64,000 nt of DNA from Candidatus Latescibacterota bacterium (GTDB lineage: Bacteria; Latescibacterota; CBDEFO01): assembly GCA_965248755.1 (NCBI GenBank), contig OZ252149.1, positions 2,464,001 through 2,528,000 on the forward strand. The letters run 5' to 3'. The position numbers were made by a program, and so were the translations under genes. The first letter of the stretch is position 1; each line of letters starts with the position of its first letter. Shown here piece by piece: positions 1 through 64,000 of the stretch. Under the pieces are notes generated by a model. It saw nothing but the letters and a program-made list of their open reading frames with translations. It had not been told where the DNA came from and searched no databases.

Positions 1-228
1 ATGAATGATGGGAGAGTTACAAATGGATTGAAACCTCAGACTTTCAGCAATCTCAGGACACAGTTGAAGGGAAGCTTGTTGGACAAGGAGGTCTTGAAGT
101 TCATCCAGAACGACGGATCTGGTAACTACCGTGTCTCTACCCATCCCGACTTTATCAGCTATGACAAGCAAAAACTGATCAATCACCCTAACCCTGATAT
201 CAGAAAAGTTGCAGAGGAATTGCCTTAA
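1..228 (+). CDS. Hypothetical protein, probably the 3' part of a gene running in from the left edge
   Basis: ORF open from base 1; ends just before recombinase-tail repeat copy 1. Confidence 0.55.
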   Translation: MNDGRVTNGLKPQTFSNLRTQLKGSLLDKEVLKFIQNDGSGNYRVSTHPDFISYDKQKLINHPNPDIRKVAEELP

Positions 229-240
229 AGAGTTGAATCA

Positions 241-370
241 TCACGCGGAGCTTTGTACGAGGATAGCCTCAGGCAGAAGACTGATTCTGGTATGACCCTT
301 GGCGCTCTGCTTCATTTCTAGCTTCGACTTATCCCACAAAAGTACGCTTTGGGACACCAATCCGGGGTGC
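241..370 (-). repeat. Copy 1 of 130-bp serine-recombinase 3' tail / putative att arm
   Basis: Similar to 7232-7361 and 14828-14957; shared TCCCACAAAAGTACGCTTTGGGACA and CCGGGGTGC; minus strand reads HPGLVSQSVLLWDKSKLEMKQSAKGHTRISLLPEAILVQSSA*. Confidence 0.9.
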
Positions 371-383
371 AATAAATAACAAC

Positions 384-421
384 GAGTTACGACAATTACT
401 TCGTAGTCACTTTCTTTTTTT
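384..421 (+). terminator. Imperfect hairpin plus T-run after CCGGGGTGC
   Basis: GTTACGA...TCGTAGT followed by TTTCTTTTTTT. Confidence 0.35.
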
Positions 422-592
422 CTACTGTTTTTCTACTGTAAATTTCCCCAACCCCACGAACAACTGGTTATCCAGTCGCTCTGTCGCCTCTTGGTGAAAT
501 TCCGGCATCAGGTGACCATACCGATCCAGGGTTGTTGTGATAGACGCATGACCAAGCTGTTTCTAGATGTACTTGGGACTTTCCCCTTGAGC
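422..592 (-). pseudogene. Tyrosine integrase C-terminal remnant
   Basis: Minus strand AQGESPKYI*KQLGHASITTTLDRYGHLMPEFHQEATERLDNQLF; LGH...T..Y catalytic box; in-frame TAG at 563-565. Confidence 0.85.
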
Positions 593-788
593 GGCATGCT
601 ATTACAACTATTAACTTGCATAAAAACTAAGGACACTATGAAACAGAATTACCCGATACTACACTTTTTGGAGAAGACCCAAATCATATTAAACCATTTC
701 GCCTTGCTATGCGTCTAAAACAGGTGAAAGAAGGAGCGCTCTAAACAAATATGGTTGTACATAACCTACAAAACAAGGAGGAAAACCG

Positions 789-1249
789 ATGATCAAGCGC
801 ACATCTGCCTTAGGAATTATTTCAGCGGCGCTATTTGCTCTCTACTGATGTGTAGAGAACGGAAGCCCTATTCCTACCGCCGATACGGAATCAGAAAGCA
901 TAAACTGTGCTGCTCTTACTGGGGACGATACCGTTGAGCCCGTGGGCAGCCCTGCGACGCAAGTCGGAAACTTGGCAAGAATGGCTGCTTTCCTCGGCCT
1001 CTCCGAAGGCCAAGTAGATGCGTTCAAGGAAATCAGGGAAAACAGCCGAGAGGAAGGAGAGGCTCTCTTTGAGGAACTGAAGACATACGGAGCGTACAGA
1101 GAAGGAATCAGAACAGCCAGCAGGAATTACACCAGCAGGAAAACGAAGAGATATTAGCCCTCCTTGACGATGAGCAAAAGGCCAAATGGGAGGAATTTCA
1201 AACGAAAATGCGGGAAAGGCGGCAGGATAATATAGGAAGACACAATTAA
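789..1249 (+). pseudogene. Spy/CpxP (LTxxQ)-like lipoprotein pseudogene
   Basis: AAGGAGG RBS; MIKRTSALGIISAALFALY*C with TGA at 846-848 in the lipobox; continues in frame through LGLSEGQ; frameshift near 1120 gives LLDDEQKAKWEEF. Confidence 0.7.
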
Positions 1250-1283
1250 GCACGCTACATTTTTCAAAGTAATTGAAGATCGG

Positions 1284-1334
1284 GGGGTCTAACGTCCGTC
1301 ATGTCGAATTCACAGACGTTACACCCCTTTTTTT
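1284..1334 (+). terminator. Rho-independent terminator-like hairpin
   Basis: GGGGTCTAACGTC...GACGTTACACCCC followed by T7. Confidence 0.55.
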
Positions 1335-1414
1335 CTCTTTCCCCAAGAAAGTTAAGTCTCTCCTGACAAAACGTATAATGTTGTGTCACTACTTTCTTTA
1401 AAGGAGGTCAAGCT

Positions 1415-3748
1415 ATGTATAGCTTCTCAAGAATCTCTCTGGCGAACGCAGCTATTCTGATCGCGCTTTTTGGTGCTTCCCCTTCTTCTGCTAAACAGCC
1501 GGTCATCAGTGCCCGTCCCTTAGGTATGGGAGAGACCTTCCTGGCGATAGCTGACGATGGCAACGCCCTGTTCTGGAATCCAGCAGGATTGCCCTCGTTG
1601 GGGCACCATGAGATTGTCAGCGGCTACACTGATCTCTTCGGAATCGGTATAAAGAATAACATCATAGGATACGTCTTCCCTATGGCGAACAACTATGCCC
1701 TTGGGTTTGACTGGGCACATTTAAGCTTTGAGGATACTGAATTAGGTTATAAGAAAGATAGCTTCAAGTTATCCTACGGGCATAGAGTCTGGCAGGAACT
1801 TTCCTTTGGCTCTGCTTTAAGATATATCACCACAGATGTGATTCTGGACTCATACTCGTTGGGGAAAGCTTCTGGATGGGGATTGGATATGAGTTTTTTG
1901 TATGCCCCTGTCAAGTGGCTGAAATTGGGGATGGTGGTTCAGGATGTGACAGATACCAACGTGGAGTATGATGACGGGAGTACGGAGGTAATTGATCCCA
2001 GATCGTTCCAGTTCGGGACGGCCTATCGGCCGATAGACGATCTGACGGTGGCCCTGGATGTGGACGATCAACTCCATTTCGGAGGGGAATACTGGCTCAG
2101 CAACAACATGCTGGGACTGAGAGGTGGTCTACAGAAGGACCTGGATACCTCGGAGCCGATGACGTATTCGGGCGGAGCGAGCATCCGCTATAAGCTGTTC
2201 CAGTTCGATTACGCCTATGTAATACCGCCGACTCTGCCCTCCAGCCATCGCTTCTCCCTGTCTCTCTCCTTCAACCTGTATCCTTCGATGGTGCGGATCA
2301 CGGAGACAGAGATCAATAACCTGTTCCCGGCGTTCCACAAGCGCTATGGCGTGCATCCACTGGGGAATGTGAAATTGGTCAACAGGGACGACAAACCCTA
2401 TCAGACTATGGTAAGCTTCTATATCCCCAAGCTGATGGATGCCCCTACAGAACAGCAGGTTATCATCCGGCCGAAGGAGACGAAGGAGGTTGGGCTTAAA
2501 GGGGTCTTTTCCAGTTCCATCACCGATTTGACCGAGGATATACTGACGCAGGCGGAAGTCAGGGTCTCCTATACGACAGAGCGCAAGACGAGGTCGGACA
2601 GGGAGTCGGCCAGTTTCTATGTCTACAGTCGCAATGCGACTACCTGGGACGATCTGGGGAAGGCGGCGGCCTTTATCACATCCAATGACCCGATCATAGC
2701 TGGATTCGCCCGGCCCACGTTGGTCTCGTTCGAGGAGGAGATCAAGAACCTGGGGCGTGGCAGTAGGAATCTGATGAGGGCGATGGTGCTCTTCGATGCG
2801 GTGAACGAGTACGGGGTGCGCTACATCTCCGATTCCAACAATCCCTACTCCCGAATATCTGCGGACAAATCTGCAGTGGACAACATTCAGTATCCTGTCG
2901 AGGTGTTGAAGAAGAAGTCGGGGGACTGCGACGATCTCACCGTGCTCTATTGCGCTCTTTTGGAGAACGTCGGTATTCCCACGGCGTTAGTGGATGCCCC
3001 TGGACATATCTATATGATGTTCGACAGCGGTGTTCCTATCCAAAAGGCCTACAGTCTCCCTATAGGCGAGAAACTGTATGTAGTTCGGGACGGCAATATT
3101 TGGATCCCTGTGGAGATCACCTTGTTCGGGAAATCGTTTATCGAGGCCTGGCGGTCCGGGGCAGGTGAATCCGCAAGTCTCTTGGAGGAGGGCAGACTCA
3201 GGGTCGTTGACACTTCGGATGCATGGCAGGAGTATGAACCTTCCCCTCCTAAATTTGAGGTGGAGATTTCCGTACCAACCAAGGAGCATATAACGGGAGT
3301 TTTCTCCTCAGATCGGTCGGGCTTGAAGGAGATGATGAATGCCTTTATAGAGCGCACCCACCTTGGGCCTCTGGGGGAGAGTCCAGAAGATTTTGATCTG
3401 CACTTTAACCTTGCCCGGATCTACACAGCGATCCGTGAGTACGAGCGTTCGATCTCCGAATATCAACGGCTCTTAAAGTCAGGTGCGGATCCTGCTCGTA
3501 TATATAACAATATAGGGAGACCCTACTTTTTGAAAGGAGAAGTAAGAGAGGCAGCTCACAGCTTCAAGCAGGCTATGGACTTGGATCCGACCGATGAGGG
3601 GGTCAAAAACAACTTCGAGTTGGCAATGTCATTTTTGGGGGAGGAAGAGCGGATAGCCTTTGCAAGAGAGATCGGCGCATCCTTGCCTGAGGGGCTCAAG
3701 GCAGCGGACTTTGAGGTGGATGAGGAAAGCATCTACTGGAGGGAGTAG
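1415..3748 (+). CDS. PorV/PorQ (UPF0164)-like beta-barrel fused to Ig-like, transglutaminase-like and TPR domains (copy 1)
   Basis: RBS AAAGGAGG; signal peptide; SARPLGMG...NPAGL barrel signature; GDCDD, PGHIY, PVEIT; TPR helices at C-terminus. Confidence 0.85.
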   Translation: MYSFSRISLANAAILIALFGASPSSAKQPVISARPLGMGETFLAIADDGNALFWNPAGLPSLGHHEIVSGYTDLFGIGIKNNIIGYVFPMANNYALGFDWAHLSFEDTELGYKKDSFKLSYGHRVWQELSFGSALRYITTDVILDSYSLGKASGWGLDMSFLYAPVKWLKLGMVVQDVTDTNVEYDDGSTEVIDPRSFQFGTAYRPIDDLTVALDVDDQLHFGGEYWLSNNMLGLRGGLQKDLDTSEPMTYSGGASIRYKLFQFDYAYVIPPTLPSSHRFSLSLSFNLYPSMVRITETEINNLFPAFHKRYGVHPLGNVKLVNRDDKPYQTMVSFYIPKLMDAPTEQQVIIRPKETKEVGLKGVFSSSITDLTEDILTQAEVRVSYTTERKTRSDRESASFYVYSRNATTWDDLGKAAAFITSNDPIIAGFARPTLVSFEEEIKNLGRGSRNLMRAMVLFDAVNEYGVRYISDSNNPYSRISADKSAVDNIQYPVEVLKKKSGDCDDLTVLYCALLENVGIPTALVDAPGHIYMMFDSGVPIQKAYSLPIGEKLYVVRDGNIWIPVEITLFGKSFIEAWRSGAGESASLLEEGRLRVVDTSDAWQEYEPSPPKFEVEISVPTKEHITGVFSSDRSGLKEMMNAFIERTHLGPLGESPEDFDLHFNLARIYTAIREYERSISEYQRLLKSGADPARIYNNIGRPYFLKGEVREAAHSFKQAMDLDPTDEGVKNNFELAMSFLGEEERIAFAREIGASLPEGLKAADFEVDEESIYWRE

Positions 3749-3783
3749 GGATCGCTGATTAATGTTGATAAAAGGAGCAAAAG

Positions 3784-6700
3784 ATGCACATGGACATTTG
3801 TCGGATAACGACGCTAACGGCGGTCATCGCCGTTGTCATCTTCGCCACAACTGCAAGTGCGGCAGAGTGGGAAAGCTTCACCACCGAAGATGGCCTGGCG
3901 GACAACACGGTCACATCCATCTTAGAGGACAGTGAAGGCAACTTGTGGTTTGGAACTTTAGGCGGTGTGAGCCGCTATGATGGGACGTGGACAACTTACA
4001 CCATAGAAGATGGTCTGGCAGATGACCTTGTCTTGACAATCTTAGAGGATCAAGACGGCAACCTCTGGTTTGGCACTAGAGAAGGCGTAAGCCGTTATGA
4101 TGGGCAAAGCTGGAGGACCTTCACTACTGAAGACGGTGTGCCAGACAACATAGTCAATGCTATCTTAGAAGACAGAGAGGGCAACATGTGGTTTGGCACT
4201 AGAGAAGGCGTAAGCCGCTATGATGGGGAAAGATGGACAACCTACACTACAGCAGATGGTCTGGCGCACAATGAGGTCCATTCGATCTTAGAGGATAGTG
4301 AGGGCAACCTGTGGTTTGGCACTCGTAGAGGCGCAAGTCGCTATGATGGGGAAACGTGGAATAGGGACACAATAAACGGTCACCTGGCCAACGATGTCCA
4401 GGCGATCCTAGAGGATAGAGATGACAACTTCTGGTTTGCAACTTCGGGAGGAGGCGTAAGCCGGTACGATGGCGAAACGTGGACGACATACGATAAGGAA
4501 AATGGTCTGGTGAACGACCGGGTCAGTGCGATCTTAGAGGATAGTGAGGGCAACCTGTGGTTTGGACATAGCTTGGATGTAAGGAGCGGAACTGGGGGCA
4601 TCACTCGCTATAACGGGCAGAGATGGACAACCTACACCACAGATGATGGGCTGGCGGACAACTGGGTCAGAGCGATCTTAGAGGATAGTGAGGGCAACCT
4701 GTGGTTTGGCACTAATGGGGGCGCGAGCCGCTATGATGCAACGTGGACGACATACACCATAGAAGATGGACTGGGACACAACCAGGTCTGGACGATCTTA
4801 GAGGATAGTAGAGAAAACCTGTGGTTTGGAACTAGAGAGAGTGGCGTGAGTCGCTACGATGGCAAGATATGGACTACCTTCACCACAGCAGATGGCCTGG
4901 CAGGCAACTGGATCAGGACTATCTATGAGGATCGAGAGGGCAACCTGTGGTTTGGAACTAGAGAAGGCGTAAGCCGCTATGATGGCCAAAGCTGGAAGAC
5001 CTATACCAGAGACAGCACGAATGGTGGTCTGGCATTAGACATTGTCAATGCGATACTGGAGGATACAGCGGGGAATCTATGGTTTGGAACTGAGATGAGA
5101 GGCGTAAGTCGATATGATGGGACAACATGGATAACATACACTGAAGATGATGGCTTGGCACACAACAGGGTCAATGAGATCTTGAAGGATAGTGAAGGCA
5201 ACCTATGGTTTGGAACCAGTGAGGGCGTTAGCCGCTATGATGGGGAAATTTGGAAAACCTACGGCGAGATTGATGGACTCGTTAATAACTCGGTCATGGT
5301 GATCATGGAGGATAGAGAGAGCAACTTATGGTTTGGTACTGGATCAGGTCGAATTGATGGGGGCATAAGCCACTATGATGGGGAGACGTGGACGACATAT
5401 ACCAGAGAAGATGGGCTGGCAAACGACTTTGTCAATGCGATCATGGAGGATAGTGGGGGCAACTTGTGGTTTGGAACTCAAGCAGGCCTGAGCCGCTTTG
5501 ACGGGGAGAGATGGATTACGTATTCCGCAGCTGATGGCCTGGCAGACAGCAGGGTTAATGCAATCTTGGAGGATAGTGACGGCCACCTGTGGTTTGGAAC
5601 TGGTGGAGGGGTAACCAGATACAGAGTTGAAAGAACGCCGCCCAACACATTTATATTAGATGGTCCAGGAGAAATAATCGGCGTCCCACAAGCTTTCTTC
5701 GAATATAATGGTGGGGATAGGTATTCACCAGACGAAGATGTGCAATTTGGGCATGCCATCAAGAACGATCAAGACAAGCCCATTCAAGCCGATTGGTCGA
5801 GTTTTACAGATCACACCTCTACCCTTACAGATCCCCTTCCCAACGGCACCTATACGTTCTACGTACGAGGAAGGGACGAAGTGGGTAACATCGATCTTTC
5901 TCCTGCCAAAAGGAGCTTCACTGTCGAATTAACCCCGCCGATAGTGGCGATCAGTTCCCCATCGAGCAACGAAATTACTCATGGTAATGTAAACATCCGG
6001 GGCTCGGCCTTTGACAACTCCGATATCCCCAACTTTGGGAGCTATACGTTGGAATACGGGAAAGGATCGGATGAGGACAAGATATCAGAATGGCTTAGTA
6101 TAAGGGATAGAGCGGTTAAGCCTGTCGTAAATGACCTTTTAGGCATGTGGGACACCGAGGGGCTATTCGGCACCTATGTCCTCAGGCTTAGCGCTGTGGA
6201 CGGCTTCGATCACAGGAGCAAGTATGCCATCACCGTCCACGTGGTTGCGGCAGCCGTTGAGGTAGATCACAGTAGTGGAGGACATATCACCGATTCAGCG
6301 AGCAACGTGGATCTCTACATTCCCCCCAATGGCATTCCCAAGAGCACGCAGGTGACGATCACTCCCATTGCGCTTGAAGGTGTCGCAAAGCCCTCTGCTC
6401 TGAATTTGCACCTTACTGGGATGGCATACGACATCGGTCCGAAGGATCTTGCGGTGCTGAAACCTGTAACCTTTACGATGTCCCTTGATAAAGTTGAGAT
6501 AGCTGAGGTGCCAGATCTTGACAAGTTGGCAATCTTTACCCGGTCATCTTCGGACAATCCCTGGGAAAGAGTCGGTGGCACGGTCGATGAGAGGACAGGG
6601 AAGATGATAGTAGCCCTCACACACTTTGGGAGATTCGCGGTTATGGAGGATCTTTCTGAGGAAGAAGGAAAGCTTTCCATTTCGGATGTGAACTGTCAGC

Positions 6701-6978
6701 CGAGGGTGTTCTCCCCGGAGGGAGGAGCATATGACACCAAGACCACGTTATCCTTTAATCTTGGAAGAAGGTCAGAGGTTACAGTGAAGGTCTACGATGT
6801 CTCAGGACGTTTCAAGAGGAGGTTGCTCAAGGATAGAACGATGAATCGGGGTAGCAACGCGGTAGTCTGGGATGGCAGGGATCATCATGGGAAGGTAGTA
6901 GTCAATGCACTGTATGTGGTGGCTGTGGAGGCTAATGGGAAGGTGGAGACGAAGACGGTAGTAGTATTGAACAAGTGA
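3784..6978 (+). CDS. Secreted 14-blade two-component-regulator-type beta-propeller with YYY-like, Ig, ZU5-like and FlgD/T9SS-like C-terminal domains
   Basis: Signal peptide; 14 ILEDxEGNLWFGT repeats; YTFYVRGRD; LYIPPNG...THFGRFAV; PRVFSP...WDGRD...KTVVVL tail. Confidence 0.85.
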   Translation: MHMDICRITTLTAVIAVVIFATTASAAEWESFTTEDGLADNTVTSILEDSEGNLWFGTLGGVSRYDGTWTTYTIEDGLADDLVLTILEDQDGNLWFGTREGVSRYDGQSWRTFTTEDGVPDNIVNAILEDREGNMWFGTREGVSRYDGERWTTYTTADGLAHNEVHSILEDSEGNLWFGTRRGASRYDGETWNRDTINGHLANDVQAILEDRDDNFWFATSGGGVSRYDGETWTTYDKENGLVNDRVSAILEDSEGNLWFGHSLDVRSGTGGITRYNGQRWTTYTTDDGLADNWVRAILEDSEGNLWFGTNGGASRYDATWTTYTIEDGLGHNQVWTILEDSRENLWFGTRESGVSRYDGKIWTTFTTADGLAGNWIRTIYEDREGNLWFGTREGVSRYDGQSWKTYTRDSTNGGLALDIVNAILEDTAGNLWFGTEMRGVSRYDGTTWITYTEDDGLAHNRVNEILKDSEGNLWFGTSEGVSRYDGEIWKTYGEIDGLVNNSVMVIMEDRESNLWFGTGSGRIDGGISHYDGETWTTYTREDGLANDFVNAIMEDSGGNLWFGTQAGLSRFDGERWITYSAADGLADSRVNAILEDSDGHLWFGTGGGVTRYRVERTPPNTFILDGPGEIIGVPQAFFEYNGGDRYSPDEDVQFGHAIKNDQDKPIQADWSSFTDHTSTLTDPLPNGTYTFYVRGRDEVGNIDLSPAKRSFTVELTPPIVAISSPSSNEITHGNVNIRGSAFDNSDIPNFGSYTLEYGKGSDEDKISEWLSIRDRAVKPVVNDLLGMWDTEGLFGTYVLRLSAVDGFDHRSKYAITVHVVAAAVEVDHSSGGHITDSASNVDLYIPPNGIPKSTQVTITPIALEGVAKPSALNLHLTGMAYDIGPKDLAVLKPVTFTMSLDKVEIAEVPDLDKLAIFTRSSSDNPWERVGGTVDERTGKMIVALTHFGRFAVMEDLSEEEGKLSISDVNCQPRVFSPEGGAYDTKTTLSFNLGRRSEVTVKVYDVSGRFKRRLLKDRTMNRGSNAVVWDGRDHHGKVVVNALYVVAVEANGKVETKTVVVLNK

Positions 6979-7231
6979 TTTCGGGACAGGACATACTGAA
7001 GGGATGAGGTCACAGGGAGTGTGCTGATGATAAATAGTTAAGTGCCCACGAAGTAAGTTTGCGTCACTTGTAATTATAGGAACTAAAACTGAAGTGCTAA
7101 AATGTTGAGACACCTGAAGCGATCTTTCACCTACGAGGGAAGTATATGAAAACTTCGAGTATCACCTCTGTGTCCGTCTGGTTCTTTTAGCAGACACCGT
7201 TGACAACGTTGACGCAATGAAAGGAAAAGCG

Positions 7232-7361
7232 TTAGGCGGTGCTTTGTACTGGGATAGACTCAGGAAGAAGACTGATTCTTGTATGACCTGTTGCTACTCG
7301 TTTCATTTTCAGCCTTGACTCATCCCACAAAAGTACGCTTTGGGACATCAGCCCGGGGTGC
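7232..7361 (-). repeat. Copy 2 of 130-bp recombinase tail / putative att arm
   Basis: Reads HPGLMSQSVLLWDESRLKMKRVATGHTRISLLPESIPVQSTA*; residual similarity (CCCCxAAAGTTGGTA) to the recombinase extends to ~7400. Confidence 0.9.
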
Positions 7362-7487
7362 GAAATTCGTTCTAGAAACTTACTGCCCCTAAAGTTGGTA
7401 TAGCGTAAATGATCAAATAGAAGAAGCCCGCCATTTCTGACGGGCTGTGTGTCCAATCTTGTACGGTGCACAAAAAGGTCTGGAAAT

Positions 7488-8906
7488 CTACCGCATCAAC
7501 ACAAGCTTCCTTATCTTCACAAATTCTTCCGATCCATCCGTCTCCAACCGATACACATAGATTCCGCTGGCAAGACTCTTTCCACTATCATCTGTTCCAT
7601 CCCAGACTGTAGAGTGCCTTCCCGCATCCATCTGCTCATGTACCAATGTTGCAACCTTCTGTCCTATCATATTATAGATGGATACATCAACGTGGCTTTG
7701 AGCGGGAAGGTCGTAATGGATCACCGTCTCCGGGTTGAAGGGGTTAGGGAAGTTTTGATGCAATGCATAGGTGTCAGGAACATCGGAAACGCCATCAGAT
7801 TGGGGAATAACTACACTAAAAAGACCTTCGTTCAATTGAGCAGAGACTAGATCAATCCCCGATAGATCCACTCGGGGATCAATCTCACCAATAGTCTCAA
7901 TCTGCGAATCTACAGGCTCAAATATAATCTCACCAATCCTACCGCTGCCTTCAACTGATTCTACACCAGCAAACGATAGCCTTAATCTGCCATCTTGAGC
8001 ATTGTTGGCGAAAAGATAATCAGAGGTCAAGTGGGATGTTCTGGCATCTACGGCTTTGAGTTTGGCCGGATCAAAAGATAGTTCAAGTTGACCCGACAGG
8101 ACACCGTCCATTTCATCTATGAGGACAGGAACGACAAAGCGCCCATCAGGCAAAGCCTCTACATCACCTAAACTGATAATCCTTTTGGCAAGTACAGTCT
8201 TAGGGATGCCTCCTGTCTCAGCAGGAAACTGAGTTAATTGCCCAACAACGAACCTGAGTATCAAAGAGCCGTCAAAGGGACTTATAGTTCCGTCTCCACT
8301 GACATCAGCTGCTATAGTGTCAGAAATTACAAAGAGACCTACTGTGGATCTAAGCACCAAAGCAGCATCAAATGCCATCACCCTTCCGTTGTGGCTAACA
8401 TCTCCTACCAATCCAGAAACCTGCACAGATCCGCCCTGTAAAGCTGCCGCGGGATCGCCCTCGTTGAAGAAGAATCTCTCAAAAACCAATGCTGTAGAAT
8501 CGCCGATGACTGCCGATTCGGAGACTGCAAATCTGATAAAGATAAGGTCTCCCGATCCTGATAATATGTCGACTCCCATAGTCGCCATTGCAATCTTGAC
8601 GGTGTCTATAAGTGTTCCCATGCCCGTTACGACCGTGTCAGCTATCGCCCAACCTTCGCTCAGTGTCCCTCCCAACGCTACTTCTATTGCCTCTATTACA
8701 TCTGAATCGTAAGTGATATTCATTTGGACTGAGATAATTTCAAGCCCTGTTACGTCATCTTTGATAAGGACAGGAACTGAAACCGTATCGCCGATAGAGA
8801 TAGATGTGTCCGGAAGACTAACTGAGACTGTAACTACTTGAGAAGAAACACGCGCATTCAAAGCGACCAGCAGGATCAGAGCAGTAGAGAAAATTATATG
8901 CCTCAT
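7488..8906 (-). CDS. Secreted cohesin-like/dockerin-like protein with T9SS type-A-like/FlgD sorting domain
   Basis: Signal peptide; GDVSHNG...FDA and ADVSGDG...FDG dockerin repeats; QNFPNPFNP...WDG...LASGIY...RKLVLMR. Confidence 0.85.
   Translation of the reverse strand: MRHIIFSTALILLVALNARVSSQVVTVSVSLPDTSISIGDTVSVPVLIKDDVTGLEIISVQMNITYDSDVIEAIEVALGGTLSEGWAIADTVVTGMGTLIDTVKIAMATMGVDILSGSGDLIFIRFAVSESAVIGDSTALVFERFFFNEGDPAAALQGGSVQVSGLVGDVSHNGRVMAFDAALVLRSTVGLFVISDTIAADVSGDGTISPFDGSLILRFVVGQLTQFPAETGGIPKTVLAKRIISLGDVEALPDGRFVVPVLIDEMDGVLSGQLELSFDPAKLKAVDARTSHLTSDYLFANNAQDGRLRLSFAGVESVEGSGRIGEIIFEPVDSQIETIGEIDPRVDLSGIDLVSAQLNEGLFSVVIPQSDGVSDVPDTYALHQNFPNPFNPETVIHYDLPAQSHVDVSIYNMIGQKVATLVHEQMDAGRHSTVWDGTDDSGKSLASGIYVYRLETDGSEEFVKIRKLVLMR
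7856..7878. repeat. Palindrome family A (TCCCCGAT-N7-ATCGGGGA), inside CDS
   Basis: 27-bp in-frame insertion relative to both paralogs, TCAA duplicated. Confidence 0.8.
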
Positions 8907-9024
8907 TTTGAGTCCTCCTTTGGTCTATAAAATACTGACTATGACTATACTACTGAAGCCCGGTTGAATTTATGTCACTTCCCCATCTGTGGGCTGAAGA
9001 TGGCTTTATGATGTCGAAATGAGC

Positions 9025-11427
9025 CTATCTCATCAAGATCAGCTTTCTCGTTTTCACGAATCCATCCGCCTCTATCCGATACAGATACACGCCGCTGGCA
9101 AGACTTCTTTGGTTGTTATCTTTGCCATCCCAGACTATAGAGTGTCTGCCTGCATCCATCTCCTTATCCATCAATATCGCTACCCTCTGTCCTATCATAT
9201 TATAGACAGATATGTCAACGTGGCTTCGGAGCAGAAGGTCGTAATGGATCACCGTCTCAGGATTAAACGGATTGGGATAGTTCTGATACAATGAATAGCT
9301 GTCAGGGATATCGGAGATCGCTTCAAATTGGGGAATAACAACACTGAAGAGCCCTTCGTTCAATTGAGCGGAGAGTAGAGCAATCTCACTGATAGCCTCA
9401 ATTTCCGAATCTACCGGCTCAAATATAATCTCTGCGATCCTACCGCTGCCATGAACCGATTCTACCCCGGCAAACGATAGCTTCAATCTGCCATTTTGAG
9501 CATTATGGGCGAAAAGATAATCAGAGGTCAAGTCAGATGTTCTGGCATCTACGGCTTTGAGTTTGGTCGGATCAAAAGACAGTTCAAGCTGACCTGACAA
9601 TACACCGTCCATTTCGTCTATGAGAACAGCGACAGTAAAGCGTCCATCAGGCAAAGCCTTTATGTTACCTAAACTGATAATCCTTTCGGCAAGTACGACC
9701 TTAGGAGTACCAGCAGGAAATACGCTTATTTTCCCAATAACAAACCTGAGTATCAACGACGCATCAAAGGCACTTATAGTGCTATCTCCACTGACATCCG
9801 CTGCAACAGTGTCAGAGATTGCAAAGAGACCAACTGCGGATTTAAGAACCAAAGCAGCATCAAATGCCGTTACCTCTCCATTGCGGCTGACATCTCCTAC
9901 TAACCCAGTAACTCGCACAGACCCATCCGCTGTAATTGCCGCTGGATCGCCTTCGTTGAAGAAGAATCTCTCAAAGACCAATGCTGTAGAATCACCGATG
10001 ACTGCCGAATCGGAGACTACAAACTTGATAAAGACAAGATTTCCAGACCCTGATAATGTGTCAGGTCCCGGAGCTACCATTACAATCTTGACTGTGTCTG
10101 TAGATGTTCCAATGCCTGTTGTGACTGTGTCATCTTTCACCCAACCTACGGTCAGTGTGTCTCCTAACTCTATCGCTACTACCTTTATTACATTTGAATC
10201 GTAACTGATATTCATCTGGGCTGAGATAATTCCAAGCCCTGTCACGTCCTCTTCGATAACAACAGGGACTGAAAGCGTATCACCGATAATAGTAGAGATA
10301 GATGTGTCCGGAAGACTGACTGGAACAGGTCCCTCCACCTTACGTATCCGGTGATTGTTTGTATCCCCGATATAGATATTGCCCGATACATCCACGAATA
10401 CGCCATGAGGACCATTCAAACTTGCATTGGTAGCTTGACCTCCATCACCGGAAGATCCAGCAGCGCCATTTCCCGCCACGGTAGAGATGTTGCCAGCTGC
10501 ATCCACTTTACGTATCCGGTGATTGACAAATTCCGCAGTATAGATATTGCCCAGTCCATCAACGAATACGCCAAGAGGATTATTCAAGCTCGCACTGGTA
10601 GCTGGACCTCCATCACCGGAAAATCCAGCAGTGCCATTTCCTGCAACGGTGGAGATGATGCCCGACGTATCCACCTTACGTATCCGGTGATTGTTCTGAT
10701 CCGCAATATAGATATTGCCCGATCCATCCACGAATACGCCAAAAGGCACATTCAAGCTCGCACTGGTAGCTGGACCTCCATCACCGGAAAATGCAAAAGT
10801 GCCATTTCCTGCCACGGTATTGATGATGCCCGACGTATCCACCTTACGTATCCGGTGATTGTTTGTATCCCCGATATAGATATTGCCCGATACATCCACG
10901 AATACGCCACGAGGATTATTTAAACTCGCACTGGTAGCTGGACCTCCATCACCGGAAAATCCCTGGGTGCCATTTCCTGCCACGGTGGAGATGATGCCTG
11001 AAGTATCCACCTTGCGTATCCGGTGATTGGTCTCATCCGCAATATAGATATTGCCCAATCCATCCACGAATACGTCACGAGGACCATTCAAACTTGCACT
11101 GGTAGCTGGACCTCCATCACCGGCAAATCCAGCAGTGCCATTTCCCGCCACGGTGGAGATGATGCCCGAGGTATCCACTTTACGTATCCGGTGATTTCCA
11201 AATTCCGCAGTATAGACATTCCCGAATCCATCCACGAACGTGCCCATAGGCTTATTCAAGCTCGCACTGGTAGCTGCACTTCCATCACCGGAAAATCCCT
11301 GGGTGCCATTTCCTGCCACGGTGGAGATGTCTCCCGGTGCAGCAGCAACGGAAGGGACAAAACCAAACATCCAAAAGCCCAAAACCAAAATACTAATCAT
11401 GCTCTCTCTAAAGTAATTCTTTCTCAT
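9025..11427 (-). CDS. Secreted NHL-repeat (6x) + cohesin/dockerin + sorting-domain protein
   Basis: Six 56-aa ISTVAGNG...NHRIRKVD repeats; same C-terminal module as neighbours; start set at ATG 11427 after GGGGGTG. Confidence 0.85.
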   Translation of the reverse strand: MRKNYFRESMISILVLGFWMFGFVPSVAAAPGDISTVAGNGTQGFSGDGSAATSASLNKPMGTFVDGFGNVYTAEFGNHRIRKVDTSGIISTVAGNGTAGFAGDGGPATSASLNGPRDVFVDGLGNIYIADETNHRIRKVDTSGIISTVAGNGTQGFSGDGGPATSASLNNPRGVFVDVSGNIYIGDTNNHRIRKVDTSGIINTVAGNGTFAFSGDGGPATSASLNVPFGVFVDGSGNIYIADQNNHRIRKVDTSGIISTVAGNGTAGFSGDGGPATSASLNNPLGVFVDGLGNIYTAEFVNHRIRKVDAAGNISTVAGNGAAGSSGDGGQATNASLNGPHGVFVDVSGNIYIGDTNNHRIRKVEGPVPVSLPDTSISTIIGDTLSVPVVIEEDVTGLGIISAQMNISYDSNVIKVVAIELGDTLTVGWVKDDTVTTGIGTSTDTVKIVMVAPGPDTLSGSGNLVFIKFVVSDSAVIGDSTALVFERFFFNEGDPAAITADGSVRVTGLVGDVSRNGEVTAFDAALVLKSAVGLFAISDTVAADVSGDSTISAFDASLILRFVIGKISVFPAGTPKVVLAERIISLGNIKALPDGRFTVAVLIDEMDGVLSGQLELSFDPTKLKAVDARTSDLTSDYLFAHNAQNGRLKLSFAGVESVHGSGRIAEIIFEPVDSEIEAISEIALLSAQLNEGLFSVVIPQFEAISDIPDSYSLYQNYPNPFNPETVIHYDLLLRSHVDISVYNMIGQRVAILMDKEMDAGRHSIVWDGKDNNQRSLASGVYLYRIEADGFVKTRKLILMR

Positions 11428-11586
11428 AGTGTACACCCCCATAGTTTTCGGCTGACGGCATAGTCCGTCGGGTTTGACAGGATATTGACTGTACTAAAGC
11501 CTGAGCGAATTTGCGTCACTTTCCTTTGCGTAGGCTGAAGATGGCAAATATACGTTTGAATGTAACCCCCTAGCAATGAAAGGAAC

Positions 11587-14259
11587 TTATCTCATCAAGA
11601 TCAGCTTCCTCGTTTTCACGAATCCATCAGCGTCTATCCGATACAGATACACGCCGCTGGCAAGACTTCTTTGGTTGTTATCTTTGCCATCCCAGACTAT
11701 AGAGTGTCTGCCTGCATCCATCTCCTTATCCACCAATATCGCTACCCTCTGTCCTATCATATTATAGACAGATATGTCAACGTGACTTCGGAGGGGAAGG
11801 TCGTAATGGATCACAGTCTCAGGATTGAACGGATTGGGATAGTTCTGATACAATGAATAGCTGTCAGGAACATCGGAAACGTCTTCAGATTGGAGAATAA
11901 CTACACTAAAAAGACCTTCGTTCAATTGAGCAAAGATTAGATCAATCCCTCTAATAGCCTCAATTTCCAAATCGACAGGCTCAAATATAATCTCTGCGAT
12001 CCTACCGCTGCCTTGAACCGATTCTACGCCGGCAAACGATAGCCTTAATCTTCCATCTTGCGCGTTATGGGCGAAAAGATAATCGGAAGTCAAGTCTGAT
12101 GTCATAGCATCTACGGCTTTGAGTTTGGCCGGATCAAAAGACAGTTCAAGCTGACCTGACAATACACCGTCCATTTCGTCTATGAGAACAGCGACAGTAA
12201 AGCGTCCATCAGGCAAAGCCTTTATGTTACCTAAACTGATAATCCTTTCGGCAAGTACGACCTTAGGAGTACCAGCAGGGAATACGGTTATTTTCCCGAT
12301 AATAAACCTGAGCGTCAAAGAGGCATCAAAGGCACTTATGGTGCTATCTCCACTTACGTCCGCTGTTATAGTGTCAGAAATTACATAGAGACCGACTGTG
12401 GATTTAAGTATCAAAGCGGCATCAAATGCTGTTACCTCTCCGTTGCGGCTGACATCTCCTACTAACCCAGTAACTCGCACAGACCCGTTCTGTGTAATTG
12501 CCGCTGGATCGCCTTCGTTGAAGAAGAATCTCTCAAAGACCAATGCTGTAGAATCACGCAAGACTGCCGAACCAGAGACTATAAACTTGATAAGGACAAG
12601 ATTTCCAGATCCTGATAATGTGTCGGGTCCTGGAGCCGCCATTACAATCTTGACTGTGTCTATAGATGTTCCAATGCCTGTTGCGACTGTGTCATCTGTC
12701 ACCCAACCTTCGGCCAGTGTCCCTCCCAACGCTACCTCTATTGCCTTTATTACATTTGAATTGTAACTGATATTCATCTGGGCTGAGATGATTCCACTCC
12801 CTGTCACGTTCGCTTCGATCACAACAGGGACTGAAAGCGTATCACCGATAATAGTAGAGATAGATGTGTCCGGAAGACTGACCGGAATCGGAGTAAAGGT
12901 AAAACCGCTAAAGAGCGTGTCTGCCTGACCGTCGGAATTTGTGACTATCACGTCCACAGAGCCACCAGGATGAGGGGGTGTGTTGGCAGTAATGATGCTA
13001 TCCGACGATACGACCACATTTGTAGCTGCACTATCACCGAAAGTAACAGTCGCTCCACTTCTGAAATCGCGCCCCGTTATCGTCACAGACGTACCGCCCG
13101 ATTGTGTGCCGGAAGTGGGACTAATAGATGTTACAGCAGGTGCTGGGAATCCCTCTACCTTACGTATCCGGTGATTGAACGAATCCGCAATATAGATATT
13201 GCCCAATCCATCCACAAATACGCCCTGAGGAGCATTCAAACTTGCACTGGTAGCTGGACCACCATCACCGGAAAATGCTGCAGTGCCATTTCCTGCTACG
13301 GTATTGATGATGCCCGACGTATCTACCTTACGTATCCGGTGATTGCCCTTATCCGTAATATGGATATTGCCCAATCCATCCACGAATAAGCGAATAGGCT
13401 GATTCAAACTGGCACTGGTAGCTTGACCACCATCACCGGAAAATGCTGCAGTGCCATTTCCTACTACGGTATTGATGATGCCCGACGTATCCACCTTACG
13501 TATCCGGTGATTGTTAAAATCCGCGATATACATGTTGCCCAATCCATCCACGAATACATCAGTAGGACTAAACAAGCTCGCACTGGTAGCTTGACCAGCA
13601 TCACCGGAAAATGCAAAAGTTCCATTTCCTGCCACGGTATTGATGATGCCTGACGTATCCACTTTACGTATCCGTTGATTTTCATTATCCGCTATATAGA
13701 TATTGCCCGATCCATCCACGAATAAGCCAGAAGGAGAATCCAAACTGGCACTGGTGGCTGGACCGCCATCGCCCCCAAAAGAACCGTTGACACCACCAGC
13801 CCCATTTCCTGCCACGGTGGAGATGATGCCCGACGTATCCACCTTACGTATCCGGTGATTGCCCGTATCAGAAATATAGATAACCCCCAATCCATCCACG
13901 AATACGTCATAAGGGAATCTCAAGCTCGCACTGGTAGCTGGACCACCATCACCGGAAAATGCTTCAGTACCATTTCCTGCCACGGTGGAGATGATGCCCG
14001 ACGTATCCACCTTACGTATCCGGTGATTAGAATGTTCCGCAATATAGATATTGCCCGCACCATCCACGAATACGCCCAAAGGACTATTCATACTTGCACT
14101 CGTAGCTGGACCACCATCACCGGAAAATCCAGCAGTGCCATTTCCTGCTACGGTGGAGATGTCTCCCGGTGCAGCAGCAACGGAAGGGACAAATCCAAAC
14201 ATCCAAAAGCCCAGAACGAACACGCTAATCAGAATCTCGTTGAAGTGATTCTTTTTCAT
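11587..14259 (-). CDS. Secreted NHL-repeat (6x) + IPT/TIG + cohesin/dockerin + sorting-domain protein
   Basis: Six NHL repeats; PAVTSISPTSG...GGTSVTITG IPT/TIG domain; QNYPNPFNP...TRKLILMR. Confidence 0.85.
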   Translation of the reverse strand: MKKNHFNEILISVFVLGFWMFGFVPSVAAAPGDISTVAGNGTAGFSGDGGPATSASMNSPLGVFVDGAGNIYIAEHSNHRIRKVDTSGIISTVAGNGTEAFSGDGGPATSASLRFPYDVFVDGLGVIYISDTGNHRIRKVDTSGIISTVAGNGAGGVNGSFGGDGGPATSASLDSPSGLFVDGSGNIYIADNENQRIRKVDTSGIINTVAGNGTFAFSGDAGQATSASLFSPTDVFVDGLGNMYIADFNNHRIRKVDTSGIINTVVGNGTAAFSGDGGQATSASLNQPIRLFVDGLGNIHITDKGNHRIRKVDTSGIINTVAGNGTAAFSGDGGPATSASLNAPQGVFVDGLGNIYIADSFNHRIRKVEGFPAPAVTSISPTSGTQSGGTSVTITGRDFRSGATVTFGDSAATNVVVSSDSIITANTPPHPGGSVDVIVTNSDGQADTLFSGFTFTPIPVSLPDTSISTIIGDTLSVPVVIEANVTGSGIISAQMNISYNSNVIKAIEVALGGTLAEGWVTDDTVATGIGTSIDTVKIVMAAPGPDTLSGSGNLVLIKFIVSGSAVLRDSTALVFERFFFNEGDPAAITQNGSVRVTGLVGDVSRNGEVTAFDAALILKSTVGLYVISDTITADVSGDSTISAFDASLTLRFIIGKITVFPAGTPKVVLAERIISLGNIKALPDGRFTVAVLIDEMDGVLSGQLELSFDPAKLKAVDAMTSDLTSDYLFAHNAQDGRLRLSFAGVESVQGSGRIAEIIFEPVDLEIEAIRGIDLIFAQLNEGLFSVVILQSEDVSDVPDSYSLYQNYPNPFNPETVIHYDLPLRSHVDISVYNMIGQRVAILVDKEMDAGRHSIVWDGKDNNQRSLASGVYLYRIDADGFVKTRKLILMR

Positions 14260-14827
14260 GGAGTACACCCCCACAATTTCCTTATGAATTAAAATCGATA
14301 TCTCTCAACAGCATAGCCCTAACGCATCAGTGGTTAGATATCTTATATCGGCAACAATTTAGTAACTATCCGATAAGACCTTTCGATGCAATAAGCGTGT
14401 TGGGGAAATAACCCGAGCTGATAAATAATCTTTTCAAAACGAGCATGGACTTTGTACAGATCAAATCCGATCCATTGCCTTACCACCAATCTGCTTTTTG
14501 CTCGGATCAGGATATGGAAACACCGCAAAAGATATTACCATAAATATATGCAAATTCTAAATCTTTGTCAAATTGTTTGCGATTATATCTTTATATTTTA
14601 CAATTCTTTATTATTTGTCCACTATTCTACCAATACTACAAAAGGATATGTAAAGTTTGCTAGGAAGGCGCCAAAGCTTTAATTATACCTATCGCTAATT
14701 ACCAAAACGAAAGCGATCGGTTTCTGACAGTCTCTGTTTTAATACTGGCTAAGCTTTTGTGCAAAAGATTTTTGGAAGACGAACGGAAAGAGAAGGTTGC
14801 TGAGTGTTCCCGTGTGAGTAGAAAGCG

Positions 14828-14957
14828 TCAAGCAGGGATTTGTACTGGGATAACCTCAGGAAGAAGAGTGATTCTGGTATGACCTTTTGCTACTCGTTTA
14901 ATTTCCAGCCTTGACTTATCCCACAAAAGTACGCTTTGGGACATCGATCCGGGGTGC
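14828..14957 (-). repeat. Copy 3 of 130-bp tail, here fused in frame as the recombinase C-terminus
   Basis: Encodes HPGSMSQSVLLWDKSRLEIKRVAKGHTRITLLPEVIPVQIPA*. Confidence 0.9.
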
Positions 14958-16519
14958 CAGATACACGAATCCCGACTAACCTTTTCCCCCAAAGTTGGTA
15001 ACTTGGGAAACATTGTCGAGTTTCCAAATAGAGCTAAGCGAATTTCCTGAGGTGTCCAGACAATCAGGTTGATCTGAAGCATTATCAACTCTTTCTTCTC
15101 CTCAGGTGTTGCTTCGGTAAAAAGCTCGGAGAAGGTCGTGAGCCTACCTTTCAAGGTATTGGCATTTACGACCTTTCTCTTTGCCTCTATCATCTCCATC
15201 TCCAGCTTCTGTATCTCTTCACCCAACTGTTCTTTTCGTTCCTCCAACTCAACAATCTTCTGACTCACTGATTTGATCTGCACCTTCCCATCGGCTAGGC
15301 TTTCAACTAAGGTGTTGATTCTCTGCTCTATGCTGCCCCGGTGTTCGGACAGCCGATCCTTTGCCTCTGTCAATTCCTGTAGAAAACCCGAAGATTGGGC
15401 GGTAGCATTTTGGACCATCTCCGATACAAGGTTGGGGTCTTCCTTCAGCTGTACCAACCGTTTTACAATCACATCTTCTAATGCTGCTGCGGGAACAGAG
15501 CTCATCCGGAACTCTTTATTTCCAAGATGCTGCGTTTTCGTACAGGTATAATAGAAGTAAGGTTTCCTCTCGTGGTTGTAAACAAAGTAGGGTGTCATAA
15601 AGGCATTGCACTCCCCACATCGGACAAGCCCCTGCAGAATAAAGAGGTGTTTGGTATGTTTCCTTCCCCTGGACTGCTTCACCTGATTGGACTGAATGAT
15701 CCTCTGCACCTTTTCAAACAATTCCTCTGGCACGATGGGCTTATGCTTCCCGTCGTAGCAATTGCCTTTGTGAACCACTTTGCCGATGTAATAGGGGTTT
15801 TGAAGAACCCTGCTGACGTGAGTGTCTATAAACTTCGTCCCGCCGTGTACCTGCCCTCGGCGTGATGTATAGGATTTGGTCCGGTAGCCCTTGGCATTGA
15901 TGATATTGGCAACCCTCATAAAGGATTTCTCTTTCACATAGGTTTCAAAGATCAACATCACGAGTTTCTTTTCTTCCTCATTCACTTTAAGGATTCCCGG
16001 ATTGTCAGGATCAATGTCATAACCGAGAATCTGTCCACCACTACTCAGTCCCTGTTCTGCTCTCCACTGCATCTTCTCCCTGGTGCGGCTTGCTGTCTGC
16101 TCCCGTTCAAGTTCCGCAGCAGCAAGAGTAATTTTCAGGGCAAAGCGACCTATAGGTGTGGAGGTGTCCCAATTCTCATTAAGTGAGATAAACGTAACTT
16201 CGTATTCTTCCAGTAGCTCGTGGAAATGGTAGAAGTCCATTAACGAACGACTAATCCGATCTATTTTGGTGCAGAGAATAGCGTTGACCTTTCCATTCTT
16301 AATATCTTGGATCATATGTTGGTATTCAGGTCTGTCTGTGTTCTTGCCTGACTTTCCTTCCTCACGATACGTGGCAACAGTTCTCCAATCTTCTCCTGTC
16401 GAGCTGTTCTTGATCTCCACATACTTTTTCAGGATGTCAAGCTGTGTGTCTAGAGAACCATCTTTTTTATGTGCTTGAAGCTCAGTCGAGACCCTAACAT
16501 AGAGTCCACACTTCTTCAT
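14828..16519 (-). CDS. Large serine recombinase (resolvase + recombinase + zinc-ribbon/coiled-coil)
   Basis: YVRVST catalytic Ser; SGK..DRP; DRISR; NPYYIG; LVRCGEC...YYTC; RBS AAGGAG. Confidence 0.95.
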   Translation of the reverse strand: MKKCGLYVRVSTELQAHKKDGSLDTQLDILKKYVEIKNSSTGEDWRTVATYREEGKSGKNTDRPEYQHMIQDIKNGKVNAILCTKIDRISRSLMDFYHFHELLEEYEVTFISLNENWDTSTPIGRFALKITLAAAELEREQTASRTREKMQWRAEQGLSSGGQILGYDIDPDNPGILKVNEEEKKLVMLIFETYVKEKSFMRVANIINAKGYRTKSYTSRRGQVHGGTKFIDTHVSRVLQNPYYIGKVVHKGNCYDGKHKPIVPEELFEKVQRIIQSNQVKQSRGRKHTKHLFILQGLVRCGECNAFMTPYFVYNHERKPYFYYTCTKTQHLGNKEFRMSSVPAAALEDVIVKRLVQLKEDPNLVSEMVQNATAQSSGFLQELTEAKDRLSEHRGSIEQRINTLVESLADGKVQIKSVSQKIVELEERKEQLGEEIQKLEMEMIEAKRKVVNANTLKGRLTTFSELFTEATPEEKKELIMLQINLIVWTPQEIRLALFGNSTMFPKLPTLGEKVSRDSCIWHPGSMSQSVLLWDKSRLEIKRVAKGHTRITLLPEVIPVQIPA

Positions 16520-16645
16520 TGCTCACTCCTTATCGTCAAGTCTGTTCTAGAAAGTATTTTACTATTAGAAAAGTGAGAATAACAATTTGTTTTATCAATA
16601 GGTTAAATATAATTCAAGCCAACGCTCAAGTCAAGCAAAATCAGG

Positions 16646-16681
16646 GTACAAACTAACATACTGAAGTATGTTAGTTTGTAC
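16646..16681. repeat. Perfect 17-bp inverted repeat with 2-bp spacer upstream of the recombinase
   Basis: GTACAAACTAACATACT-GA-AGTATGTTAGTTTGTAC. Confidence 0.9.
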
Positions 16682-16719
16682 TTTTATCAACTATCCTTAA
16701 GTATATCTCTTGATATAAA

Positions 16720-18115
16720 GGTCAAGTCCTATTTTTAGTTGAAATTAGTCGGGCTCCGATCGTAACGTCATGCTGATAACGCTTCTTTAGAGAGATTCAA
16801 TTCTTTCTGAATAGCTTGTCTCATCAGGGGCAAATAGCTCGTCCCCTTCACTTTTCGCAATCGAGGTTCAATATCCAGAAGAGCACTGGCCAGCCATCGG
16901 CATCGCTGATGTGAATTTTTCCATACTTTAACGTTTCTTGTCAGTTGAGCAACCTGACTGTTTATGGATTCGAGGCAGTTGGTCGTTCTGAAACTGGTCT
17001 TCAAGTAAGGAAACAGACCTAACCGGTGAAGAGTTAAGGTCTCCTCGAAACCCTCTTCCAGACTCTTCAAAGCCGACCGGTTCGTCAAGACTAATTCGGG
17101 TTTGAGAGCATTCAATGCTCTTTTAGCTCCTTCGTAGGTCTCCTGATTATAAGCACCCTGAAGCTTTCGCCGCATATTGGCCTGCTGGTTCTTGGGAAGA
17201 TAGGAGACCACATTTTCTCGTTTATGCCACTGACATCTTTGAACACAGACATAGCCTTTCAGTGGTTTGACGATGGCGTTATATAGCCCTTTGGATCCAT
17301 CTACTATGACTAAAAGACCGACTTCATAGCGCAATCCACGGTCAATGAGACTTCGGATAAACTGTCGGCAGACCCGTTCGTTCTCTGTGGCTGCCTGAAT
17401 AAACCCAAGGGCAACCTTTTCACCGTCGATTGTAATACCTAGAGCAATGAGCATCTCCTGATCGGCAAAGGTCTTCCCGTCGATAAATAGAGCCACCAAA
17501 TCATACTGCTGTAGGGACCGCTCCTGGAACTCTTTAAGCTTACGAGCCGAAGCCTTGATAAAACGCCGTGATACACTCGAGGAAGATAGACCAAAGGCAC
17601 CGGGGATCGCCTCGGCACAAGCTTCATACTCTCGAGAGGAGATACCTTTCAGAACACGAAGCAGCAAACCCTCATCTATCTTTCGAGGCACTTGCAGAGC
17701 TTGATAAGACTCCAAAGACACTTCGGCGTTGGCATCTACATTGCGCACCCGAGGCACCGAAACAGGAAGCTTCTGATCTGCCAGATAGACCGATCCGTTT
17801 TGTCTACCCCAACGACGATGAGGAACCTCAACCCCTTTACGACTATATCGTGTTCCCACTAAACCGACAACCTCCTGTTGCAATAAATCGCTTACGGCTT
17901 CCAGTCCCAAGGGAATTAACTCCTGAATCAAAGCAACGCGAACATCTACAGCCTGAAACTCTTTTTCAACAGACTTGACTTTCGAGGAGTTAGAACTTAT
18001 TTTTCTCATCACGGGCTCCTTGAGTTAAAGATATGAAGTTTTCATGCAAACTTCTATTCCATATCTAATTTAACCTTGGAGCCTTCTCTATTTTAACTAA
18101 TTTAGGGACATCCCC
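16720..18115 (-). mobile_element. IS256-family insertion sequence
   Basis: Imperfect terminal IRs GGTCAAGTCCTATTTTTAGTTGAAA / GGGGATGTCCCTAAATTAGTTAAAA around a transposase; no TSD seen. Confidence 0.8.
16768..18012 (-). CDS. IS256-family (Mutator-like) transposase
   Basis: LFIDGK, IVDGSKGL, QRCQWHK, RTTNCLES motifs. Confidence 0.92.
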   Translation of the reverse strand: MMRKISSNSSKVKSVEKEFQAVDVRVALIQELIPLGLEAVSDLLQQEVVGLVGTRYSRKGVEVPHRRWGRQNGSVYLADQKLPVSVPRVRNVDANAEVSLESYQALQVPRKIDEGLLLRVLKGISSREYEACAEAIPGAFGLSSSSVSRRFIKASARKLKEFQERSLQQYDLVALFIDGKTFADQEMLIALGITIDGEKVALGFIQAATENERVCRQFIRSLIDRGLRYEVGLLVIVDGSKGLYNAIVKPLKGYVCVQRCQWHKRENVVSYLPKNQQANMRRKLQGAYNQETYEGAKRALNALKPELVLTNRSALKSLEEGFEETLTLHRLGLFPYLKTSFRTTNCLESINSQVAQLTRNVKVWKNSHQRCRWLASALLDIEPRLRKVKGTSYLPLMRQAIQKELNLSKEALSA

Positions 18116-18172
18116 TCTCTACTTCCTTTTCCAATAAGGGTCTTAATCTGTCAAATGTTTCTTCTACCATCT

Positions 18173-18586
18173 TTAAGGGTATAAAGCTTTTAAAAGTCTG
18201 AGGGTTCTAAACAGCTCCTTTACCTCTCCTATTAAATCTCTCTCAACCTGAACAATGTCTTTCCAGCGCTCTATGGGTTGGGCAGCTACTTCCCTTTCCA
18301 AAGAGGATACTGTAATTTCAAGATTATCCCTATGGCTTGTATCTATAAGGCTGTATCTGAAATTGAATCTATTTAGGAGTATAGTTCTACAACTACAGAT
18401 AATTTCATTCAGGTCCTTAATCCTTTGCCATTTCAGTCTTTCTCTTTCCCTTATCCTATTCTGAAGGCTATCTACGATTGCTGTTTGTAGATTGACTTTT
18501 GATAGGATAAAGGTGCTTACTAAATCCTGTGGTTTCTCCTGGGGAATGTAAGGATCTTGGAAGAGGTCATCTATAGCGTAAGGCAT
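18173..18586 (-). CDS. Hypothetical helical protein
   Basis: 137-aa ORF in AT-rich DNA, coiled-coil-like composition. Confidence 0.55.
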   Translation of the reverse strand: MPYAIDDLFQDPYIPQEKPQDLVSTFILSKVNLQTAIVDSLQNRIRERERLKWQRIKDLNEIICSCRTILLNRFNFRYSLIDTSHRDNLEITVSSLEREVAAQPIERWKDIVQVERDLIGEVKELFRTLRLLKALYP

Positions 18587-19073
18587 AAAGAATAAAAAGG
18601 AAGGGAGTTATTAACCATTTGGGGGGGGTATGGAGTAAGTTCTTATTTAGCTTGACTTCTCAATGTTTTCGACATATTTTATTCGATATACACGATACTT
18701 CCTTTTGGGCGTCGGACGTGGTCAGGATTGTCATTCTTTCAAGCGGCAAAAACTCCCGAAGTACCCGGACATCCTTTTGAGTGGATGGTTGATGCGTCAC
18801 TCAGCTTCATTCAGATAAGGATGGAAGAAGCTCTTGCATACCGTTCCCTTTGACAAAGCGACAAGTATTTTACAAATTGGAGTTTGTGGAGAAAGCAATT
18901 TCATCTGCTACCCCAAGTTGCTTAATTGGTGTCGCTTTCCTGGGGGGCACTACACTAAAGATGTATCGTAAGGCTTTTAGAGATCAACCCAAATTACAGC
19001 AAAGCCAAAGCGCGAATAGAAGAGATCGAAAGCAAGTTGGAATGACCTCTCCCGAAAGGAGTATCAATAGCGT

Positions 19074-19465
19074 ATGTACCTGCCGGTGAACCTGGGGTGG
19101 TGGGCCGTTAAGACCTGGTCCGGGGCTCAGGGCGAGCCGACATTCCCGGATGACATCGAGTATCTGTGCTGCAAGTGTCTCGGGACTGACGCCAGCTTAT
19201 CTTTGATGGGCATAGATCCCGACAATGCCCATGAGATTCCGGCGTTATCCAGGCTGGCCAACATCATAAAAGATTATGAAACCCTGCGCCTCTCGAACTA
19301 TTTTCCAGAATCGGTTAAGGCCAAGCTGAGGGCACCGGGCGAGGAGTTTACGCTGATGCGGAGTCCACGCGGAAAATACCAGTTCCAGCGCGTTCAGTAC
19401 GCCAAGCACAAAGTGGAGTGTATGGACATGTGGAGCAACGCCTGGAAGACCTATAATAGATTCGA
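19074..19465 (+). pseudogene. Internal fragment of a larger hypothetical gene, cut by IS1380
   Basis: Protein-like GC-richer ORF (LGWW...PDDIEYLC) ending at the IS1380 end. Confidence 0.5.
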
Positions 19466-21091
19466 CCGACATTCCCCATATCACATTCATGAGGGATTAT
19501 ATTTCGATACATTCTTGTTTCTGAATTAATATTACCACTTTTACATTTTTCAACAAGTACTTTTTTCAATTAAAATAGTATTTTCCTCTGAATTATCACT
19601 TTCTTTGTGTTTAAATCCTCCAATTAGAGACACCTCTCCATCGACTCACAAAAAAATGTGGCAGTTTAAACAGAATAACATCGCAATCGTTCAATCCGGG
19701 ATAATATTTCGGCAAATAACCTCTTGTCTATCCCAACCTCAGCCATTTGAAACGTAATATATCCGCTGTGTCTGACAATCTTCGCTCCGATTTTGATAAA
19801 TTTCACGAGGAGGCTGCGTAGTGACCAGTGTTTGATTTTCTTCGGAAGAACAAAACGTCGCAGGAAGTTGCCCAAGTTGTAAGCCAGAACAAACAGCCAG
19901 AGCCTCACCTGATTGGAGACGAAACGCTTGCATGAGAGTCGGGTCCAGTTCAGAGCATACTTGCCCTCCTTAATCCACTGCTCAGCTCTGCCACGGCCAT
20001 TGTAGAAGTGTACCACGCCTTCTGGCTTGGCGCTCATGTTGGTCACGATAAATCCCACTCTTGGGAATAACTCCCCTTGGTGCCATTCAACCTTGGCGAC
20101 CACTCGCCTCGATTGATCCCAACTGGCCGCTTTATATTGAAATTCATATAACGATACAATCGGTTTCCTCGGCGGTCGTCCAACTGGCCGAGTCAGCAGG
20201 TATCGTATCTTTTCATAGAGTATCTCATTTGCGGGAAGCCGAATGGCATACAAATAGCCGTTTCCCTCCAGATAATCATAAATCTCAGGCTTTGCGAATG
20301 CAGCATCGCCTCGAAAGTATTTCCTATTCTTCTTGCTCTCGTATCTCTTGACGATCGGTTCCAGAACTTCCTTCCAACGATCAGCACTGTGAACATTACC
20401 AGAGCGAAGTAGGACTCCTTCACAATCCCCGAACTGATTGAAGCAGAACACTGGATGAAAACAGGTACATCCGAAATGACCGTTGTAAGCTGATCCTTCC
20501 TGCTGGCCATGTACCGGACTCTCCGAACTGTCCATGTCCAGAATGATTCGTTGATGCTGTGTTTTACTCATCGCTTTTTGAACCCACTTGCCATTGATAT
20601 CTGACAAGTTTCTGAGATTGTCATGCTGAGTCAGTATATCAGTTTCAAAACGTCCTATCGTGTTGGAGCTGGCAGCTTGCCTGCCTTTGTCCTTCTTTCC
20701 GGTAATCGCTCGCATGACGGGATCAACGGATAATCGCTCGGCGTCATTTACATCTTCATATCCTGCAAGACGGCTGTATATCGATTGACGCAGGAGAGTA
20801 GATATATCATGTTGGATATTACGGCCTGTGCGTTTATCGGTAAAAACCGCTGATACCGAATCAAATAATCCCAGTGCGTAATCAAGGTCACGATACGCAA
20901 GAAGTCCACCGTTTGATGTCACCTTTGCACCATGAAATTCAAGCTTTATTCCTCCATCAAAACCTACTTTCATTCTTTCACCCTCTGGATGATCAATATT
21001 TATCCGCCATTTATGAGTCTTATTTATTGTAATATAACATGTTCTGGCGACTTTGACAACCATTTTTCGGGTCTAATATGGCGAATGGGGG
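19466..21091 (-). mobile_element. IS1380-family insertion sequence
   Basis: 16-bp IRs CCGACATTCCCCATAT / CCCCCATTCGCCATAT (13/16) around a transposase. Confidence 0.85.
19666..21063 (-). CDS. IS1380-family DDE transposase (true start may lie nearer 20973)
   Basis: TSNGGLLAYR, GYEDVNDA, ILDMDSS, FRGDAAFA, YNGRGRAEQWIKEGK. Confidence 0.92.
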   Translation of the reverse strand: MVVKVARTCYITINKTHKWRINIDHPEGERMKVGFDGGIKLEFHGAKVTSNGGLLAYRDLDYALGLFDSVSAVFTDKRTGRNIQHDISTLLRQSIYSRLAGYEDVNDAERLSVDPVMRAITGKKDKGRQAASSNTIGRFETDILTQHDNLRNLSDINGKWVQKAMSKTQHQRIILDMDSSESPVHGQQEGSAYNGHFGCTCFHPVFCFNQFGDCEGVLLRSGNVHSADRWKEVLEPIVKRYESKKNRKYFRGDAAFAKPEIYDYLEGNGYLYAIRLPANEILYEKIRYLLTRPVGRPPRKPIVSLYEFQYKAASWDQSRRVVAKVEWHQGELFPRVGFIVTNMSAKPEGVVHFYNGRGRAEQWIKEGKYALNWTRLSCKRFVSNQVRLWLFVLAYNLGNFLRRFVLPKKIKHWSLRSLLVKFIKIGAKIVRHSGYITFQMAEVGIDKRLFAEILSRIERLRCYSV

Positions 21092-21097
21092 ATCAAT

Positions 21098-21586
21098 ATG
21101 ATCCGTCTTAACTGTATTCTTATATCCTGTGCCTTATGTTTTTTACTATGTGGTTCCAGAAGTGTTGAAGCTGTAGAAGAGACGGTGCAGAACGTACATT
21201 TCGAGGTACAGGGAAAAGAGGTGCACGTGTTCTACGATCTTTCAGGTAGGGGAACGTATACAGTAGAGCTACGCCTGTCCGCGGATGGGGGACGTACCTT
21301 CAAATCGATCCCGCAGGATCTCACGGGGGATATAGGAGCGAAGGTCCATCCGGGCCGTAACAAGAGGATCGTATGGGACGCTCTGAAGGACGTAGAGCAG
21401 CTGGAAGGGGAGAGCTTTGTATTCGAGGTGATAGCCACACGTCGGGCAGGATCTAAAAAGTGGGCTTTGATAGGTGGGGCAGTTGCTGCAGGGGCTGCAG
21501 CGGCGATCCTGGTTAGTGTCGGTGCAGAAACGGGCATAGGTGAGAAAGTAGGTACGATCGTCATCGATGTACCTGATCCGCAGTAA
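21098..21586 (+). CDS. Exported Ig-like protein with C-terminal Gly/Ala-rich hydrophobic segment
   Basis: Signal peptide; YDL...LSADGGRTF...GDIG...IVWD; WALIGGAVAAGAAAAILV. Confidence 0.7.
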   Translation: MIRLNCILISCALCFLLCGSRSVEAVEETVQNVHFEVQGKEVHVFYDLSGRGTYTVELRLSADGGRTFKSIPQDLTGDIGAKVHPGRNKRIVWDALKDVEQLEGESFVFEVIATRRAGSKKWALIGGAVAAGAAAAILVSVGAETGIGEKVGTIVIDVPDPQ

Positions 21587-21596
21587 GGAGGCAGTT

Positions 21597-22499
21597 ATGA
21601 AAAAGCATATTCTCACCGGTATTTGTGTGCTGTTCTCGATGTGGGGGTGCAGTTCGCAGGTGGAATTGACCGGGAAGAGTGATTCAGGTGCAATCTATCT
21701 GAAACCAGTGCAGGTATTCTCACAAAGATGGGCTGTCGTAATTGGAGTATCAAATTATGAGGATTCACGCATCCCAAGTCTGCGCTATGCGGCTGCAGAT
21801 GCACAGACATTTTATGATTGGTTAATAGCCCCCCAGGGTGGTAGATATGCTCCGTCGCGTGTCAAACTTCTACTTGACAAGGATGCTACTTCACAGAGCA
21901 TCCGTGAGGCTCTGTTCTCTTGGCTGAAACAGCCTATAGACGAGGATATAGTCACAATCTATTTCGCCGGTCACGGGACACCTGAATCCCCTGATGCTCC
22001 TGAAAATCTATTTCTTCTGCCATACGATGCGGACTACGACAAGATCGAGACCACTGGCTTCCCGATGTGGGACATAGAAACGGCTCTAAAGAAATTTATC
22101 CAGGCAAAGAAAGTAGTAGTAATAGCCGATGCCTGCCATGCTGGAGGCGTAGGTTCCGAGTTTGTCGGTTCACGCAGGGGTAGGGACTTAGTCGCTGAGC
22201 CTCTTATCAATAATGCTTTGCAGAATTTGGCAAGAGTTGGAGATGGAGTAGCGATCTTCACTGCGGCCGATGACAAACAGCTTTCTCAAGAAAGTCAGAA
22301 ATGGGGCGGTGGTCACGGGGTTTTTACCTGGTTCTTGCTTAAGGGACTGAAGGGCGAGGCTGATTACAACAAGGATGGGAAGGTAACGTTAGGAGAATTG
22401 ATTCCATACCTTTCCGAACAGGTTCGTAGAGAGACTCGAAATGCTCAGGGTCCCACTGTTGCAGGGAAGTTTGATCCAGCACTTACGATAGGCAGATGA
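21597..22499 (+). CDS. Caspase-like (peptidase C14) lipoprotein
   Basis: RBS AAGGAGG before ATG 21597; lipobox-like MWGC; WAVVIGVSNY, YFAGHG (His), ADACHAG (Cys), HGVFT. Confidence 0.9.
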   Translation: MKKHILTGICVLFSMWGCSSQVELTGKSDSGAIYLKPVQVFSQRWAVVIGVSNYEDSRIPSLRYAAADAQTFYDWLIAPQGGRYAPSRVKLLLDKDATSQSIREALFSWLKQPIDEDIVTIYFAGHGTPESPDAPENLFLLPYDADYDKIETTGFPMWDIETALKKFIQAKKVVVIADACHAGGVGSEFVGSRRGRDLVAEPLINNALQNLARVGDGVAIFTAADDKQLSQESQKWGGGHGVFTWFLLKGLKGEADYNKDGKVTLGELIPYLSEQVRRETRNAQGPTVAGKFDPALTIGR

Positions 22500-22531
22500 T
22501 ATTTACCTTTCGCCGTTGCCAGGGGTTTTCT

Positions 22532-25500
22532 ATGATACGATCTTATATCTACAGTGTCGTCATGCTTGTTCTCCTTGTATGGGCCTGCTCGGATTCTCCC
22601 ACCTCCGTCTCTAAAACAGGTAGAATCGTCCTGGAGGTAAGCTACGGGAAATCCCCTTCTGCCAAGCTGGCTGAAGTTCAGGCTATAAGCCGGGTGGATT
22701 CGATGGTGGCAACTGTCTTACGGAACGTTGTGGTAGTCAAGAGACAGAGCCTTCAGCGTGAGATCAATCGGTGGCGTGGCGAGATAAGTGTTGAAGCTGG
22801 CTCTTACCAGGTTAAGTTGGAGGCCTATGTGGGGGCGGTGGTGAAGTATCGCGGAGTGACGAACGTAAACGTCCGGGCGGGAGAGATAAGCCAGGCGTCT
22901 ATTGTGCTGAAGATAGAGAACCTTGATCCGGTAGCGAATGCGGGTCGGGATACGACGGTAACGACAGGCACGACGGTACAGTTAGATGGCAGTGGGAGCA
23001 CAGATGCAGACGGAGATCAGTTGGAGTATCGTTGGACAGTGCTTTCTGGGGAGATTACCTTGAGCGATTCGAGCAGTGAGAGTCCAAGTTTCACTCTATC
23101 GGCTGCTGGAACATATCGCATCAGTCTGGTAGTTAATGATGGTTTCGCTGATAGTTCTCCAGATGAAGTGGAGGTGACAGTGAAGCCACAGAACAATCCG
23201 CCAGTAGCGGATGCTGGTGGGGACACGACGGTAAATGAGAGAGGCATGGTGACCTTAGACGGGTCAAAAAGTTCTGATCCTGATGGGGATCGTTTAACAT
23301 ATAGTTGGAGTCAGGTATCAGGTCTTACAGTCACATTATCAGACACTACAGCCCAGATGCCGACATTTGTTGCACCTGAGGTTACAAAGACGGAAGCGTT
23401 GACGTTTAGGCTTGTTGTCAGCGATGAGGAATTTGCAAGTGATCCAGATTTTGTAAATATTACTGTAAGTGACGTTACCGTCAACAATCCACCAGTAGCG
23501 AATGCGGGGCGGGACACCACGGTGAATGAGGGAGGTACAGTGACTTTAGACGGGTCAGACAGTTCTGATGCTGATGGGGATGCTTTAAGATATAGTTGGA
23601 ATCAGGTATCAGGTCTTACAGCACCGTTGTCAGACACTACAGCCCAGATGCCGACATTTGTTGCACCTGAGGTTACAAAGACGGAAGTCTTGACGTTTAG
23701 GCTTGTTGTCAGCGATGAGGAATTTCAGAGTGATCCAGATTTTGTAAATATTACTGTAAGTGACGTAAGCGTCAACAATCCGCCAGTAGCGAATGCGGGG
23801 CGGGACACCACGGTGAATGAGGGAGGTACAGTGACCTTAGACGGGTCAAAAAGTTCTGATCCTGATGGGGACGCTTTAACATATAGTTGGAATCAGGTAT
23901 CAGGTCTTACAGTACCGTTGTCAGACACTACAGCCCAGATGCCGACATTTGTTGCACCTGAGGTTACAAAGACAGAAGTCTTGACGTTTAGGCTTGTTGT
24001 CAGTGATGAGGAATTTGAGAGTGATCCAGATTTTGTAAATATTACTGTAAGTGACGTAACCGTCAACAATCCTCCGATAGCGGATGCTGGGCGTGATACG
24101 ACGGTGAATGAGGGAGGCAAAGTGACCTTAGACGGGTCAAAAAGTTCTGATCCTGACGGGGATGCTTTAACATATAGTTGGAGTCAGGTATCAGGTCCTG
24201 AAGCACCATTATCAGACACTACAGCCCAGGTGCCGACATTTGTTGCACCTGAGGTTACAAAGACAGAAATCTTGACGTTTAGGCTTGTAGTCAGCGATGA
24301 GGAATTTGAAAGTCAGCCTGATTCTGTAAATGTTACTGTAAGCGACGTAAGCGTCAACAGTCCGCCAGTAGCGGATGCTGGGCGGGATACGACGGTGAAT
24401 GAGGCAGGCACAGTGACCTTAGACGGGTCAAAAAGTTCTGATTCTGACGGGGATGCTTTTAACATATAGTTGGAGTCAGGTATCAGGTCCTGAAGCACCA
24501 TTATCAGACACTACAGCCCAGATGCCGACATTTGTTGCACCTGAGGTTACAAAGACAGAAGTCTTGACGTTTAGGCTTGTAGTCAGTGATGAGGAATTTG
24601 AAAGTCAGCCTGATTCTGTAAATATTACTGTAAGCGACCTAAGCGTCAACAGTCCGCCAGTAGCGGATGCTGGGCGGGATACGACGGTGAATGAGGGAGA
24701 AACTGTGACCTTAGACGGGTCAAAAAGTTCTGATCCTGACGGGGATGCTTTAACATATAGTTGGAGTCAGGTATCAGGTCCTGAAGCACCATTATCAGAC
24801 ACTACGGCCCAAAAGTCGACATTTGTTGCACCTGAGGTTACAAAGGCAGAAGTACTGACGTTTAGGCTTGTTGTCAGCGATGAGGAATTTGATAGTGATC
24901 CAGATTTTGTAAATATTACTGTAAGTGACGTAACCGTCAACGCTCCGCCAGTAGCGGATGCGGGTCCGGATCGGACAGTGACGGCAGGTACAACGATACC
25001 GTTGGATGGTAGTGAGAGCGTTGATCCCGATGGAGATACATTGAGTTATATTTGGTCAGCGCCACCTGGGGTCGAATTAAGCGATCCGGGTGTTATGCAA
25101 CCGCTTTTCACGGCATCAGCTCCTGGAACGTATCGCTTTACTCTGGTAGTTAATGACGGTTTGGAAGTAAGTAATCCAGATGAAGTGGTGGTGACGGTGA
25201 TTCAGCCATCCGTTTTCTCAAATGCGGAAATCGCTTTTTCGTCAAACCGTGATGGCAACAGGGAAATCTACGTGATGGACGCTGACGGGACAAATCAGAC
25301 GCGTTTGAGCAACAACCCGGCGCATGACGATCTTCCTTCTTGGTCACCGGATGGGACGAAGGTCGCCTTTCACTCAGACCGCGATGGCAACTTTGAAATT
25401 TATGTGATGAACGCCGACGGGACAAACCAAATCAATCTGACCAACAACCCGGGGCTTGACTTCCAACCTTCTTGGTCACCTGACGGGACGAAGATTGCCT

Positions 25501-28500
25501 TTGAGTCAGTCCGCGATGGCAACTTTGAGATCTACGTGATGAACGCCGACGGAACAAACCCAATACGGTTGACCAACAACACGGCGGTAGACGCTGACCC
25601 CTCTTGGTCACCGAATGGGACGAAGGTCGCCTTTCACTCAAACCGCGATGGCAACTTTGAGATCTACGTGATGAACGCCGACGGGACAAACCAAATCAAT
25701 CTGACCAACAACCCGGCGGGTGACGAAGTGCCTTCTTGGTCACCTGACGGGACGAAGATCGCCTTTCAGTCAGACCGCGATGGCAACTTTAAGATCTACG
25801 TGATGAACCCTGACGGGACTAACCAAAGAAGACTGACTAACAACCCGGCGGGGGACGGGGCGCCTTCTTGGTCAGCGGATGGGACGAAGATTGCTTTTTT
25901 ATCAGACCGAGATGGCAACTGGGAAATCTACGTGATGAACGCCGACGGGACTAACCCTGTCAATTTGACCAACAACCCAGCGGCGGACTGGGGTCCTTCT
26001 TGGTCGCCTGGACAAGTGGTGATCGTGAACAGTCCGCCCATAGCGGATGCGGGTTCAGATCAGACGGTAGAAGTAGGTACAACGGTACAGTTAGATGGTA
26101 GTGGGAGCACGGATGCAGATGGGGATCAGTTGGACTATCTTTGGACAGCGCCTGCGGGGATCACCTTGAGTAATCCGACTGCTGTGCAACCGAGCTTCAC
26201 AGCATCGGCGCCTGGAACGTATCGCTTTACTCTGGTAGTTAATGACGGTTTGGAAGAAAGTAATCCAGATGAAGTGGTGGTATCAGTAAACACTCCACCA
26301 GTAGCCCATGCTGGGCGGGACACTACAGTGAAGGTAGGTACCACGGTACAGTTGGATGGTAGTGAAAGCTTTGATCCCAATGGAGATACATTGAGTTATA
26401 TTTGGACAGCGCCAGCAGGGATCACCTTGAGTAATCCGACTGCTGTGCAAACAAGTTTCACAGCAACGACTGCTGGAATATATCGCTTTACTTTGAGAAT
26501 CAATGACGGTTTGGTTGGTAGTGAGCCAGATGAAGTGGTGGTGACAGTGATTCAGCCACCCGATGTCTCAAATGCGGAAATCGCTTTTACGTCACTCCGC
26601 GATGGTAACTTTGAGATCTACGTGATGGGCGCCGACGGGACAAACCAAACAAGGCTGACGAACAACCCGGCGCTTGACGATCAATCTTCTTGGTCACCGG
26701 ATGGGACGAAGATCGCCTTTCACTCAGTCCGCGATGGCGACCATGAAATTTACGTGATGGATGCCGACGGGTCATACCCTATACGGTTGACCAACAACCC
26801 GGCGGTAGACGCTGGCCCCTCTTGGTCGCCAGACGGGACGAAGATCACCTTTTACACAAACCGCGATGGCAACGAAGAGATCTACGTGATAAACACCGAT
26901 GGGTCAAATCCTGTCAATCTGACCAACAACTTAGGCCATGACTACGTTCCTTCTTTTTCACCTGACGGGACGAAGATCGTCTTTCGGTCAAACCGCGATG
27001 GCAACCCTGAAATCTACGTCATGAACGCTGATGGGACAAACCAGACACAGCTGACCAACAATCCGGGGCTTGACCTCCAACCTTCTTGGTCACGTGACGG
27101 AAGGAAGATTGCCTTTGTATCAGGGTCCGAGGCGAACCATGAGATCTGGGTGATGAACGCGGACGGGTCAAACCCCGTCAATCTGAGCAACAACCCAGCA
27201 GCTGAACAAGAGCCTTCTTGGTCGCCAGACGGTACTAAGATTGCCTTTATGTCAGACCGTGCTGGCCGCTTTATGGAGATCTATGTGATGAACTCCGACG
27301 GGTCAAACCAGACACGACTAACCTTCAGCACGAATAATATCAATCCTTCTTGGTTGCATGGACAAGTGGCGATAGTGAACAATCCACCGGTAGCGGATGC
27401 GGGTCCGGATCAGACAGTGAAGGTAGGTACGACGGTAGAGTTGGATGGTAGTGGGAGCACGGATGCAGATGGGGATCAGTTGGACTATCTTTGGACAGCG
27501 CCTGCGGGGATCACCTTGAGTAATCCGACTGCTGTGCAACCGAGCTTCACAGCATCGGCGCCTGGAACGTATCGCTTTACTCTGGTAGTTAATGACGGTT
27601 TGGAAGAAAGTAATCCAGATGAAGTGGTGGTGACAGTAAACACTCCACCAGTAGCCAATGCTGGGCGGGACACTACAGTGAAGGTAGGTACCACGGTACA
27701 GTTGGATGGTAGTGGAAGCTTTGATCCCAATGGAGATACATTGGGTTATATTTGGACAGCGCCAGCAGGGATCACCTTGAGTAATCCGACTGCTGTGCAA
27801 ACAAGTTTCACAGCAACGACTGCTGGAATATATCGCTTTACTCTGGTAGTCAACGACGGTCTGGAAGATAGTAATCCAGATGAAGTGGTGGTAACAGTGA
27901 TTAAACTTGTCACATCAGATTTAATCGCTTTTTCATCAGATCGCGATGGGAACTGGGAAATCTACGTGATGAACGCTGACGGGACTAACCAAAGAAGACT
28001 CACCAACAACACGGCGGATGATGTGAATCCTTCTTGGTCCCCAGACAGGACGAAGATTGCTTTTCATTCACACCGCCCTGGCGACGGTGAAATCTACGTG
28101 ATGAACGCTGACGGCACTAACCAAAAAAGACTGACCAACAACCCAGAAGATGACGATGAGCCTACTTGGTCACCTGACGGGACAAAGATTGCTTTTCATT
28201 CACATCGCTCTGGCAAAAGTGAAATCTACGTGATGAACGCTGACGGCACTAACCAAAAAAGACTGACCAACAACACGGCGGGTGACGATCGGCCTACTTG
28301 GTCCCCCGACGGGACGAAGATTGTATTTGCATCAGACCGTGATGGCGACTGGGAAATCTACGTGATGAACGCAGATGGGACTAACCAAAGAAAGCTGACG
28401 AACAACTTCCCGGCAAATGACCTAGCTCCTGCTTGGTCCCCCGACGGGACGAAGATTGTATTTGTATCAGGCCGCGATGGCGACTATGAAATCTACGTGA

Positions 28501-30065
28501 TGAATGCCAGCGGGACTAACCAAAGAAAGCTGACCAACAACACGGAGGAGGAAGCTTGGCCTACTTGGTCCCCAGACGGGACGAAGATTGTATTTGCATC
28601 AGACCGCGATGGCGACTTTGAAATCTATGTGATGAATGCTGACGGTACAGACCAAAGAAGGCTGACTAACAACACGGCGAATGATTCATTTCCTTCTTGG
28701 TTGCCTGAAGGAGTGGTGATAGTGACGCCACAGAACAGTCCACCGGTAGCGAATGCTGGGCGGGATACTACAGTGAAGGTAGGTACGACGGTACAGTTGG
28801 ATGGTAGTGGGAGCACGGATGCAGATGGGGATCAGTTGGACTATCTTTGGGAGCTTTTGGAAGCGCCTGCGGGGATCACCTTGAGTAATACGACGACTAT
28901 ATTCCCAAGCTTCACGGCATCGGCTGCTGGAACATATCGCTTCACTTTGAGAGTTAATGACGGTCGGAATGAAAGTACCCCAGATGAAGTGGTGGTGACG
29001 GTTCAGCCTCAAGAGATACCCTCTGAACTTTTCGGACCCCCGACCGACTATGCCGCCGGGGATAATCCCCGTTCAGTTTTTATTGCAGATTTAGATGGAG
29101 ATGGAGATAATGATTTGGCTGTGGCTAATGAGGTCAGCGATAATGTATCAGTATTGTTGAACAATGGAGATGGGACATTTGCGCCTAACGTGGACTATGA
29201 CGCTGGGGACCAACCCAGGTCAGTATTCAGTGCAGATCTAGATAGGGATGGAGATAATGGCCTGGCTGTGGCTAATTTGAGTGGACATACTGCGTCAGTG
29301 TTGTTGAATAATGGAGATGGTACATTTGCACCTAAGATGGACTATTCCGCTGGGTCTGTTCCCACATCAGTCTTTATTGCAGATTTAGATGGGAATGGAG
29401 ATAATGACTTAGCTGTGGCTAATATTAGCGATGCTGTGTCAGTGTTATTGAATACTGGAGATGGAACGTTTGCACCTGAGGTTAGCTATGGCGCTGGGGA
29501 TGGTCCCTGGTCAGTATTCAGTGCAGATTTAGATGGGGATGGAGATAGTGACCTAGCTGTGGCTAATTTCACCAGCGATAATGTGTCAGTGTTGTTGAAT
29601 AATGGAGATGGTACATTTGCACCTAAGGTGCACTATGCCGCTGGTGATCAACCCCTTTCAGTATTCAGTGCGGATTTAGATGGGGATGGAGACAACGACT
29701 TGGCTGTGGCTAATTTCACCAGCGATAATGTGTCAGTGTTGTTGAATAATGGGAATGGCAGATTTGCACCTAGTGTGGACTATCAAGCTGCGGGGCTTCC
29801 CTATTCAGTAGTTAGTGGTGATTTAGATGGGGATGGGGATAATGACCTAGCTGTGTCTAATTGGGACGGCTTTCCTGGTAATGTATCAGTGTTGTTGAAT
29901 AATGGAGATGGTACATTTGCACCTAAGGTGGACTATGCCGCTGGTGATCAACCCACTTCAGTATTCATTGCAGATTTAGATGGAGATGGAGATAAGGACT
30001 TGGCTGTGGCTAATCTAGCCAGCGATACGGTATCAGTGTTGTTGAATCGCTCTATTCAACGCTGA
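22532..30065 (+). CDS. Giant lipoprotein (~2500 aa): 13 PKD/K319-like Ig modules, three TolB/PD40 propellers, C-terminal FG-GAP propeller; +1 frameshift at 24457-24460
   Basis: LVWAC lipobox; PPVAxAGxD repeats; [12 protein letters not shown] repeats; [15 protein letters not shown] repeats; ORFs 22496-24469 and 24453-30065 join if one T is removed. Confidence 0.85.
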
Positions 30066-30132
30066 GACAGTGATCCATTACTATTGCTCGAAGGTCGCGC
30101 TTTCGCTATCTGAATCATAGGAGGGATGTCCA

Positions 30133-30705
30133 ATGAATAAAAGACTTCACTTCGCCTTACTTCTCACTCTATTCGTGATCCAGGTGTACAGCCCTATGGT
30201 GCAGGCACAGGATACGGGAATGCCGCAGGATAAGGTCGCCCTTAGATACCGCATTGAAAGATTGGACAAGGACAAGTGGAAGCCGATCGAGGAGAAGAAG
30301 ACCTTCAAACGCAACCAGACCGTTCGCTTCCGCTTTATGGGCAATATCTCTGGCACGCTCTATGTGCTCAACAGCAGTGGAGACAAAGCCTCCCTGCATC
30401 CTGTGTTTGCCGAGGGCGAGGGAAACGATCTGCGCAGGCATCTCGGCATGGGTACTCATATCGAGGCGAATCAGGTGGGCCTCTTTCCCAGACCTGACAA
30501 AGGAGGTGGTCTGCGTTTTACCGGGGTTAAGGGAAAGGAACGTTTTCTTTTCATATATATTCCGGATGTATTGGATAAGCAGCGTGCTATGATGGCGATC
30601 GTCCCGGGAGCGGAGGGCTGGGATTTCGATGCCAAAACCACATATATGGTCACCGGGGAGGTTGGAAAGATCCTGTTTCACTATTTTGAACTGAAGAGTA
30701 AATGA
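30133..30705 (+). CDS. Exported DUF4384-like protein
   Basis: RBS AGGAGG; signal peptide; TFKxxQxVRFRF...GTLYVLN...GKERF pattern resembles the C-terminal domain of 30807-32816. Confidence 0.6.
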   Translation: MNKRLHFALLLTLFVIQVYSPMVQAQDTGMPQDKVALRYRIERLDKDKWKPIEEKKTFKRNQTVRFRFMGNISGTLYVLNSSGDKASLHPVFAEGEGNDLRRHLGMGTHIEANQVGLFPRPDKGGGLRFTGVKGKERFLFIYIPDVLDKQRAMMAIVPGAEGWDFDAKTTYMVTGEVGKILFHYFELKSK

Positions 30706-30712
30706 TCCTTGG

Positions 30713-30772
30713 GTAGGGGAGAACCCATGTGTTCGCCCAATTTTCAGGGCAGACACGCGGTTCTGCCCTTAC
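30713..30772. repeat. GTAG-type REP-like doublet
   Basis: GTAGGGGAGAACCCATGTGTTCGCCC ... GGGCAGACACGCGGTTCTGCCCTTAC. Confidence 0.65.
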
Positions 30773-30806
30773 TGCCTACTGTCTACTTGAACGGGGGTGC
30801 TTTCAG

Positions 30807-32816
30807 ATGATCAGACTAAGCGTCATCCTGCTCTTATTCTTGGGCTTCGTCAGCCCTCTCTACGCGGCGGAGAAAAGGGCCTTATTGATCGGTGTTAACG
30901 ATTACACCAAAGGACCTGACGACTGGGATCTGCGCGGGTGTGAGAACGATGTCCTGATGACCTCGGAATTGCTGGCCACAAAATTCGGTTTCCCTGAGGA
31001 GAACATCAAGGTGCTTCTGAGTGCTGAGGCCACTGCTCAGAACATCACCAGTGCCATTGAGGATTGGCTTATTTCCGATACCGAGCCTGAAGATATTGTC
31101 TATTTCCACTTCAGCGGGCACGGCTCCCAGGCCAGGGACCTGGACGGTGACGAAGAGGACGGTATGGACGAGCTGATCTGCCCCAGTGATATGCTACCGG
31201 GAAATCTGAGAACAGTCATTACGGACGATCAACTCAAGGACTTGCTGGACCGCATTCCCTCAAGAAACGTTACGGTCGTCTTGGACGCCTGTCACTCGGG
31301 CACAGGCACGCGTGATATTTCCCTCTCCAGACCCCGCTTTGTGGATTTCACCATGGGCGAAAGTGATGAAACCCGGGCCGTTGTTGTGACCGAAGCCAAG
31401 CCCCAACCTTCTTCTCAACAACCTTCTCCCGTCAAAGAGGATCTCCCCCAGAACAAGCTGGAAAAGCCCCCAGGCAGTGCGGGAATGGAGGGCGGGAAGC
31501 AACTGCGGGTGACCATCTCCGGCTGCAAACCGGAGCAGACTTCGGCGGACGCCTGGATTAGTGAGGATTTTTATGCCGGGGCGTTGACTTACAATCTTAT
31601 TGAAAATATGAAGAGGGCACCTGCTGATATCACCTATCGTGAGTTGATGGAGCGCGTGGTGCGTGATGTGGCAGCCATGCCTCAGAGGCAGATACCCCAG
31701 GTTGAAGGCGATATGGACCTCCCGCTCTTCGGTACTCCAATACCGGATGCCGTGACCACACCTTTTGCATTGATCGAGTCTGTGGAAGGTAAAAAGGTTA
31801 CTTTAGGAATAGGTACTGCGCAAAAAGTGACCGTAGGTTCGATCTATACGGTTTTCCCCCAAGGAGAAACGGCGTTTGAAGGCAGTGGATTGGGAAACAT
31901 CAAGATCACCAAGGTTATGGACACGGCTTCAGCAGCTGTGATACTTGATGAGGCGGATATTAAACAAGGGTATCGCGCTAGGGAAATCCTGCACAATTTT
32001 GGGGCAGATAAGCTAAAACTTCTTCTGGAATCATCAGATGAAGACCTGAGAAGTGCCCTTGAGGAGGGCATGGCAGGAATCAGTTTTGTCCAATTTGTGG
32101 ATAGCGGGAGACATTTTGATCAGCGTCTGATACTCAGCAAATTCGCAGATGGCCTGCAGGCTGCCTTAACTCTGGACGGAGTACCGAGTGAACCGATCAC
32201 GGGTGCCGATGTAGCTGGCCTGGTGGATGCACTGCGGCCCCATCTGGAGAACGCCTATGCTATCAAATTCCTTGCCAATCTGGATAATCCGGCGCCGCCG
32301 TTCAAGGTGTCGGTGTGGGCGAACAGAGCTGGCACTGAAACAGAGGACCTGGATAAGGCTCCTGATGAGAAGTTCGTACAGGCCAGATTGGGCGACGTAA
32401 TCCGATTTAACTTCCGGGCGGAGAGGGACTGTTATCTGACCATGATCAACGTGGGCACCAGCGGTAAGATCACAGTGCTCTTTCCCAATGAATATCGTCC
32501 TGATGGACGCATCGAGGGCGATATAGTCTATAGGACGGGGACTAAGGGAGAGATGCCTTTCAATATCCGGGCAAAGGGACCGGCTGGCCGGGAACTGGTC
32601 AAGGTCATTGCCACTCTGGAGCCTTTAAATTTGTCCAGTCTGAGCCTGGGCGAGGAGGGTGGACTGGGTACTCGCATCATAGAATCCGGCAGTAGCTTTG
32701 TCCAGCAATTAGCGCGCGATTTAGAAGTCGAGGGATTGGAAGATGAAAATATAACACTTTTGCCCACAGATAGTTGGGTTACGGACTATATGATCATCGA
32801 GACAAGTAGACAGTAA
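30807..32816 (+). CDS. Exported metacaspase-like protease with C-terminal DUF4384-like domain
   Basis: Signal peptide from ATG 30807; KRALLIGVNDY, LRGCENDV, HFSGHG, LDACHSG, GALT; GDVIRF...CYLTMINV...LFPN...GRELVKVIA. Confidence 0.9.
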   Translation: MIRLSVILLLFLGFVSPLYAAEKRALLIGVNDYTKGPDDWDLRGCENDVLMTSELLATKFGFPEENIKVLLSAEATAQNITSAIEDWLISDTEPEDIVYFHFSGHGSQARDLDGDEEDGMDELICPSDMLPGNLRTVITDDQLKDLLDRIPSRNVTVVLDACHSGTGTRDISLSRPRFVDFTMGESDETRAVVVTEAKPQPSSQQPSPVKEDLPQNKLEKPPGSAGMEGGKQLRVTISGCKPEQTSADAWISEDFYAGALTYNLIENMKRAPADITYRELMERVVRDVAAMPQRQIPQVEGDMDLPLFGTPIPDAVTTPFALIESVEGKKVTLGIGTAQKVTVGSIYTVFPQGETAFEGSGLGNIKITKVMDTASAAVILDEADIKQGYRAREILHNFGADKLKLLLESSDEDLRSALEEGMAGISFVQFVDSGRHFDQRLILSKFADGLQAALTLDGVPSEPITGADVAGLVDALRPHLENAYAIKFLANLDNPAPPFKVSVWANRAGTETEDLDKAPDEKFVQARLGDVIRFNFRAERDCYLTMINVGTSGKITVLFPNEYRPDGRIEGDIVYRTGTKGEMPFNIRAKGPAGRELVKVIATLEPLNLSSLSLGEEGGLGTRIIESGSSFVQQLARDLEVEGLEDENITLLPTDSWVTDYMIIETSRQ

Positions 32817-32854
32817 ACAGGGCACCACCTGCCATCCCTGTATGTTGTCTACTT
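32804..32854. repeat. Palindrome family B (AAGTAGACAG..ACAGGG-N-CCCTGT..TGTCTACTT)
   Basis: Hairpin overlapping the caspase stop codon; relatives at 36154 and 37595. Confidence 0.75.
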
Positions 32855-32872
32855 ATACATAAGGAGGTTGTT

Positions 32873-33775
32873 ATGCTAAAGATTAATAATTGGATCGGAG
32901 CCATTATGATGGTTCTGATTTCCATCATATTTATATCCGAGGTGAGGGCTGAGGATGCGCTCGCGTTTGTGACTGATGTGAAAGGTGAGGCTACCCTAAA
33001 GCGTGCGGATGGGACAAAGGAACCAGCGACAATAGGTAGCCAGCTTTTTAACGGGGATGAAATCGAGGTAACCAAGGACGCGGCGGTTCTAATCTATCTT
33101 TCGGGACGTAGCCTGGAGGTGAAAGCCGGAGAGTCTCACAAGGTGCAAAAGGAGGGAACCGGCGAGTCCTCGGCGCTGATGGGACGCCTAATGGGCACTC
33201 TAAGTGAAATGGCCGGCCCCCAGAGCGAGGCGGACCGCCCGGTGGTACACGGTATGGCCCGTAATATCGGTGTGACGGGTGCGTTGCCCACCAATACCAA
33301 GGTCAGCCGGAGCGATTTCAATTTTACCTGGGATGCGCTGGAGGAGGTTGAGGTGTATGTGTTTACCCTGGAATCCCACGACGGGAAGGTTTTGGCGAGC
33401 CATACCGTGAAGGGCACCGAGTTTTCCTCCAAATCTTTGAACCTTCAGCCCGGGGTGCGCTATCTTTGGAGCTTGAAAGAAGCTGACTCATTAATGCCGC
33501 GTAGTTCTGAGAAAAGCTGGGTCGATATCGCCTCGAAGAAAGACGCCGAGGGATTGGGAAAGTCTCTTAAGGAGATCGAGAAGAACTACAGTGGCAAGAC
33601 GCAATTATTGTTGAAAGCTACAGCCTACTATGAGGAAGAGTGCTATTACGAAGCAGAGCGCACCTTGTTAGAGTTGAAAGGTAAGGAGGATCTTACTCCC
33701 ACGATACAGGAGATGCTGATGTCGCTCTACGCTAAGATGGGACGCTGGGAGCTCTTGCCCTCTCCTGAGAAATAA
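32873..33775 (+). CDS. Exported protein: FecR-like N-terminus, Ig/Fn3-like middle, helical C-terminus (DUF928-like architecture)
   Basis: RBS AAGGAGG; signal peptide; AFVTDVKG...LFNGDEI; FTW...Y...LQPGVRYLW; YYEA helical end. Confidence 0.6.
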   Translation: MLKINNWIGAIMMVLISIIFISEVRAEDALAFVTDVKGEATLKRADGTKEPATIGSQLFNGDEIEVTKDAAVLIYLSGRSLEVKAGESHKVQKEGTGESSALMGRLMGTLSEMAGPQSEADRPVVHGMARNIGVTGALPTNTKVSRSDFNFTWDALEEVEVYVFTLESHDGKVLASHTVKGTEFSSKSLNLQPGVRYLWSLKEADSLMPRSSEKSWVDIASKKDAEGLGKSLKEIEKNYSGKTQLLLKATAYYEEECYYEAERTLLELKGKEDLTPTIQEMLMSLYAKMGRWELLPSPEK

Positions 33776-33785
33776 GGATACTATA

Positions 33786-36173
33786 ATGGCACGCTTGGCT
33801 TCTCGATCCAGACTGACTGTCTTTGCGATGGCTCTGGTTATTGCTTACGTGTCCGGCCTGGCAGCTTATCTACTGGATTTCTTAGGTCCGGTGCATAATT
33901 CGGAATTGGGCACGCTTGACTGGCGTTTTCTTTTCCGCGGACCCGTGGGCGAGAAACCGCAGGAGATCGCGCTGGTAATAGTGGGTGAAGCGGCTGAACT
34001 CCCCTACTGGGCGCCGGTGCCGCGTGAACACTTAGCCAGGGTCATCCGCAGTGTGCACCAGGGCGGTGCGAAGCTGATCGGAGTCGATTTCTATTTAGGG
34101 GCACGGTCTTTCGATGCTGTTGGAGATTCGCTCCTGAAAGAAGCGATCCGTACGGCAGGAAACGTAGTGCTCGTATCATATCTTGAACGGGATTCGGAGA
34201 GTGAATTACACGAATATCTTCCCACACCCTATTTTCTGGACGAAGCGCTGGATTACGGGTACGCCACTTTCTTTACGGGAACAGATGTAGAGGCGGTGCG
34301 GGAAGGTGCCGTCGCGGTGGAAATCGAGGGGGTGCATGCCCTATCTCTGGCCGGATGCCTCTACTCCTATGCGCAGAAATTGTCCACCGAAGAGATCCGG
34401 AAGCTGGATTGGAGGAAGCCGCACGATGGCTTACCCGGAAGCAGGAACGATTATAAGAGGATTATAGATTACAACGGGCCGCCGTTCCAGTATTACCTGG
34501 ATCTGGATCGTGAGATACCAGGTGGCATCGCTGCCTTTCAGAGTCATCAGGTGGCCGCGCTGCCGCCTGTATTAGCGGAAAGGTTCTTCAAGGATAAGAT
34601 TGTTCTTTTAGGGTCTGGACTCTCCGATGCCCCCGATCTCTATCGTACATCGTTTTTTTCAAAACGCTACAATTTTGAGAAGACCTTCGGTGTGGAGATC
34701 CATGCCCAGTTGCTGCGGACTTTGCTATCTGGGCAGCCCCTGGTGAAATCGGGTTTCTTTCTTTCGTGGTTCTTAATATTGCTTCCGGCTTTTCTGTCCG
34801 CGCTGGTCGCTGTTCGTCTCCGCCCTTATTGGGCACTGCCCTTAACGCTTGTGGATATCGTGCTCTTTTGGTGGCTCGGGTTTTATCTCTTTTCTGCTCA
34901 TCGTCTCATTGTGCCCCTGCTAATGCCCACTTTGTCCTGTGGCTTTGCATGCCTGTTCGGCCTGATCTACGTAGGATCTACGGATGGCAGGCGCAAAAAC
35001 GAGGTACGTGATCGCTTCGGACCTATGATGAGTTCTGCAAAGTTGCGGGAAATACTTGAACAACCGGAGGCCTGGTCGACCGAAGGAGAGGAGCGGATCG
35101 TCTCGGTACTCTGGGTTCGTTTGCTTATCCCCCAAGAAGATCGAAGCCATCGTTCAGCGCGCGACGCGGTCGTCTTCTTCCAGGATTACTGGAGCCAGAC
35201 CTCCGAGATTATCTTCAAGCACGGTGGTACGATCTTCCGTTATGAAGAGGAAGCCATCGCGGCGGTTTTTGGTGCACCTTTATCCCAAAAGGAGCATACC
35301 TATCAGGCGGCTATGGCGGCGATTGATATAATGGAAAACTGGCTGGCATTCAGGAAAATAAAGGGGTATGATGCCTGGGAGCTTTCCCTGGGAGCCGATA
35401 TGGGACGCGCCTTTGTGGGTGAGTTGGGAGGCGACGAACACTACGCCTACCGTGTTTTAGGTAGAACGGTTGACAGTGCGAAAGCCTTAGCAGAAGACGC
35501 AGAAGATCAGGGGGAGAAAGGAGAAATACGTACCAGCCAGGAATTTTTAGATCAGGTTGGGAATCAAGTGGAATCCTCACTGGTAGGTAAGATACAAGGA
35601 CAGTCCATCTATCAGATAAGGGGTCGAGCCTCTGCGCCGCCAATTGGCGCTGCTGATCGACCCGCCAATCTCTTCTGGAAGTATCTCGGGTTGGACCGCT
35701 TTCAAAAAGATCCTGTTTCGGAGGATCTGCTATCTGGGCTTACGCTCTTTTCTGATTTCAACCGTCGGAATCTCCGCCGCATCCGCCCGATACTCTACCA
35801 CCGCACCTATAAGGCAGGTGAACGCATCTTCACTCAGGGCGAGGTGGGAAGTGGCATGTATATCATCCAGACCGGCACAGTGGACATCTTGCAGGAAACC
35901 GACGACGGCCGGTCGTCCCAGTTGCTCCAGCGTCTTTCTGTTGGCGACTTCTTTGGAGAATTAGCTCTCTTGAGCGACCTTCGCCGTCCAGCGTCAGCAG
36001 TCGCTTACGAGCCTTGTGAACTTTTGGTGCTCTTTCAAGCGGATCTCTACGACCTGATCGAACGAGAGCCGGAATTGGGAGTGCGACTGATCCGTTCTCT
36101 TTCACGGATCACCGGTGAGCGCCTTATCCAGATTAATGAGGAACTGATCAAGAAAGTAGACAGTAGTCGGTAG
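33786..36173 (+). CDS. CHASE2 + TM + degenerate class III cyclase + cNMP-binding domain
   Basis: DWRF..RG, PR, IGVD, KIVLLGS, GVEIHA (CHASE2); cyclase fold lacking catalytic residues; IFTQGE.G..MYII..G.V and GDFFGELALL...RPASA. Confidence 0.85.
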   Translation: MARLASRSRLTVFAMALVIAYVSGLAAYLLDFLGPVHNSELGTLDWRFLFRGPVGEKPQEIALVIVGEAAELPYWAPVPREHLARVIRSVHQGGAKLIGVDFYLGARSFDAVGDSLLKEAIRTAGNVVLVSYLERDSESELHEYLPTPYFLDEALDYGYATFFTGTDVEAVREGAVAVEIEGVHALSLAGCLYSYAQKLSTEEIRKLDWRKPHDGLPGSRNDYKRIIDYNGPPFQYYLDLDREIPGGIAAFQSHQVAALPPVLAERFFKDKIVLLGSGLSDAPDLYRTSFFSKRYNFEKTFGVEIHAQLLRTLLSGQPLVKSGFFLSWFLILLPAFLSALVAVRLRPYWALPLTLVDIVLFWWLGFYLFSAHRLIVPLLMPTLSCGFACLFGLIYVGSTDGRRKNEVRDRFGPMMSSAKLREILEQPEAWSTEGEERIVSVLWVRLLIPQEDRSHRSARDAVVFFQDYWSQTSEIIFKHGGTIFRYEEEAIAAVFGAPLSQKEHTYQAAMAAIDIMENWLAFRKIKGYDAWELSLGADMGRAFVGELGGDEHYAYRVLGRTVDSAKALAEDAEDQGEKGEIRTSQEFLDQVGNQVESSLVGKIQGQSIYQIRGRASAPPIGAADRPANLFWKYLGLDRFQKDPVSEDLLSGLTLFSDFNRRNLRRIRPILYHRTYKAGERIFTQGEVGSGMYIIQTGTVDILQETDDGRSSQLLQRLSVGDFFGELALLSDLRRPASAVAYEPCELLVLFQADLYDLIEREPELGVRLIRSLSRITGERLIQINEELIKKVDSSR

Positions 36174-36211
36174 ACAGGGTACTGCCTCACCTCCCTGTAT
36201 GCTGTTTACTT
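36154..36211. repeat. Palindrome family B copy
   Basis: AAGTAGACAG...ACAGGG...CCCTGTATGCTGTTTACTT; contains the stop of the upstream gene. Confidence 0.75.
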
Positions 36212-36272
36212 CAAAGTGCTCGCTCTACTGTGACGGTGAAGAAAGGAGCAACAAACTAACCCTTGTTGAAAA

Positions 36273-36497
36273 ATGAAGGAAGTTGAAACTAACACAAGGT
36301 GTATTGGTAGCCATTATGAGGAACTAAAGAGAAAATATCCTGATGAATGGGTTGCTGCACGTAACAAATCTGTTGTAGAACACGGTAAGGATTTACCATC
36401 TCTTGTGGAGACTTTAAAAAAGCACTATCCAGAGGACTACAAGCAGATTGCTGTGTAATATATCGGCACTGAAGAGGTTCATCTGATACCGTTTTGA
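36273..36497 (+). pseudogene. DUF5678-like small protein with premature stop
   Basis: YEELKRKYPDEWVA...VVEHGKD; frame continues after TAA (36456-36458) as YIGTEEVHLIPF*. Confidence 0.6.
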
Positions 36498-36519
36498 TTA
36501 CGGATGAGGATATGGCAGG

Positions 36520-37614
36520 ATGAAATTAGTTTCCTTTATTGGAAGATTGATGGTGGCTGTTGTCATTCTATTGGCTCTCTATGCCCTGGGATGGTCTTTT
36601 AGTCATATCGGGACCGTTATTCGTGCGATGGCTGTTGCCTGCCTGGCCGCCTATCTGGTGAACCCTATCGTCAAACGCCTCCAGAGCCGGGGCTTAAGCC
36701 GGGATATGGCTATCGCCGCTGTGTTTTTGGCCTTCTTCACAGCTCTGACTGTGACGTTCTATCTTCTGGTTCCCATAGCCCAACGTCAAATTGTCCAGAT
36801 CGGGGTGCAGTTGCAGGATTTTGCCTCCCAAAGCGACGAACACATCTCCCGTTTGCAGGTTATACTTGAGAAGGAGTTGCCTGTCAGTTTTATGAAGGAT
36901 CAGGATCTGGAGATTTGGCTCGGGGACGGACTTGAAAAGCTATCAAGTGGTGCGATCTCGCTGGCGACTTCCCTCCTTCTCGGTGTAGCTTCCAACCTTA
37001 TCTATGTATTTCTGTTCCCTTTAATCATCTTCCTGCTGTTGCGTGATGCTCCACATTTTTATTACCAGATCATCAACATAATGCCTAACCGTTATTTCGA
37101 GGTGATTCACCGTTTGATTAATGGCGTAGACGACCAATTAGGAGGTTATATGCGAGGAGTGATGGTGGTGGCGTTCTGTGTGGGGGTGGTAACTACCGTT
37201 GGTCTATGGATTTGCGGTCTGAACTATTTCTTTGTAATCGGCCCTTTGATGGGATTGTTGAACATCATTCCCATATTCGGTCCCATAATCGGCATGGTGA
37301 TCGCGGCCCTGGCTATTGTTTTCCAGACTGGAGAACTGGGTTCCATTATCGGTCCAATCCTGGTGGGAATAACAGCCCAGATGCTCGATAATGTGGCCTT
37401 CACGCCGATTGCGGTCTCCCGCTCGGTGGATCTGCACCCCCTGCTGGTACTGCTGATGACATTGATCGGAGGTGAATTATTTGGTCTGGTTGGACTTTTG
37501 CTTGCCGTACCTGCTACAGCTACGGTCAAAGTCATCTGGCAGGCCATACAGGAGGCAAGGCAGAGCACTGCCTCCTCCCTGACACTGTCTCCCCAAGTGG
37601 AGAGTAATCAGTAG
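36520..37614 (+). CDS. AI-2E (UPF0118) family transporter
   Basis: AYLVNP, YMRG, IPIFGP, LHP...GGELFGLVGLLLAVP. Confidence 0.9.
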   Translation: MKLVSFIGRLMVAVVILLALYALGWSFSHIGTVIRAMAVACLAAYLVNPIVKRLQSRGLSRDMAIAAVFLAFFTALTVTFYLLVPIAQRQIVQIGVQLQDFASQSDEHISRLQVILEKELPVSFMKDQDLEIWLGDGLEKLSSGAISLATSLLLGVASNLIYVFLFPLIIFLLLRDAPHFYYQIINIMPNRYFEVIHRLINGVDDQLGGYMRGVMVVAFCVGVVTTVGLWICGLNYFFVIGPLMGLLNIIPIFGPIIGMVIAALAIVFQTGELGSIIGPILVGITAQMLDNVAFTPIAVSRSVDLHPLLVLLMTLIGGELFGLVGLLLAVPATATVKVIWQAIQEARQSTASSLTLSPQVESNQ

Positions 37615-37682
37615 AGCCCCCGATTGAATCTATCAGGGGTAGAACAGGGCACTGCCTCCCGTCCCTGATTGCTGTCTACTTA
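37595..37682. repeat. Palindrome family B copy with family A palindrome nested at 37617-37639
   Basis: CCCCGATTGAATCTATCAGGGG flanked by TAGA on both sides inside a family B unit. Confidence 0.75.
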
Positions 37683-37728
37683 TTCGGGGGACCCTTGAGA
37701 GCAGATTTTCTTAAATACTCCAGGAGCA

Positions 37729-39567
37729 TTGGCCATTTTGTTCAAACGCCCAATCGTCACTCTTTTGATCGCATCAAGCGCGGTGTTATGGAGCGGGTTG
37801 GCCAGTTTTACCAGTCCCTTCAAAAACTTCGAGGAACGTACCGTAGACTGGCGTTTTCTTTTTCGGGGACCGCGCGGCGAAAGAGCACCTGAGATTGTCC
37901 TTGTTCTTATTGAAGAGGAAGCCGATCTTGATTATCGCTCGCCTATTCCTCGTAAGCATCTTGCCGAAATTATCGAAACGCTTTCTGAAGCGAAGCTTAT
38001 CGGTCTCGATATTTTTCTGGATAAACCCTCCTTTGATAAAGAGGGAGATGCTCGGCTGAAACGAGCAATCGAGCAAAACCATCGGGTTATTGGAGTATCC
38101 TTCATCGGTGGTGGGCAGGAGCATAAGCTGCATCCTTATTTCAGAGATGCTTTGCTGGATTTTGGGTACGCCACTTTTTCCACGGGTGCCGACCTGGAAG
38201 TGATCCGCAAAGGCACTGTTGCATGGGATCTTAAGGATGAAAGATCGCTTTCTCTGGCCGGCTGTATCTACGCCCACTATATGGGATTGGATGCGGAGCT
38301 TCTGCGTTCTGGGACCACCGTCAGTCTGCCCGGAGGAATCCCTGTTGGCGGCAGTTTCCCCATTAACTTTTCTGGACCGCCTGCCGAAGTCTATCGCCGC
38401 ACTTCTGATGAGCTACCAGGAGGATTTACGGTATGTCCCAGCCATCTCTTAATTTCAGGAATCTACCCCAGTGCGGTCTTTAAAGAAAAAATTGTCCTGA
38501 TCGGGTCCGGTCTGGACGACACGCCGGACCGCTTTCGCACACCTTTTTTCGCCTCTTCTTTCGGTTACGAAAAGATGCTCGGTGTAGAAGTCCACGCCCA
38601 TTCCTTGCGGACACTTCTATCGGGAGAGCACCTAAAGTCGTGGGGAGAAGGTTTAAGTTTCCTATCCATTTTTGTCCTTGCTTTGGTTATAGCTTGGGCC
38701 GTCTTATATACCGACACCCTCAAGAGCGCCGGTGTGCTGATTATCTCGCTGATGGGTTTATGGGTCATCGGTTTCATCCTGTTTAGCCAACGCGATATGT
38801 TGCTACCGCTGGTCCTTCCGTCTTTAGGAATGCTCTGCTCTTACGGCATCGCGACCGCCTATTATGCGTTGACCGAAGGTCGGGAAAAACGGCGCACGCG
38901 CCGACTCTTTGAGAAATATCTGTCTCCGGATGTTATCCACGAATTTCTCCAGGACCCGACCAATTGGGAACTCGGGGGCAAAAGCGTGGATATCACCGTG
39001 ATGTTTGCCGACTTGGAAGGATTTACACCGCTTTCTGAGAGCCTCACTCCCGAAGATATGGTATCTCTGATCAACAAGTATTTCACCCAAATGTCGGCTA
39101 TTATCCTGCAACACAGTGGAACCATTGACAAATACGAAGGAGATCTCATCATGGCCTTTTTCGGCGCCCCTCTGCCTCAAGAAGATCATGCGGTACGGTC
39201 CTGCCGTGCCGCCCTACAGATGCAAGAGGCAATAGTCTTATTGAACCAGCGTTGGGATGCCCAAGGTTACCCTGAGCTGCGCGTACGGATCGGTTTGCAC
39301 AGTGGCCAAGCCGTGGTTGGTAATATGGGATCTGATTTTCGTTTTAATTACACCGCAATGGGGGATACCGTGAATTTAGCTGCACGGCTCGAGAAGGCCA
39401 ATAAAGAATTCGGGACATATACCCTGATTAGCCAAGCGACACGGGCTCAGGCTGGAAATGGATTCCGTTATCGCAGTTTAGGGGAAATTAAGGTGAGGGG
39501 TAGGAGTGAATCAACTACAGTGTATGAACTGCTGCCAGCAGCGGACAGAGAAAACTCTCAAGCCTGA
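37729..39567 (+). CDS. CHASE2-domain class III adenylate cyclase
   Basis: TTG start after AGGAG; CHASE2; MFADLEGFT, DKYEGD, YTAMGDTVNLAARLE all intact. Confidence 0.92.
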   Translation: MAILFKRPIVTLLIASSAVLWSGLASFTSPFKNFEERTVDWRFLFRGPRGERAPEIVLVLIEEEADLDYRSPIPRKHLAEIIETLSEAKLIGLDIFLDKPSFDKEGDARLKRAIEQNHRVIGVSFIGGGQEHKLHPYFRDALLDFGYATFSTGADLEVIRKGTVAWDLKDERSLSLAGCIYAHYMGLDAELLRSGTTVSLPGGIPVGGSFPINFSGPPAEVYRRTSDELPGGFTVCPSHLLISGIYPSAVFKEKIVLIGSGLDDTPDRFRTPFFASSFGYEKMLGVEVHAHSLRTLLSGEHLKSWGEGLSFLSIFVLALVIAWAVLYTDTLKSAGVLIISLMGLWVIGFILFSQRDMLLPLVLPSLGMLCSYGIATAYYALTEGREKRRTRRLFEKYLSPDVIHEFLQDPTNWELGGKSVDITVMFADLEGFTPLSESLTPEDMVSLINKYFTQMSAIILQHSGTIDKYEGDLIMAFFGAPLPQEDHAVRSCRAALQMQEAIVLLNQRWDAQGYPELRVRIGLHSGQAVVGNMGSDFRFNYTAMGDTVNLAARLEKANKEFGTYTLISQATRAQAGNGFRYRSLGEIKVRGRSESTTVYELLPAADRENSQA

Positions 39568-39646
39568 GTTTAGTAGTAGAAGCTATTTCCAGAAGAGACG
39601 CTTGCGAATCAAAACTTATTGGTAAAGCCTATCAGATAATGGAGGT

Positions 39647-39867
39647 ATGGCTATGAGATCTTGGATACGGAGGAGCATTTCCATTCTATCTGTGGTGCTT
39701 CTTTTCTTGCCCTTATATAACGCAGAGGGCAAGGAGGAGGTACCGGTCCTGCGGGTTTTGCAGCCAGTCGTTTCTGAAGGCGATACTGTCCAGCACGCCG
39801 GCTCGTCTTTGCGAATCGCGGGGATTGCTTGGGCCGAAGGCGGAATCGCCCAGGTAACGGTAAATAA
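39647..39867 (+). pseudogene. 5' part of an exported protein truncated by IS21
   Basis: RBS GGAGG; signal peptide; Ig-like start IAGIAWAEGGIAQVTVN ending at IS end. Confidence 0.7.
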
Positions 39868-40044
39868 TGGAAATGGCGGAGTAAAAGTGAGACGGTTGGC
39901 GGTTGAATATTGTGACACTCGATTATTAATTTAGACGCAATATTATGTCATGTCAATCGCTTATATGTCTTGGTTAAGTACTAGTAGATGTTTTTCTCTT
40001 TTGCTCCCTCCGGAGAGGGTGGCCAATTCATTATTGCTATAGAT

Positions 40045-40839
40045 CTACTCAGTTTGGTGATGTGATGTTTTTGCAGTTCGGGGTTTTGTTTGTTTTTTAG
40101 CCTGCCGCAGGCGGTAGCTTTCTCCATTGGCCTCCAGTATATGGCATCTGTGTGTAAGACGATCCAGGAGAGCGCCGGTTAATCGCTCAGAGCCAAAGAC
40201 CTCGATCCATTCATCAAAGGACAGGTTAGACGTGACCATGAGGCTATGATGCTCATACGCCTGGCTTATCACCTCGAACAGGAGTTCAGCCCCTGTTTTG
40301 GTAAAAGGAACATATCTCAATTCATCAAGAACAAGTACCTTAAGTCGCTGCAGTTGTTTCTGAAGTCTTTGCAGCCTCCTTTCTTCTCGGCATTCCAGTA
40401 ACTCTGTGACCAATTTGGTGACAGTAAAAAAGCGGACTTTTCGTCCCTGTGTACACGCGGCAAAGGCTAAGGCACATGCCAGATGTGTCTTGCCGGCACC
40501 GGGATTTCCAATGAGCAGAACATTTTCCTTTTTGTCGATGTACTCACCCCTCATCAGTTCTCGAATCAACGGTTCATTGAGAGAGGGTTGCACCTTGAAG
40601 TCATATGTGTCCATAGTTTTGATTACAGGGAAGTCAGCTTCTCTGACCCGTCTCTCTGCGGCTCTTTTTTCCCGGTCCAGTAGCTCCCTTTCCGCAAGGC
40701 GCATTAGATAGGTTTGGTAATCAGAACCATCGTTTCGGTATACTATAGCCATGGATGCGTATTCCCCGAGGATCGTTGGCAGCTTCAGTTTCTTCAAATA
40801 GTACTCTATTAGGACAGCTGGTTTATCTTTTTCATTCAT
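40045..40839 (-). CDS. istB: IS21 helper ATPase IstB
   Basis: GNPGAGKTHLA, VLDELRY, TSNL.F..W..VF, ALLDRLTH. Confidence 0.92.
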   Translation of the reverse strand: MNEKDKPAVLIEYYLKKLKLPTILGEYASMAIVYRNDGSDYQTYLMRLAERELLDREKRAAERRVREADFPVIKTMDTYDFKVQPSLNEPLIRELMRGEYIDKKENVLLIGNPGAGKTHLACALAFAACTQGRKVRFFTVTKLVTELLECREERRLQRLQKQLQRLKVLVLDELRYVPFTKTGAELLFEVISQAYEHHSLMVTSNLSFDEWIEVFGSERLTGALLDRLTHRCHILEANGESYRLRQAKKQTKPRTAKTSHHQTE

Positions 40840-41526
40840 GCCGCACCTCCGTCAGACAAGAGTAAGCTATACGCCGATATATCCGGCTTGTCTACTTGTA
40901 CTCGACGAAGATGTTCGCAGCCGTCAAGGTTAAACGTTGTAAGTCCGAGTGATGGCCGGGGAATAAGGAACTGGGCAATGGCATCTCTGCTGTGGGCTCG
41001 TATGCATACGCCCTTTTCAACTGCCCGTTTGAGTTTGGCCACGGGATAGTCTTCCAGAAGTCGGAGTACCCTGATAAATTCCCTGATTCCATATCCTTCT
41101 TTTTCTTCCTCTGCAACCAACCGCCGGCGTAACGTGTCAAAACATTCCGGTAGATTCAGCTCTGCCCATCGGACGAGCGTCATCAAGTGACCCCGGCTTT
41201 CGTTCCAACAGAGGAAGATAATGGACGTAATCAAAAAAGATTCCCTGCTTGCCCCATGACCGTTTATGTTCAGCAACTATAGTTGCTATATGACAGAGAA
41301 CAACACGATCAAAATAACCTTTGGCCAGTATCTCATGATGGGCATAAGCAACCGGCACAGAATAGTCATTGTCGTCAAACCTGACAAGAGATAAGGTATT
41401 GGCCCTGGTCGGATGTTTCCTACACGCGTCAAAGGGAGAGGGCAGCAAAGGGATAAAAGCAGCCTGATCTTCAAACAGAAGTTCCGCTTAAGTTCCAGTC
41501 TGGCCCCGAAGACTGCGCTTCATATC
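40836..41526 (-). pseudogene. istA: IS21 transposase IstA 3' remnant (frameshifted, 5'-truncated)
   Basis: SLVRFDDNDYSVP, HYLPLLERKPGSL and REFIRVLRLL lie in different frames. Confidence 0.85.
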
Positions 41527-42873
41527 GGGTGTGTAAGGAAATTTGTGTAAATGGGGAAATGAGTTATATTAGTTGTCCACCATTTACATAAGGAGTTCTT
41601 ACATGGACAAGCTAGACCCGAAGTTGATTGATGAGCTTTTGAAGGATTACAAGAAGCCGGAAGACATAATTGGTGAGGAAGGTCTTTTGAAGCAGTTGAC
41701 GAAGGCGATTCTTGAGCGGGCTCTGGAGTCAGAGCTTACGTATGAGTTAGGCTACGATAAGAGTTCTCCAGAAGGGAGGAACAGCGGTAATTCGCGCAAC
41801 GGTAGGAGCACAAAGGGATTGAAGACAGATTATGGTGATCTGGAGATATCGGTGCCACGGGATCGGAACAGTCAGTTTGATCCGCAGATAGTGAGGAAGG
41901 GGCAGAGGCGATTTACAGGCTTTGATGATAAGATACTGTCTATGTATGCCCGAGGGATGACCACACGTGATATACAGGCTCATTTGGAGGAGATATACGG
42001 TGTAGAGGTGTCCCCTGATTTGATATCGACTGTGACCGATGGGATCATATCAGAGGTGAAGCAGTGGCAGGATCGTCCTTTGGAAGGGGTGTATCCCATA
42101 GTATTCTTTGATTCTCTGGTGATGAAGATTAGAGACGAAGGCCGGATCGTAAACAAGGCGGTGTATCTTGCGGTAGGGGTCGGTCTGGATGGGATGAAAG
42201 ACGTTTTGGGTATCTGGATTGCAAAGAGCGAGGGGGCGAAGTTCTGGCTGCAAGTTTTCACGGAGCTTAAGAATCGGGGGATGAACGATGTGTTGATAGC
42301 TTGCGTGGATGGTCTCCAGGGTCTTCCAGAGGCTATTGAATCCGTATTTCCCCAAGCAGAGGTCCAGCTCTGTATTGTCCATGTGGTGAGGAATTCCTTG
42401 AAGTTCGTGTCGTATAAGGACCATAAGAAGATTGCCGCCGACCTCAAGAATATATACCGAGCCCCCACGGTAGAACAGGCTGAAGAGGCCCTTGGAGATT
42501 TTCAGGAGGCTTGGGACAGCCGTTATCCGATGATAAGTAAATCGTGGCAGAATAACTGGTCTCGGATCATCCCGTTTTTCGCCTACTCTGAAGAGATCCG
42601 AAGGGTGATCTATACCACAAACGCCATCGAATCGCTTAATAACTCTCTACGGAAAGTAATAAAGAACAGAAATAGCTTCCCAAACGACGAGACAGCGATT
42701 AAGTTACTCTATATGACACTCAAGAATATCAAGAAAAAATGGACGATGCCGATCAGGAACTGGAGCTTGGCCATTCACCAATTCTCCATCCACTTCGAGG
42801 GGAGATTTGGTATAGAATAAGCCGAAAAGGGTACAGAAGAAAATCCCATTTACACAAAAAAACTGACAGACCC
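41527..42873 (+). mobile_element. IS256-family element, copy 1 (1347 bp)
   Basis: 29-bp imperfect IRs ending GTGTAAATGGG; near-identical to 45594-46940. Confidence 0.92.
41603..42820 (+). CDS. IS256-family transposase
   Basis: NSRNG, VPRDR, ACVDGL, QLCIVH, IYTTNAIES. Confidence 0.95.
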   Translation: MDKLDPKLIDELLKDYKKPEDIIGEEGLLKQLTKAILERALESELTYELGYDKSSPEGRNSGNSRNGRSTKGLKTDYGDLEISVPRDRNSQFDPQIVRKGQRRFTGFDDKILSMYARGMTTRDIQAHLEEIYGVEVSPDLISTVTDGIISEVKQWQDRPLEGVYPIVFFDSLVMKIRDEGRIVNKAVYLAVGVGLDGMKDVLGIWIAKSEGAKFWLQVFTELKNRGMNDVLIACVDGLQGLPEAIESVFPQAEVQLCIVHVVRNSLKFVSYKDHKKIAADLKNIYRAPTVEQAEEALGDFQEAWDSRYPMISKSWQNNWSRIIPFFAYSEEIRRVIYTTNAIESLNNSLRKVIKNRNSFPNDETAIKLLYMTLKNIKKKWTMPIRNWSLAIHQFSIHFEGRFGIE

Positions 42874-43039
42874 TTCTTATAGCTTCAACTTTGGGTATTT
42901 TGATCCCCATTGTTTTCAAAAAGCTGGGCGTAGATCCCGCTGTGGCCTCAGGGCTTCGATAACCACAGCAAACGATGTTCTGGGGTTGTCTATCTATCTG
43001 TCTCTGGCTACAGCTATGCTCAGACATTTTAACCCTTAA
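42874..43039 (+). pseudogene. mgtE: MgtE magnesium transporter 3' remnant
   Basis: LIPIVFKKLGVDPAVASG / frameshift / ITTANDVLGLSIYLSLA. Confidence 0.8.
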
Positions 43040-43133
43040 AGTTGCTTTTGTGAGATAAGTGTATGGGCTCATTTGGAGCCACTACTTGTGTTTTTATCGA
43101 CGCATATTGTAAAGATGACACCAGCTTGAAGTT

Positions 43134-43775
43134 CTAAGGAGCGACAGTATTGGCGAACACGTCGATGTCCACTTTGATGTGTTCATCTAACTTAAGGATT
43201 ACCATCGAGGGAACTTTGATGTTATAGTCTGAAAGCTTTATGATAAAAGTGCCCTCGACTCGCATTAAATCCCCGGGAAGCCTTAAGCGCGTCGTTTCGC
43301 TCTCCTTGAAGTAGGTGACCTTTAAGTCCATCTGCTGTTTACGCTTGACACCGTGGAGTTCAAATGTTCCCTCAGCTACAAGATCTACTGCCTCCTGATC
43401 CGCCAGGGCGTCTTTGGAGGCTGAAATGACCTTATCCAGCGTAAATATAACCTTGGGGAATTTATCGGTCTCAAGGTATTTATCCCGCATGTGCGCATCT
43501 CTTAGGTCTATTCCTGTCTTCATGCTGGCTAAATTGACCTCGAACCTGGCGGAAGTCCGATCCTTGATGTTCATCGGATTGACTTTAATATCCCCTGTGA
43601 TCTGATTGGTAACCCCAACGATCGTCTCCAAAGGAGCGTGGGATTCAAATCTCATCACGTTCCGCCCTACCTTGTCCTGAGCGTAGAAGGTGGTGGGACC
43701 AGCCAGAACTGTTGAGGATAATATCAAATATAGGAGTGCGCTGAAGAATAGAGTCCTAAAGATGATTTTTCTCAT
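43134..43775 (-). CDS. YceI-family lipid/polyisoprenoid-binding protein
   Basis: Signal peptide; TGIDLRDAHM...LETDKFP...F; LHGVK; DYNI. Confidence 0.9.
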   Translation of the reverse strand: MRKIIFRTLFFSALLYLILSSTVLAGPTTFYAQDKVGRNVMRFESHAPLETIVGVTNQITGDIKVNPMNIKDRTSARFEVNLASMKTGIDLRDAHMRDKYLETDKFPKVIFTLDKVISASKDALADQEAVDLVAEGTFELHGVKRKQQMDLKVTYFKESETTRLRLPGDLMRVEGTFIIKLSDYNIKVPSMVILKLDEHIKVDIDVFANTVAP

Positions 43776-44135
43776 ATTTACCTCCTTAGAGAGTTGATGG
43801 TTTTTTACCTATCTTCTTGCGGAATTAAGATACGAAATTATAGCAACAGAGTCAATAGAAAAATCGTGTGATCGTCTATCACCTCCCTGTCATTAGTAAA
43901 GGTAAGGAGGCGCTTGACGAAAGTGCGATCATGTGACCGAAGATCGGGAAAGCTTATGTGAATTTGGCTTGACAAAATTTGGCGATAGAATAAATTTAGA
44001 CTTTAAGCTGCTGTTCTTAATCTTTAGATGGGGTTATCTGCTGATATTTCGAGTCAAGCGGAACATCCGCCGCGATAGCAGATTAAGGATCTTTCCCTGG
44101 TGGCTATGATAGTGAAGGGAGGCAGATGAGATAAT

Positions 44136-45095
44136 ATGTCGGATCTTTACTTGGGTGTCGATTTAGGCGGGACGAATGTGTGCTCGGCTCTGTTAGATGA
44201 GGATGGGAATATATTGGGGAGAGATAAGAGACCGATGCTATTTGATTTGGGCGTGGACAGAGCGATAGAGACGATGATTGCGAGTATGAAAAACGCCCTG
44301 AAGGACGTAAGATATAAGGTCTCCGATTTAAAGGCGATAGGGATAGGGTCTCCCGGCCCTTTGAATCCGTTTACGGGTGTGATAATAAACGCTGTCAATT
44401 TGCCGGGGTTTCGGAATTTACCCTTAAAGGCAATCATGGAAGAGGAATTTGGGGTTCCCGTAGCGGTGGACAACGATGCCAATGTAGTGGCCCTCGGGGA
44501 ACAGTGGAAAGGCGCTGGAAAGGGTGTCAAAAATTTTCTGTGTGTCACGCTGGGGACAGGCATAGGAGGAGGAGTCATATCTGACGGAAACCTTTTGAGA
44601 GGGTTCAACGGCAACGCCGCTGAAGTTGGTCACATAACCGTAGATTACAATGGGCCTCGGTGCAACTGTGGAAATTATGGGTGCGTTGAGGTGTACGCCT
44701 CTGCGACGGCGATGGTCAGGAGGACTATAGAAAAGATGGAAAAAGAAAAGCCGGACACAAGTTTGAAGGAGGCGCAAAAGATCACAACTGAGGAGATATT
44801 CAAGGCGGCAAAGGCGGGCGACAAGTTCGCTTCGGGTATGTTTAAGGAAACAGGAAAGTTTTTGGGCATCGGCATCGTGAGTATGATAAACGTGCTGAAC
44901 GTTGAAGTAGTGGCGATAGGGGGAGGTTTGGCGGGAGCGGGGGACCTGATATTTGAGCCGGTCAGGGAGGTCGTTCTGGAACGGGGAATCTTAGGTGTTA
45001 AGGAAAAAGTCCGGATTGTCCCTGTGGAGTTGGGGGATGACGCTCCGCTTCTGGGAGCGGTGAGGTTGGCTATGGAAGGGGGAGCCTCTGCTTAG
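44136..45095 (+). CDS. ROK-family sugar kinase (glucokinase-like)
   Basis: GVDLGGT, DNDAN, TLGTGIGGG, EVGH, CNCGNYGCVE. Confidence 0.93.
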   Translation: MSDLYLGVDLGGTNVCSALLDEDGNILGRDKRPMLFDLGVDRAIETMIASMKNALKDVRYKVSDLKAIGIGSPGPLNPFTGVIINAVNLPGFRNLPLKAIMEEEFGVPVAVDNDANVVALGEQWKGAGKGVKNFLCVTLGTGIGGGVISDGNLLRGFNGNAAEVGHITVDYNGPRCNCGNYGCVEVYASATAMVRRTIEKMEKEKPDTSLKEAQKITTEEIFKAAKAGDKFASGMFKETGKFLGIGIVSMINVLNVEVVAIGGGLAGAGDLIFEPVREVVLERGILGVKEKVRIVPVELGDDAPLLGAVRLAMEGGASA

Positions 45096-45555
45096 GGGTT
45101 TTGGATCTATATGTGCGGCGGCTTTAATTCTTGTTCTGTCGGGGAATGCGGAAGTGCTGGCTCAGCCAGAAAGCTCCGAAGCGGATACAGCCATAAAGAT
45201 CAAGTCTCCGACAGGCGCGCTCCTTAGATCTCTGGTAGTCCCGGGATGGGGACAGTTCTACAACCAGAAGCACATAAAGACTGGCTTGGTGGCCACAGCT
45301 GAGATTTCTCTCCTTGCGGCGGCTATCGTCAGGAATAATCAGGCACAGCAGAGCGCGTCCTTGGCTGAAAAGGACTCTTTGAAAGAGAGCAGAAATACTT
45401 TCTTTATTTGGCTTATGGGAACGGTTCTCTACAGCATCATAGACGCCTACGTGGACGCCCATTTATACGACTTTGAGGAGAAAAAAGGCGAAGGGGTTGA
45501 GGTTTCTGTAGATATAAGGGGAGCAGGTTTAGCGATTCGGATGGATTTCTACTGA
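45088..45555 (+). CDS. DUF5683-like membrane protein (start uncertain: CTG 45088 or GTG 45154)
   Basis: KSPTGALLRSLVVPGWGQFYN; IIDAYVDAHL. Confidence 0.8.
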   Translation: MLRGFGSICAAALILVLSGNAEVLAQPESSEADTAIKIKSPTGALLRSLVVPGWGQFYNQKHIKTGLVATAEISLLAAAIVRNNQAQQSASLAEKDSLKESRNTFFIWLMGTVLYSIIDAYVDAHLYDFEEKKGEGVEVSVDIRGAGLAIRMDFY

Positions 45556-45593
45556 CCATAAAAAAGCACAGTGAGTATCTTCCCAATGTGCTT

Positions 45594-46940
45594 GGCTGTG
45601 TAAGGAAATTTGTGTAAATGGGGAAATGAGTTATATTAGTTGGCCACCATTTACATAAGGAGTTCTTACATGGACAAGCTAGACCCGAAGTTGATTGATG
45701 AGCTTTTGAAGGACTACAAGAAGCCGGAAGACATAATTGGTGAGGAAGGTCTTTTGAAGCAGTTGACGAAGGCGATTCTTGAGCGGGCTCTGGAGTCAGA
45801 GCTTACGTATGAGTTAGGCTACGATAAGAGTTCTCCAGAAGGGAGGAACAGCGGTAATTCGCGCAACGGTAGGAGCACAAAGGGATCGAAGACAGATTAT
45901 GGTGATCTGGAGATATCGGTGCCACGGGATCGGAACAGTCAGTTTGATCCGCAGATAGTGAGGAAGGGGCAGAGGCGATTTACAGGCTTTGATGATAAGA
46001 TACTATCTATGTATGCCCGAGGGATGACCACACGTGATATACAGGCTCATTTCGAGGAGATATACGGTGTAGAGGTGTCCCCTGATTTGATATCGACTGT
46101 GACCGATGGGATCATATCAGAGGTGAAGCAGTGGCAGGATCGTCCTTGGGAAGGGGTGTATCCCATAGTATTCTTTGATTCTCTGGTGATGAAGATTAGA
46201 GACGAAGGCCGGATCGTAAACAAGGCGGTGTATCTTGCGGTAGGGGTCGGTCTGGATGGGATGAAAGACGTTTTGGGTATCTGGATTGCAAAGAGCGAGG
46301 GGGCGAAGTTCTGGCTGCAAGTTTTCACGGAGCTTAAGAATCGGGGGATGAACGATGTGTTGATAGCTTGCGTGGATGGTCTCCAGGGTCTTCCAGAGGC
46401 TATTGAATCCGTATTTCCCCAAGCAGAGGTCCAGCTCTGTATTGTCCATGTGGTGAGGAATTCCTTGAAGTTCGTGTCGTATAGGGATCGTAAGAAGATT
46501 GCCACCGACCTCAAGAATATATACCGAGCCCCCACGGTAGAACAGGCTGAAGAGGCCCTTGGAGATTTTCAGGAGGCTTGGGACAGCCGTTATCCGATGA
46601 TAAGTAAATCGTGGCAGAATAACTGGTCTCGGATCATCCCGTTTTTCGCCTACTCTGAAGAGATCCGAAGGGTGATCTATACCACAAACGCCATCGAATC
46701 GCTTAATAACTCTCTACGGAAAGTAATAAAGAACAGAAATAGCTTCCCAAACGACGAGGCAGCGATTAAGTTACTCTATATGGCACTCGAGAATATCAAG
46801 AAAAAATGGACGATGCCGATCAGGAACTGGAGCTTGGCCATTCACCAATTCTCCATCCACTTCGAGGGGAGATTTGGTATAGAATAAGCCGAAAAGGGAA
46901 CAGAAGAAAATCCCATTTACACAAAAAAACTGACAGACCC
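45594..46940 (+). mobile_element. IS256-family element, copy 2 (1347 bp)
   Basis: Same IRs and near-identical sequence to copy 1. Confidence 0.92.
45670..46887 (+). CDS. IS256-family transposase
   Basis: Same motifs as 41603-42820, few substitutions. Confidence 0.95.
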   Translation: MDKLDPKLIDELLKDYKKPEDIIGEEGLLKQLTKAILERALESELTYELGYDKSSPEGRNSGNSRNGRSTKGSKTDYGDLEISVPRDRNSQFDPQIVRKGQRRFTGFDDKILSMYARGMTTRDIQAHFEEIYGVEVSPDLISTVTDGIISEVKQWQDRPWEGVYPIVFFDSLVMKIRDEGRIVNKAVYLAVGVGLDGMKDVLGIWIAKSEGAKFWLQVFTELKNRGMNDVLIACVDGLQGLPEAIESVFPQAEVQLCIVHVVRNSLKFVSYRDRKKIATDLKNIYRAPTVEQAEEALGDFQEAWDSRYPMISKSWQNNWSRIIPFFAYSEEIRRVIYTTNAIESLNNSLRKVIKNRNSFPNDEAAIKLLYMALENIKKKWTMPIRNWSLAIHQFSIHFEGRFGIE

Positions 46941-47177
46941 TGCGCAGATGGGATTATTTCTATAGACGGTGCAACTGCTCTTTAGTTCCCCCGATCTCAC
47001 CTTAGTAAAAAAGTTCAAGTTATCGGCCCTTTATCGCTCTACTTTTCATCTTCCTCCAAGTACCTGGCCCCAACATTGTGGGGCCCACAACAACACTTGC
47101 ATCTATCACAACCCGGAAGGAAAAGTGCTCCACCTCAACAGTGATCGTATTCTCCCCGATGAAGCGTTATCTGGAAC

Positions 47178-48806
47178 CTATCTCATCAATACCAGTTTTC
47201 TCGTCTGAACTAATCTATCTGTTTTCATCCGATACAGATAGCTTCCGCTGGCAAAGCCCTCACCGTCATCCTATTCTCCATCACCAGAATTTGAGCCTTC
47301 TCCGCCATCTTCTCCTTCCCCATCATCTTCTCCTTCTTCCTCCTCTGGTCCTTCTTCAATTTCAGCTAACTCCTGGTTATCTTCGTCATCTACGTCATCT
47401 ACACCATCGTTATCATCGTCATTGTCTTCGTCGTCGTTTATGCCGTCATTGTCATCATCCTCGTCATCCACATCTGACAATCCGTCGTTGTCATTATCCC
47501 CATCAAATTCATCTTCAACTTCTTCTTCTATCTCATTTTTATTTTCATCAAATTCAACCGATGAAAGACTATCTGGAACACCATCATTGTTATCATCAGT
47601 ATCCAACGAATCGGGGATACCATCATTATCATCGTCTTCATCCTGTAAATCTGGGATACCATCATTGTCGTCGTCATCATCATTCACATCATCAATTCCA
47701 TCATTGTCAAAATCGTTATCAATGCAGTTTACTTCTGAATCCAGTATTCCGTCATTGTTGGCATCAGTATCCAACGAATCGGGGATACCATCGTTGTCAT
47801 CATCATCGTCTTCCTCGTCGTTTATACCATCATTATCATCATCTTGATCAATGTCGTCATTTTGGCCGTCATTGTCAAAGTCTGAGGTTTCGCAAGAGGC
47901 AAAATTATCATCTATTCCATCATTATTGGCATCAGCATCCTCCGAATTTGGGATACCATCGTTGTCATCATCATCATCCTGCTCATCCGGTATCCCATCA
48001 TTGTCATCGTCATCATCAATATTGTCTGGAATTCCGTCATCATCGAAATCATCATCAACACCCAAATCATTTTCAAGTTCTCCTTAAAATTCGCTAAATT
48101 CTGCATTTAAGCTGTCCACTTGGGCACTAAAGACATTTTCTAGTGAGTCTAATTCAACATCGCCAGTCTGCTCTGCGAGTTCAGATAGCTCGACTGTTAA
48201 AGTGTCTAACTGTTTTATTTCAGCCCCTAATTGAACGGTGTTGTCATCAAGATTCTCATCACTATTTTCAATGTTTGTTTCTAAGCTGTCAATTAAAACC
48301 TTAACAGTATTACCAGCATAAAGTATCTTTATTCTTCTGACTAAATCAGTAACGTATGGATCATTTCTTGAGATTGCAAATCTAATCAAAGAGTTTAAAT
48401 TAGTTGGGATACTTTCTGAACTTGCCCTCACATTAGTAAATGTGCTTGCTAATTGAATTTTTTCTGTAGAAGAAATTGCTATTGCGATACTAGAGGATCT
48501 AAGTTTCGGTACTTGAATGACTGGCTGATCAGGAATGCCTGTTTTCCCAAAGTTATCCAGAAACATCACAAAGTCGGATAGCCCTACTGCTCCATCGCTA
48601 TCCAGATCAAATGTAGGATCCCAACCGACTGAACTAGTCGTTGTCCCGAACACATCCAGAAAAAGGACAAAATCAGAAAGACCTACTTCATTGTCCCCAT
48701 CAAAATCTCCTACAGGAGGAGCATTGGTGCTGGAAAGATCCTCTGCATAGGCAAGCGCATTCAAAGCGACTAACAGGATCATTGCAACATAGAGTATCCG
48801 CGTCAT
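47178..48806 (-). pseudogene. Secreted dockerin/EF-hand-like + TSP3-like acidic repeat protein with partial sorting tail, broken by two in-frame stops
   Basis: ORFs 48084-48806 and 47271-48065 share a frame; after TAG it continues DDGEGFASGSYLYRMKTDRLVQTRKLVLMR*. Confidence 0.75.
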
Positions 48807-49133
48807 TTTAGCCCTCCTTAGTTACAGATAGATATAGAACTGGTTGAAACTATTTGAACTAAAGGAATTTCTTGTGTATCTTGGTTGTTTGTAAAGAAAC
48901 TCTACATTCAACAATGGAGGGAACAACCATGAGCACTATACCGACCGAACTGACCCAAGGACAGTTTGAACAACACAATGGGTAGAAGGGCAAGACCCCT
49001 CCTGTGGTCATATGATACTATCTATAGACGCTTCAAGTGTTCTCCGGTTCGCCCTCCTTCTACAAGTTCCTAGGGATCAAGTTTGTGTGATTCATTTCTG
49101 CTTGTTAAGATATACTATGACTCAAGGGATTTC

Positions 49134-49149
49134 TGTGATCAGAATCACG
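49134..49149. promoter_or_regulatory. CRP-type box
   Basis: TGTGA-TCAGAA-TCACG (9/10 consensus match) upstream of the 48806 gene. Confidence 0.4.
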
Positions 49150-49185
49150 AATACTGCAATATTTTTGAGAGAAACTGAAATAGTC

Positions 49186-49740
49186 TCAACTGTTCTCGAT
49201 CTCCCCCGATCTTAATCTTTCCAAAAGACCCGATCTCACCTGCGTGAAGAAGTCCAGAGCCATATCCGTCAGATAGTCTGGATACGTCCACTCAAACGGC
49301 TCAAATTTTCCGTGTACGTAACTCAGGGTCATTTCGCCGAATATACCGTCGGCTATGTACAGCCGATGCGAAAAATCCTTGGTCGAGGCCAGAACGAGTT
49401 TCGAAGGGCAGACATATCCGGGGTCTATATTGACCCGTCTTTTTATGCCATCATAAGTTTTGATCCCGAATTCATCTTCTATCTTGTTCGTAGCAGTCTT
49501 AATTCTGGACAGGTCGCTCATATCTATAAGATCTTTGAAGCACACGAAGCACTTAGTCAATCCGCTCCCCATCTCCTTGTCGTAATACGAAGTGTGAGTA
49601 ACCGGGAAGACGGGACTTTCCATCCACAGGGGACCGAACATCTCTGTGAGCCGCTCTTTTGCCACTTCCTTCACCGACACATCACAAGCCATAATAGCGG
49701 CAATAAGCACTGCTGGATCAGGATTTCTGTTCTTGCCCAC
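49186..49740 (-). CDS. DUF4416-family protein
   Basis: TSYYDKEMG, RRVNIDPGY, VLASTKDFSHRLY, WTYPDY. Confidence 0.85.
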   Translation of the reverse strand: MGKNRNPDPAVLIAAIMACDVSVKEVAKERLTEMFGPLWMESPVFPVTHTSYYDKEMGSGLTKCFVCFKDLIDMSDLSRIKTATNKIEDEFGIKTYDGIKRRVNIDPGYVCPSKLVLASTKDFSHRLYIADGIFGEMTLSYVHGKFEPFEWTYPDYLTDMALDFFTQVRSGLLERLRSGEIENS

Positions 49741-49762
49741 TTTTATCGTCCCGGTTTTTTAC

Positions 49763-49791
49763 TTGATTTTGGCTCCAAGATCGAGTATAAT
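49763..49791 (+). promoter_or_regulatory. Sigma70-type promoter for hemL
   Basis: TTGATT-N17-TATAAT. Confidence 0.6.
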
Positions 49792-49858
49792 AAACTTCAA
49801 TAAATGTCAACAATGCAATGATAAGCTATTCCTTTAAATTACGCAAGGAGGAACACCT

Positions 49859-51151
49859 GTGGGAGAAAAATCCGGGCAGATGTTCGAAGAGGCTAAGAAG
49901 TATATTCCGGGAGGCGTGAACAGCCCCGCCAGAGCCTTCGGCCCCGTCGGCTGTGACCCGATATTCATCGAAAGAGGAAGCGGCTCGAAAGTCTACGACG
50001 TGGATGGAGTAGAATACATAGACTATATATGTTCGTGGGGCCCCCTGATAGCGGGTCACGCTCATCCCAAAGTTGTGGATGCGCTCAAGGATGCCTGCGG
50101 GAGGGGGACGAGTTTCGGTGCTACTACTCAAATAGAGACAGAGCTTGCGAAATTTATTGTGGAGTCCGTTCCTTCTATAGACATGGTCAGAATGGTGAAT
50201 TCAGGCACAGAGGCTACAATGGCGGCCGTGCGTCTAGCCAGGGGCTACACAGGAAGGGATAAGTTAATAAAGTTCGAGGGGTGTTATCACGGACATGCCG
50301 ACTCCTTTCTGATCAAGGCAGGATCGTCGGCTGCGACCCTGGGAGCGCCCGACAGTCCGGGCGTAACGCAGGCTACGGCAAAGGACACCGAAATCGTTCC
50401 GTTTAATGACATAGAAGCCGTGGAGACCGCAGTTGAAGCTTCAAATGGGAATATAGCAGCCATCATCGTGGAACCGATAGCCGGAAACATGGGCGTTGTC
50501 TCCCCTAAAGAAGGGTTCCTTGAGAGATTGAGAGAGATGACAGAAGAAGAGGGGGTCATCCTGATATTTGACGAGGTTATTACGGGCTTCAGGGTGAGCT
50601 TAGGCGGCGCTCAGGAGCTATACGGAGTTATCCCCGATTTGACCTGCCTGGGTAAGATAATAGGAGGGGGCCTCCCTGTCGGAGCTTACGGAGGCAGCAG
50701 GGACATTATGCAAAATGTATCCCCTTTGGGGGTGAAGGTCTTCCAGGCGGGAACCCTTTCGGGGAATCCATTAGCCATGACGGGAGGCTACGAGACCCTA
50801 AAGCTCGTAATAGAGGAAGGGTCGTACGAACGGCTTGAAAGCAAGGCGTCCGAGCTTTGTGAGGGATTTGAGGAGAACATAAGAAAGCTCGGGTTCAATC
50901 TGACCTTAAACCGAGTAGGCTCGATGTTCTGCCTCTATTTCACGGATCAAGAAGTAATAGATTACGCCTCTGCTTCCACATCAGATACCGACAGGTTCGC
51001 CAGGTACTTCAGGTCGATGCTCAAGCAGGGTATCAGCATCGCTCCTTCTCAATTTGAGGCGGGCTTCGTATCTTTGGTTCACACTGATGACGACATAGAA
51101 AAGACTATAGAGGCCAACTATAACGCCTTGAAGGCAGCAGACAGTATATAG
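49859..51151 (+). CDS. hemL: Glutamate-1-semialdehyde 2,1-aminomutase
   Basis: [50 protein letters not shown]. Confidence 0.97.
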
Positions 51152-51197
51152 TTGACAGCGGACACTACCCTCTCCTCCCTTGAATCCCAGATCGAAC

Positions 51198-51219
51198 CCC
51201 CGATAGATTCAATCGGGGA
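51198..51219. repeat. Palindrome family A copy, next to GCAATGAC/GAAGCAATCTC-type repeat fragments (51235-51316)
   Basis: CCCCGATAGATTCAATCGGGGA. Confidence 0.8.
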
Positions 51220-51358
51220 TCGGGGCAGAAGCCCATCGCAATGACTGAAGATACCCATGCCAATGACTGAAGGCAAAAGCAAGAAACGTTATTGCGAGCC
51301 AAGCGAAGCAATCTCGTAGACAGGGTATTCTCCGCTTGTCCACCATAAGAAGAGAAAA

Positions 51359-51736
51359 ATGTTTAATCTAAACCGGAAGGAACAGGTAGCTCTTCTGACC
51401 TTGAGCCTGTCGCTCCTTGTGGGCGGTACTATCTCCTACTTGGATTGGAGAGATCCTTCATATATAGAGGATTTTAGAGTTATCCCCGAGGCAATCCAGC
51501 CGACATCGGACAGCTTAGAGGTACCACCGGATGAGATTGACATTACGATTAACATAAATACGGCCAATTTTGAGCAACTCCAGAGGCTGCCGAACATCGG
51601 GCCTAAACTTGCGGAAAGGATAATAAAGTTCAGAGAACAAAACGGTACCTTCAAATCCGTAGAGGATCTGGATAAAGTAGAGGGCATCGGCTCCAAGACG
51701 ATAGAAAAGCTGAAAGAGTCGGCAAGTATACAATAG
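51359..51736 (+). CDS. comEA: ComEA-like helix-hairpin-helix DNA-binding protein
   Basis: N-terminal TM; ININTA, LPNIGPKLA, VEGIGSKT. Confidence 0.88.
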   Translation: MFNLNRKEQVALLTLSLSLLVGGTISYLDWRDPSYIEDFRVIPEAIQPTSDSLEVPPDEIDITININTANFEQLQRLPNIGPKLAERIIKFREQNGTFKSVEDLDKVEGIGSKTIEKLKESASIQ

Positions 51737-52313
51737 CGCTACTAACTGGCACACGCGCAAGCCTCTTGTTATTATCCAAAATCCCTGCCATCTGGCAACG
51801 GTGTTGTCCTCAGGTTCGATTTTCTTGTAATCTGAGTAGCACCCAATATTCCCACGGGCCAGTCTTTCGTATCCTTACAGACTTACCAAGAACCTCTCTG
51901 ATTGTACCTTTAGGCCTCCCTGTGCTTAACACTTGTCTAACCTCATCGGTAATCAGAACAGTCGGAGTTGTACGCCGAGTCGCGCCGGAGTTCTGGCCTT
52001 ATTCTCTACGTTTCTTTCTTCCGGCATCTCATCAGACCGCCCCGTCCTAACTTTTCTACGTCCATCTTTTACACTGAATCGATAAGATAACCGAATCTTG
52101 CACAGGCATTGCCTCTTGGAACCGAAGTGACGGCACAAACATTGTAGGATAGGCTGACTCTACGCCATGTAGTCGTAGCTGATATATCACGACGGGTCTG
52201 GAGATATAGTATCTTTCATAATACTTCGTATATGCTGAGAACTTAAACATGTTGCCGTTTAGAGTGGCTTTCCCTCGAGTAGTAGAGGAACACGGAACAT
52301 AAGACTCTGCACT

Positions 52314-52414
52314 ATAGAAGTCAGTCTATGAGAACTCCAATAGAAGTCAGTCTATGAGAACTCCATAGAAGTCAGTCTATGAGAACTCCATAGAAGTCAG
52401 TCTATGAGAACTCC
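52314..52414. repeat. Tandem repeat, 4 x 25 bp ATAGAAGTCAGTCTATGAGAACTCC
   Basis: Four identical units, one extra A after the first. Confidence 0.95.
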
Positions 52415-52603
52415 ATCATATTGTGTTCGTTAAGAACATCAAATAGATCTTGATCGAAAACGTTCGAGTGGGAGGAAGTGTATTCGCAGGCAGGATTTCT
52501 TTGCAGAAGTGCTTGAGTGCTGTCGGACAAAAGCCCTTTCGGCCTCGTTTCTGGATTCAAAATCAGCACAAAAGGTGACAACAAGAATGCGGCGGAAATT
52601 AAC

Positions 52604-52971
52604 GCTGCCAGATAGAAATATCCGTTCTGTTTGCATCAAGGTCCCCGATGGATTCAATCGGGGATGAGAAATTTCGGCTCTTTACGGCGATATAGTGCTC
52701 ACACTAAACGAATTACAAGGTATTGCAGCAGATCGTCCAGCGCTTCTTACCCGAAGGGAATTAACTCCTTGATCAAAGAAATGCCAACATCTAAATCCTG
52801 AACCTTTCTTTCAATTGACTTGTCCCCGATAGACTCAATCGGGGATACGAACTTATTTTTCTCATTACTGGCTCCTTGAGTTAAAGATTTGAAGTTTTTA
52901 TGCTAACTACTGTTAGATACCCAATTTAACCTCGGAGCCTTCTCTATTTCAACTAATTTAAACATTTCCCC
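52604..52971 (-). pseudogene. Decayed left end and 5' transposase of an IS related to 16720-18115, with two family A palindromes (52642-52664, 52823-52845)
   Basis: Aligns with ~17780-18115 (GGCTCCTTGAGTTAAAGAT, GGAGCCTTCTCTATTT, AAGGGAATTAACTCCT). Confidence 0.8.
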
Positions 52972-52972
52972 G

Positions 52973-53449
52973 TTAAAAGCTCGGAACAGAATACTTTGCT
53001 TCCTCTTTAGCTATAATCTCCCGAACTTCTTTTGCAGTTTGGGCGGATATTAGGGTCTTCCTGAACTCGGTGTTTTTAAGCAGTCTGGAAATTCTGGCCA
53101 ATGCCCTTATGTGAGGGCCAGAGGTATCGGGCGGAGAGACCAAAAGAAAGAATATAAAGACGGGTTCTCCGTCCAGAGAGTCGAAAGCTGCGCCGCTGCT
53201 CCTTATGCCCATAGCCGCCACCAAGTCGCTTACGTGTTCTGACTTGCCATGAGGTATAGCGATTCCGTTTCCTATGCCTGTGCTCATTATCTTTTCTCTT
53301 TCCATGACAGCCTGTAGAACTCCTTCTGAATCGAACGCCTTCTCGTCACTCTCCAAGAGATTAACAAGCTCCTCTATTATCTCCCCCTTATTTTCTCCTT
53401 CCAGTCCTACCTTTATAGCGTCTTGGGGTAATATATCAGTCAGATTCAT
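52973..53449 (-). CDS. PTS IIA component (fructose/mannitol/Ntr-type)
   Basis: ERE...STGIGNGIAIPHG; FDSLDGEPV; HIRALARISR. Confidence 0.92.
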   Translation of the reverse strand: MNLTDILPQDAIKVGLEGENKGEIIEELVNLLESDEKAFDSEGVLQAVMEREKIMSTGIGNGIAIPHGKSEHVSDLVAAMGIRSSGAAFDSLDGEPVFIFFLLVSPPDTSGPHIRALARISRLLKNTEFRKTLISAQTAKEVREIIAKEEAKYSVPSF

Positions 53450-53563
53450 CCGTGGCTCCGTATTGAAATCAGTAGACAGGCTAAGGGGCTTCAGGCACCA
53501 GGGCGCAAAGATACCAAGAATCGTATCTTTGTGGCTAACTTTCGCCTTCTTGGCCTTCGCCTC

Positions 53564-54463
53564 TCAAAAGAGCTTGATCTTGATCTGAGTGTATTTTTGG
53601 GGATCCTCTCTAAACTCCTTTATAAGTGTATTCAGTTCCTGCACCATTATATCCAGATCCTCATAGAGCTGCTCATCCTCTAACATCCTGCCTAAAGTAC
53701 CATGACCTTTATCCAATTTACCTGTAACGCTCTCCATAGACTTTGATATTCTCTCTAAATGGGACGATGCATTCTTCAAAGATAGGGATCCCTCCTCAAA
53801 GTTATCTATCATCGCTTCTATCTTCTGCTTTTGAGACCCTGTCACATCTTTTATATCGCCTGAGACGGACTTAACATCCCTGAGTATGGGGCCCAGTTCG
53901 TGCATATCGTTGGAGATCAGATTCTCAAGATCTGCTGTAAGGTCGCGTATATTCTCCAAGCTGCCCTTGATCCTTTCTTCCGACCCCTTGTCTAAAAGCG
54001 AATCGAGTTTCTTTAATAGATCTGAGATGTCCGACAACATCGGATCTAAAAACGATGTCAACTTCCCCGTCCCTTTCTGATAGCTTCCGTCTATCGTATC
54101 CCCATCCTGTAGCATCTCTTGGACCACTCCCAAGGTTATCCCCACGTGCTTTTCCCCCAGCAAAGTGAGACTCCCGACGTAGACCTTTGAATCCTTTGGA
54201 ATTTTAAACTCCCTCATTATCCTCATATCCACTATCACTGTGTTATCGTCCTCCAGATGCATATCCTTTACCTTCCCGACCTTAAAGCCCGCCACCGTTA
54301 CAGGATCGTCCTTACCCACACCCAGGACGTTCTTCATGCGCACGTGTATTGTGTACTCAGTGCTTTTCATATGATAATCGCCCAAGTAGATCAGCCCTGC
54401 TATTACGACTATGACCGCTAGGAATATCGACAACCCTACCTTTGCTTCTTGGCTGTATCTCAT
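53564..54463 (-). CDS. mlaD: MCE/MlaD-family protein
   Basis: EAKVG TM anchor; PVTVAGFKVGKV; LLGEK; GTLG..L.D..LY. Confidence 0.9.
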   Translation of the reverse strand: MRYSQEAKVGLSIFLAVIVVIAGLIYLGDYHMKSTEYTIHVRMKNVLGVGKDDPVTVAGFKVGKVKDMHLEDDNTVIVDMRIMREFKIPKDSKVYVGSLTLLGEKHVGITLGVVQEMLQDGDTIDGSYQKGTGKLTSFLDPMLSDISDLLKKLDSLLDKGSEERIKGSLENIRDLTADLENLISNDMHELGPILRDVKSVSGDIKDVTGSQKQKIEAMIDNFEEGSLSLKNASSHLERISKSMESVTGKLDKGHGTLGRMLEDEQLYEDLDIMVQELNTLIKEFREDPQKYTQIKIKLF

Positions 54464-54534
54464 CTTTTTCTTCTTATGAAATTATATGTGCGGATTGCTT
54501 TGCTTTAAATGACGTTGCGAAGGCTTTTGCCTTC

Positions 54535-54608
54535 AGGACAGACAGGAATGTCTGTCCTATTAACCACACACTCTTTGTACCCTGGTGGGTCAGACATTCC
54601 TGTCTGAC
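54535..54608. repeat. REP-like palindrome doublet
   Basis: AGGACAGACAGGAATGTCTGTCCT and GTCAGACATTCCTGTCTGAC. Confidence 0.7.
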
Positions 54609-54642
54609 GAAGCAAACTCAAAGGGTTTCGCTACAACAAGGG

Positions 54643-55716
54643 CTATGAGGATACTAAACTTACATCTAGCATAGGACTATTCACCGCGTTGCTTTCTATA
54701 CATAGCGTTTCCAACTGTTTATCCTCCAACTTAGGAGCAAATCTGATCGTCACATCCACTCTTGACGATGGCTCAACAGATAGAGGAAGCTTGGGGAGCG
54801 AAAGCAGGCGGAATTCCTCACCAGCGGACGCTATATGTACCCTTGTTATCTTCAGTGGGGCAGAACCTGTGTTATCTATTGTCAAGCTCTTATCCAGATG
54901 TTCGTCCTCAGACACGTGGCCAAAATAGAGAGGAGAGGGTGAGGCGGATATGAGGGGCTCCTTGATCACTGCAGAAAGGGGCAACTCCTCCTCGGCCAAG
55001 CCCTTTACAAACTGATGAACTATCGGGTCTTCTGCTCTGTCTATCTCTTCAGGGGTTCCCACAAACCTGACTTCTCCATCGTGCAGCATCGCTATCTTGT
55101 CGCCGACGTAGAACGCGCTCTGCATATCGTGAGTCACAACTATAGCTGTAACTGACATTACATCGTGCATACGGACCATCAATTTATCTATAGACCGAGC
55201 CGTGACAGGGTCCAGACCCGTCGTGGGCTCATCGTACAATACGAACTTAGGGTCCATCGCCAGTGCCCGTGCAAATCCCACTCTCTTTTTCATCCCTCCT
55301 GACAGCTCAGCAGAATAGAGCTTTTCCGTCCCCTCCAGGCCTACCATTTCCAGACAGTGATAGATTCTACCCTTTATCTCATTTTCCGGAAGACCGGAGT
55401 GCTTCCTTAAACCGAGGCCTATGTTCTGATCGACCGTGAGCGAATCGAAGAGCGCCGAACCCTGGAAAACCATACCAAACATCTTTCTTATCCCCATAAG
55501 CTCCTTGTAGCTTATCTTCGTTATATCGCGGCCATTTACAAGGACCGATCCTCTGTCTGACCTTAAAAGCCCGATTACTATCTTGAGGAAGACGCTCTTT
55601 CCGCATCCACTCCGTCCGACGACTACGACGCTCTCCCCCTCGTCAATCTGGAGGTTCATCCCTTCCAGAACGTGATTGTCACCGAAGCTCTTATAAAGGT
55701 CCATAACTTCGATCAT
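54643..55716 (-). CDS. mlaF: MlaF/Mkl-like ABC ATPase with C-terminal ASH/PapD-like Ig domain
   Basis: Start MIEV at 55716; GRSGCGKS, FQGSALFDS, LSGGMKKRV, YDEPTTGLDP; tail LYFG.V...LTIDNTG.APL.I...F.P. Confidence 0.88.
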   Translation of the reverse strand: MIEVMDLYKSFGDNHVLEGMNLQIDEGESVVVVGRSGCGKSVFLKIVIGLLRSDRGSVLVNGRDITKISYKELMGIRKMFGMVFQGSALFDSLTVDQNIGLGLRKHSGLPENEIKGRIYHCLEMVGLEGTEKLYSAELSGGMKKRVGFARALAMDPKFVLYDEPTTGLDPVTARSIDKLMVRMHDVMSVTAIVVTHDMQSAFYVGDKIAMLHDGEVRFVGTPEEIDRAEDPIVHQFVKGLAEEELPLSAVIKEPLISASPSPLYFGHVSEDEHLDKSLTIDNTGSAPLKITRVHIASAGEEFRLLSLPKLPLSVEPSSRVDVTIRFAPKLEDKQLETLCIESNAVNSPMLDVSLVSS

Positions 55717-55718
55717 GA

Positions 55719-56501
55719 CTACAATATCGTCTGGGCCAGAACGTAATCCAGCGTCAAGATTATAAGGCAGGCGTTCACCACAGCTGAGGTTGTCGCAAGT
55801 CCCACTCCCTCGGCGCCCTTTTCGGCGTTGTAGCCCTGATAACAGCCGATAAAAGTTATGATCAGACCGAAGACACACGCCTTGGTCAGACCGTAAGTGA
55901 CATCTTTCATCTCAAAGAAGAGCCTCGCCCCCTTCATAAATTCTCCCGACGTCAGTCCTATCGTCTGAACCGCTACGAACCATCCCCCTAATATCCCGAT
56001 AGCCATAGCAAAGACTGTAAGCACAGGGATCATAATCATTCCAGCTATGACCCTTGGAACCACTAAATATGCCACTGAATTAAACGCCATTGACTCCAGG
56101 GCGTCTATCTGCTCTGTTACCTTCATTGTCCCCAGTTCCGCCGCTATTGTAGCTCCTACGCGCCCTGCCAAGACCAGAGCGGGCAAAATCGGGCCCAATT
56201 CCAATATCACGGACTTGCCCACGACACTGCCGATCAGATATAAAGGTATATAGTTTCTGAACTGATAGGCCGCCTGGACTGATGTGACCATCCCTGCGAA
56301 GACGGATATGTATATTACCATAGGGAGGGAATTTATCCCTATCCTTACCATCTGTTCTACGGTCAACTTTCTGTACGTCGAAATCTCTCTCAGAGCTAAA
56401 ATAGTCCTCCCGACAAGGATGGAAAATCTACCCAGATGTTCCAAAAAATACAATGCTTTACGACCTATAAAGTCGAAGAAAGACAGCACAGCTTTGCACA
56501 C
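55719..56501 (-). CDS. mlaE: MlaE-family ABC permease
   Basis: ELGP, AGRVG..IAAELGTMKVTEQIDALE, YLVVPR, GAEGVG.ATT. Confidence 0.95.
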   Translation of the reverse strand: MCKAVLSFFDFIGRKALYFLEHLGRFSILVGRTILALREISTYRKLTVEQMVRIGINSLPMVIYISVFAGMVTSVQAAYQFRNYIPLYLIGSVVGKSVILELGPILPALVLAGRVGATIAAELGTMKVTEQIDALESMAFNSVAYLVVPRVIAGMIMIPVLTVFAMAIGILGGWFVAVQTIGLTSGEFMKGARLFFEMKDVTYGLTKACVFGLIITFIGCYQGYNAEKGAEGVGLATTSAVVNACLIILTLDYVLAQTIL

Positions 56502-56529
56502 CTTTCCACAGATGACAACGGATTATATA

Positions 56530-57363
56530 CTAAGGATCGAAGAAGAATCCAGCGCCCAGGTAATTCTCCACCTGGTCGTAATACTGCCCCTCCTGCCTCA
56601 TCCCTCTGTGATACACAAGCGCTAACATTATTCCGCCACTGTCCTTGAAGCCGAACTTTAACCCCAACTGTATTTGATGAATCAGAAAATTGCCTCCCCT
56701 CTTCCTCCCCTGAAGGTCATATGCAAAATATGTAAAAATATTCTCCCCCAGCGTTGAACCCTCTGCTTTTCCCCCTAATTGAAACCAGCCCTTGGGAAGA
56801 GAAGGAATGTTGTGATAATCGTAGCCGACTCTCGAATACAATCTCAGATTCTCAAATCTGTAGGAGAAAGCAATGTCAATAAACTCCTTGCTAAACGTTC
56901 TCCTTTCGTCCTCCACGTTTCTGTGGCCGTCTCCGAAGTGCGCGCTTATGTGGCTTAGTCTGAATCGCAAAGAGCTCATCCCCACGGCCCCATCGACTCG
57001 AAAAGAGACAAGGTAATCCACAGTATCTAAAGGGAACCTGACCCCTTCTTTTCCAAGCCTCGACGACACTCCCCCGTCTATGCCCCCGTTCAATTTCAAC
57101 GGCTCGCTGTCGCCCCTATCTATCAGGACTCCGACAACTTCTGTCGATTTACCTATGATTCCCCTGAAGTAAGAGCCTGCCTTTACCATCCCTGTCTGAA
57201 CTTCCCAGGGATCGGCTGTCAGGGACTCAAATAGTCTCTCCTTGGGCATAAACTCCCACACACCCGCGCGCGCCCTGGACGACGCAACCGTCAAAGTCAT
57301 ACCCAGAACCATTATGGCCCTTACTATACAAAATAGTAAATCTGATGGCCATTGGCAAGCCAT
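56530..57363 (-). CDS. DUF1207-like putative outer-membrane protein
   Basis: F..L.ADP, DY, RFRLSHISAHFGD, terminal GAGFFF. Confidence 0.7.
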   Translation of the reverse strand: MACQWPSDLLFCIVRAIMVLGMTLTVASSRARAGVWEFMPKERLFESLTADPWEVQTGMVKAGSYFRGIIGKSTEVVGVLIDRGDSEPLKLNGGIDGGVSSRLGKEGVRFPLDTVDYLVSFRVDGAVGMSSLRFRLSHISAHFGDGHRNVEDERRTFSKEFIDIAFSYRFENLRLYSRVGYDYHNIPSLPKGWFQLGGKAEGSTLGENIFTYFAYDLQGRKRGGNFLIHQIQLGLKFGFKDSGGIMLALVYHRGMRQEGQYYDQVENYLGAGFFFDP

Positions 57364-57999
57364 TTATGTTCCTTGGGATTCTAACTCTTTCAACTCCCTC
57401 CTGTAATCCTCGGGAGTATCTATATCTTTCAATATATCCTCTGAATCTATCTTTACTTCCAACACATCGTGGGCATGTTTGGTTATAACCTGCCTCATGC
57501 CCAACTTTACGGACGTACTGAGAACCTCCTCTTTATATTTGATATCCAGAACTAAGGGATGACCCCTCGAACCTCTGTATGTAGGAATAGCTATCCCCCT
57601 CCCCGATCTCTTGTAGCCCTCCACGATCTCGTTTACGAGGTTACCGCTTATGAACGGCTGGTCTCCCAACGCGATTAAGAAGGCCCTTGTCTCATCGGAT
57701 AAGGCTCTCAGTCCGCATTGGATAGAGGATAACATGCCATCCTTATAACGTTCATTTACGGCTATTCGCACAGGACGGAGTCGATGTTCTACCTTCGACA
57801 GTATTTTTTCTCTTATTTCATCTGCTCTGTGACCCAGCACTACTATCACATCTTCTAAAGTTGAGCCGTAGAGAACATCTATCACGCGCTCTAAGATAGT
57901 GCTCTCCCCGATCTTCAGGGTCTGCTTCATCACGGCGTCGCCGCCCGCCTTCCCCATCCTCCTGGACTCGCCCGCCGCCAATATTATCCCTGATATCAT
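57364..57999 (-). CDS. MocA/MobA-like nucleotidyltransferase
   Basis: IILAAGESRRMG, GMLSSI, LGDQP, RGHP, DIDTPEDY. Confidence 0.9.
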   Translation of the reverse strand: MISGIILAAGESRRMGKAGGDAVMKQTLKIGESTILERVIDVLYGSTLEDVIVVLGHRADEIREKILSKVEHRLRPVRIAVNERYKDGMLSSIQCGLRALSDETRAFLIALGDQPFISGNLVNEIVEGYKRSGRGIAIPTYRGSRGHPLVLDIKYKEEVLSTSVKLGMRQVITKHAHDVLEVKIDSEDILKDIDTPEDYRRELKELESQGT

Positions 58000-58111
58000 A
58001 GAGAGTCTATGCTCACTAAGTTTTAGCTACTTTTTTGAACGCCCCCATATCAATCTAACCTACTGCGGCAAAGAACGCAAGCAAAATCAGCAATCTTGGG
58101 ATCATCTGATA

Positions 58112-58417
58112 TCAAAGTGCTCTTTCCCTGTGACCGACACCTGAGACCATCAGATATTTCGAACCGACGGCTTTCATAAATTCTATTGTCTTTTCTAAAT
58201 TGCCGATGTCCCCGTAGCCCATGTGCACACCCGCTTATTTCAGTCCGCAGGAGTCCAAAATTCCCGTTACATAATCAGGATTCGTATCCTGACTTAGATT
58301 CCTCGTTTCGACTCCATCATAGCCCGCCTCCCCCACCTCTTTTAGCACTCCCTCAAAATCGTCGTTTGCCCTCTGCCCGTAAATGATAAGATGACATCCT
58401 ATTGGGGGTTTGTCCAT
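58112..58417 (-). pseudogene. Sugar-phosphate isomerase/epimerase (TIM barrel) N-terminal remnant
   Basis: VLKEVGEAGYDGVE...GLK*AGVHMG...IEFMKAVGSKYL; in-frame TAA, then truncation. Confidence 0.75.
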
Positions 58418-58451
58418 CTTCGTCCTCTGTTTTGTTTGTTTACTAACGCTT

Positions 58452-58509
58452 GAGATTGCTTCGCTTCGTGCTTCAGTCATTGCGAGGGGTGTAACCCCGA
58501 AGCAATCTC
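58452..58509. repeat. GTCATTGCGAG...GAAGCAATCTC-type palindromic repeat
   Basis: GAGATTGCTTCG...CGAAGCAATCTC; related fragment at 51289-51316. Confidence 0.7.
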
Positions 58510-58526
58510 TCAAATTCGAAAAGCTA

Positions 58527-59708
58527 TCAGTTGGCACCTTCGCAAAAATCCAGCGCGGTCAATGAGTATATTTGAGCGTTTAAGAAGAGCTGATCCACTG
58601 CGATATGTTCGTTGTCCGAGTGAGCTGTTATGTACGTAGGCCCATAATATGCTGTAGGGACCCTGGCGTCGTTTCTGAAGATGTGACCGTCGGCGACGAG
58701 CTTCATTCCGATAATGTCGCAACTTCCCCTTATCTTTTCTGCGGCCGATTTGAGCTTATAAACGATCGTCTCGTCGGGTGATGTCTCGTAGGGATCGGCC
58801 ACCTTTGAAAGCTCCAACCGAAAGGCGATGCCCGACTCCTCTGAGAGACGGTCTAGCATATCTCTGAGCTCTGAGGTGACGTCTTCCTCCGATTTTGCCG
58901 GCACCCATCGCCTTGTTCCCACCAGCTTGCACAGGTCGGGCACTCGATTGAAGTAGTCGCCGGCTTCTACGATCCCTAAATTTATGTGCTCCTTCCCGCA
59001 CAGAGGATGGCCCGGTTCGGATTCAAACTGCTCCTGAAGATCGTGCAACTCCTTGATCAGCTTGGACATCCAGAAGATAGGGTTTTTGCTCAAGGGCACC
59101 GTTAGAGTGTGCTTCGTAGCGTCCGGACTCTCCAAAGCTATTGTAAAGATTCCCATCCCGAGACTGCTAATCCATATACTTGGAGGTCCTTCGACTACCA
59201 CAATAGCGTCGGCATTGATCTGGCCCTTTCTTACCCTCTGTGCGAGATCTATCGCTCCTTCGTGGTGTCCTGCAGGGGACTCGTGTCCGACTATGCCTGT
59301 TATCCATAGATCGCCTTTGAGCCTTACTTTCGAATCTGAGATGGCCTTCACAGCACAAGTTGCAGCGGCCAGCCCTCCCTTCATATCCTCAGAGCCTCTT
59401 CCCCACAAGATCCCACCCTCTAACTTGGGGCGTACGCAGTTTCCTATCGGAATCGTATCTAAGTGACCGTTGAACATCAGACTCGGTCCGTCCCCTGCCC
59501 CCGGCAATTTTCCTATCACATTATGTCTGTTCTCTTCGATCTCATCCATCTCCACTTCCAGTCCCATTTTCTCTAATTGTTCTGCGTAGAACTTGCATAC
59601 TTTTCCTTCTTTTCGCGTCGGGCTTTCGATCTGCACCATCTCGAACGCCAGTTGAGCTACATCCGTGTGGGTTATACTATCTAAGATCATTTGATGTTCA
59701 TCGTCCAT
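58527..59708 (-). CDS. M20-family (ArgE/DapE-like) metallo-amidohydrolase
   Basis: FNGHLDT, GRGSEDMKGG, AHSDNE; start set at MDDEH. Confidence 0.9.
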   Translation of the reverse strand: MDDEHQMILDSITHTDVAQLAFEMVQIESPTRKEGKVCKFYAEQLEKMGLEVEMDEIEENRHNVIGKLPGAGDGPSLMFNGHLDTIPIGNCVRPKLEGGILWGRGSEDMKGGLAAATCAVKAISDSKVRLKGDLWITGIVGHESPAGHHEGAIDLAQRVRKGQINADAIVVVEGPPSIWISSLGMGIFTIALESPDATKHTLTVPLSKNPIFWMSKLIKELHDLQEQFESEPGHPLCGKEHINLGIVEAGDYFNRVPDLCKLVGTRRWVPAKSEEDVTSELRDMLDRLSEESGIAFRLELSKVADPYETSPDETIVYKLKSAAEKIRGSCDIIGMKLVADGHIFRNDARVPTAYYGPTYITAHSDNEHIAVDQLFLNAQIYSLTALDFCEGAN

Positions 59709-59942
59709 CTTTCTTTCCTTAATTGAGAGGCAGCGAATCTGAGAACTGCTGCAAATCCAGACCTTCACGTCACCAATGACAGTATATGTTGAAACGTTTG
59801 AGGAGTCAAGAACAATTTGCTACCTCTTTGCAGGAAAGATATTCACTCTGGACACGGGAATAGACCTTGGTAGCACGGATACTCGTATGCCCTGTGATCT
59901 CCTGATCTGACTGTGAGGATTCTCTTTCTGATCACTTTTATA

Positions 59943-59971
59943 TTGACATTCAACAAGACATCGTGTATCTT
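59943..59971 (+). promoter_or_regulatory. Sigma70-type promoter upstream of PorV-fusion copy 2
   Basis: TTGACA-N17-TATCTT. Confidence 0.5.
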
Positions 59972-60054
59972 GATCAATCAAGTCCCTGTGCGATGAAAGT
60001 GCATCGTTTACAAGGAGGAATTCTATATGAGATAGCGCCTTGGAGTATCCTTGA

Positions 60055-60077
60055 TCCCCGATAGATTCAATCGGGGA
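60055..60077. repeat. Palindrome family A copy
   Basis: TCCCCGATAGATTCAATCGGGGA. Confidence 0.8.
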
Positions 60078-60184
60078 GGGATCTTTCGGGCGTTTTTCTG
60101 TTTGTACTGGACTTTGGAAAGAGTAAACTGTTCAAAACACTTAACTCCGAAGGACTCTGTTCTTTCTTTAAAGGAGGTCGAGCT

Positions 60185-62518
60185 ATGTATAGCTTCTCAG
60201 GAATCGCCTTGCCGATCACATCTATTCTGATTGCGCTTTCAACTGCTTTCCCTTGCTCTGCTCAACAGCCGGTCACCAGTGCCCGCGCCTTGGGGATGGG
60301 AGAGACCTTCCTGGCGATAGCTGACGATGGAAACGCGCTGTTCTACAATCCCGCAGGACTGCCCTCGTTGGGGCACCATGAGATTGTCAGCGGATACGCC
60401 GATCTGTTCGGGATCGGGATAACGAACAACACTATAGGATATGTCTTCCCTGTAGCTAACAACTACGCCCTTGGGTTCAACTGGGCGCACCTGAACTTTG
60501 AGGATTCCGAATTGGGTTATAAGAAGGACAACTTCAAGTTATCCTACGGGCATAGGGTCTGGAAGGAACTGTCCTTGGGATCTTCTTTAAGATATATCAC
60601 CACAGATATGATCCTGGACTCAAACTCGTTGGGAAAAGCCTCTGGATGGGGGTTGGATATGAGTTTTCTGTATGCCCCGGTCAAGTGGCTGAAATTTGGG
60701 GTGGTGGTGCAGGATGTGACAGATACCAAAGTGGAGTATGATGACGGGGGGACTGAGGTGATTGATCCCAGATCGTTCCAGGTGGGGACGGCCTATCGGC
60801 CGATGAAGGATCTGACAGTGGCATTGGATGTGGATGATCAGCTCCATTTCGGCGGAGAGTACTGGCTCAGTGATAATATGCTGGGACTGAGAGGCGGTCT
60901 ACAGAAGGATCTGGATACCTCGGAGCCGATGACGTATTCTGGTGGAGCGAGCATCCGCTATAAGCTGTTCCAGTTTGACTACGCCTATGTCGTACCGCCG
61001 ACACTGCCCTCCAGCCATCGCTTCTCCCTGTCTCTCTCCTTCAACTTGTATCCTTCTATGGTTCGAATCACAGAGACAAAGATAAATAACCTGTTTCCGG
61101 CGTTCCACAAGCGCTATGGTGTGCATCCATTGGGGAATGTGAAATTGGTCAACAGGGACGACAAGCCCTATCAGACTATGGTAAGCTTCTATATCCCCAA
61201 GCTGATGGACGCTCCGACCGAACAGCAGGTTATCATCCGGCCGAAGGAGACGAAGGAGGTTGGGCTTAAAGGGGTCTTTTCCAGTTCCATCACCGATTTG
61301 ACCGAGGATATACTGACGCAGGCGGAAGTCAGGGTCTCCTATACGACAGAGCGCAAGACGAGGTCGGACAGGGAGTCGGCCAGTTTCTATGTCTACAGTC
61401 GCAATGCGACTAGTTGGGACGATCTGGGGAAGGCAGCAGCCTTTATCACATCCACCGACCCGATCATAGCAGGTTTCGCCCGGCCGACGTTGGTCTCCTT
61501 TGAGGAGGAGATCAAGAACCTGGGACGTGGCAGTAGGAATCTGATCAGGGCGATGGTGCTCTTCGATGCGGTGAACGAGTACGGGGTGCGCTACATCGCT
61601 GATTCCAACAATCCCTACTCCCGGACATCTGCGGACATATCCGCTGTGGACAACATTCAGTATCCTGTTGAGGTGTTGAGGAAGAAGTCGGGGGACTGTG
61701 ACGATCTCACCGTGCTCTATTGCGCTCTTTTGGAGAACGTCGGTATTCCCACGGCGTTGGTGGATGCCCCTGGACACATCTATATGATGTTCGACAGCGG
61801 CGTTCCTATTGAAAAGGCCTACAGTCTCCCGATAGGCGAGAAACTGTATGTTGTTCGGAACGGCAATATTTGGATCCCTGTGGAGATCACCTTGTTCGGG
61901 AAATCGTTTATCGAGGCCTGGCGGTCCGGGGCAGGTGAATCCGCAAGTCTCATAGAGGAGGACGTCCTCAGGGTAGTGGACACTTCGGATGCGTGGCAGG
62001 AGTATGAACCCTCCCCTCCTAAATTTGAGGAGGAGATTTCCGTGCCAACCAAGGAAGATATAAAGGGAGCTTTCTCCCTGGATCGGTCGGGCTTGAAGGA
62101 GATGATAAATGCCTTTATAGAGCGCACCCACCTTGGGCCTCTGGGGGAGAGGCCGGAAGATTTTGACCTGCGGTTCAAGCTTGCCCGGATCTACACAGCG
62201 ATCCGTGAGTACGACCGTTCGGTCTCCGAATATCAACAGCTCTTAGAGTCAGGTGCGGATCCTGCTCGGGTATATAACAATATGGGGAGACCCTACTTTT
62301 TGAAAGGCAAAGTAAGGGATGCGGCTGAAAGCTTCAAGCAGGCTTTGGACCTGGATCCGACCGATGAGGGGGTCAAAAACAACTTTGAGTTGGCAATGTC
62401 ATTTCTGGGGGAGGAAGAGCGGATAGCCTTTGCAAGCGAGATCGGCGTATCCGTGCCTGAGGGGCTGAAGGCAGCCGACTTTGAGGTTGATGAGGAGAGC
62501 TTCTACTGGAGGGATTAG
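60185..62518 (+). CDS. PorV-like barrel + transglutaminase-like + TPR fusion (copy 2)
   Basis: Same length (777 aa) and motifs as 1415-3748. Confidence 0.85.
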   Translation: MYSFSGIALPITSILIALSTAFPCSAQQPVTSARALGMGETFLAIADDGNALFYNPAGLPSLGHHEIVSGYADLFGIGITNNTIGYVFPVANNYALGFNWAHLNFEDSELGYKKDNFKLSYGHRVWKELSLGSSLRYITTDMILDSNSLGKASGWGLDMSFLYAPVKWLKFGVVVQDVTDTKVEYDDGGTEVIDPRSFQVGTAYRPMKDLTVALDVDDQLHFGGEYWLSDNMLGLRGGLQKDLDTSEPMTYSGGASIRYKLFQFDYAYVVPPTLPSSHRFSLSLSFNLYPSMVRITETKINNLFPAFHKRYGVHPLGNVKLVNRDDKPYQTMVSFYIPKLMDAPTEQQVIIRPKETKEVGLKGVFSSSITDLTEDILTQAEVRVSYTTERKTRSDRESASFYVYSRNATSWDDLGKAAAFITSTDPIIAGFARPTLVSFEEEIKNLGRGSRNLIRAMVLFDAVNEYGVRYIADSNNPYSRTSADISAVDNIQYPVEVLRKKSGDCDDLTVLYCALLENVGIPTALVDAPGHIYMMFDSGVPIEKAYSLPIGEKLYVVRNGNIWIPVEITLFGKSFIEAWRSGAGESASLIEEDVLRVVDTSDAWQEYEPSPPKFEEEISVPTKEDIKGAFSLDRSGLKEMINAFIERTHLGPLGERPEDFDLRFKLARIYTAIREYDRSVSEYQQLLESGADPARVYNNMGRPYFLKGKVRDAAESFKQALDLDPTDEGVKNNFELAMSFLGEEERIAFASEIGVSVPEGLKAADFEVDEESFYWRD

Positions 62519-62553
62519 GGGGCGCTGATCTACCCCGACGAAAGGAGCAAGAG

Positions 62554-64000
62554 ATGCACAGGGATATTTGTAGGATAGCTCTAACGGCGGTCATCGCCGT
62601 TGTCCTCTACGTCACACCTGCAGGGGCGGCAAAGTGGAGGACATACACTACAGAAGATGGTCTGGCGAGCAACCATGTCTATGCGAGCTTGGAGGACAGA
62701 GAGGGCAACCTGTGGTTTGGAACTGAAGGGGGTGTGAGCCGCTATGATGGGATGTGGACAACCTACACCACAGCAGATGGGCTGGCGTACAACTCGGTCC
62801 GTTCGATCTTAGAGGATAGTGAGGGTAACTTGTGGTTTGGCACTGATAATGGAACTGTGAGCCGCTATGATGGCGTGAAATGGACGACCTTCACCTCAGA
62901 AGATGGTCTACCATTCAACCCGGTAAGTCCAGCTGGTCTACCATTCGACCCGATAATTAGGAGCTTGGAGGACAGAGAGGGCAACCTGTGGTTTGGATTA
63001 GGATTCGGTGGGGGCTTGAGCCGTTATGATGGGGAAAGGTGGACAACCTACACCAAAGCAGATGGCCTGGGAGGCAACAACGTGTTGGCGCTCTTGGAAG
63101 ATAGTGAGGGCAACTTGTGGTTTGGAACTAGACGGGGCGGCGTGAGCCGCTATGATGGGGAAAGATGGAGGACCTTCACCACAGTTGATGGCCTGGTACA
63201 CAACCGGGTCCTTTCGATCTTAGAGGATAGAAAGGGTAACTTGTGGTTTGGAACTAGTAGAGGTGTGAGCCGCTATGACGGGGAAAGATGGACGACCTAC
63301 ACCACAGAAGATGGCCTGGCGGAGAACTGGGTCAATACGATCTCTGAGGATAGTGAGGGCAACCTGTGGTTTGGAACTATATTTGGAGGCGTGAGCCGCT
63401 ATGACGGGGAAAGATGGACGACCTACACCACAGAAGATGGCCTGGCGGACAACTGGGTCAATACGATCTATGAGGATAGTGAGGGCAATCTGTGGTTTGG
63501 CACTCAGAATGGAGGCGTGAGCCGCTATGATGAGACATGGACAACCTACACCACAGTTGATGGCCTAGCGGACAACTCGGTCAGAGCAATCTTAGAGGAT
63601 AGCGAGGGCAATTTGTGGTTTGGGACTTTTGGGGGCGGTGTGAGCCGCTATGATGGGGAGAGATGGACGACCTACACTACATCAGATGGCTTGGCGGGCA
63701 ACCGGGTCTATACAATCTTTGAGGATAGTGCGGGCAATCTGTGGTTTGGAATTGGTGGAGGCGTGAGCCGCTATGATGGGGAAAGATGGATGACCTACAC
63801 CAGAAAAGATGGCTTGGCGGGCAACACGGTCTATTCGATCTTGGAGGATAGTGCGGGCAATCTGTGGTTTGGTACTTTTGCGTTCGGCGTGATCAGCTAT
63901 GATGGGGAGAGATGGACAACCTTCTCCACACGTGATGGCCTAGCAGACAACAATGTCTATACAATCTTGGAGGATAGAGAGGGCAATTTGTGGTTTGGTA
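62554..64000 (+). CDS. Secreted regulator-propeller repeat protein, paralog of 3784-6978; runs off the window
   Basis: AAAGGAG RBS; MHRDICRIALTAVIAVV signal; EDxEGNLWFG repeats in an open frame to the end. Confidence 0.85.
   Translation, partial: MHRDICRIALTAVIAVVLYVTPAGAAKWRTYTTEDGLASNHVYASLEDREGNLWFGTEGGVSRYDGMWTTYTTADGLAYNSVRSILEDSEGNLWFGTDNGTVSRYDGVKWTTFTSEDGLPFNPVSPAGLPFDPIIRSLEDREGNLWFGLGFGGGLSRYDGERWTTYTKADGLGGNNVLALLEDSEGNLWFGTRRGGVSRYDGERWRTFTTVDGLVHNRVLSILEDRKGNLWFGTSRGVSRYDGERWTTYTTEDGLAENWVNTISEDSEGNLWFGTIFGGVSRYDGERWTTYTTEDGLADNWVNTIYEDSEGNLWFGTQNGGVSRYDETWTTYTTVDGLADNSVRAILEDSEGNLWFGTFGGGVSRYDGERWTTYTTSDGLAGNRVYTIFEDSAGNLWFGIGGGVSRYDGERWMTYTRKDGLAGNTVYSILEDSAGNLWFGTFAFGVISYDGERWTTFSTRDGLADNNVYTILEDREGNLWFG

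Follow-up and report, generated by a model that had tools for sequence, protein, structure and literature searches.

Three 130-bp direct repeats in the window, the stretch of 64,000 nucleotides of a Candidatus Latescibacterota genome that was analysed (contig OZ252149.1, positions 2,464,001 to 2,528,000), very probably mark islands of tRNA-targeting serine recombinases that accumulated in tandem and have since decayed. In the mechanism that we propose, the repeats would be P arms of the attP sites of large serine recombinase (LSR) islands that insert just before the CCA ends of tRNA genes, and attP would lie within the recombinase gene, at its 3' end. Because the crossover would fall inside that gene, the gene would cross into the P arm on the circle and end with a 42-aa tail, and in the integrated form it would read into antisense tRNA, leaving the tail behind at the opposite end of the island. 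The array may have grown by successive insertions at a single tRNA-Arg(UCU); with every newcomer entering between the tRNA and the older islands, each tail would lie against what was once the tRNA-facing end of an older element, namely a tyrosine-integrase island at copy 1, an integrase-less island at copy 2, and the island of the recombinase LSR3 at copy 3. An IS later split the gene of a second recombinase, LSR0, and an IS-mediated rearrangement may have carried the array 0.8 Mb from its tRNA. The tail of LSR3 would have been borrowed from an island of the LSR0 clade. The array is probably immobile today, since LSR0 is split and LSR3 is without one zinc-ligand cysteine and has an IS 250 bp upstream.

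The three repeats and the recombinase at copy 3

Copies 1, 2, and 3 occupy 241-370, 7232-7361, and 14828-14957, and their spacing is 6991 bp (copies 1 to 2) and 7596 bp (copies 2 to 3), exactly as a first-pass annotation of this DNA had placed them. Pairwise ungapped identities are 105/130, 107/130, and 114/130 (81-88%), and the flanks agree at 11-20/60 positions. Each copy, read as the P arm, that is, the distal att arm, encodes a 42-aa LSR tail on the minus strand; the 42-codon frame is open in 3/3 copies with an identical stop position, and divergence between the copies begins directly after CCGGGGTGC, two further observations of the annotation that held. The tail peptides of copies 1 and 2 are 74-79% identical to that of copy 3. 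The annotation had also described an identical, hairpin-like core of 25 bp: the core is indeed invariant, at 26 bp (331-356 in copy 1), but the hairpin did not survive, because folding of the repeats showed no excess over shuffles on 6/6 strands (z -0.45 to +0.78), and the label carries no weight.

A blastn and profile search of the 4.54-Mb genome recovered these three copies only. An extra CCGGGGTGC at window position 33450 was rejected as a fourth copy, since it lies within a coding gene and is without a tail. More tails, for which the annotation had proposed a search, do occur in a sister genome and on metagenome contigs. The tail profile matched 2 of 168 genomes of the phylum, both of the host genus, and viral contigs searched with the core gave 0 matches. 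Among the viral contigs, one LSR0-clade gene runs into a tRNA-like end at the contig edge. A word-based tail search of a protein database recovered the query alone (1/2 candidates) and missed P0192 and P0153, which the tail profile matched, so that this search is silent on rarity. ARAGORN predicted 0 tRNA genes in the window, and Rfam gave no credible match in window positions 1-20000 (one weak snoRNA, E 1.7, away from the repeats).

Copy 3 alone is attached to a recombinase, as the annotation stated. It forms the in-frame end of LSR3, a large serine recombinase of 563 aa (14828..16519, minus strand) with Resolvase, Recombinase, and Zn-ribbon domains in that order. The catalytic residues R9, S11, D87, R88, and R91 are kept. 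The zinc ligands C301, C304, and C326 are present and the fourth is a Phe at 337, a position whose equivalent is Cys in 78/78 LSR3 homologs; sample contigs over the zinc-ribbon stretch show no difference from the genome. A Mutator/IS256-family transposase (16768..18012, minus strand) begins 250 bp upstream of LSR3, and a promoter and terminator scan around LSR3 gave results at chance level.

Contigs from three runs of one sample, an assembly product that drops rare variants, span junctions 2 and 3 with 0 differences. The annotation had proposed a search of reads for circular or deletion junctions at the repeats, and in these contigs no excision or deletion joint was seen at any copy among the joints listed (15/26). 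In two runs, contig depth was 6.3-8.8 over 14184-16889 and 2.7-5.1 over the listed contigs of intervals A and B, a contrast that is not counted, because the runs were found using 14184-16889 and depth is no copy number.

Relatives, island ends, and a probable lost tRNA-Arg(UCU) anchor

Relatives of the two recombinases display the proposed layout. In a rough pattern test of how 119 LSR3 homologs end at the tail-start position, 80 carried antisense-tRNA peptides, 10 stopped at the junction, 18 had other endings, and 11 were short; by the same kind of test, antisense-tRNA peptides ended 60/119 LSR0 homologs. All six full-length homologs with at least 50% identity and available DNA overlap the 3' end of a tRNA (Glu, Gln, Met); among all homolog loci examined, 16/30 have a tRNA. 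The most complete case is a 25.0-kb island in genome G040, with its LSR on tRNA-Gln and an orphan HTH tail at the far end. Its two ends share a 9-bp common core, which is the last bases of the tRNA, and excision in silico yields a single frame of 660 aa; this layout and the in silico excision place attP inside the gene, with the tail as the other arm. In P0005 and P0070, the recombinase continues into a ParB-type HTH domain, and such HTH tails in relatives measure 130-160 aa and are in frame. On metagenome contigs with the core, 4/4 (two sequence types) carry the tail, then a tRNA-like end, and no recombinase, and the tRNA-like end is followed by a hairpin and a T run that, read by eye, are terminator-like; these short-tail contigs look like attR.

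The first-pass annotation had put the crossover inside the recombinase gene, with a swap of the C-terminus, and the tRNA overlap of the relatives and the G040 island support it in this. The layout for a swap of the gene ending on insertion is seen in the relatives, and the recombination itself we infer from sequence. What the annotation missed was the tRNA CCA target, the tRNA-Arg(UCU) anchor, and a broken LSR0 outside the window.

This second recombinase, LSR0, lies 22.7-24 kb left of the window, at G000:C1:2440139-2441290 of the host genome; an IS interrupts it at G000:2440138. The C-terminal half of a recombinase, 0.8 Mb away at G000:1636184-1635690, runs into tRNA-Arg(UCU), and an IS of the same family interrupts it. 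Both breaks bear the same 4-bp duplication beside the IS ends, of a length typical of other copies of this IS, and against the intact homolog P0122 the halves cover residues 1-384 at 83% and 385-546 at 79%, with no gap. As judged from this match, the two halves are one former gene, which would place the array once on tRNA-Arg(UCU). The end of this tRNA, GGGCGTGCCA, is a near-match to the repeat core. Anchoring of the array at an RNA gene is thus reached by reconstruction, through the split LSR0. Copy 1 is the probable attR of a 24-kb island to its left, island 0, whose recombinase is LSR0. Among five island-0 proteins scanned, two are sigma-70-like, one is an exchanger, and two are without a match; a decayed HTH-type tail within island 0, at G000:2462421-2462611, fits no part of the model. 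A DNA query did not find LSR0 in the sister genome (G001), and hence the joined state of LSR0 and array is not seen in any genome; rearrangement of the host and sister genomes has gone too far for synteny to confirm the former order.

The right flanks of the copies extend the same picture. Directly after copy 1, positions 371..593 (plus strand) belong to the tRNA-proximal end of a tyrosine-integrase island, a family that elsewhere follows 3' ends or fragments of tRNA-Ala, Lys, and Arg. Within it, a tyrosine integrase gene survives as a relic of its 3' end (422..577, minus strand), which shares 84% identity with the final part of a Phage_integrase match at G000:3934334; the relic contains what we take to be an LGH...Y box, and Pfam gave no match on the relic alone. 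After copy 2, positions 7362..7511 (plus strand) are an integrase-less island end that is found elsewhere directly on tRNA-Arg(UCU), tRNA-Asn, and a tRNA-Arg(ACG) fragment, replacing CCA. In the sister genome, a 77-80% cargo-B paralog sits directly on tRNA-Arg(UCU), headed by this same family. As the families at copies 1 and 2 stand behind tRNA ends, and the flank of copy 3 is the own end of LSR3, all three right flanks can be read as former tRNA-side ends. Tandemly accreted islands, one of two readings offered by the annotation, are supported by these flank families together with the LSR0 reconstruction.

Likely selection on the tail and its probable cognate enzyme

The tail is likely to be under selection at the protein level. 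Outside the core, the pooled dN/dS of five copies from the genus is 0.35, and the variable tail columns number 9, 10, and 15 at codon positions 1, 2, and 3. The other five frames contain stops in every copy, and 7/7 distinct tail DNA copies are open. In comparison with the metagenome copies, 68-95% of synonymous sites are changed and about 30% of non-synonymous sites. The dN/dS estimate, which the annotation had proposed, thus favors selection when pooled; it is uneven, exceeding 1 in 2/10 copy pairs, and in neutral simulations all copies stay open in 13%. We tentatively suggest that the P-arm tail may be a protein module that is switched on by excision and governs directionality or the maintenance of the circle with no need for a separate directionality factor, and that stacking would swap such modules between clades that are 34% identical. 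The predicted module would be the 42-aa tail here and the 130-160-aa ParB-type HTH in relatives.

It is quite possible, at somewhat below an even chance, that the peptide is incidental, with selection acting on the DNA binding site alone and the open frame as its by-product, an explanation that is compatible with the main architecture. The AlphaFold model of LSR3 fits it, being confident for residues 1-505 and falling to pLDDT below 50 over the tail (506-563), as do the lack of a Pfam match on the tail, the wide variation of tails in the family, and the simulated chance of open frames given above. The pooled dN/dS, the excess of synonymous change against the metagenome copies, the open frame of every distinct copy, and the in-frame HTH tails of relatives all speak for a peptide with a role of its own.

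The tails themselves probably have the LSR0 clade, rather than LSR3, as their cognate enzyme. The crossover dinucleotide is inferred to be a GT at 367-368 (copy 1), 7358-7359 (copy 2), and 14954-14955 (copy 3). About this GT, the inverted identity of the tails with the LSR0 arm is 16-17/25 (copy 1, 16/25; copy 2, 17/25), a match with a frequency of 5e-6 to 4e-5 among 200,000 random genome 25-mers, a null that ignores the fact that the symmetry center was picked by eye after the sequences had been seen. With the LSR3 arm, the inverted identity is 9-11/25 (copy 3 with its own right arm, 11/25). Over 240 proteins, the tail profile matched LSR3 and two LSR0-clade proteins only, P0192 and P0153, both with the tail in frame. 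The LSR3 and LSR0 clades are 34% identical and are split 100/100 in the tree; a tree label test for tail type gave 500/500 shuffles as low, and the clade split alone is used here. In the sister genome, the closest relative of LSR3 (85% nucleotide identity) bears an HTH-type tail, as does P0005. LSR3 belongs to a clade other than that of LSR0 and is best read as carrying a borrowed tail. Arm symmetry, tail profile, clade split, and the HTH tail of this relative together make a hybrid, attP-like junction the best reading of copy 3, which would be a natural case of a tail passing from one recombinase clade to a distant one.

An improbable alternative is that copy 3 is the own intact attP of LSR3, whose circle entered the chromosome otherwise, and that A and B are satellites inserted successively. 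The frame that copy 3 shares with LSR3 is consistent with this, as are two further tail-to-LSR junctions, found without a neighboring tRNA in the sister genome, one of which matches copy 3 plus its flank over 638 bp at 91%. In addition, the searches turned up no other far end for the LSR3 island, a gap that also counts against our main reading: HTH-tail profiles matched at three other places in the genome but nowhere right of LSR3, although this profile missed the decayed tail in island 0, which another search recovered. Against it, the nearest LSR3 relative of the sister genome and P0005 have HTH-type tails as noted, the short tail otherwise occurs on LSR0-clade proteins, and arm symmetry favors LSR0; it also leaves the tRNA-downstream identity of flanks 1 and 2 unaccounted for.

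Contents of the intervals and comparison with known systems

Intervals A and B are the stretches between copies 1 and 2 and between copies 2 and 3. After the integrase relic, interval A contains a frameshifted lipoprotein-like pseudogene (790..1250, plus strand), which has an open homolog at G000:2296006, followed on the plus strand by cargo A1 (1415..3748, 777 aa, transglutaminase-like and TPR domains) and cargo A2 (3784..6978, 1064 aa, a Reg_prop beta-propeller with a C-terminal FlgD-Ig domain). An 83% paralog of this gene pair starts at window position 60162, without an adjoining tail, and in the sister genome one tail adjoins a cargo-A paralog. Interval B carries cargo B, three tandem paralogs of 472, 805, and 895 aa (7488..14274, minus strand) with cohesin, dockerin, and FlgD/secretion-tail domains and, in two of the three, NHL repeats; no att copy lies between them. 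A non-coding stretch past tail 3 (14329..14827, no strand assigned) is common to the sister genome, at 91% over 638 bp including the tail. The annotation saw a coherent set of secreted-protein genes in each interval: the exported cargo stood, but not as the sole content, as interval A opens with the tyrosine-integrase relic. At their left ends, A and B match the tails poorly in inverted comparison (6-9/25). The intervals are therefore not clean units, and the model has to allow for deletions or a composite origin; A and B are probably composites shortened by deletion, not clean satellites.

Integrons possess the integrase IntI and attC hairpins. The other reading of the annotation, an integron-like system in which a sedentary LSR3 captures and reshuffles surface-protein cassettes of about 7 kb at repeated sites, has very little probability: three compatible GT-centered sites do bracket two exported-protein cargo blocks, and a tail of the sister genome is likewise beside a cargo-A paralog, but we rejected it on the absence of IntI (0/15 genome Phage_integrase matches lie inside the array, the nearest is 99 kb right of LSR3, and only the 46-aa relic is present), the absence of an attC-like fold, the siteless B paralogs, and cargo families dispersed genome-wide (B family, 83 loci, 15 of them within 10 kb of a tRNA; A1, 9 loci), and it is further opposed by the missing zinc ligand of LSR3, its worse fit to the tail than that of LSR0, and the lack of joints among those listed. 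Nor are the interval ends uniform: the left ends of A and B come from two unrelated island-end families, one of them a tyrosine-integrase relic (order was compared with one sister genome, heavily rearranged). The likeness to integrons is thus superficial, in repeats that separate gene blocks, and these blocks, unlike integron cassettes, hold several genes in both orientations.

In staphylococcal SCC composites and in the tandem accretion of cis-mobilizable elements, serine recombinases stack elements head to tail at one site, with integrase-less passengers. The array resembles them in its head-to-tail stacking and its integrase-less passengers, and it differs in having one enzyme instead of CcrA/CcrB, a tRNA instead of a protein gene as target, and mixed tyrosine-type and serine-type ends. 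The att sites of Bxb1/phiC31/A118-type integrases have a short common core and imperfect inverted arms, as here; unlike in that type, attP would lie inside the own gene of the enzyme, and the targets are tRNAs. In the part of PMC12884075 available to us, the catalytic residues of large serine integrases are given as a serine and D-R-x-x-R, and LSR3 shares with these integrases the catalytic Ser, the D-R-x-x-R motif, and the Resolvase, Recombinase, and zinc-ribbon domains.

The nearest precedent is the ssrA islands of Dehalococcoides, which, in the accessible portion of McMurdie et al. 2011 (PMC3146451), stand in tandem behind one RNA gene. There, dsiB encodes a serine recombinase of about 540 aa on the reverse strand, its 3' end always overlaps attL, and many ssrA islands are without an integration module. 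The authors proposed that DsiB attains its complete form solely on the circle, or when it stands behind a neighbor island that supplies the 3' fragment, and a directionality switch, which the annotation put forward here and which stays a hypothesis, was already voiced for dsiB (PMC3146451). The basic layout has therefore already been published for DsiB, and taken alone the window offers a decayed instance of it. As far as that portion allows comparison, the two systems share the tandem array, the overlap of the recombinase 3' end with the attachment site, and integrase-less members. They differ in target, the T-loop of tmRNA in DsiB islands and the CCA end of tRNA here (Arg-UCU, with Gln, Asn, Glu, and Met in relatives), and in the repeat, a 20-bp target copy there and a 130-bp coding arm here. 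Unlike the six-gene module of the ssrA islands described there, DsiA, ParB, and Mom were not seen among the five island-0 proteins scanned, and an IS lies upstream of LSR3. Further differences from the published account are the probable purifying selection on the tail and the ParB-type HTH domain in relatives. The tmRNA gene of the host, at G000:3050946, is unrelated to the array.

In the main text of an LSR survey (PMC10083194), in the form available, the word 'tRNA' occurs 0 times. Our literature search returned no paper on a tRNA-CCA-targeting LSR with an excision-gained HTH tail, and enzymes of this kind may be recorded in the supplements of the LSR survey or in the TIGER/Islander tables. 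Selection on stranded tails, together with a whole HTH domain in relatives, would make the question of circle-only completeness raised in the consulted part of PMC3146451 directly testable, and the excision-gained tail as a regulatory module, if true, is the part worth testing. For tRNA-Arg(UCU), the analysis also predicts an attB/attP pair at the CCA end, with the crossover GT expected four bases before the end of the tRNA, and intact enzymes of the LSR0 clade exist; for genome engineering, tRNA ends offer conserved landing sites.

Stranded tails and recombinase remnants

The stranded tail of relatives is a ParB-type HTH domain of 130-160 aa (loci L094/L008 and L090-L093; proteins P0005, P0070 and P0223), which, judging from sequence, is predicted to be united in frame with the recombinase only upon excision. 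The HTH-tail island L094/L008 was located at G040:C1:3854.9-3879.9 kb, and at L091-L093 HTH tails are fused to short remnants of recombinase ends, without the enzyme. A decayed HTH-type tail in the genome of the window (G000:C1:2462421-2462611), approximately 1.4-1.6 kb left of the window, is probably a further old island junction. The WD40 gene ending at window position 228 comes right after this tail. Behind tRNA-Arg(ACG), a short C-terminal recombinase remnant (G000:C1:4313341-4313490) is oriented away from the tRNA, the reverse of the usual orientation; this region is also present in the sister genome G001.

Island ends and cargo of intervals A and B

Interval B, between tail copies 2 and 3, has an integrase-less island end of a type that has elsewhere taken the place of the CCA encoded by three kinds of tRNA gene. 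Ends of this type were found at G000:C1:3158783 (tRNA-Asn) and at L046, L048 and L045 of G001, always at the head of cohesin/dockerin/FlgD genes or their ends. Proteins combining cohesin, dockerin and FlgD/secretion-tail domains in one chain form a large expansion (window 7488-14274 and 83 genome loci). A paralog (83%) of the gene pair of interval A, between tail copies 1 and 2, extends from window 60162 onward and is followed by further propeller genes; no tail adjoins this paralog, and its closer relative in G001 does come after a tail.

Insertion sequences and other window features

Throughout G000, one IS family accounts for approximately 80-90 ends with 4-bp duplications (e.g., 2434660-2440137 and 1636182-1645312), and composite IS units have distributed one gene fragment over several sites. 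An inverted repeat of 16 pairs (window 16646-16681), 130 bp upstream of the large serine recombinase gene LSR3, is possibly an operator or terminator. The cluster at window 21098-39567 encodes two caspase-domain proteins, CHASE2/cyclase-like sensors and a giant repeat-rich surface protein, which is apparently split at 24453-24469.
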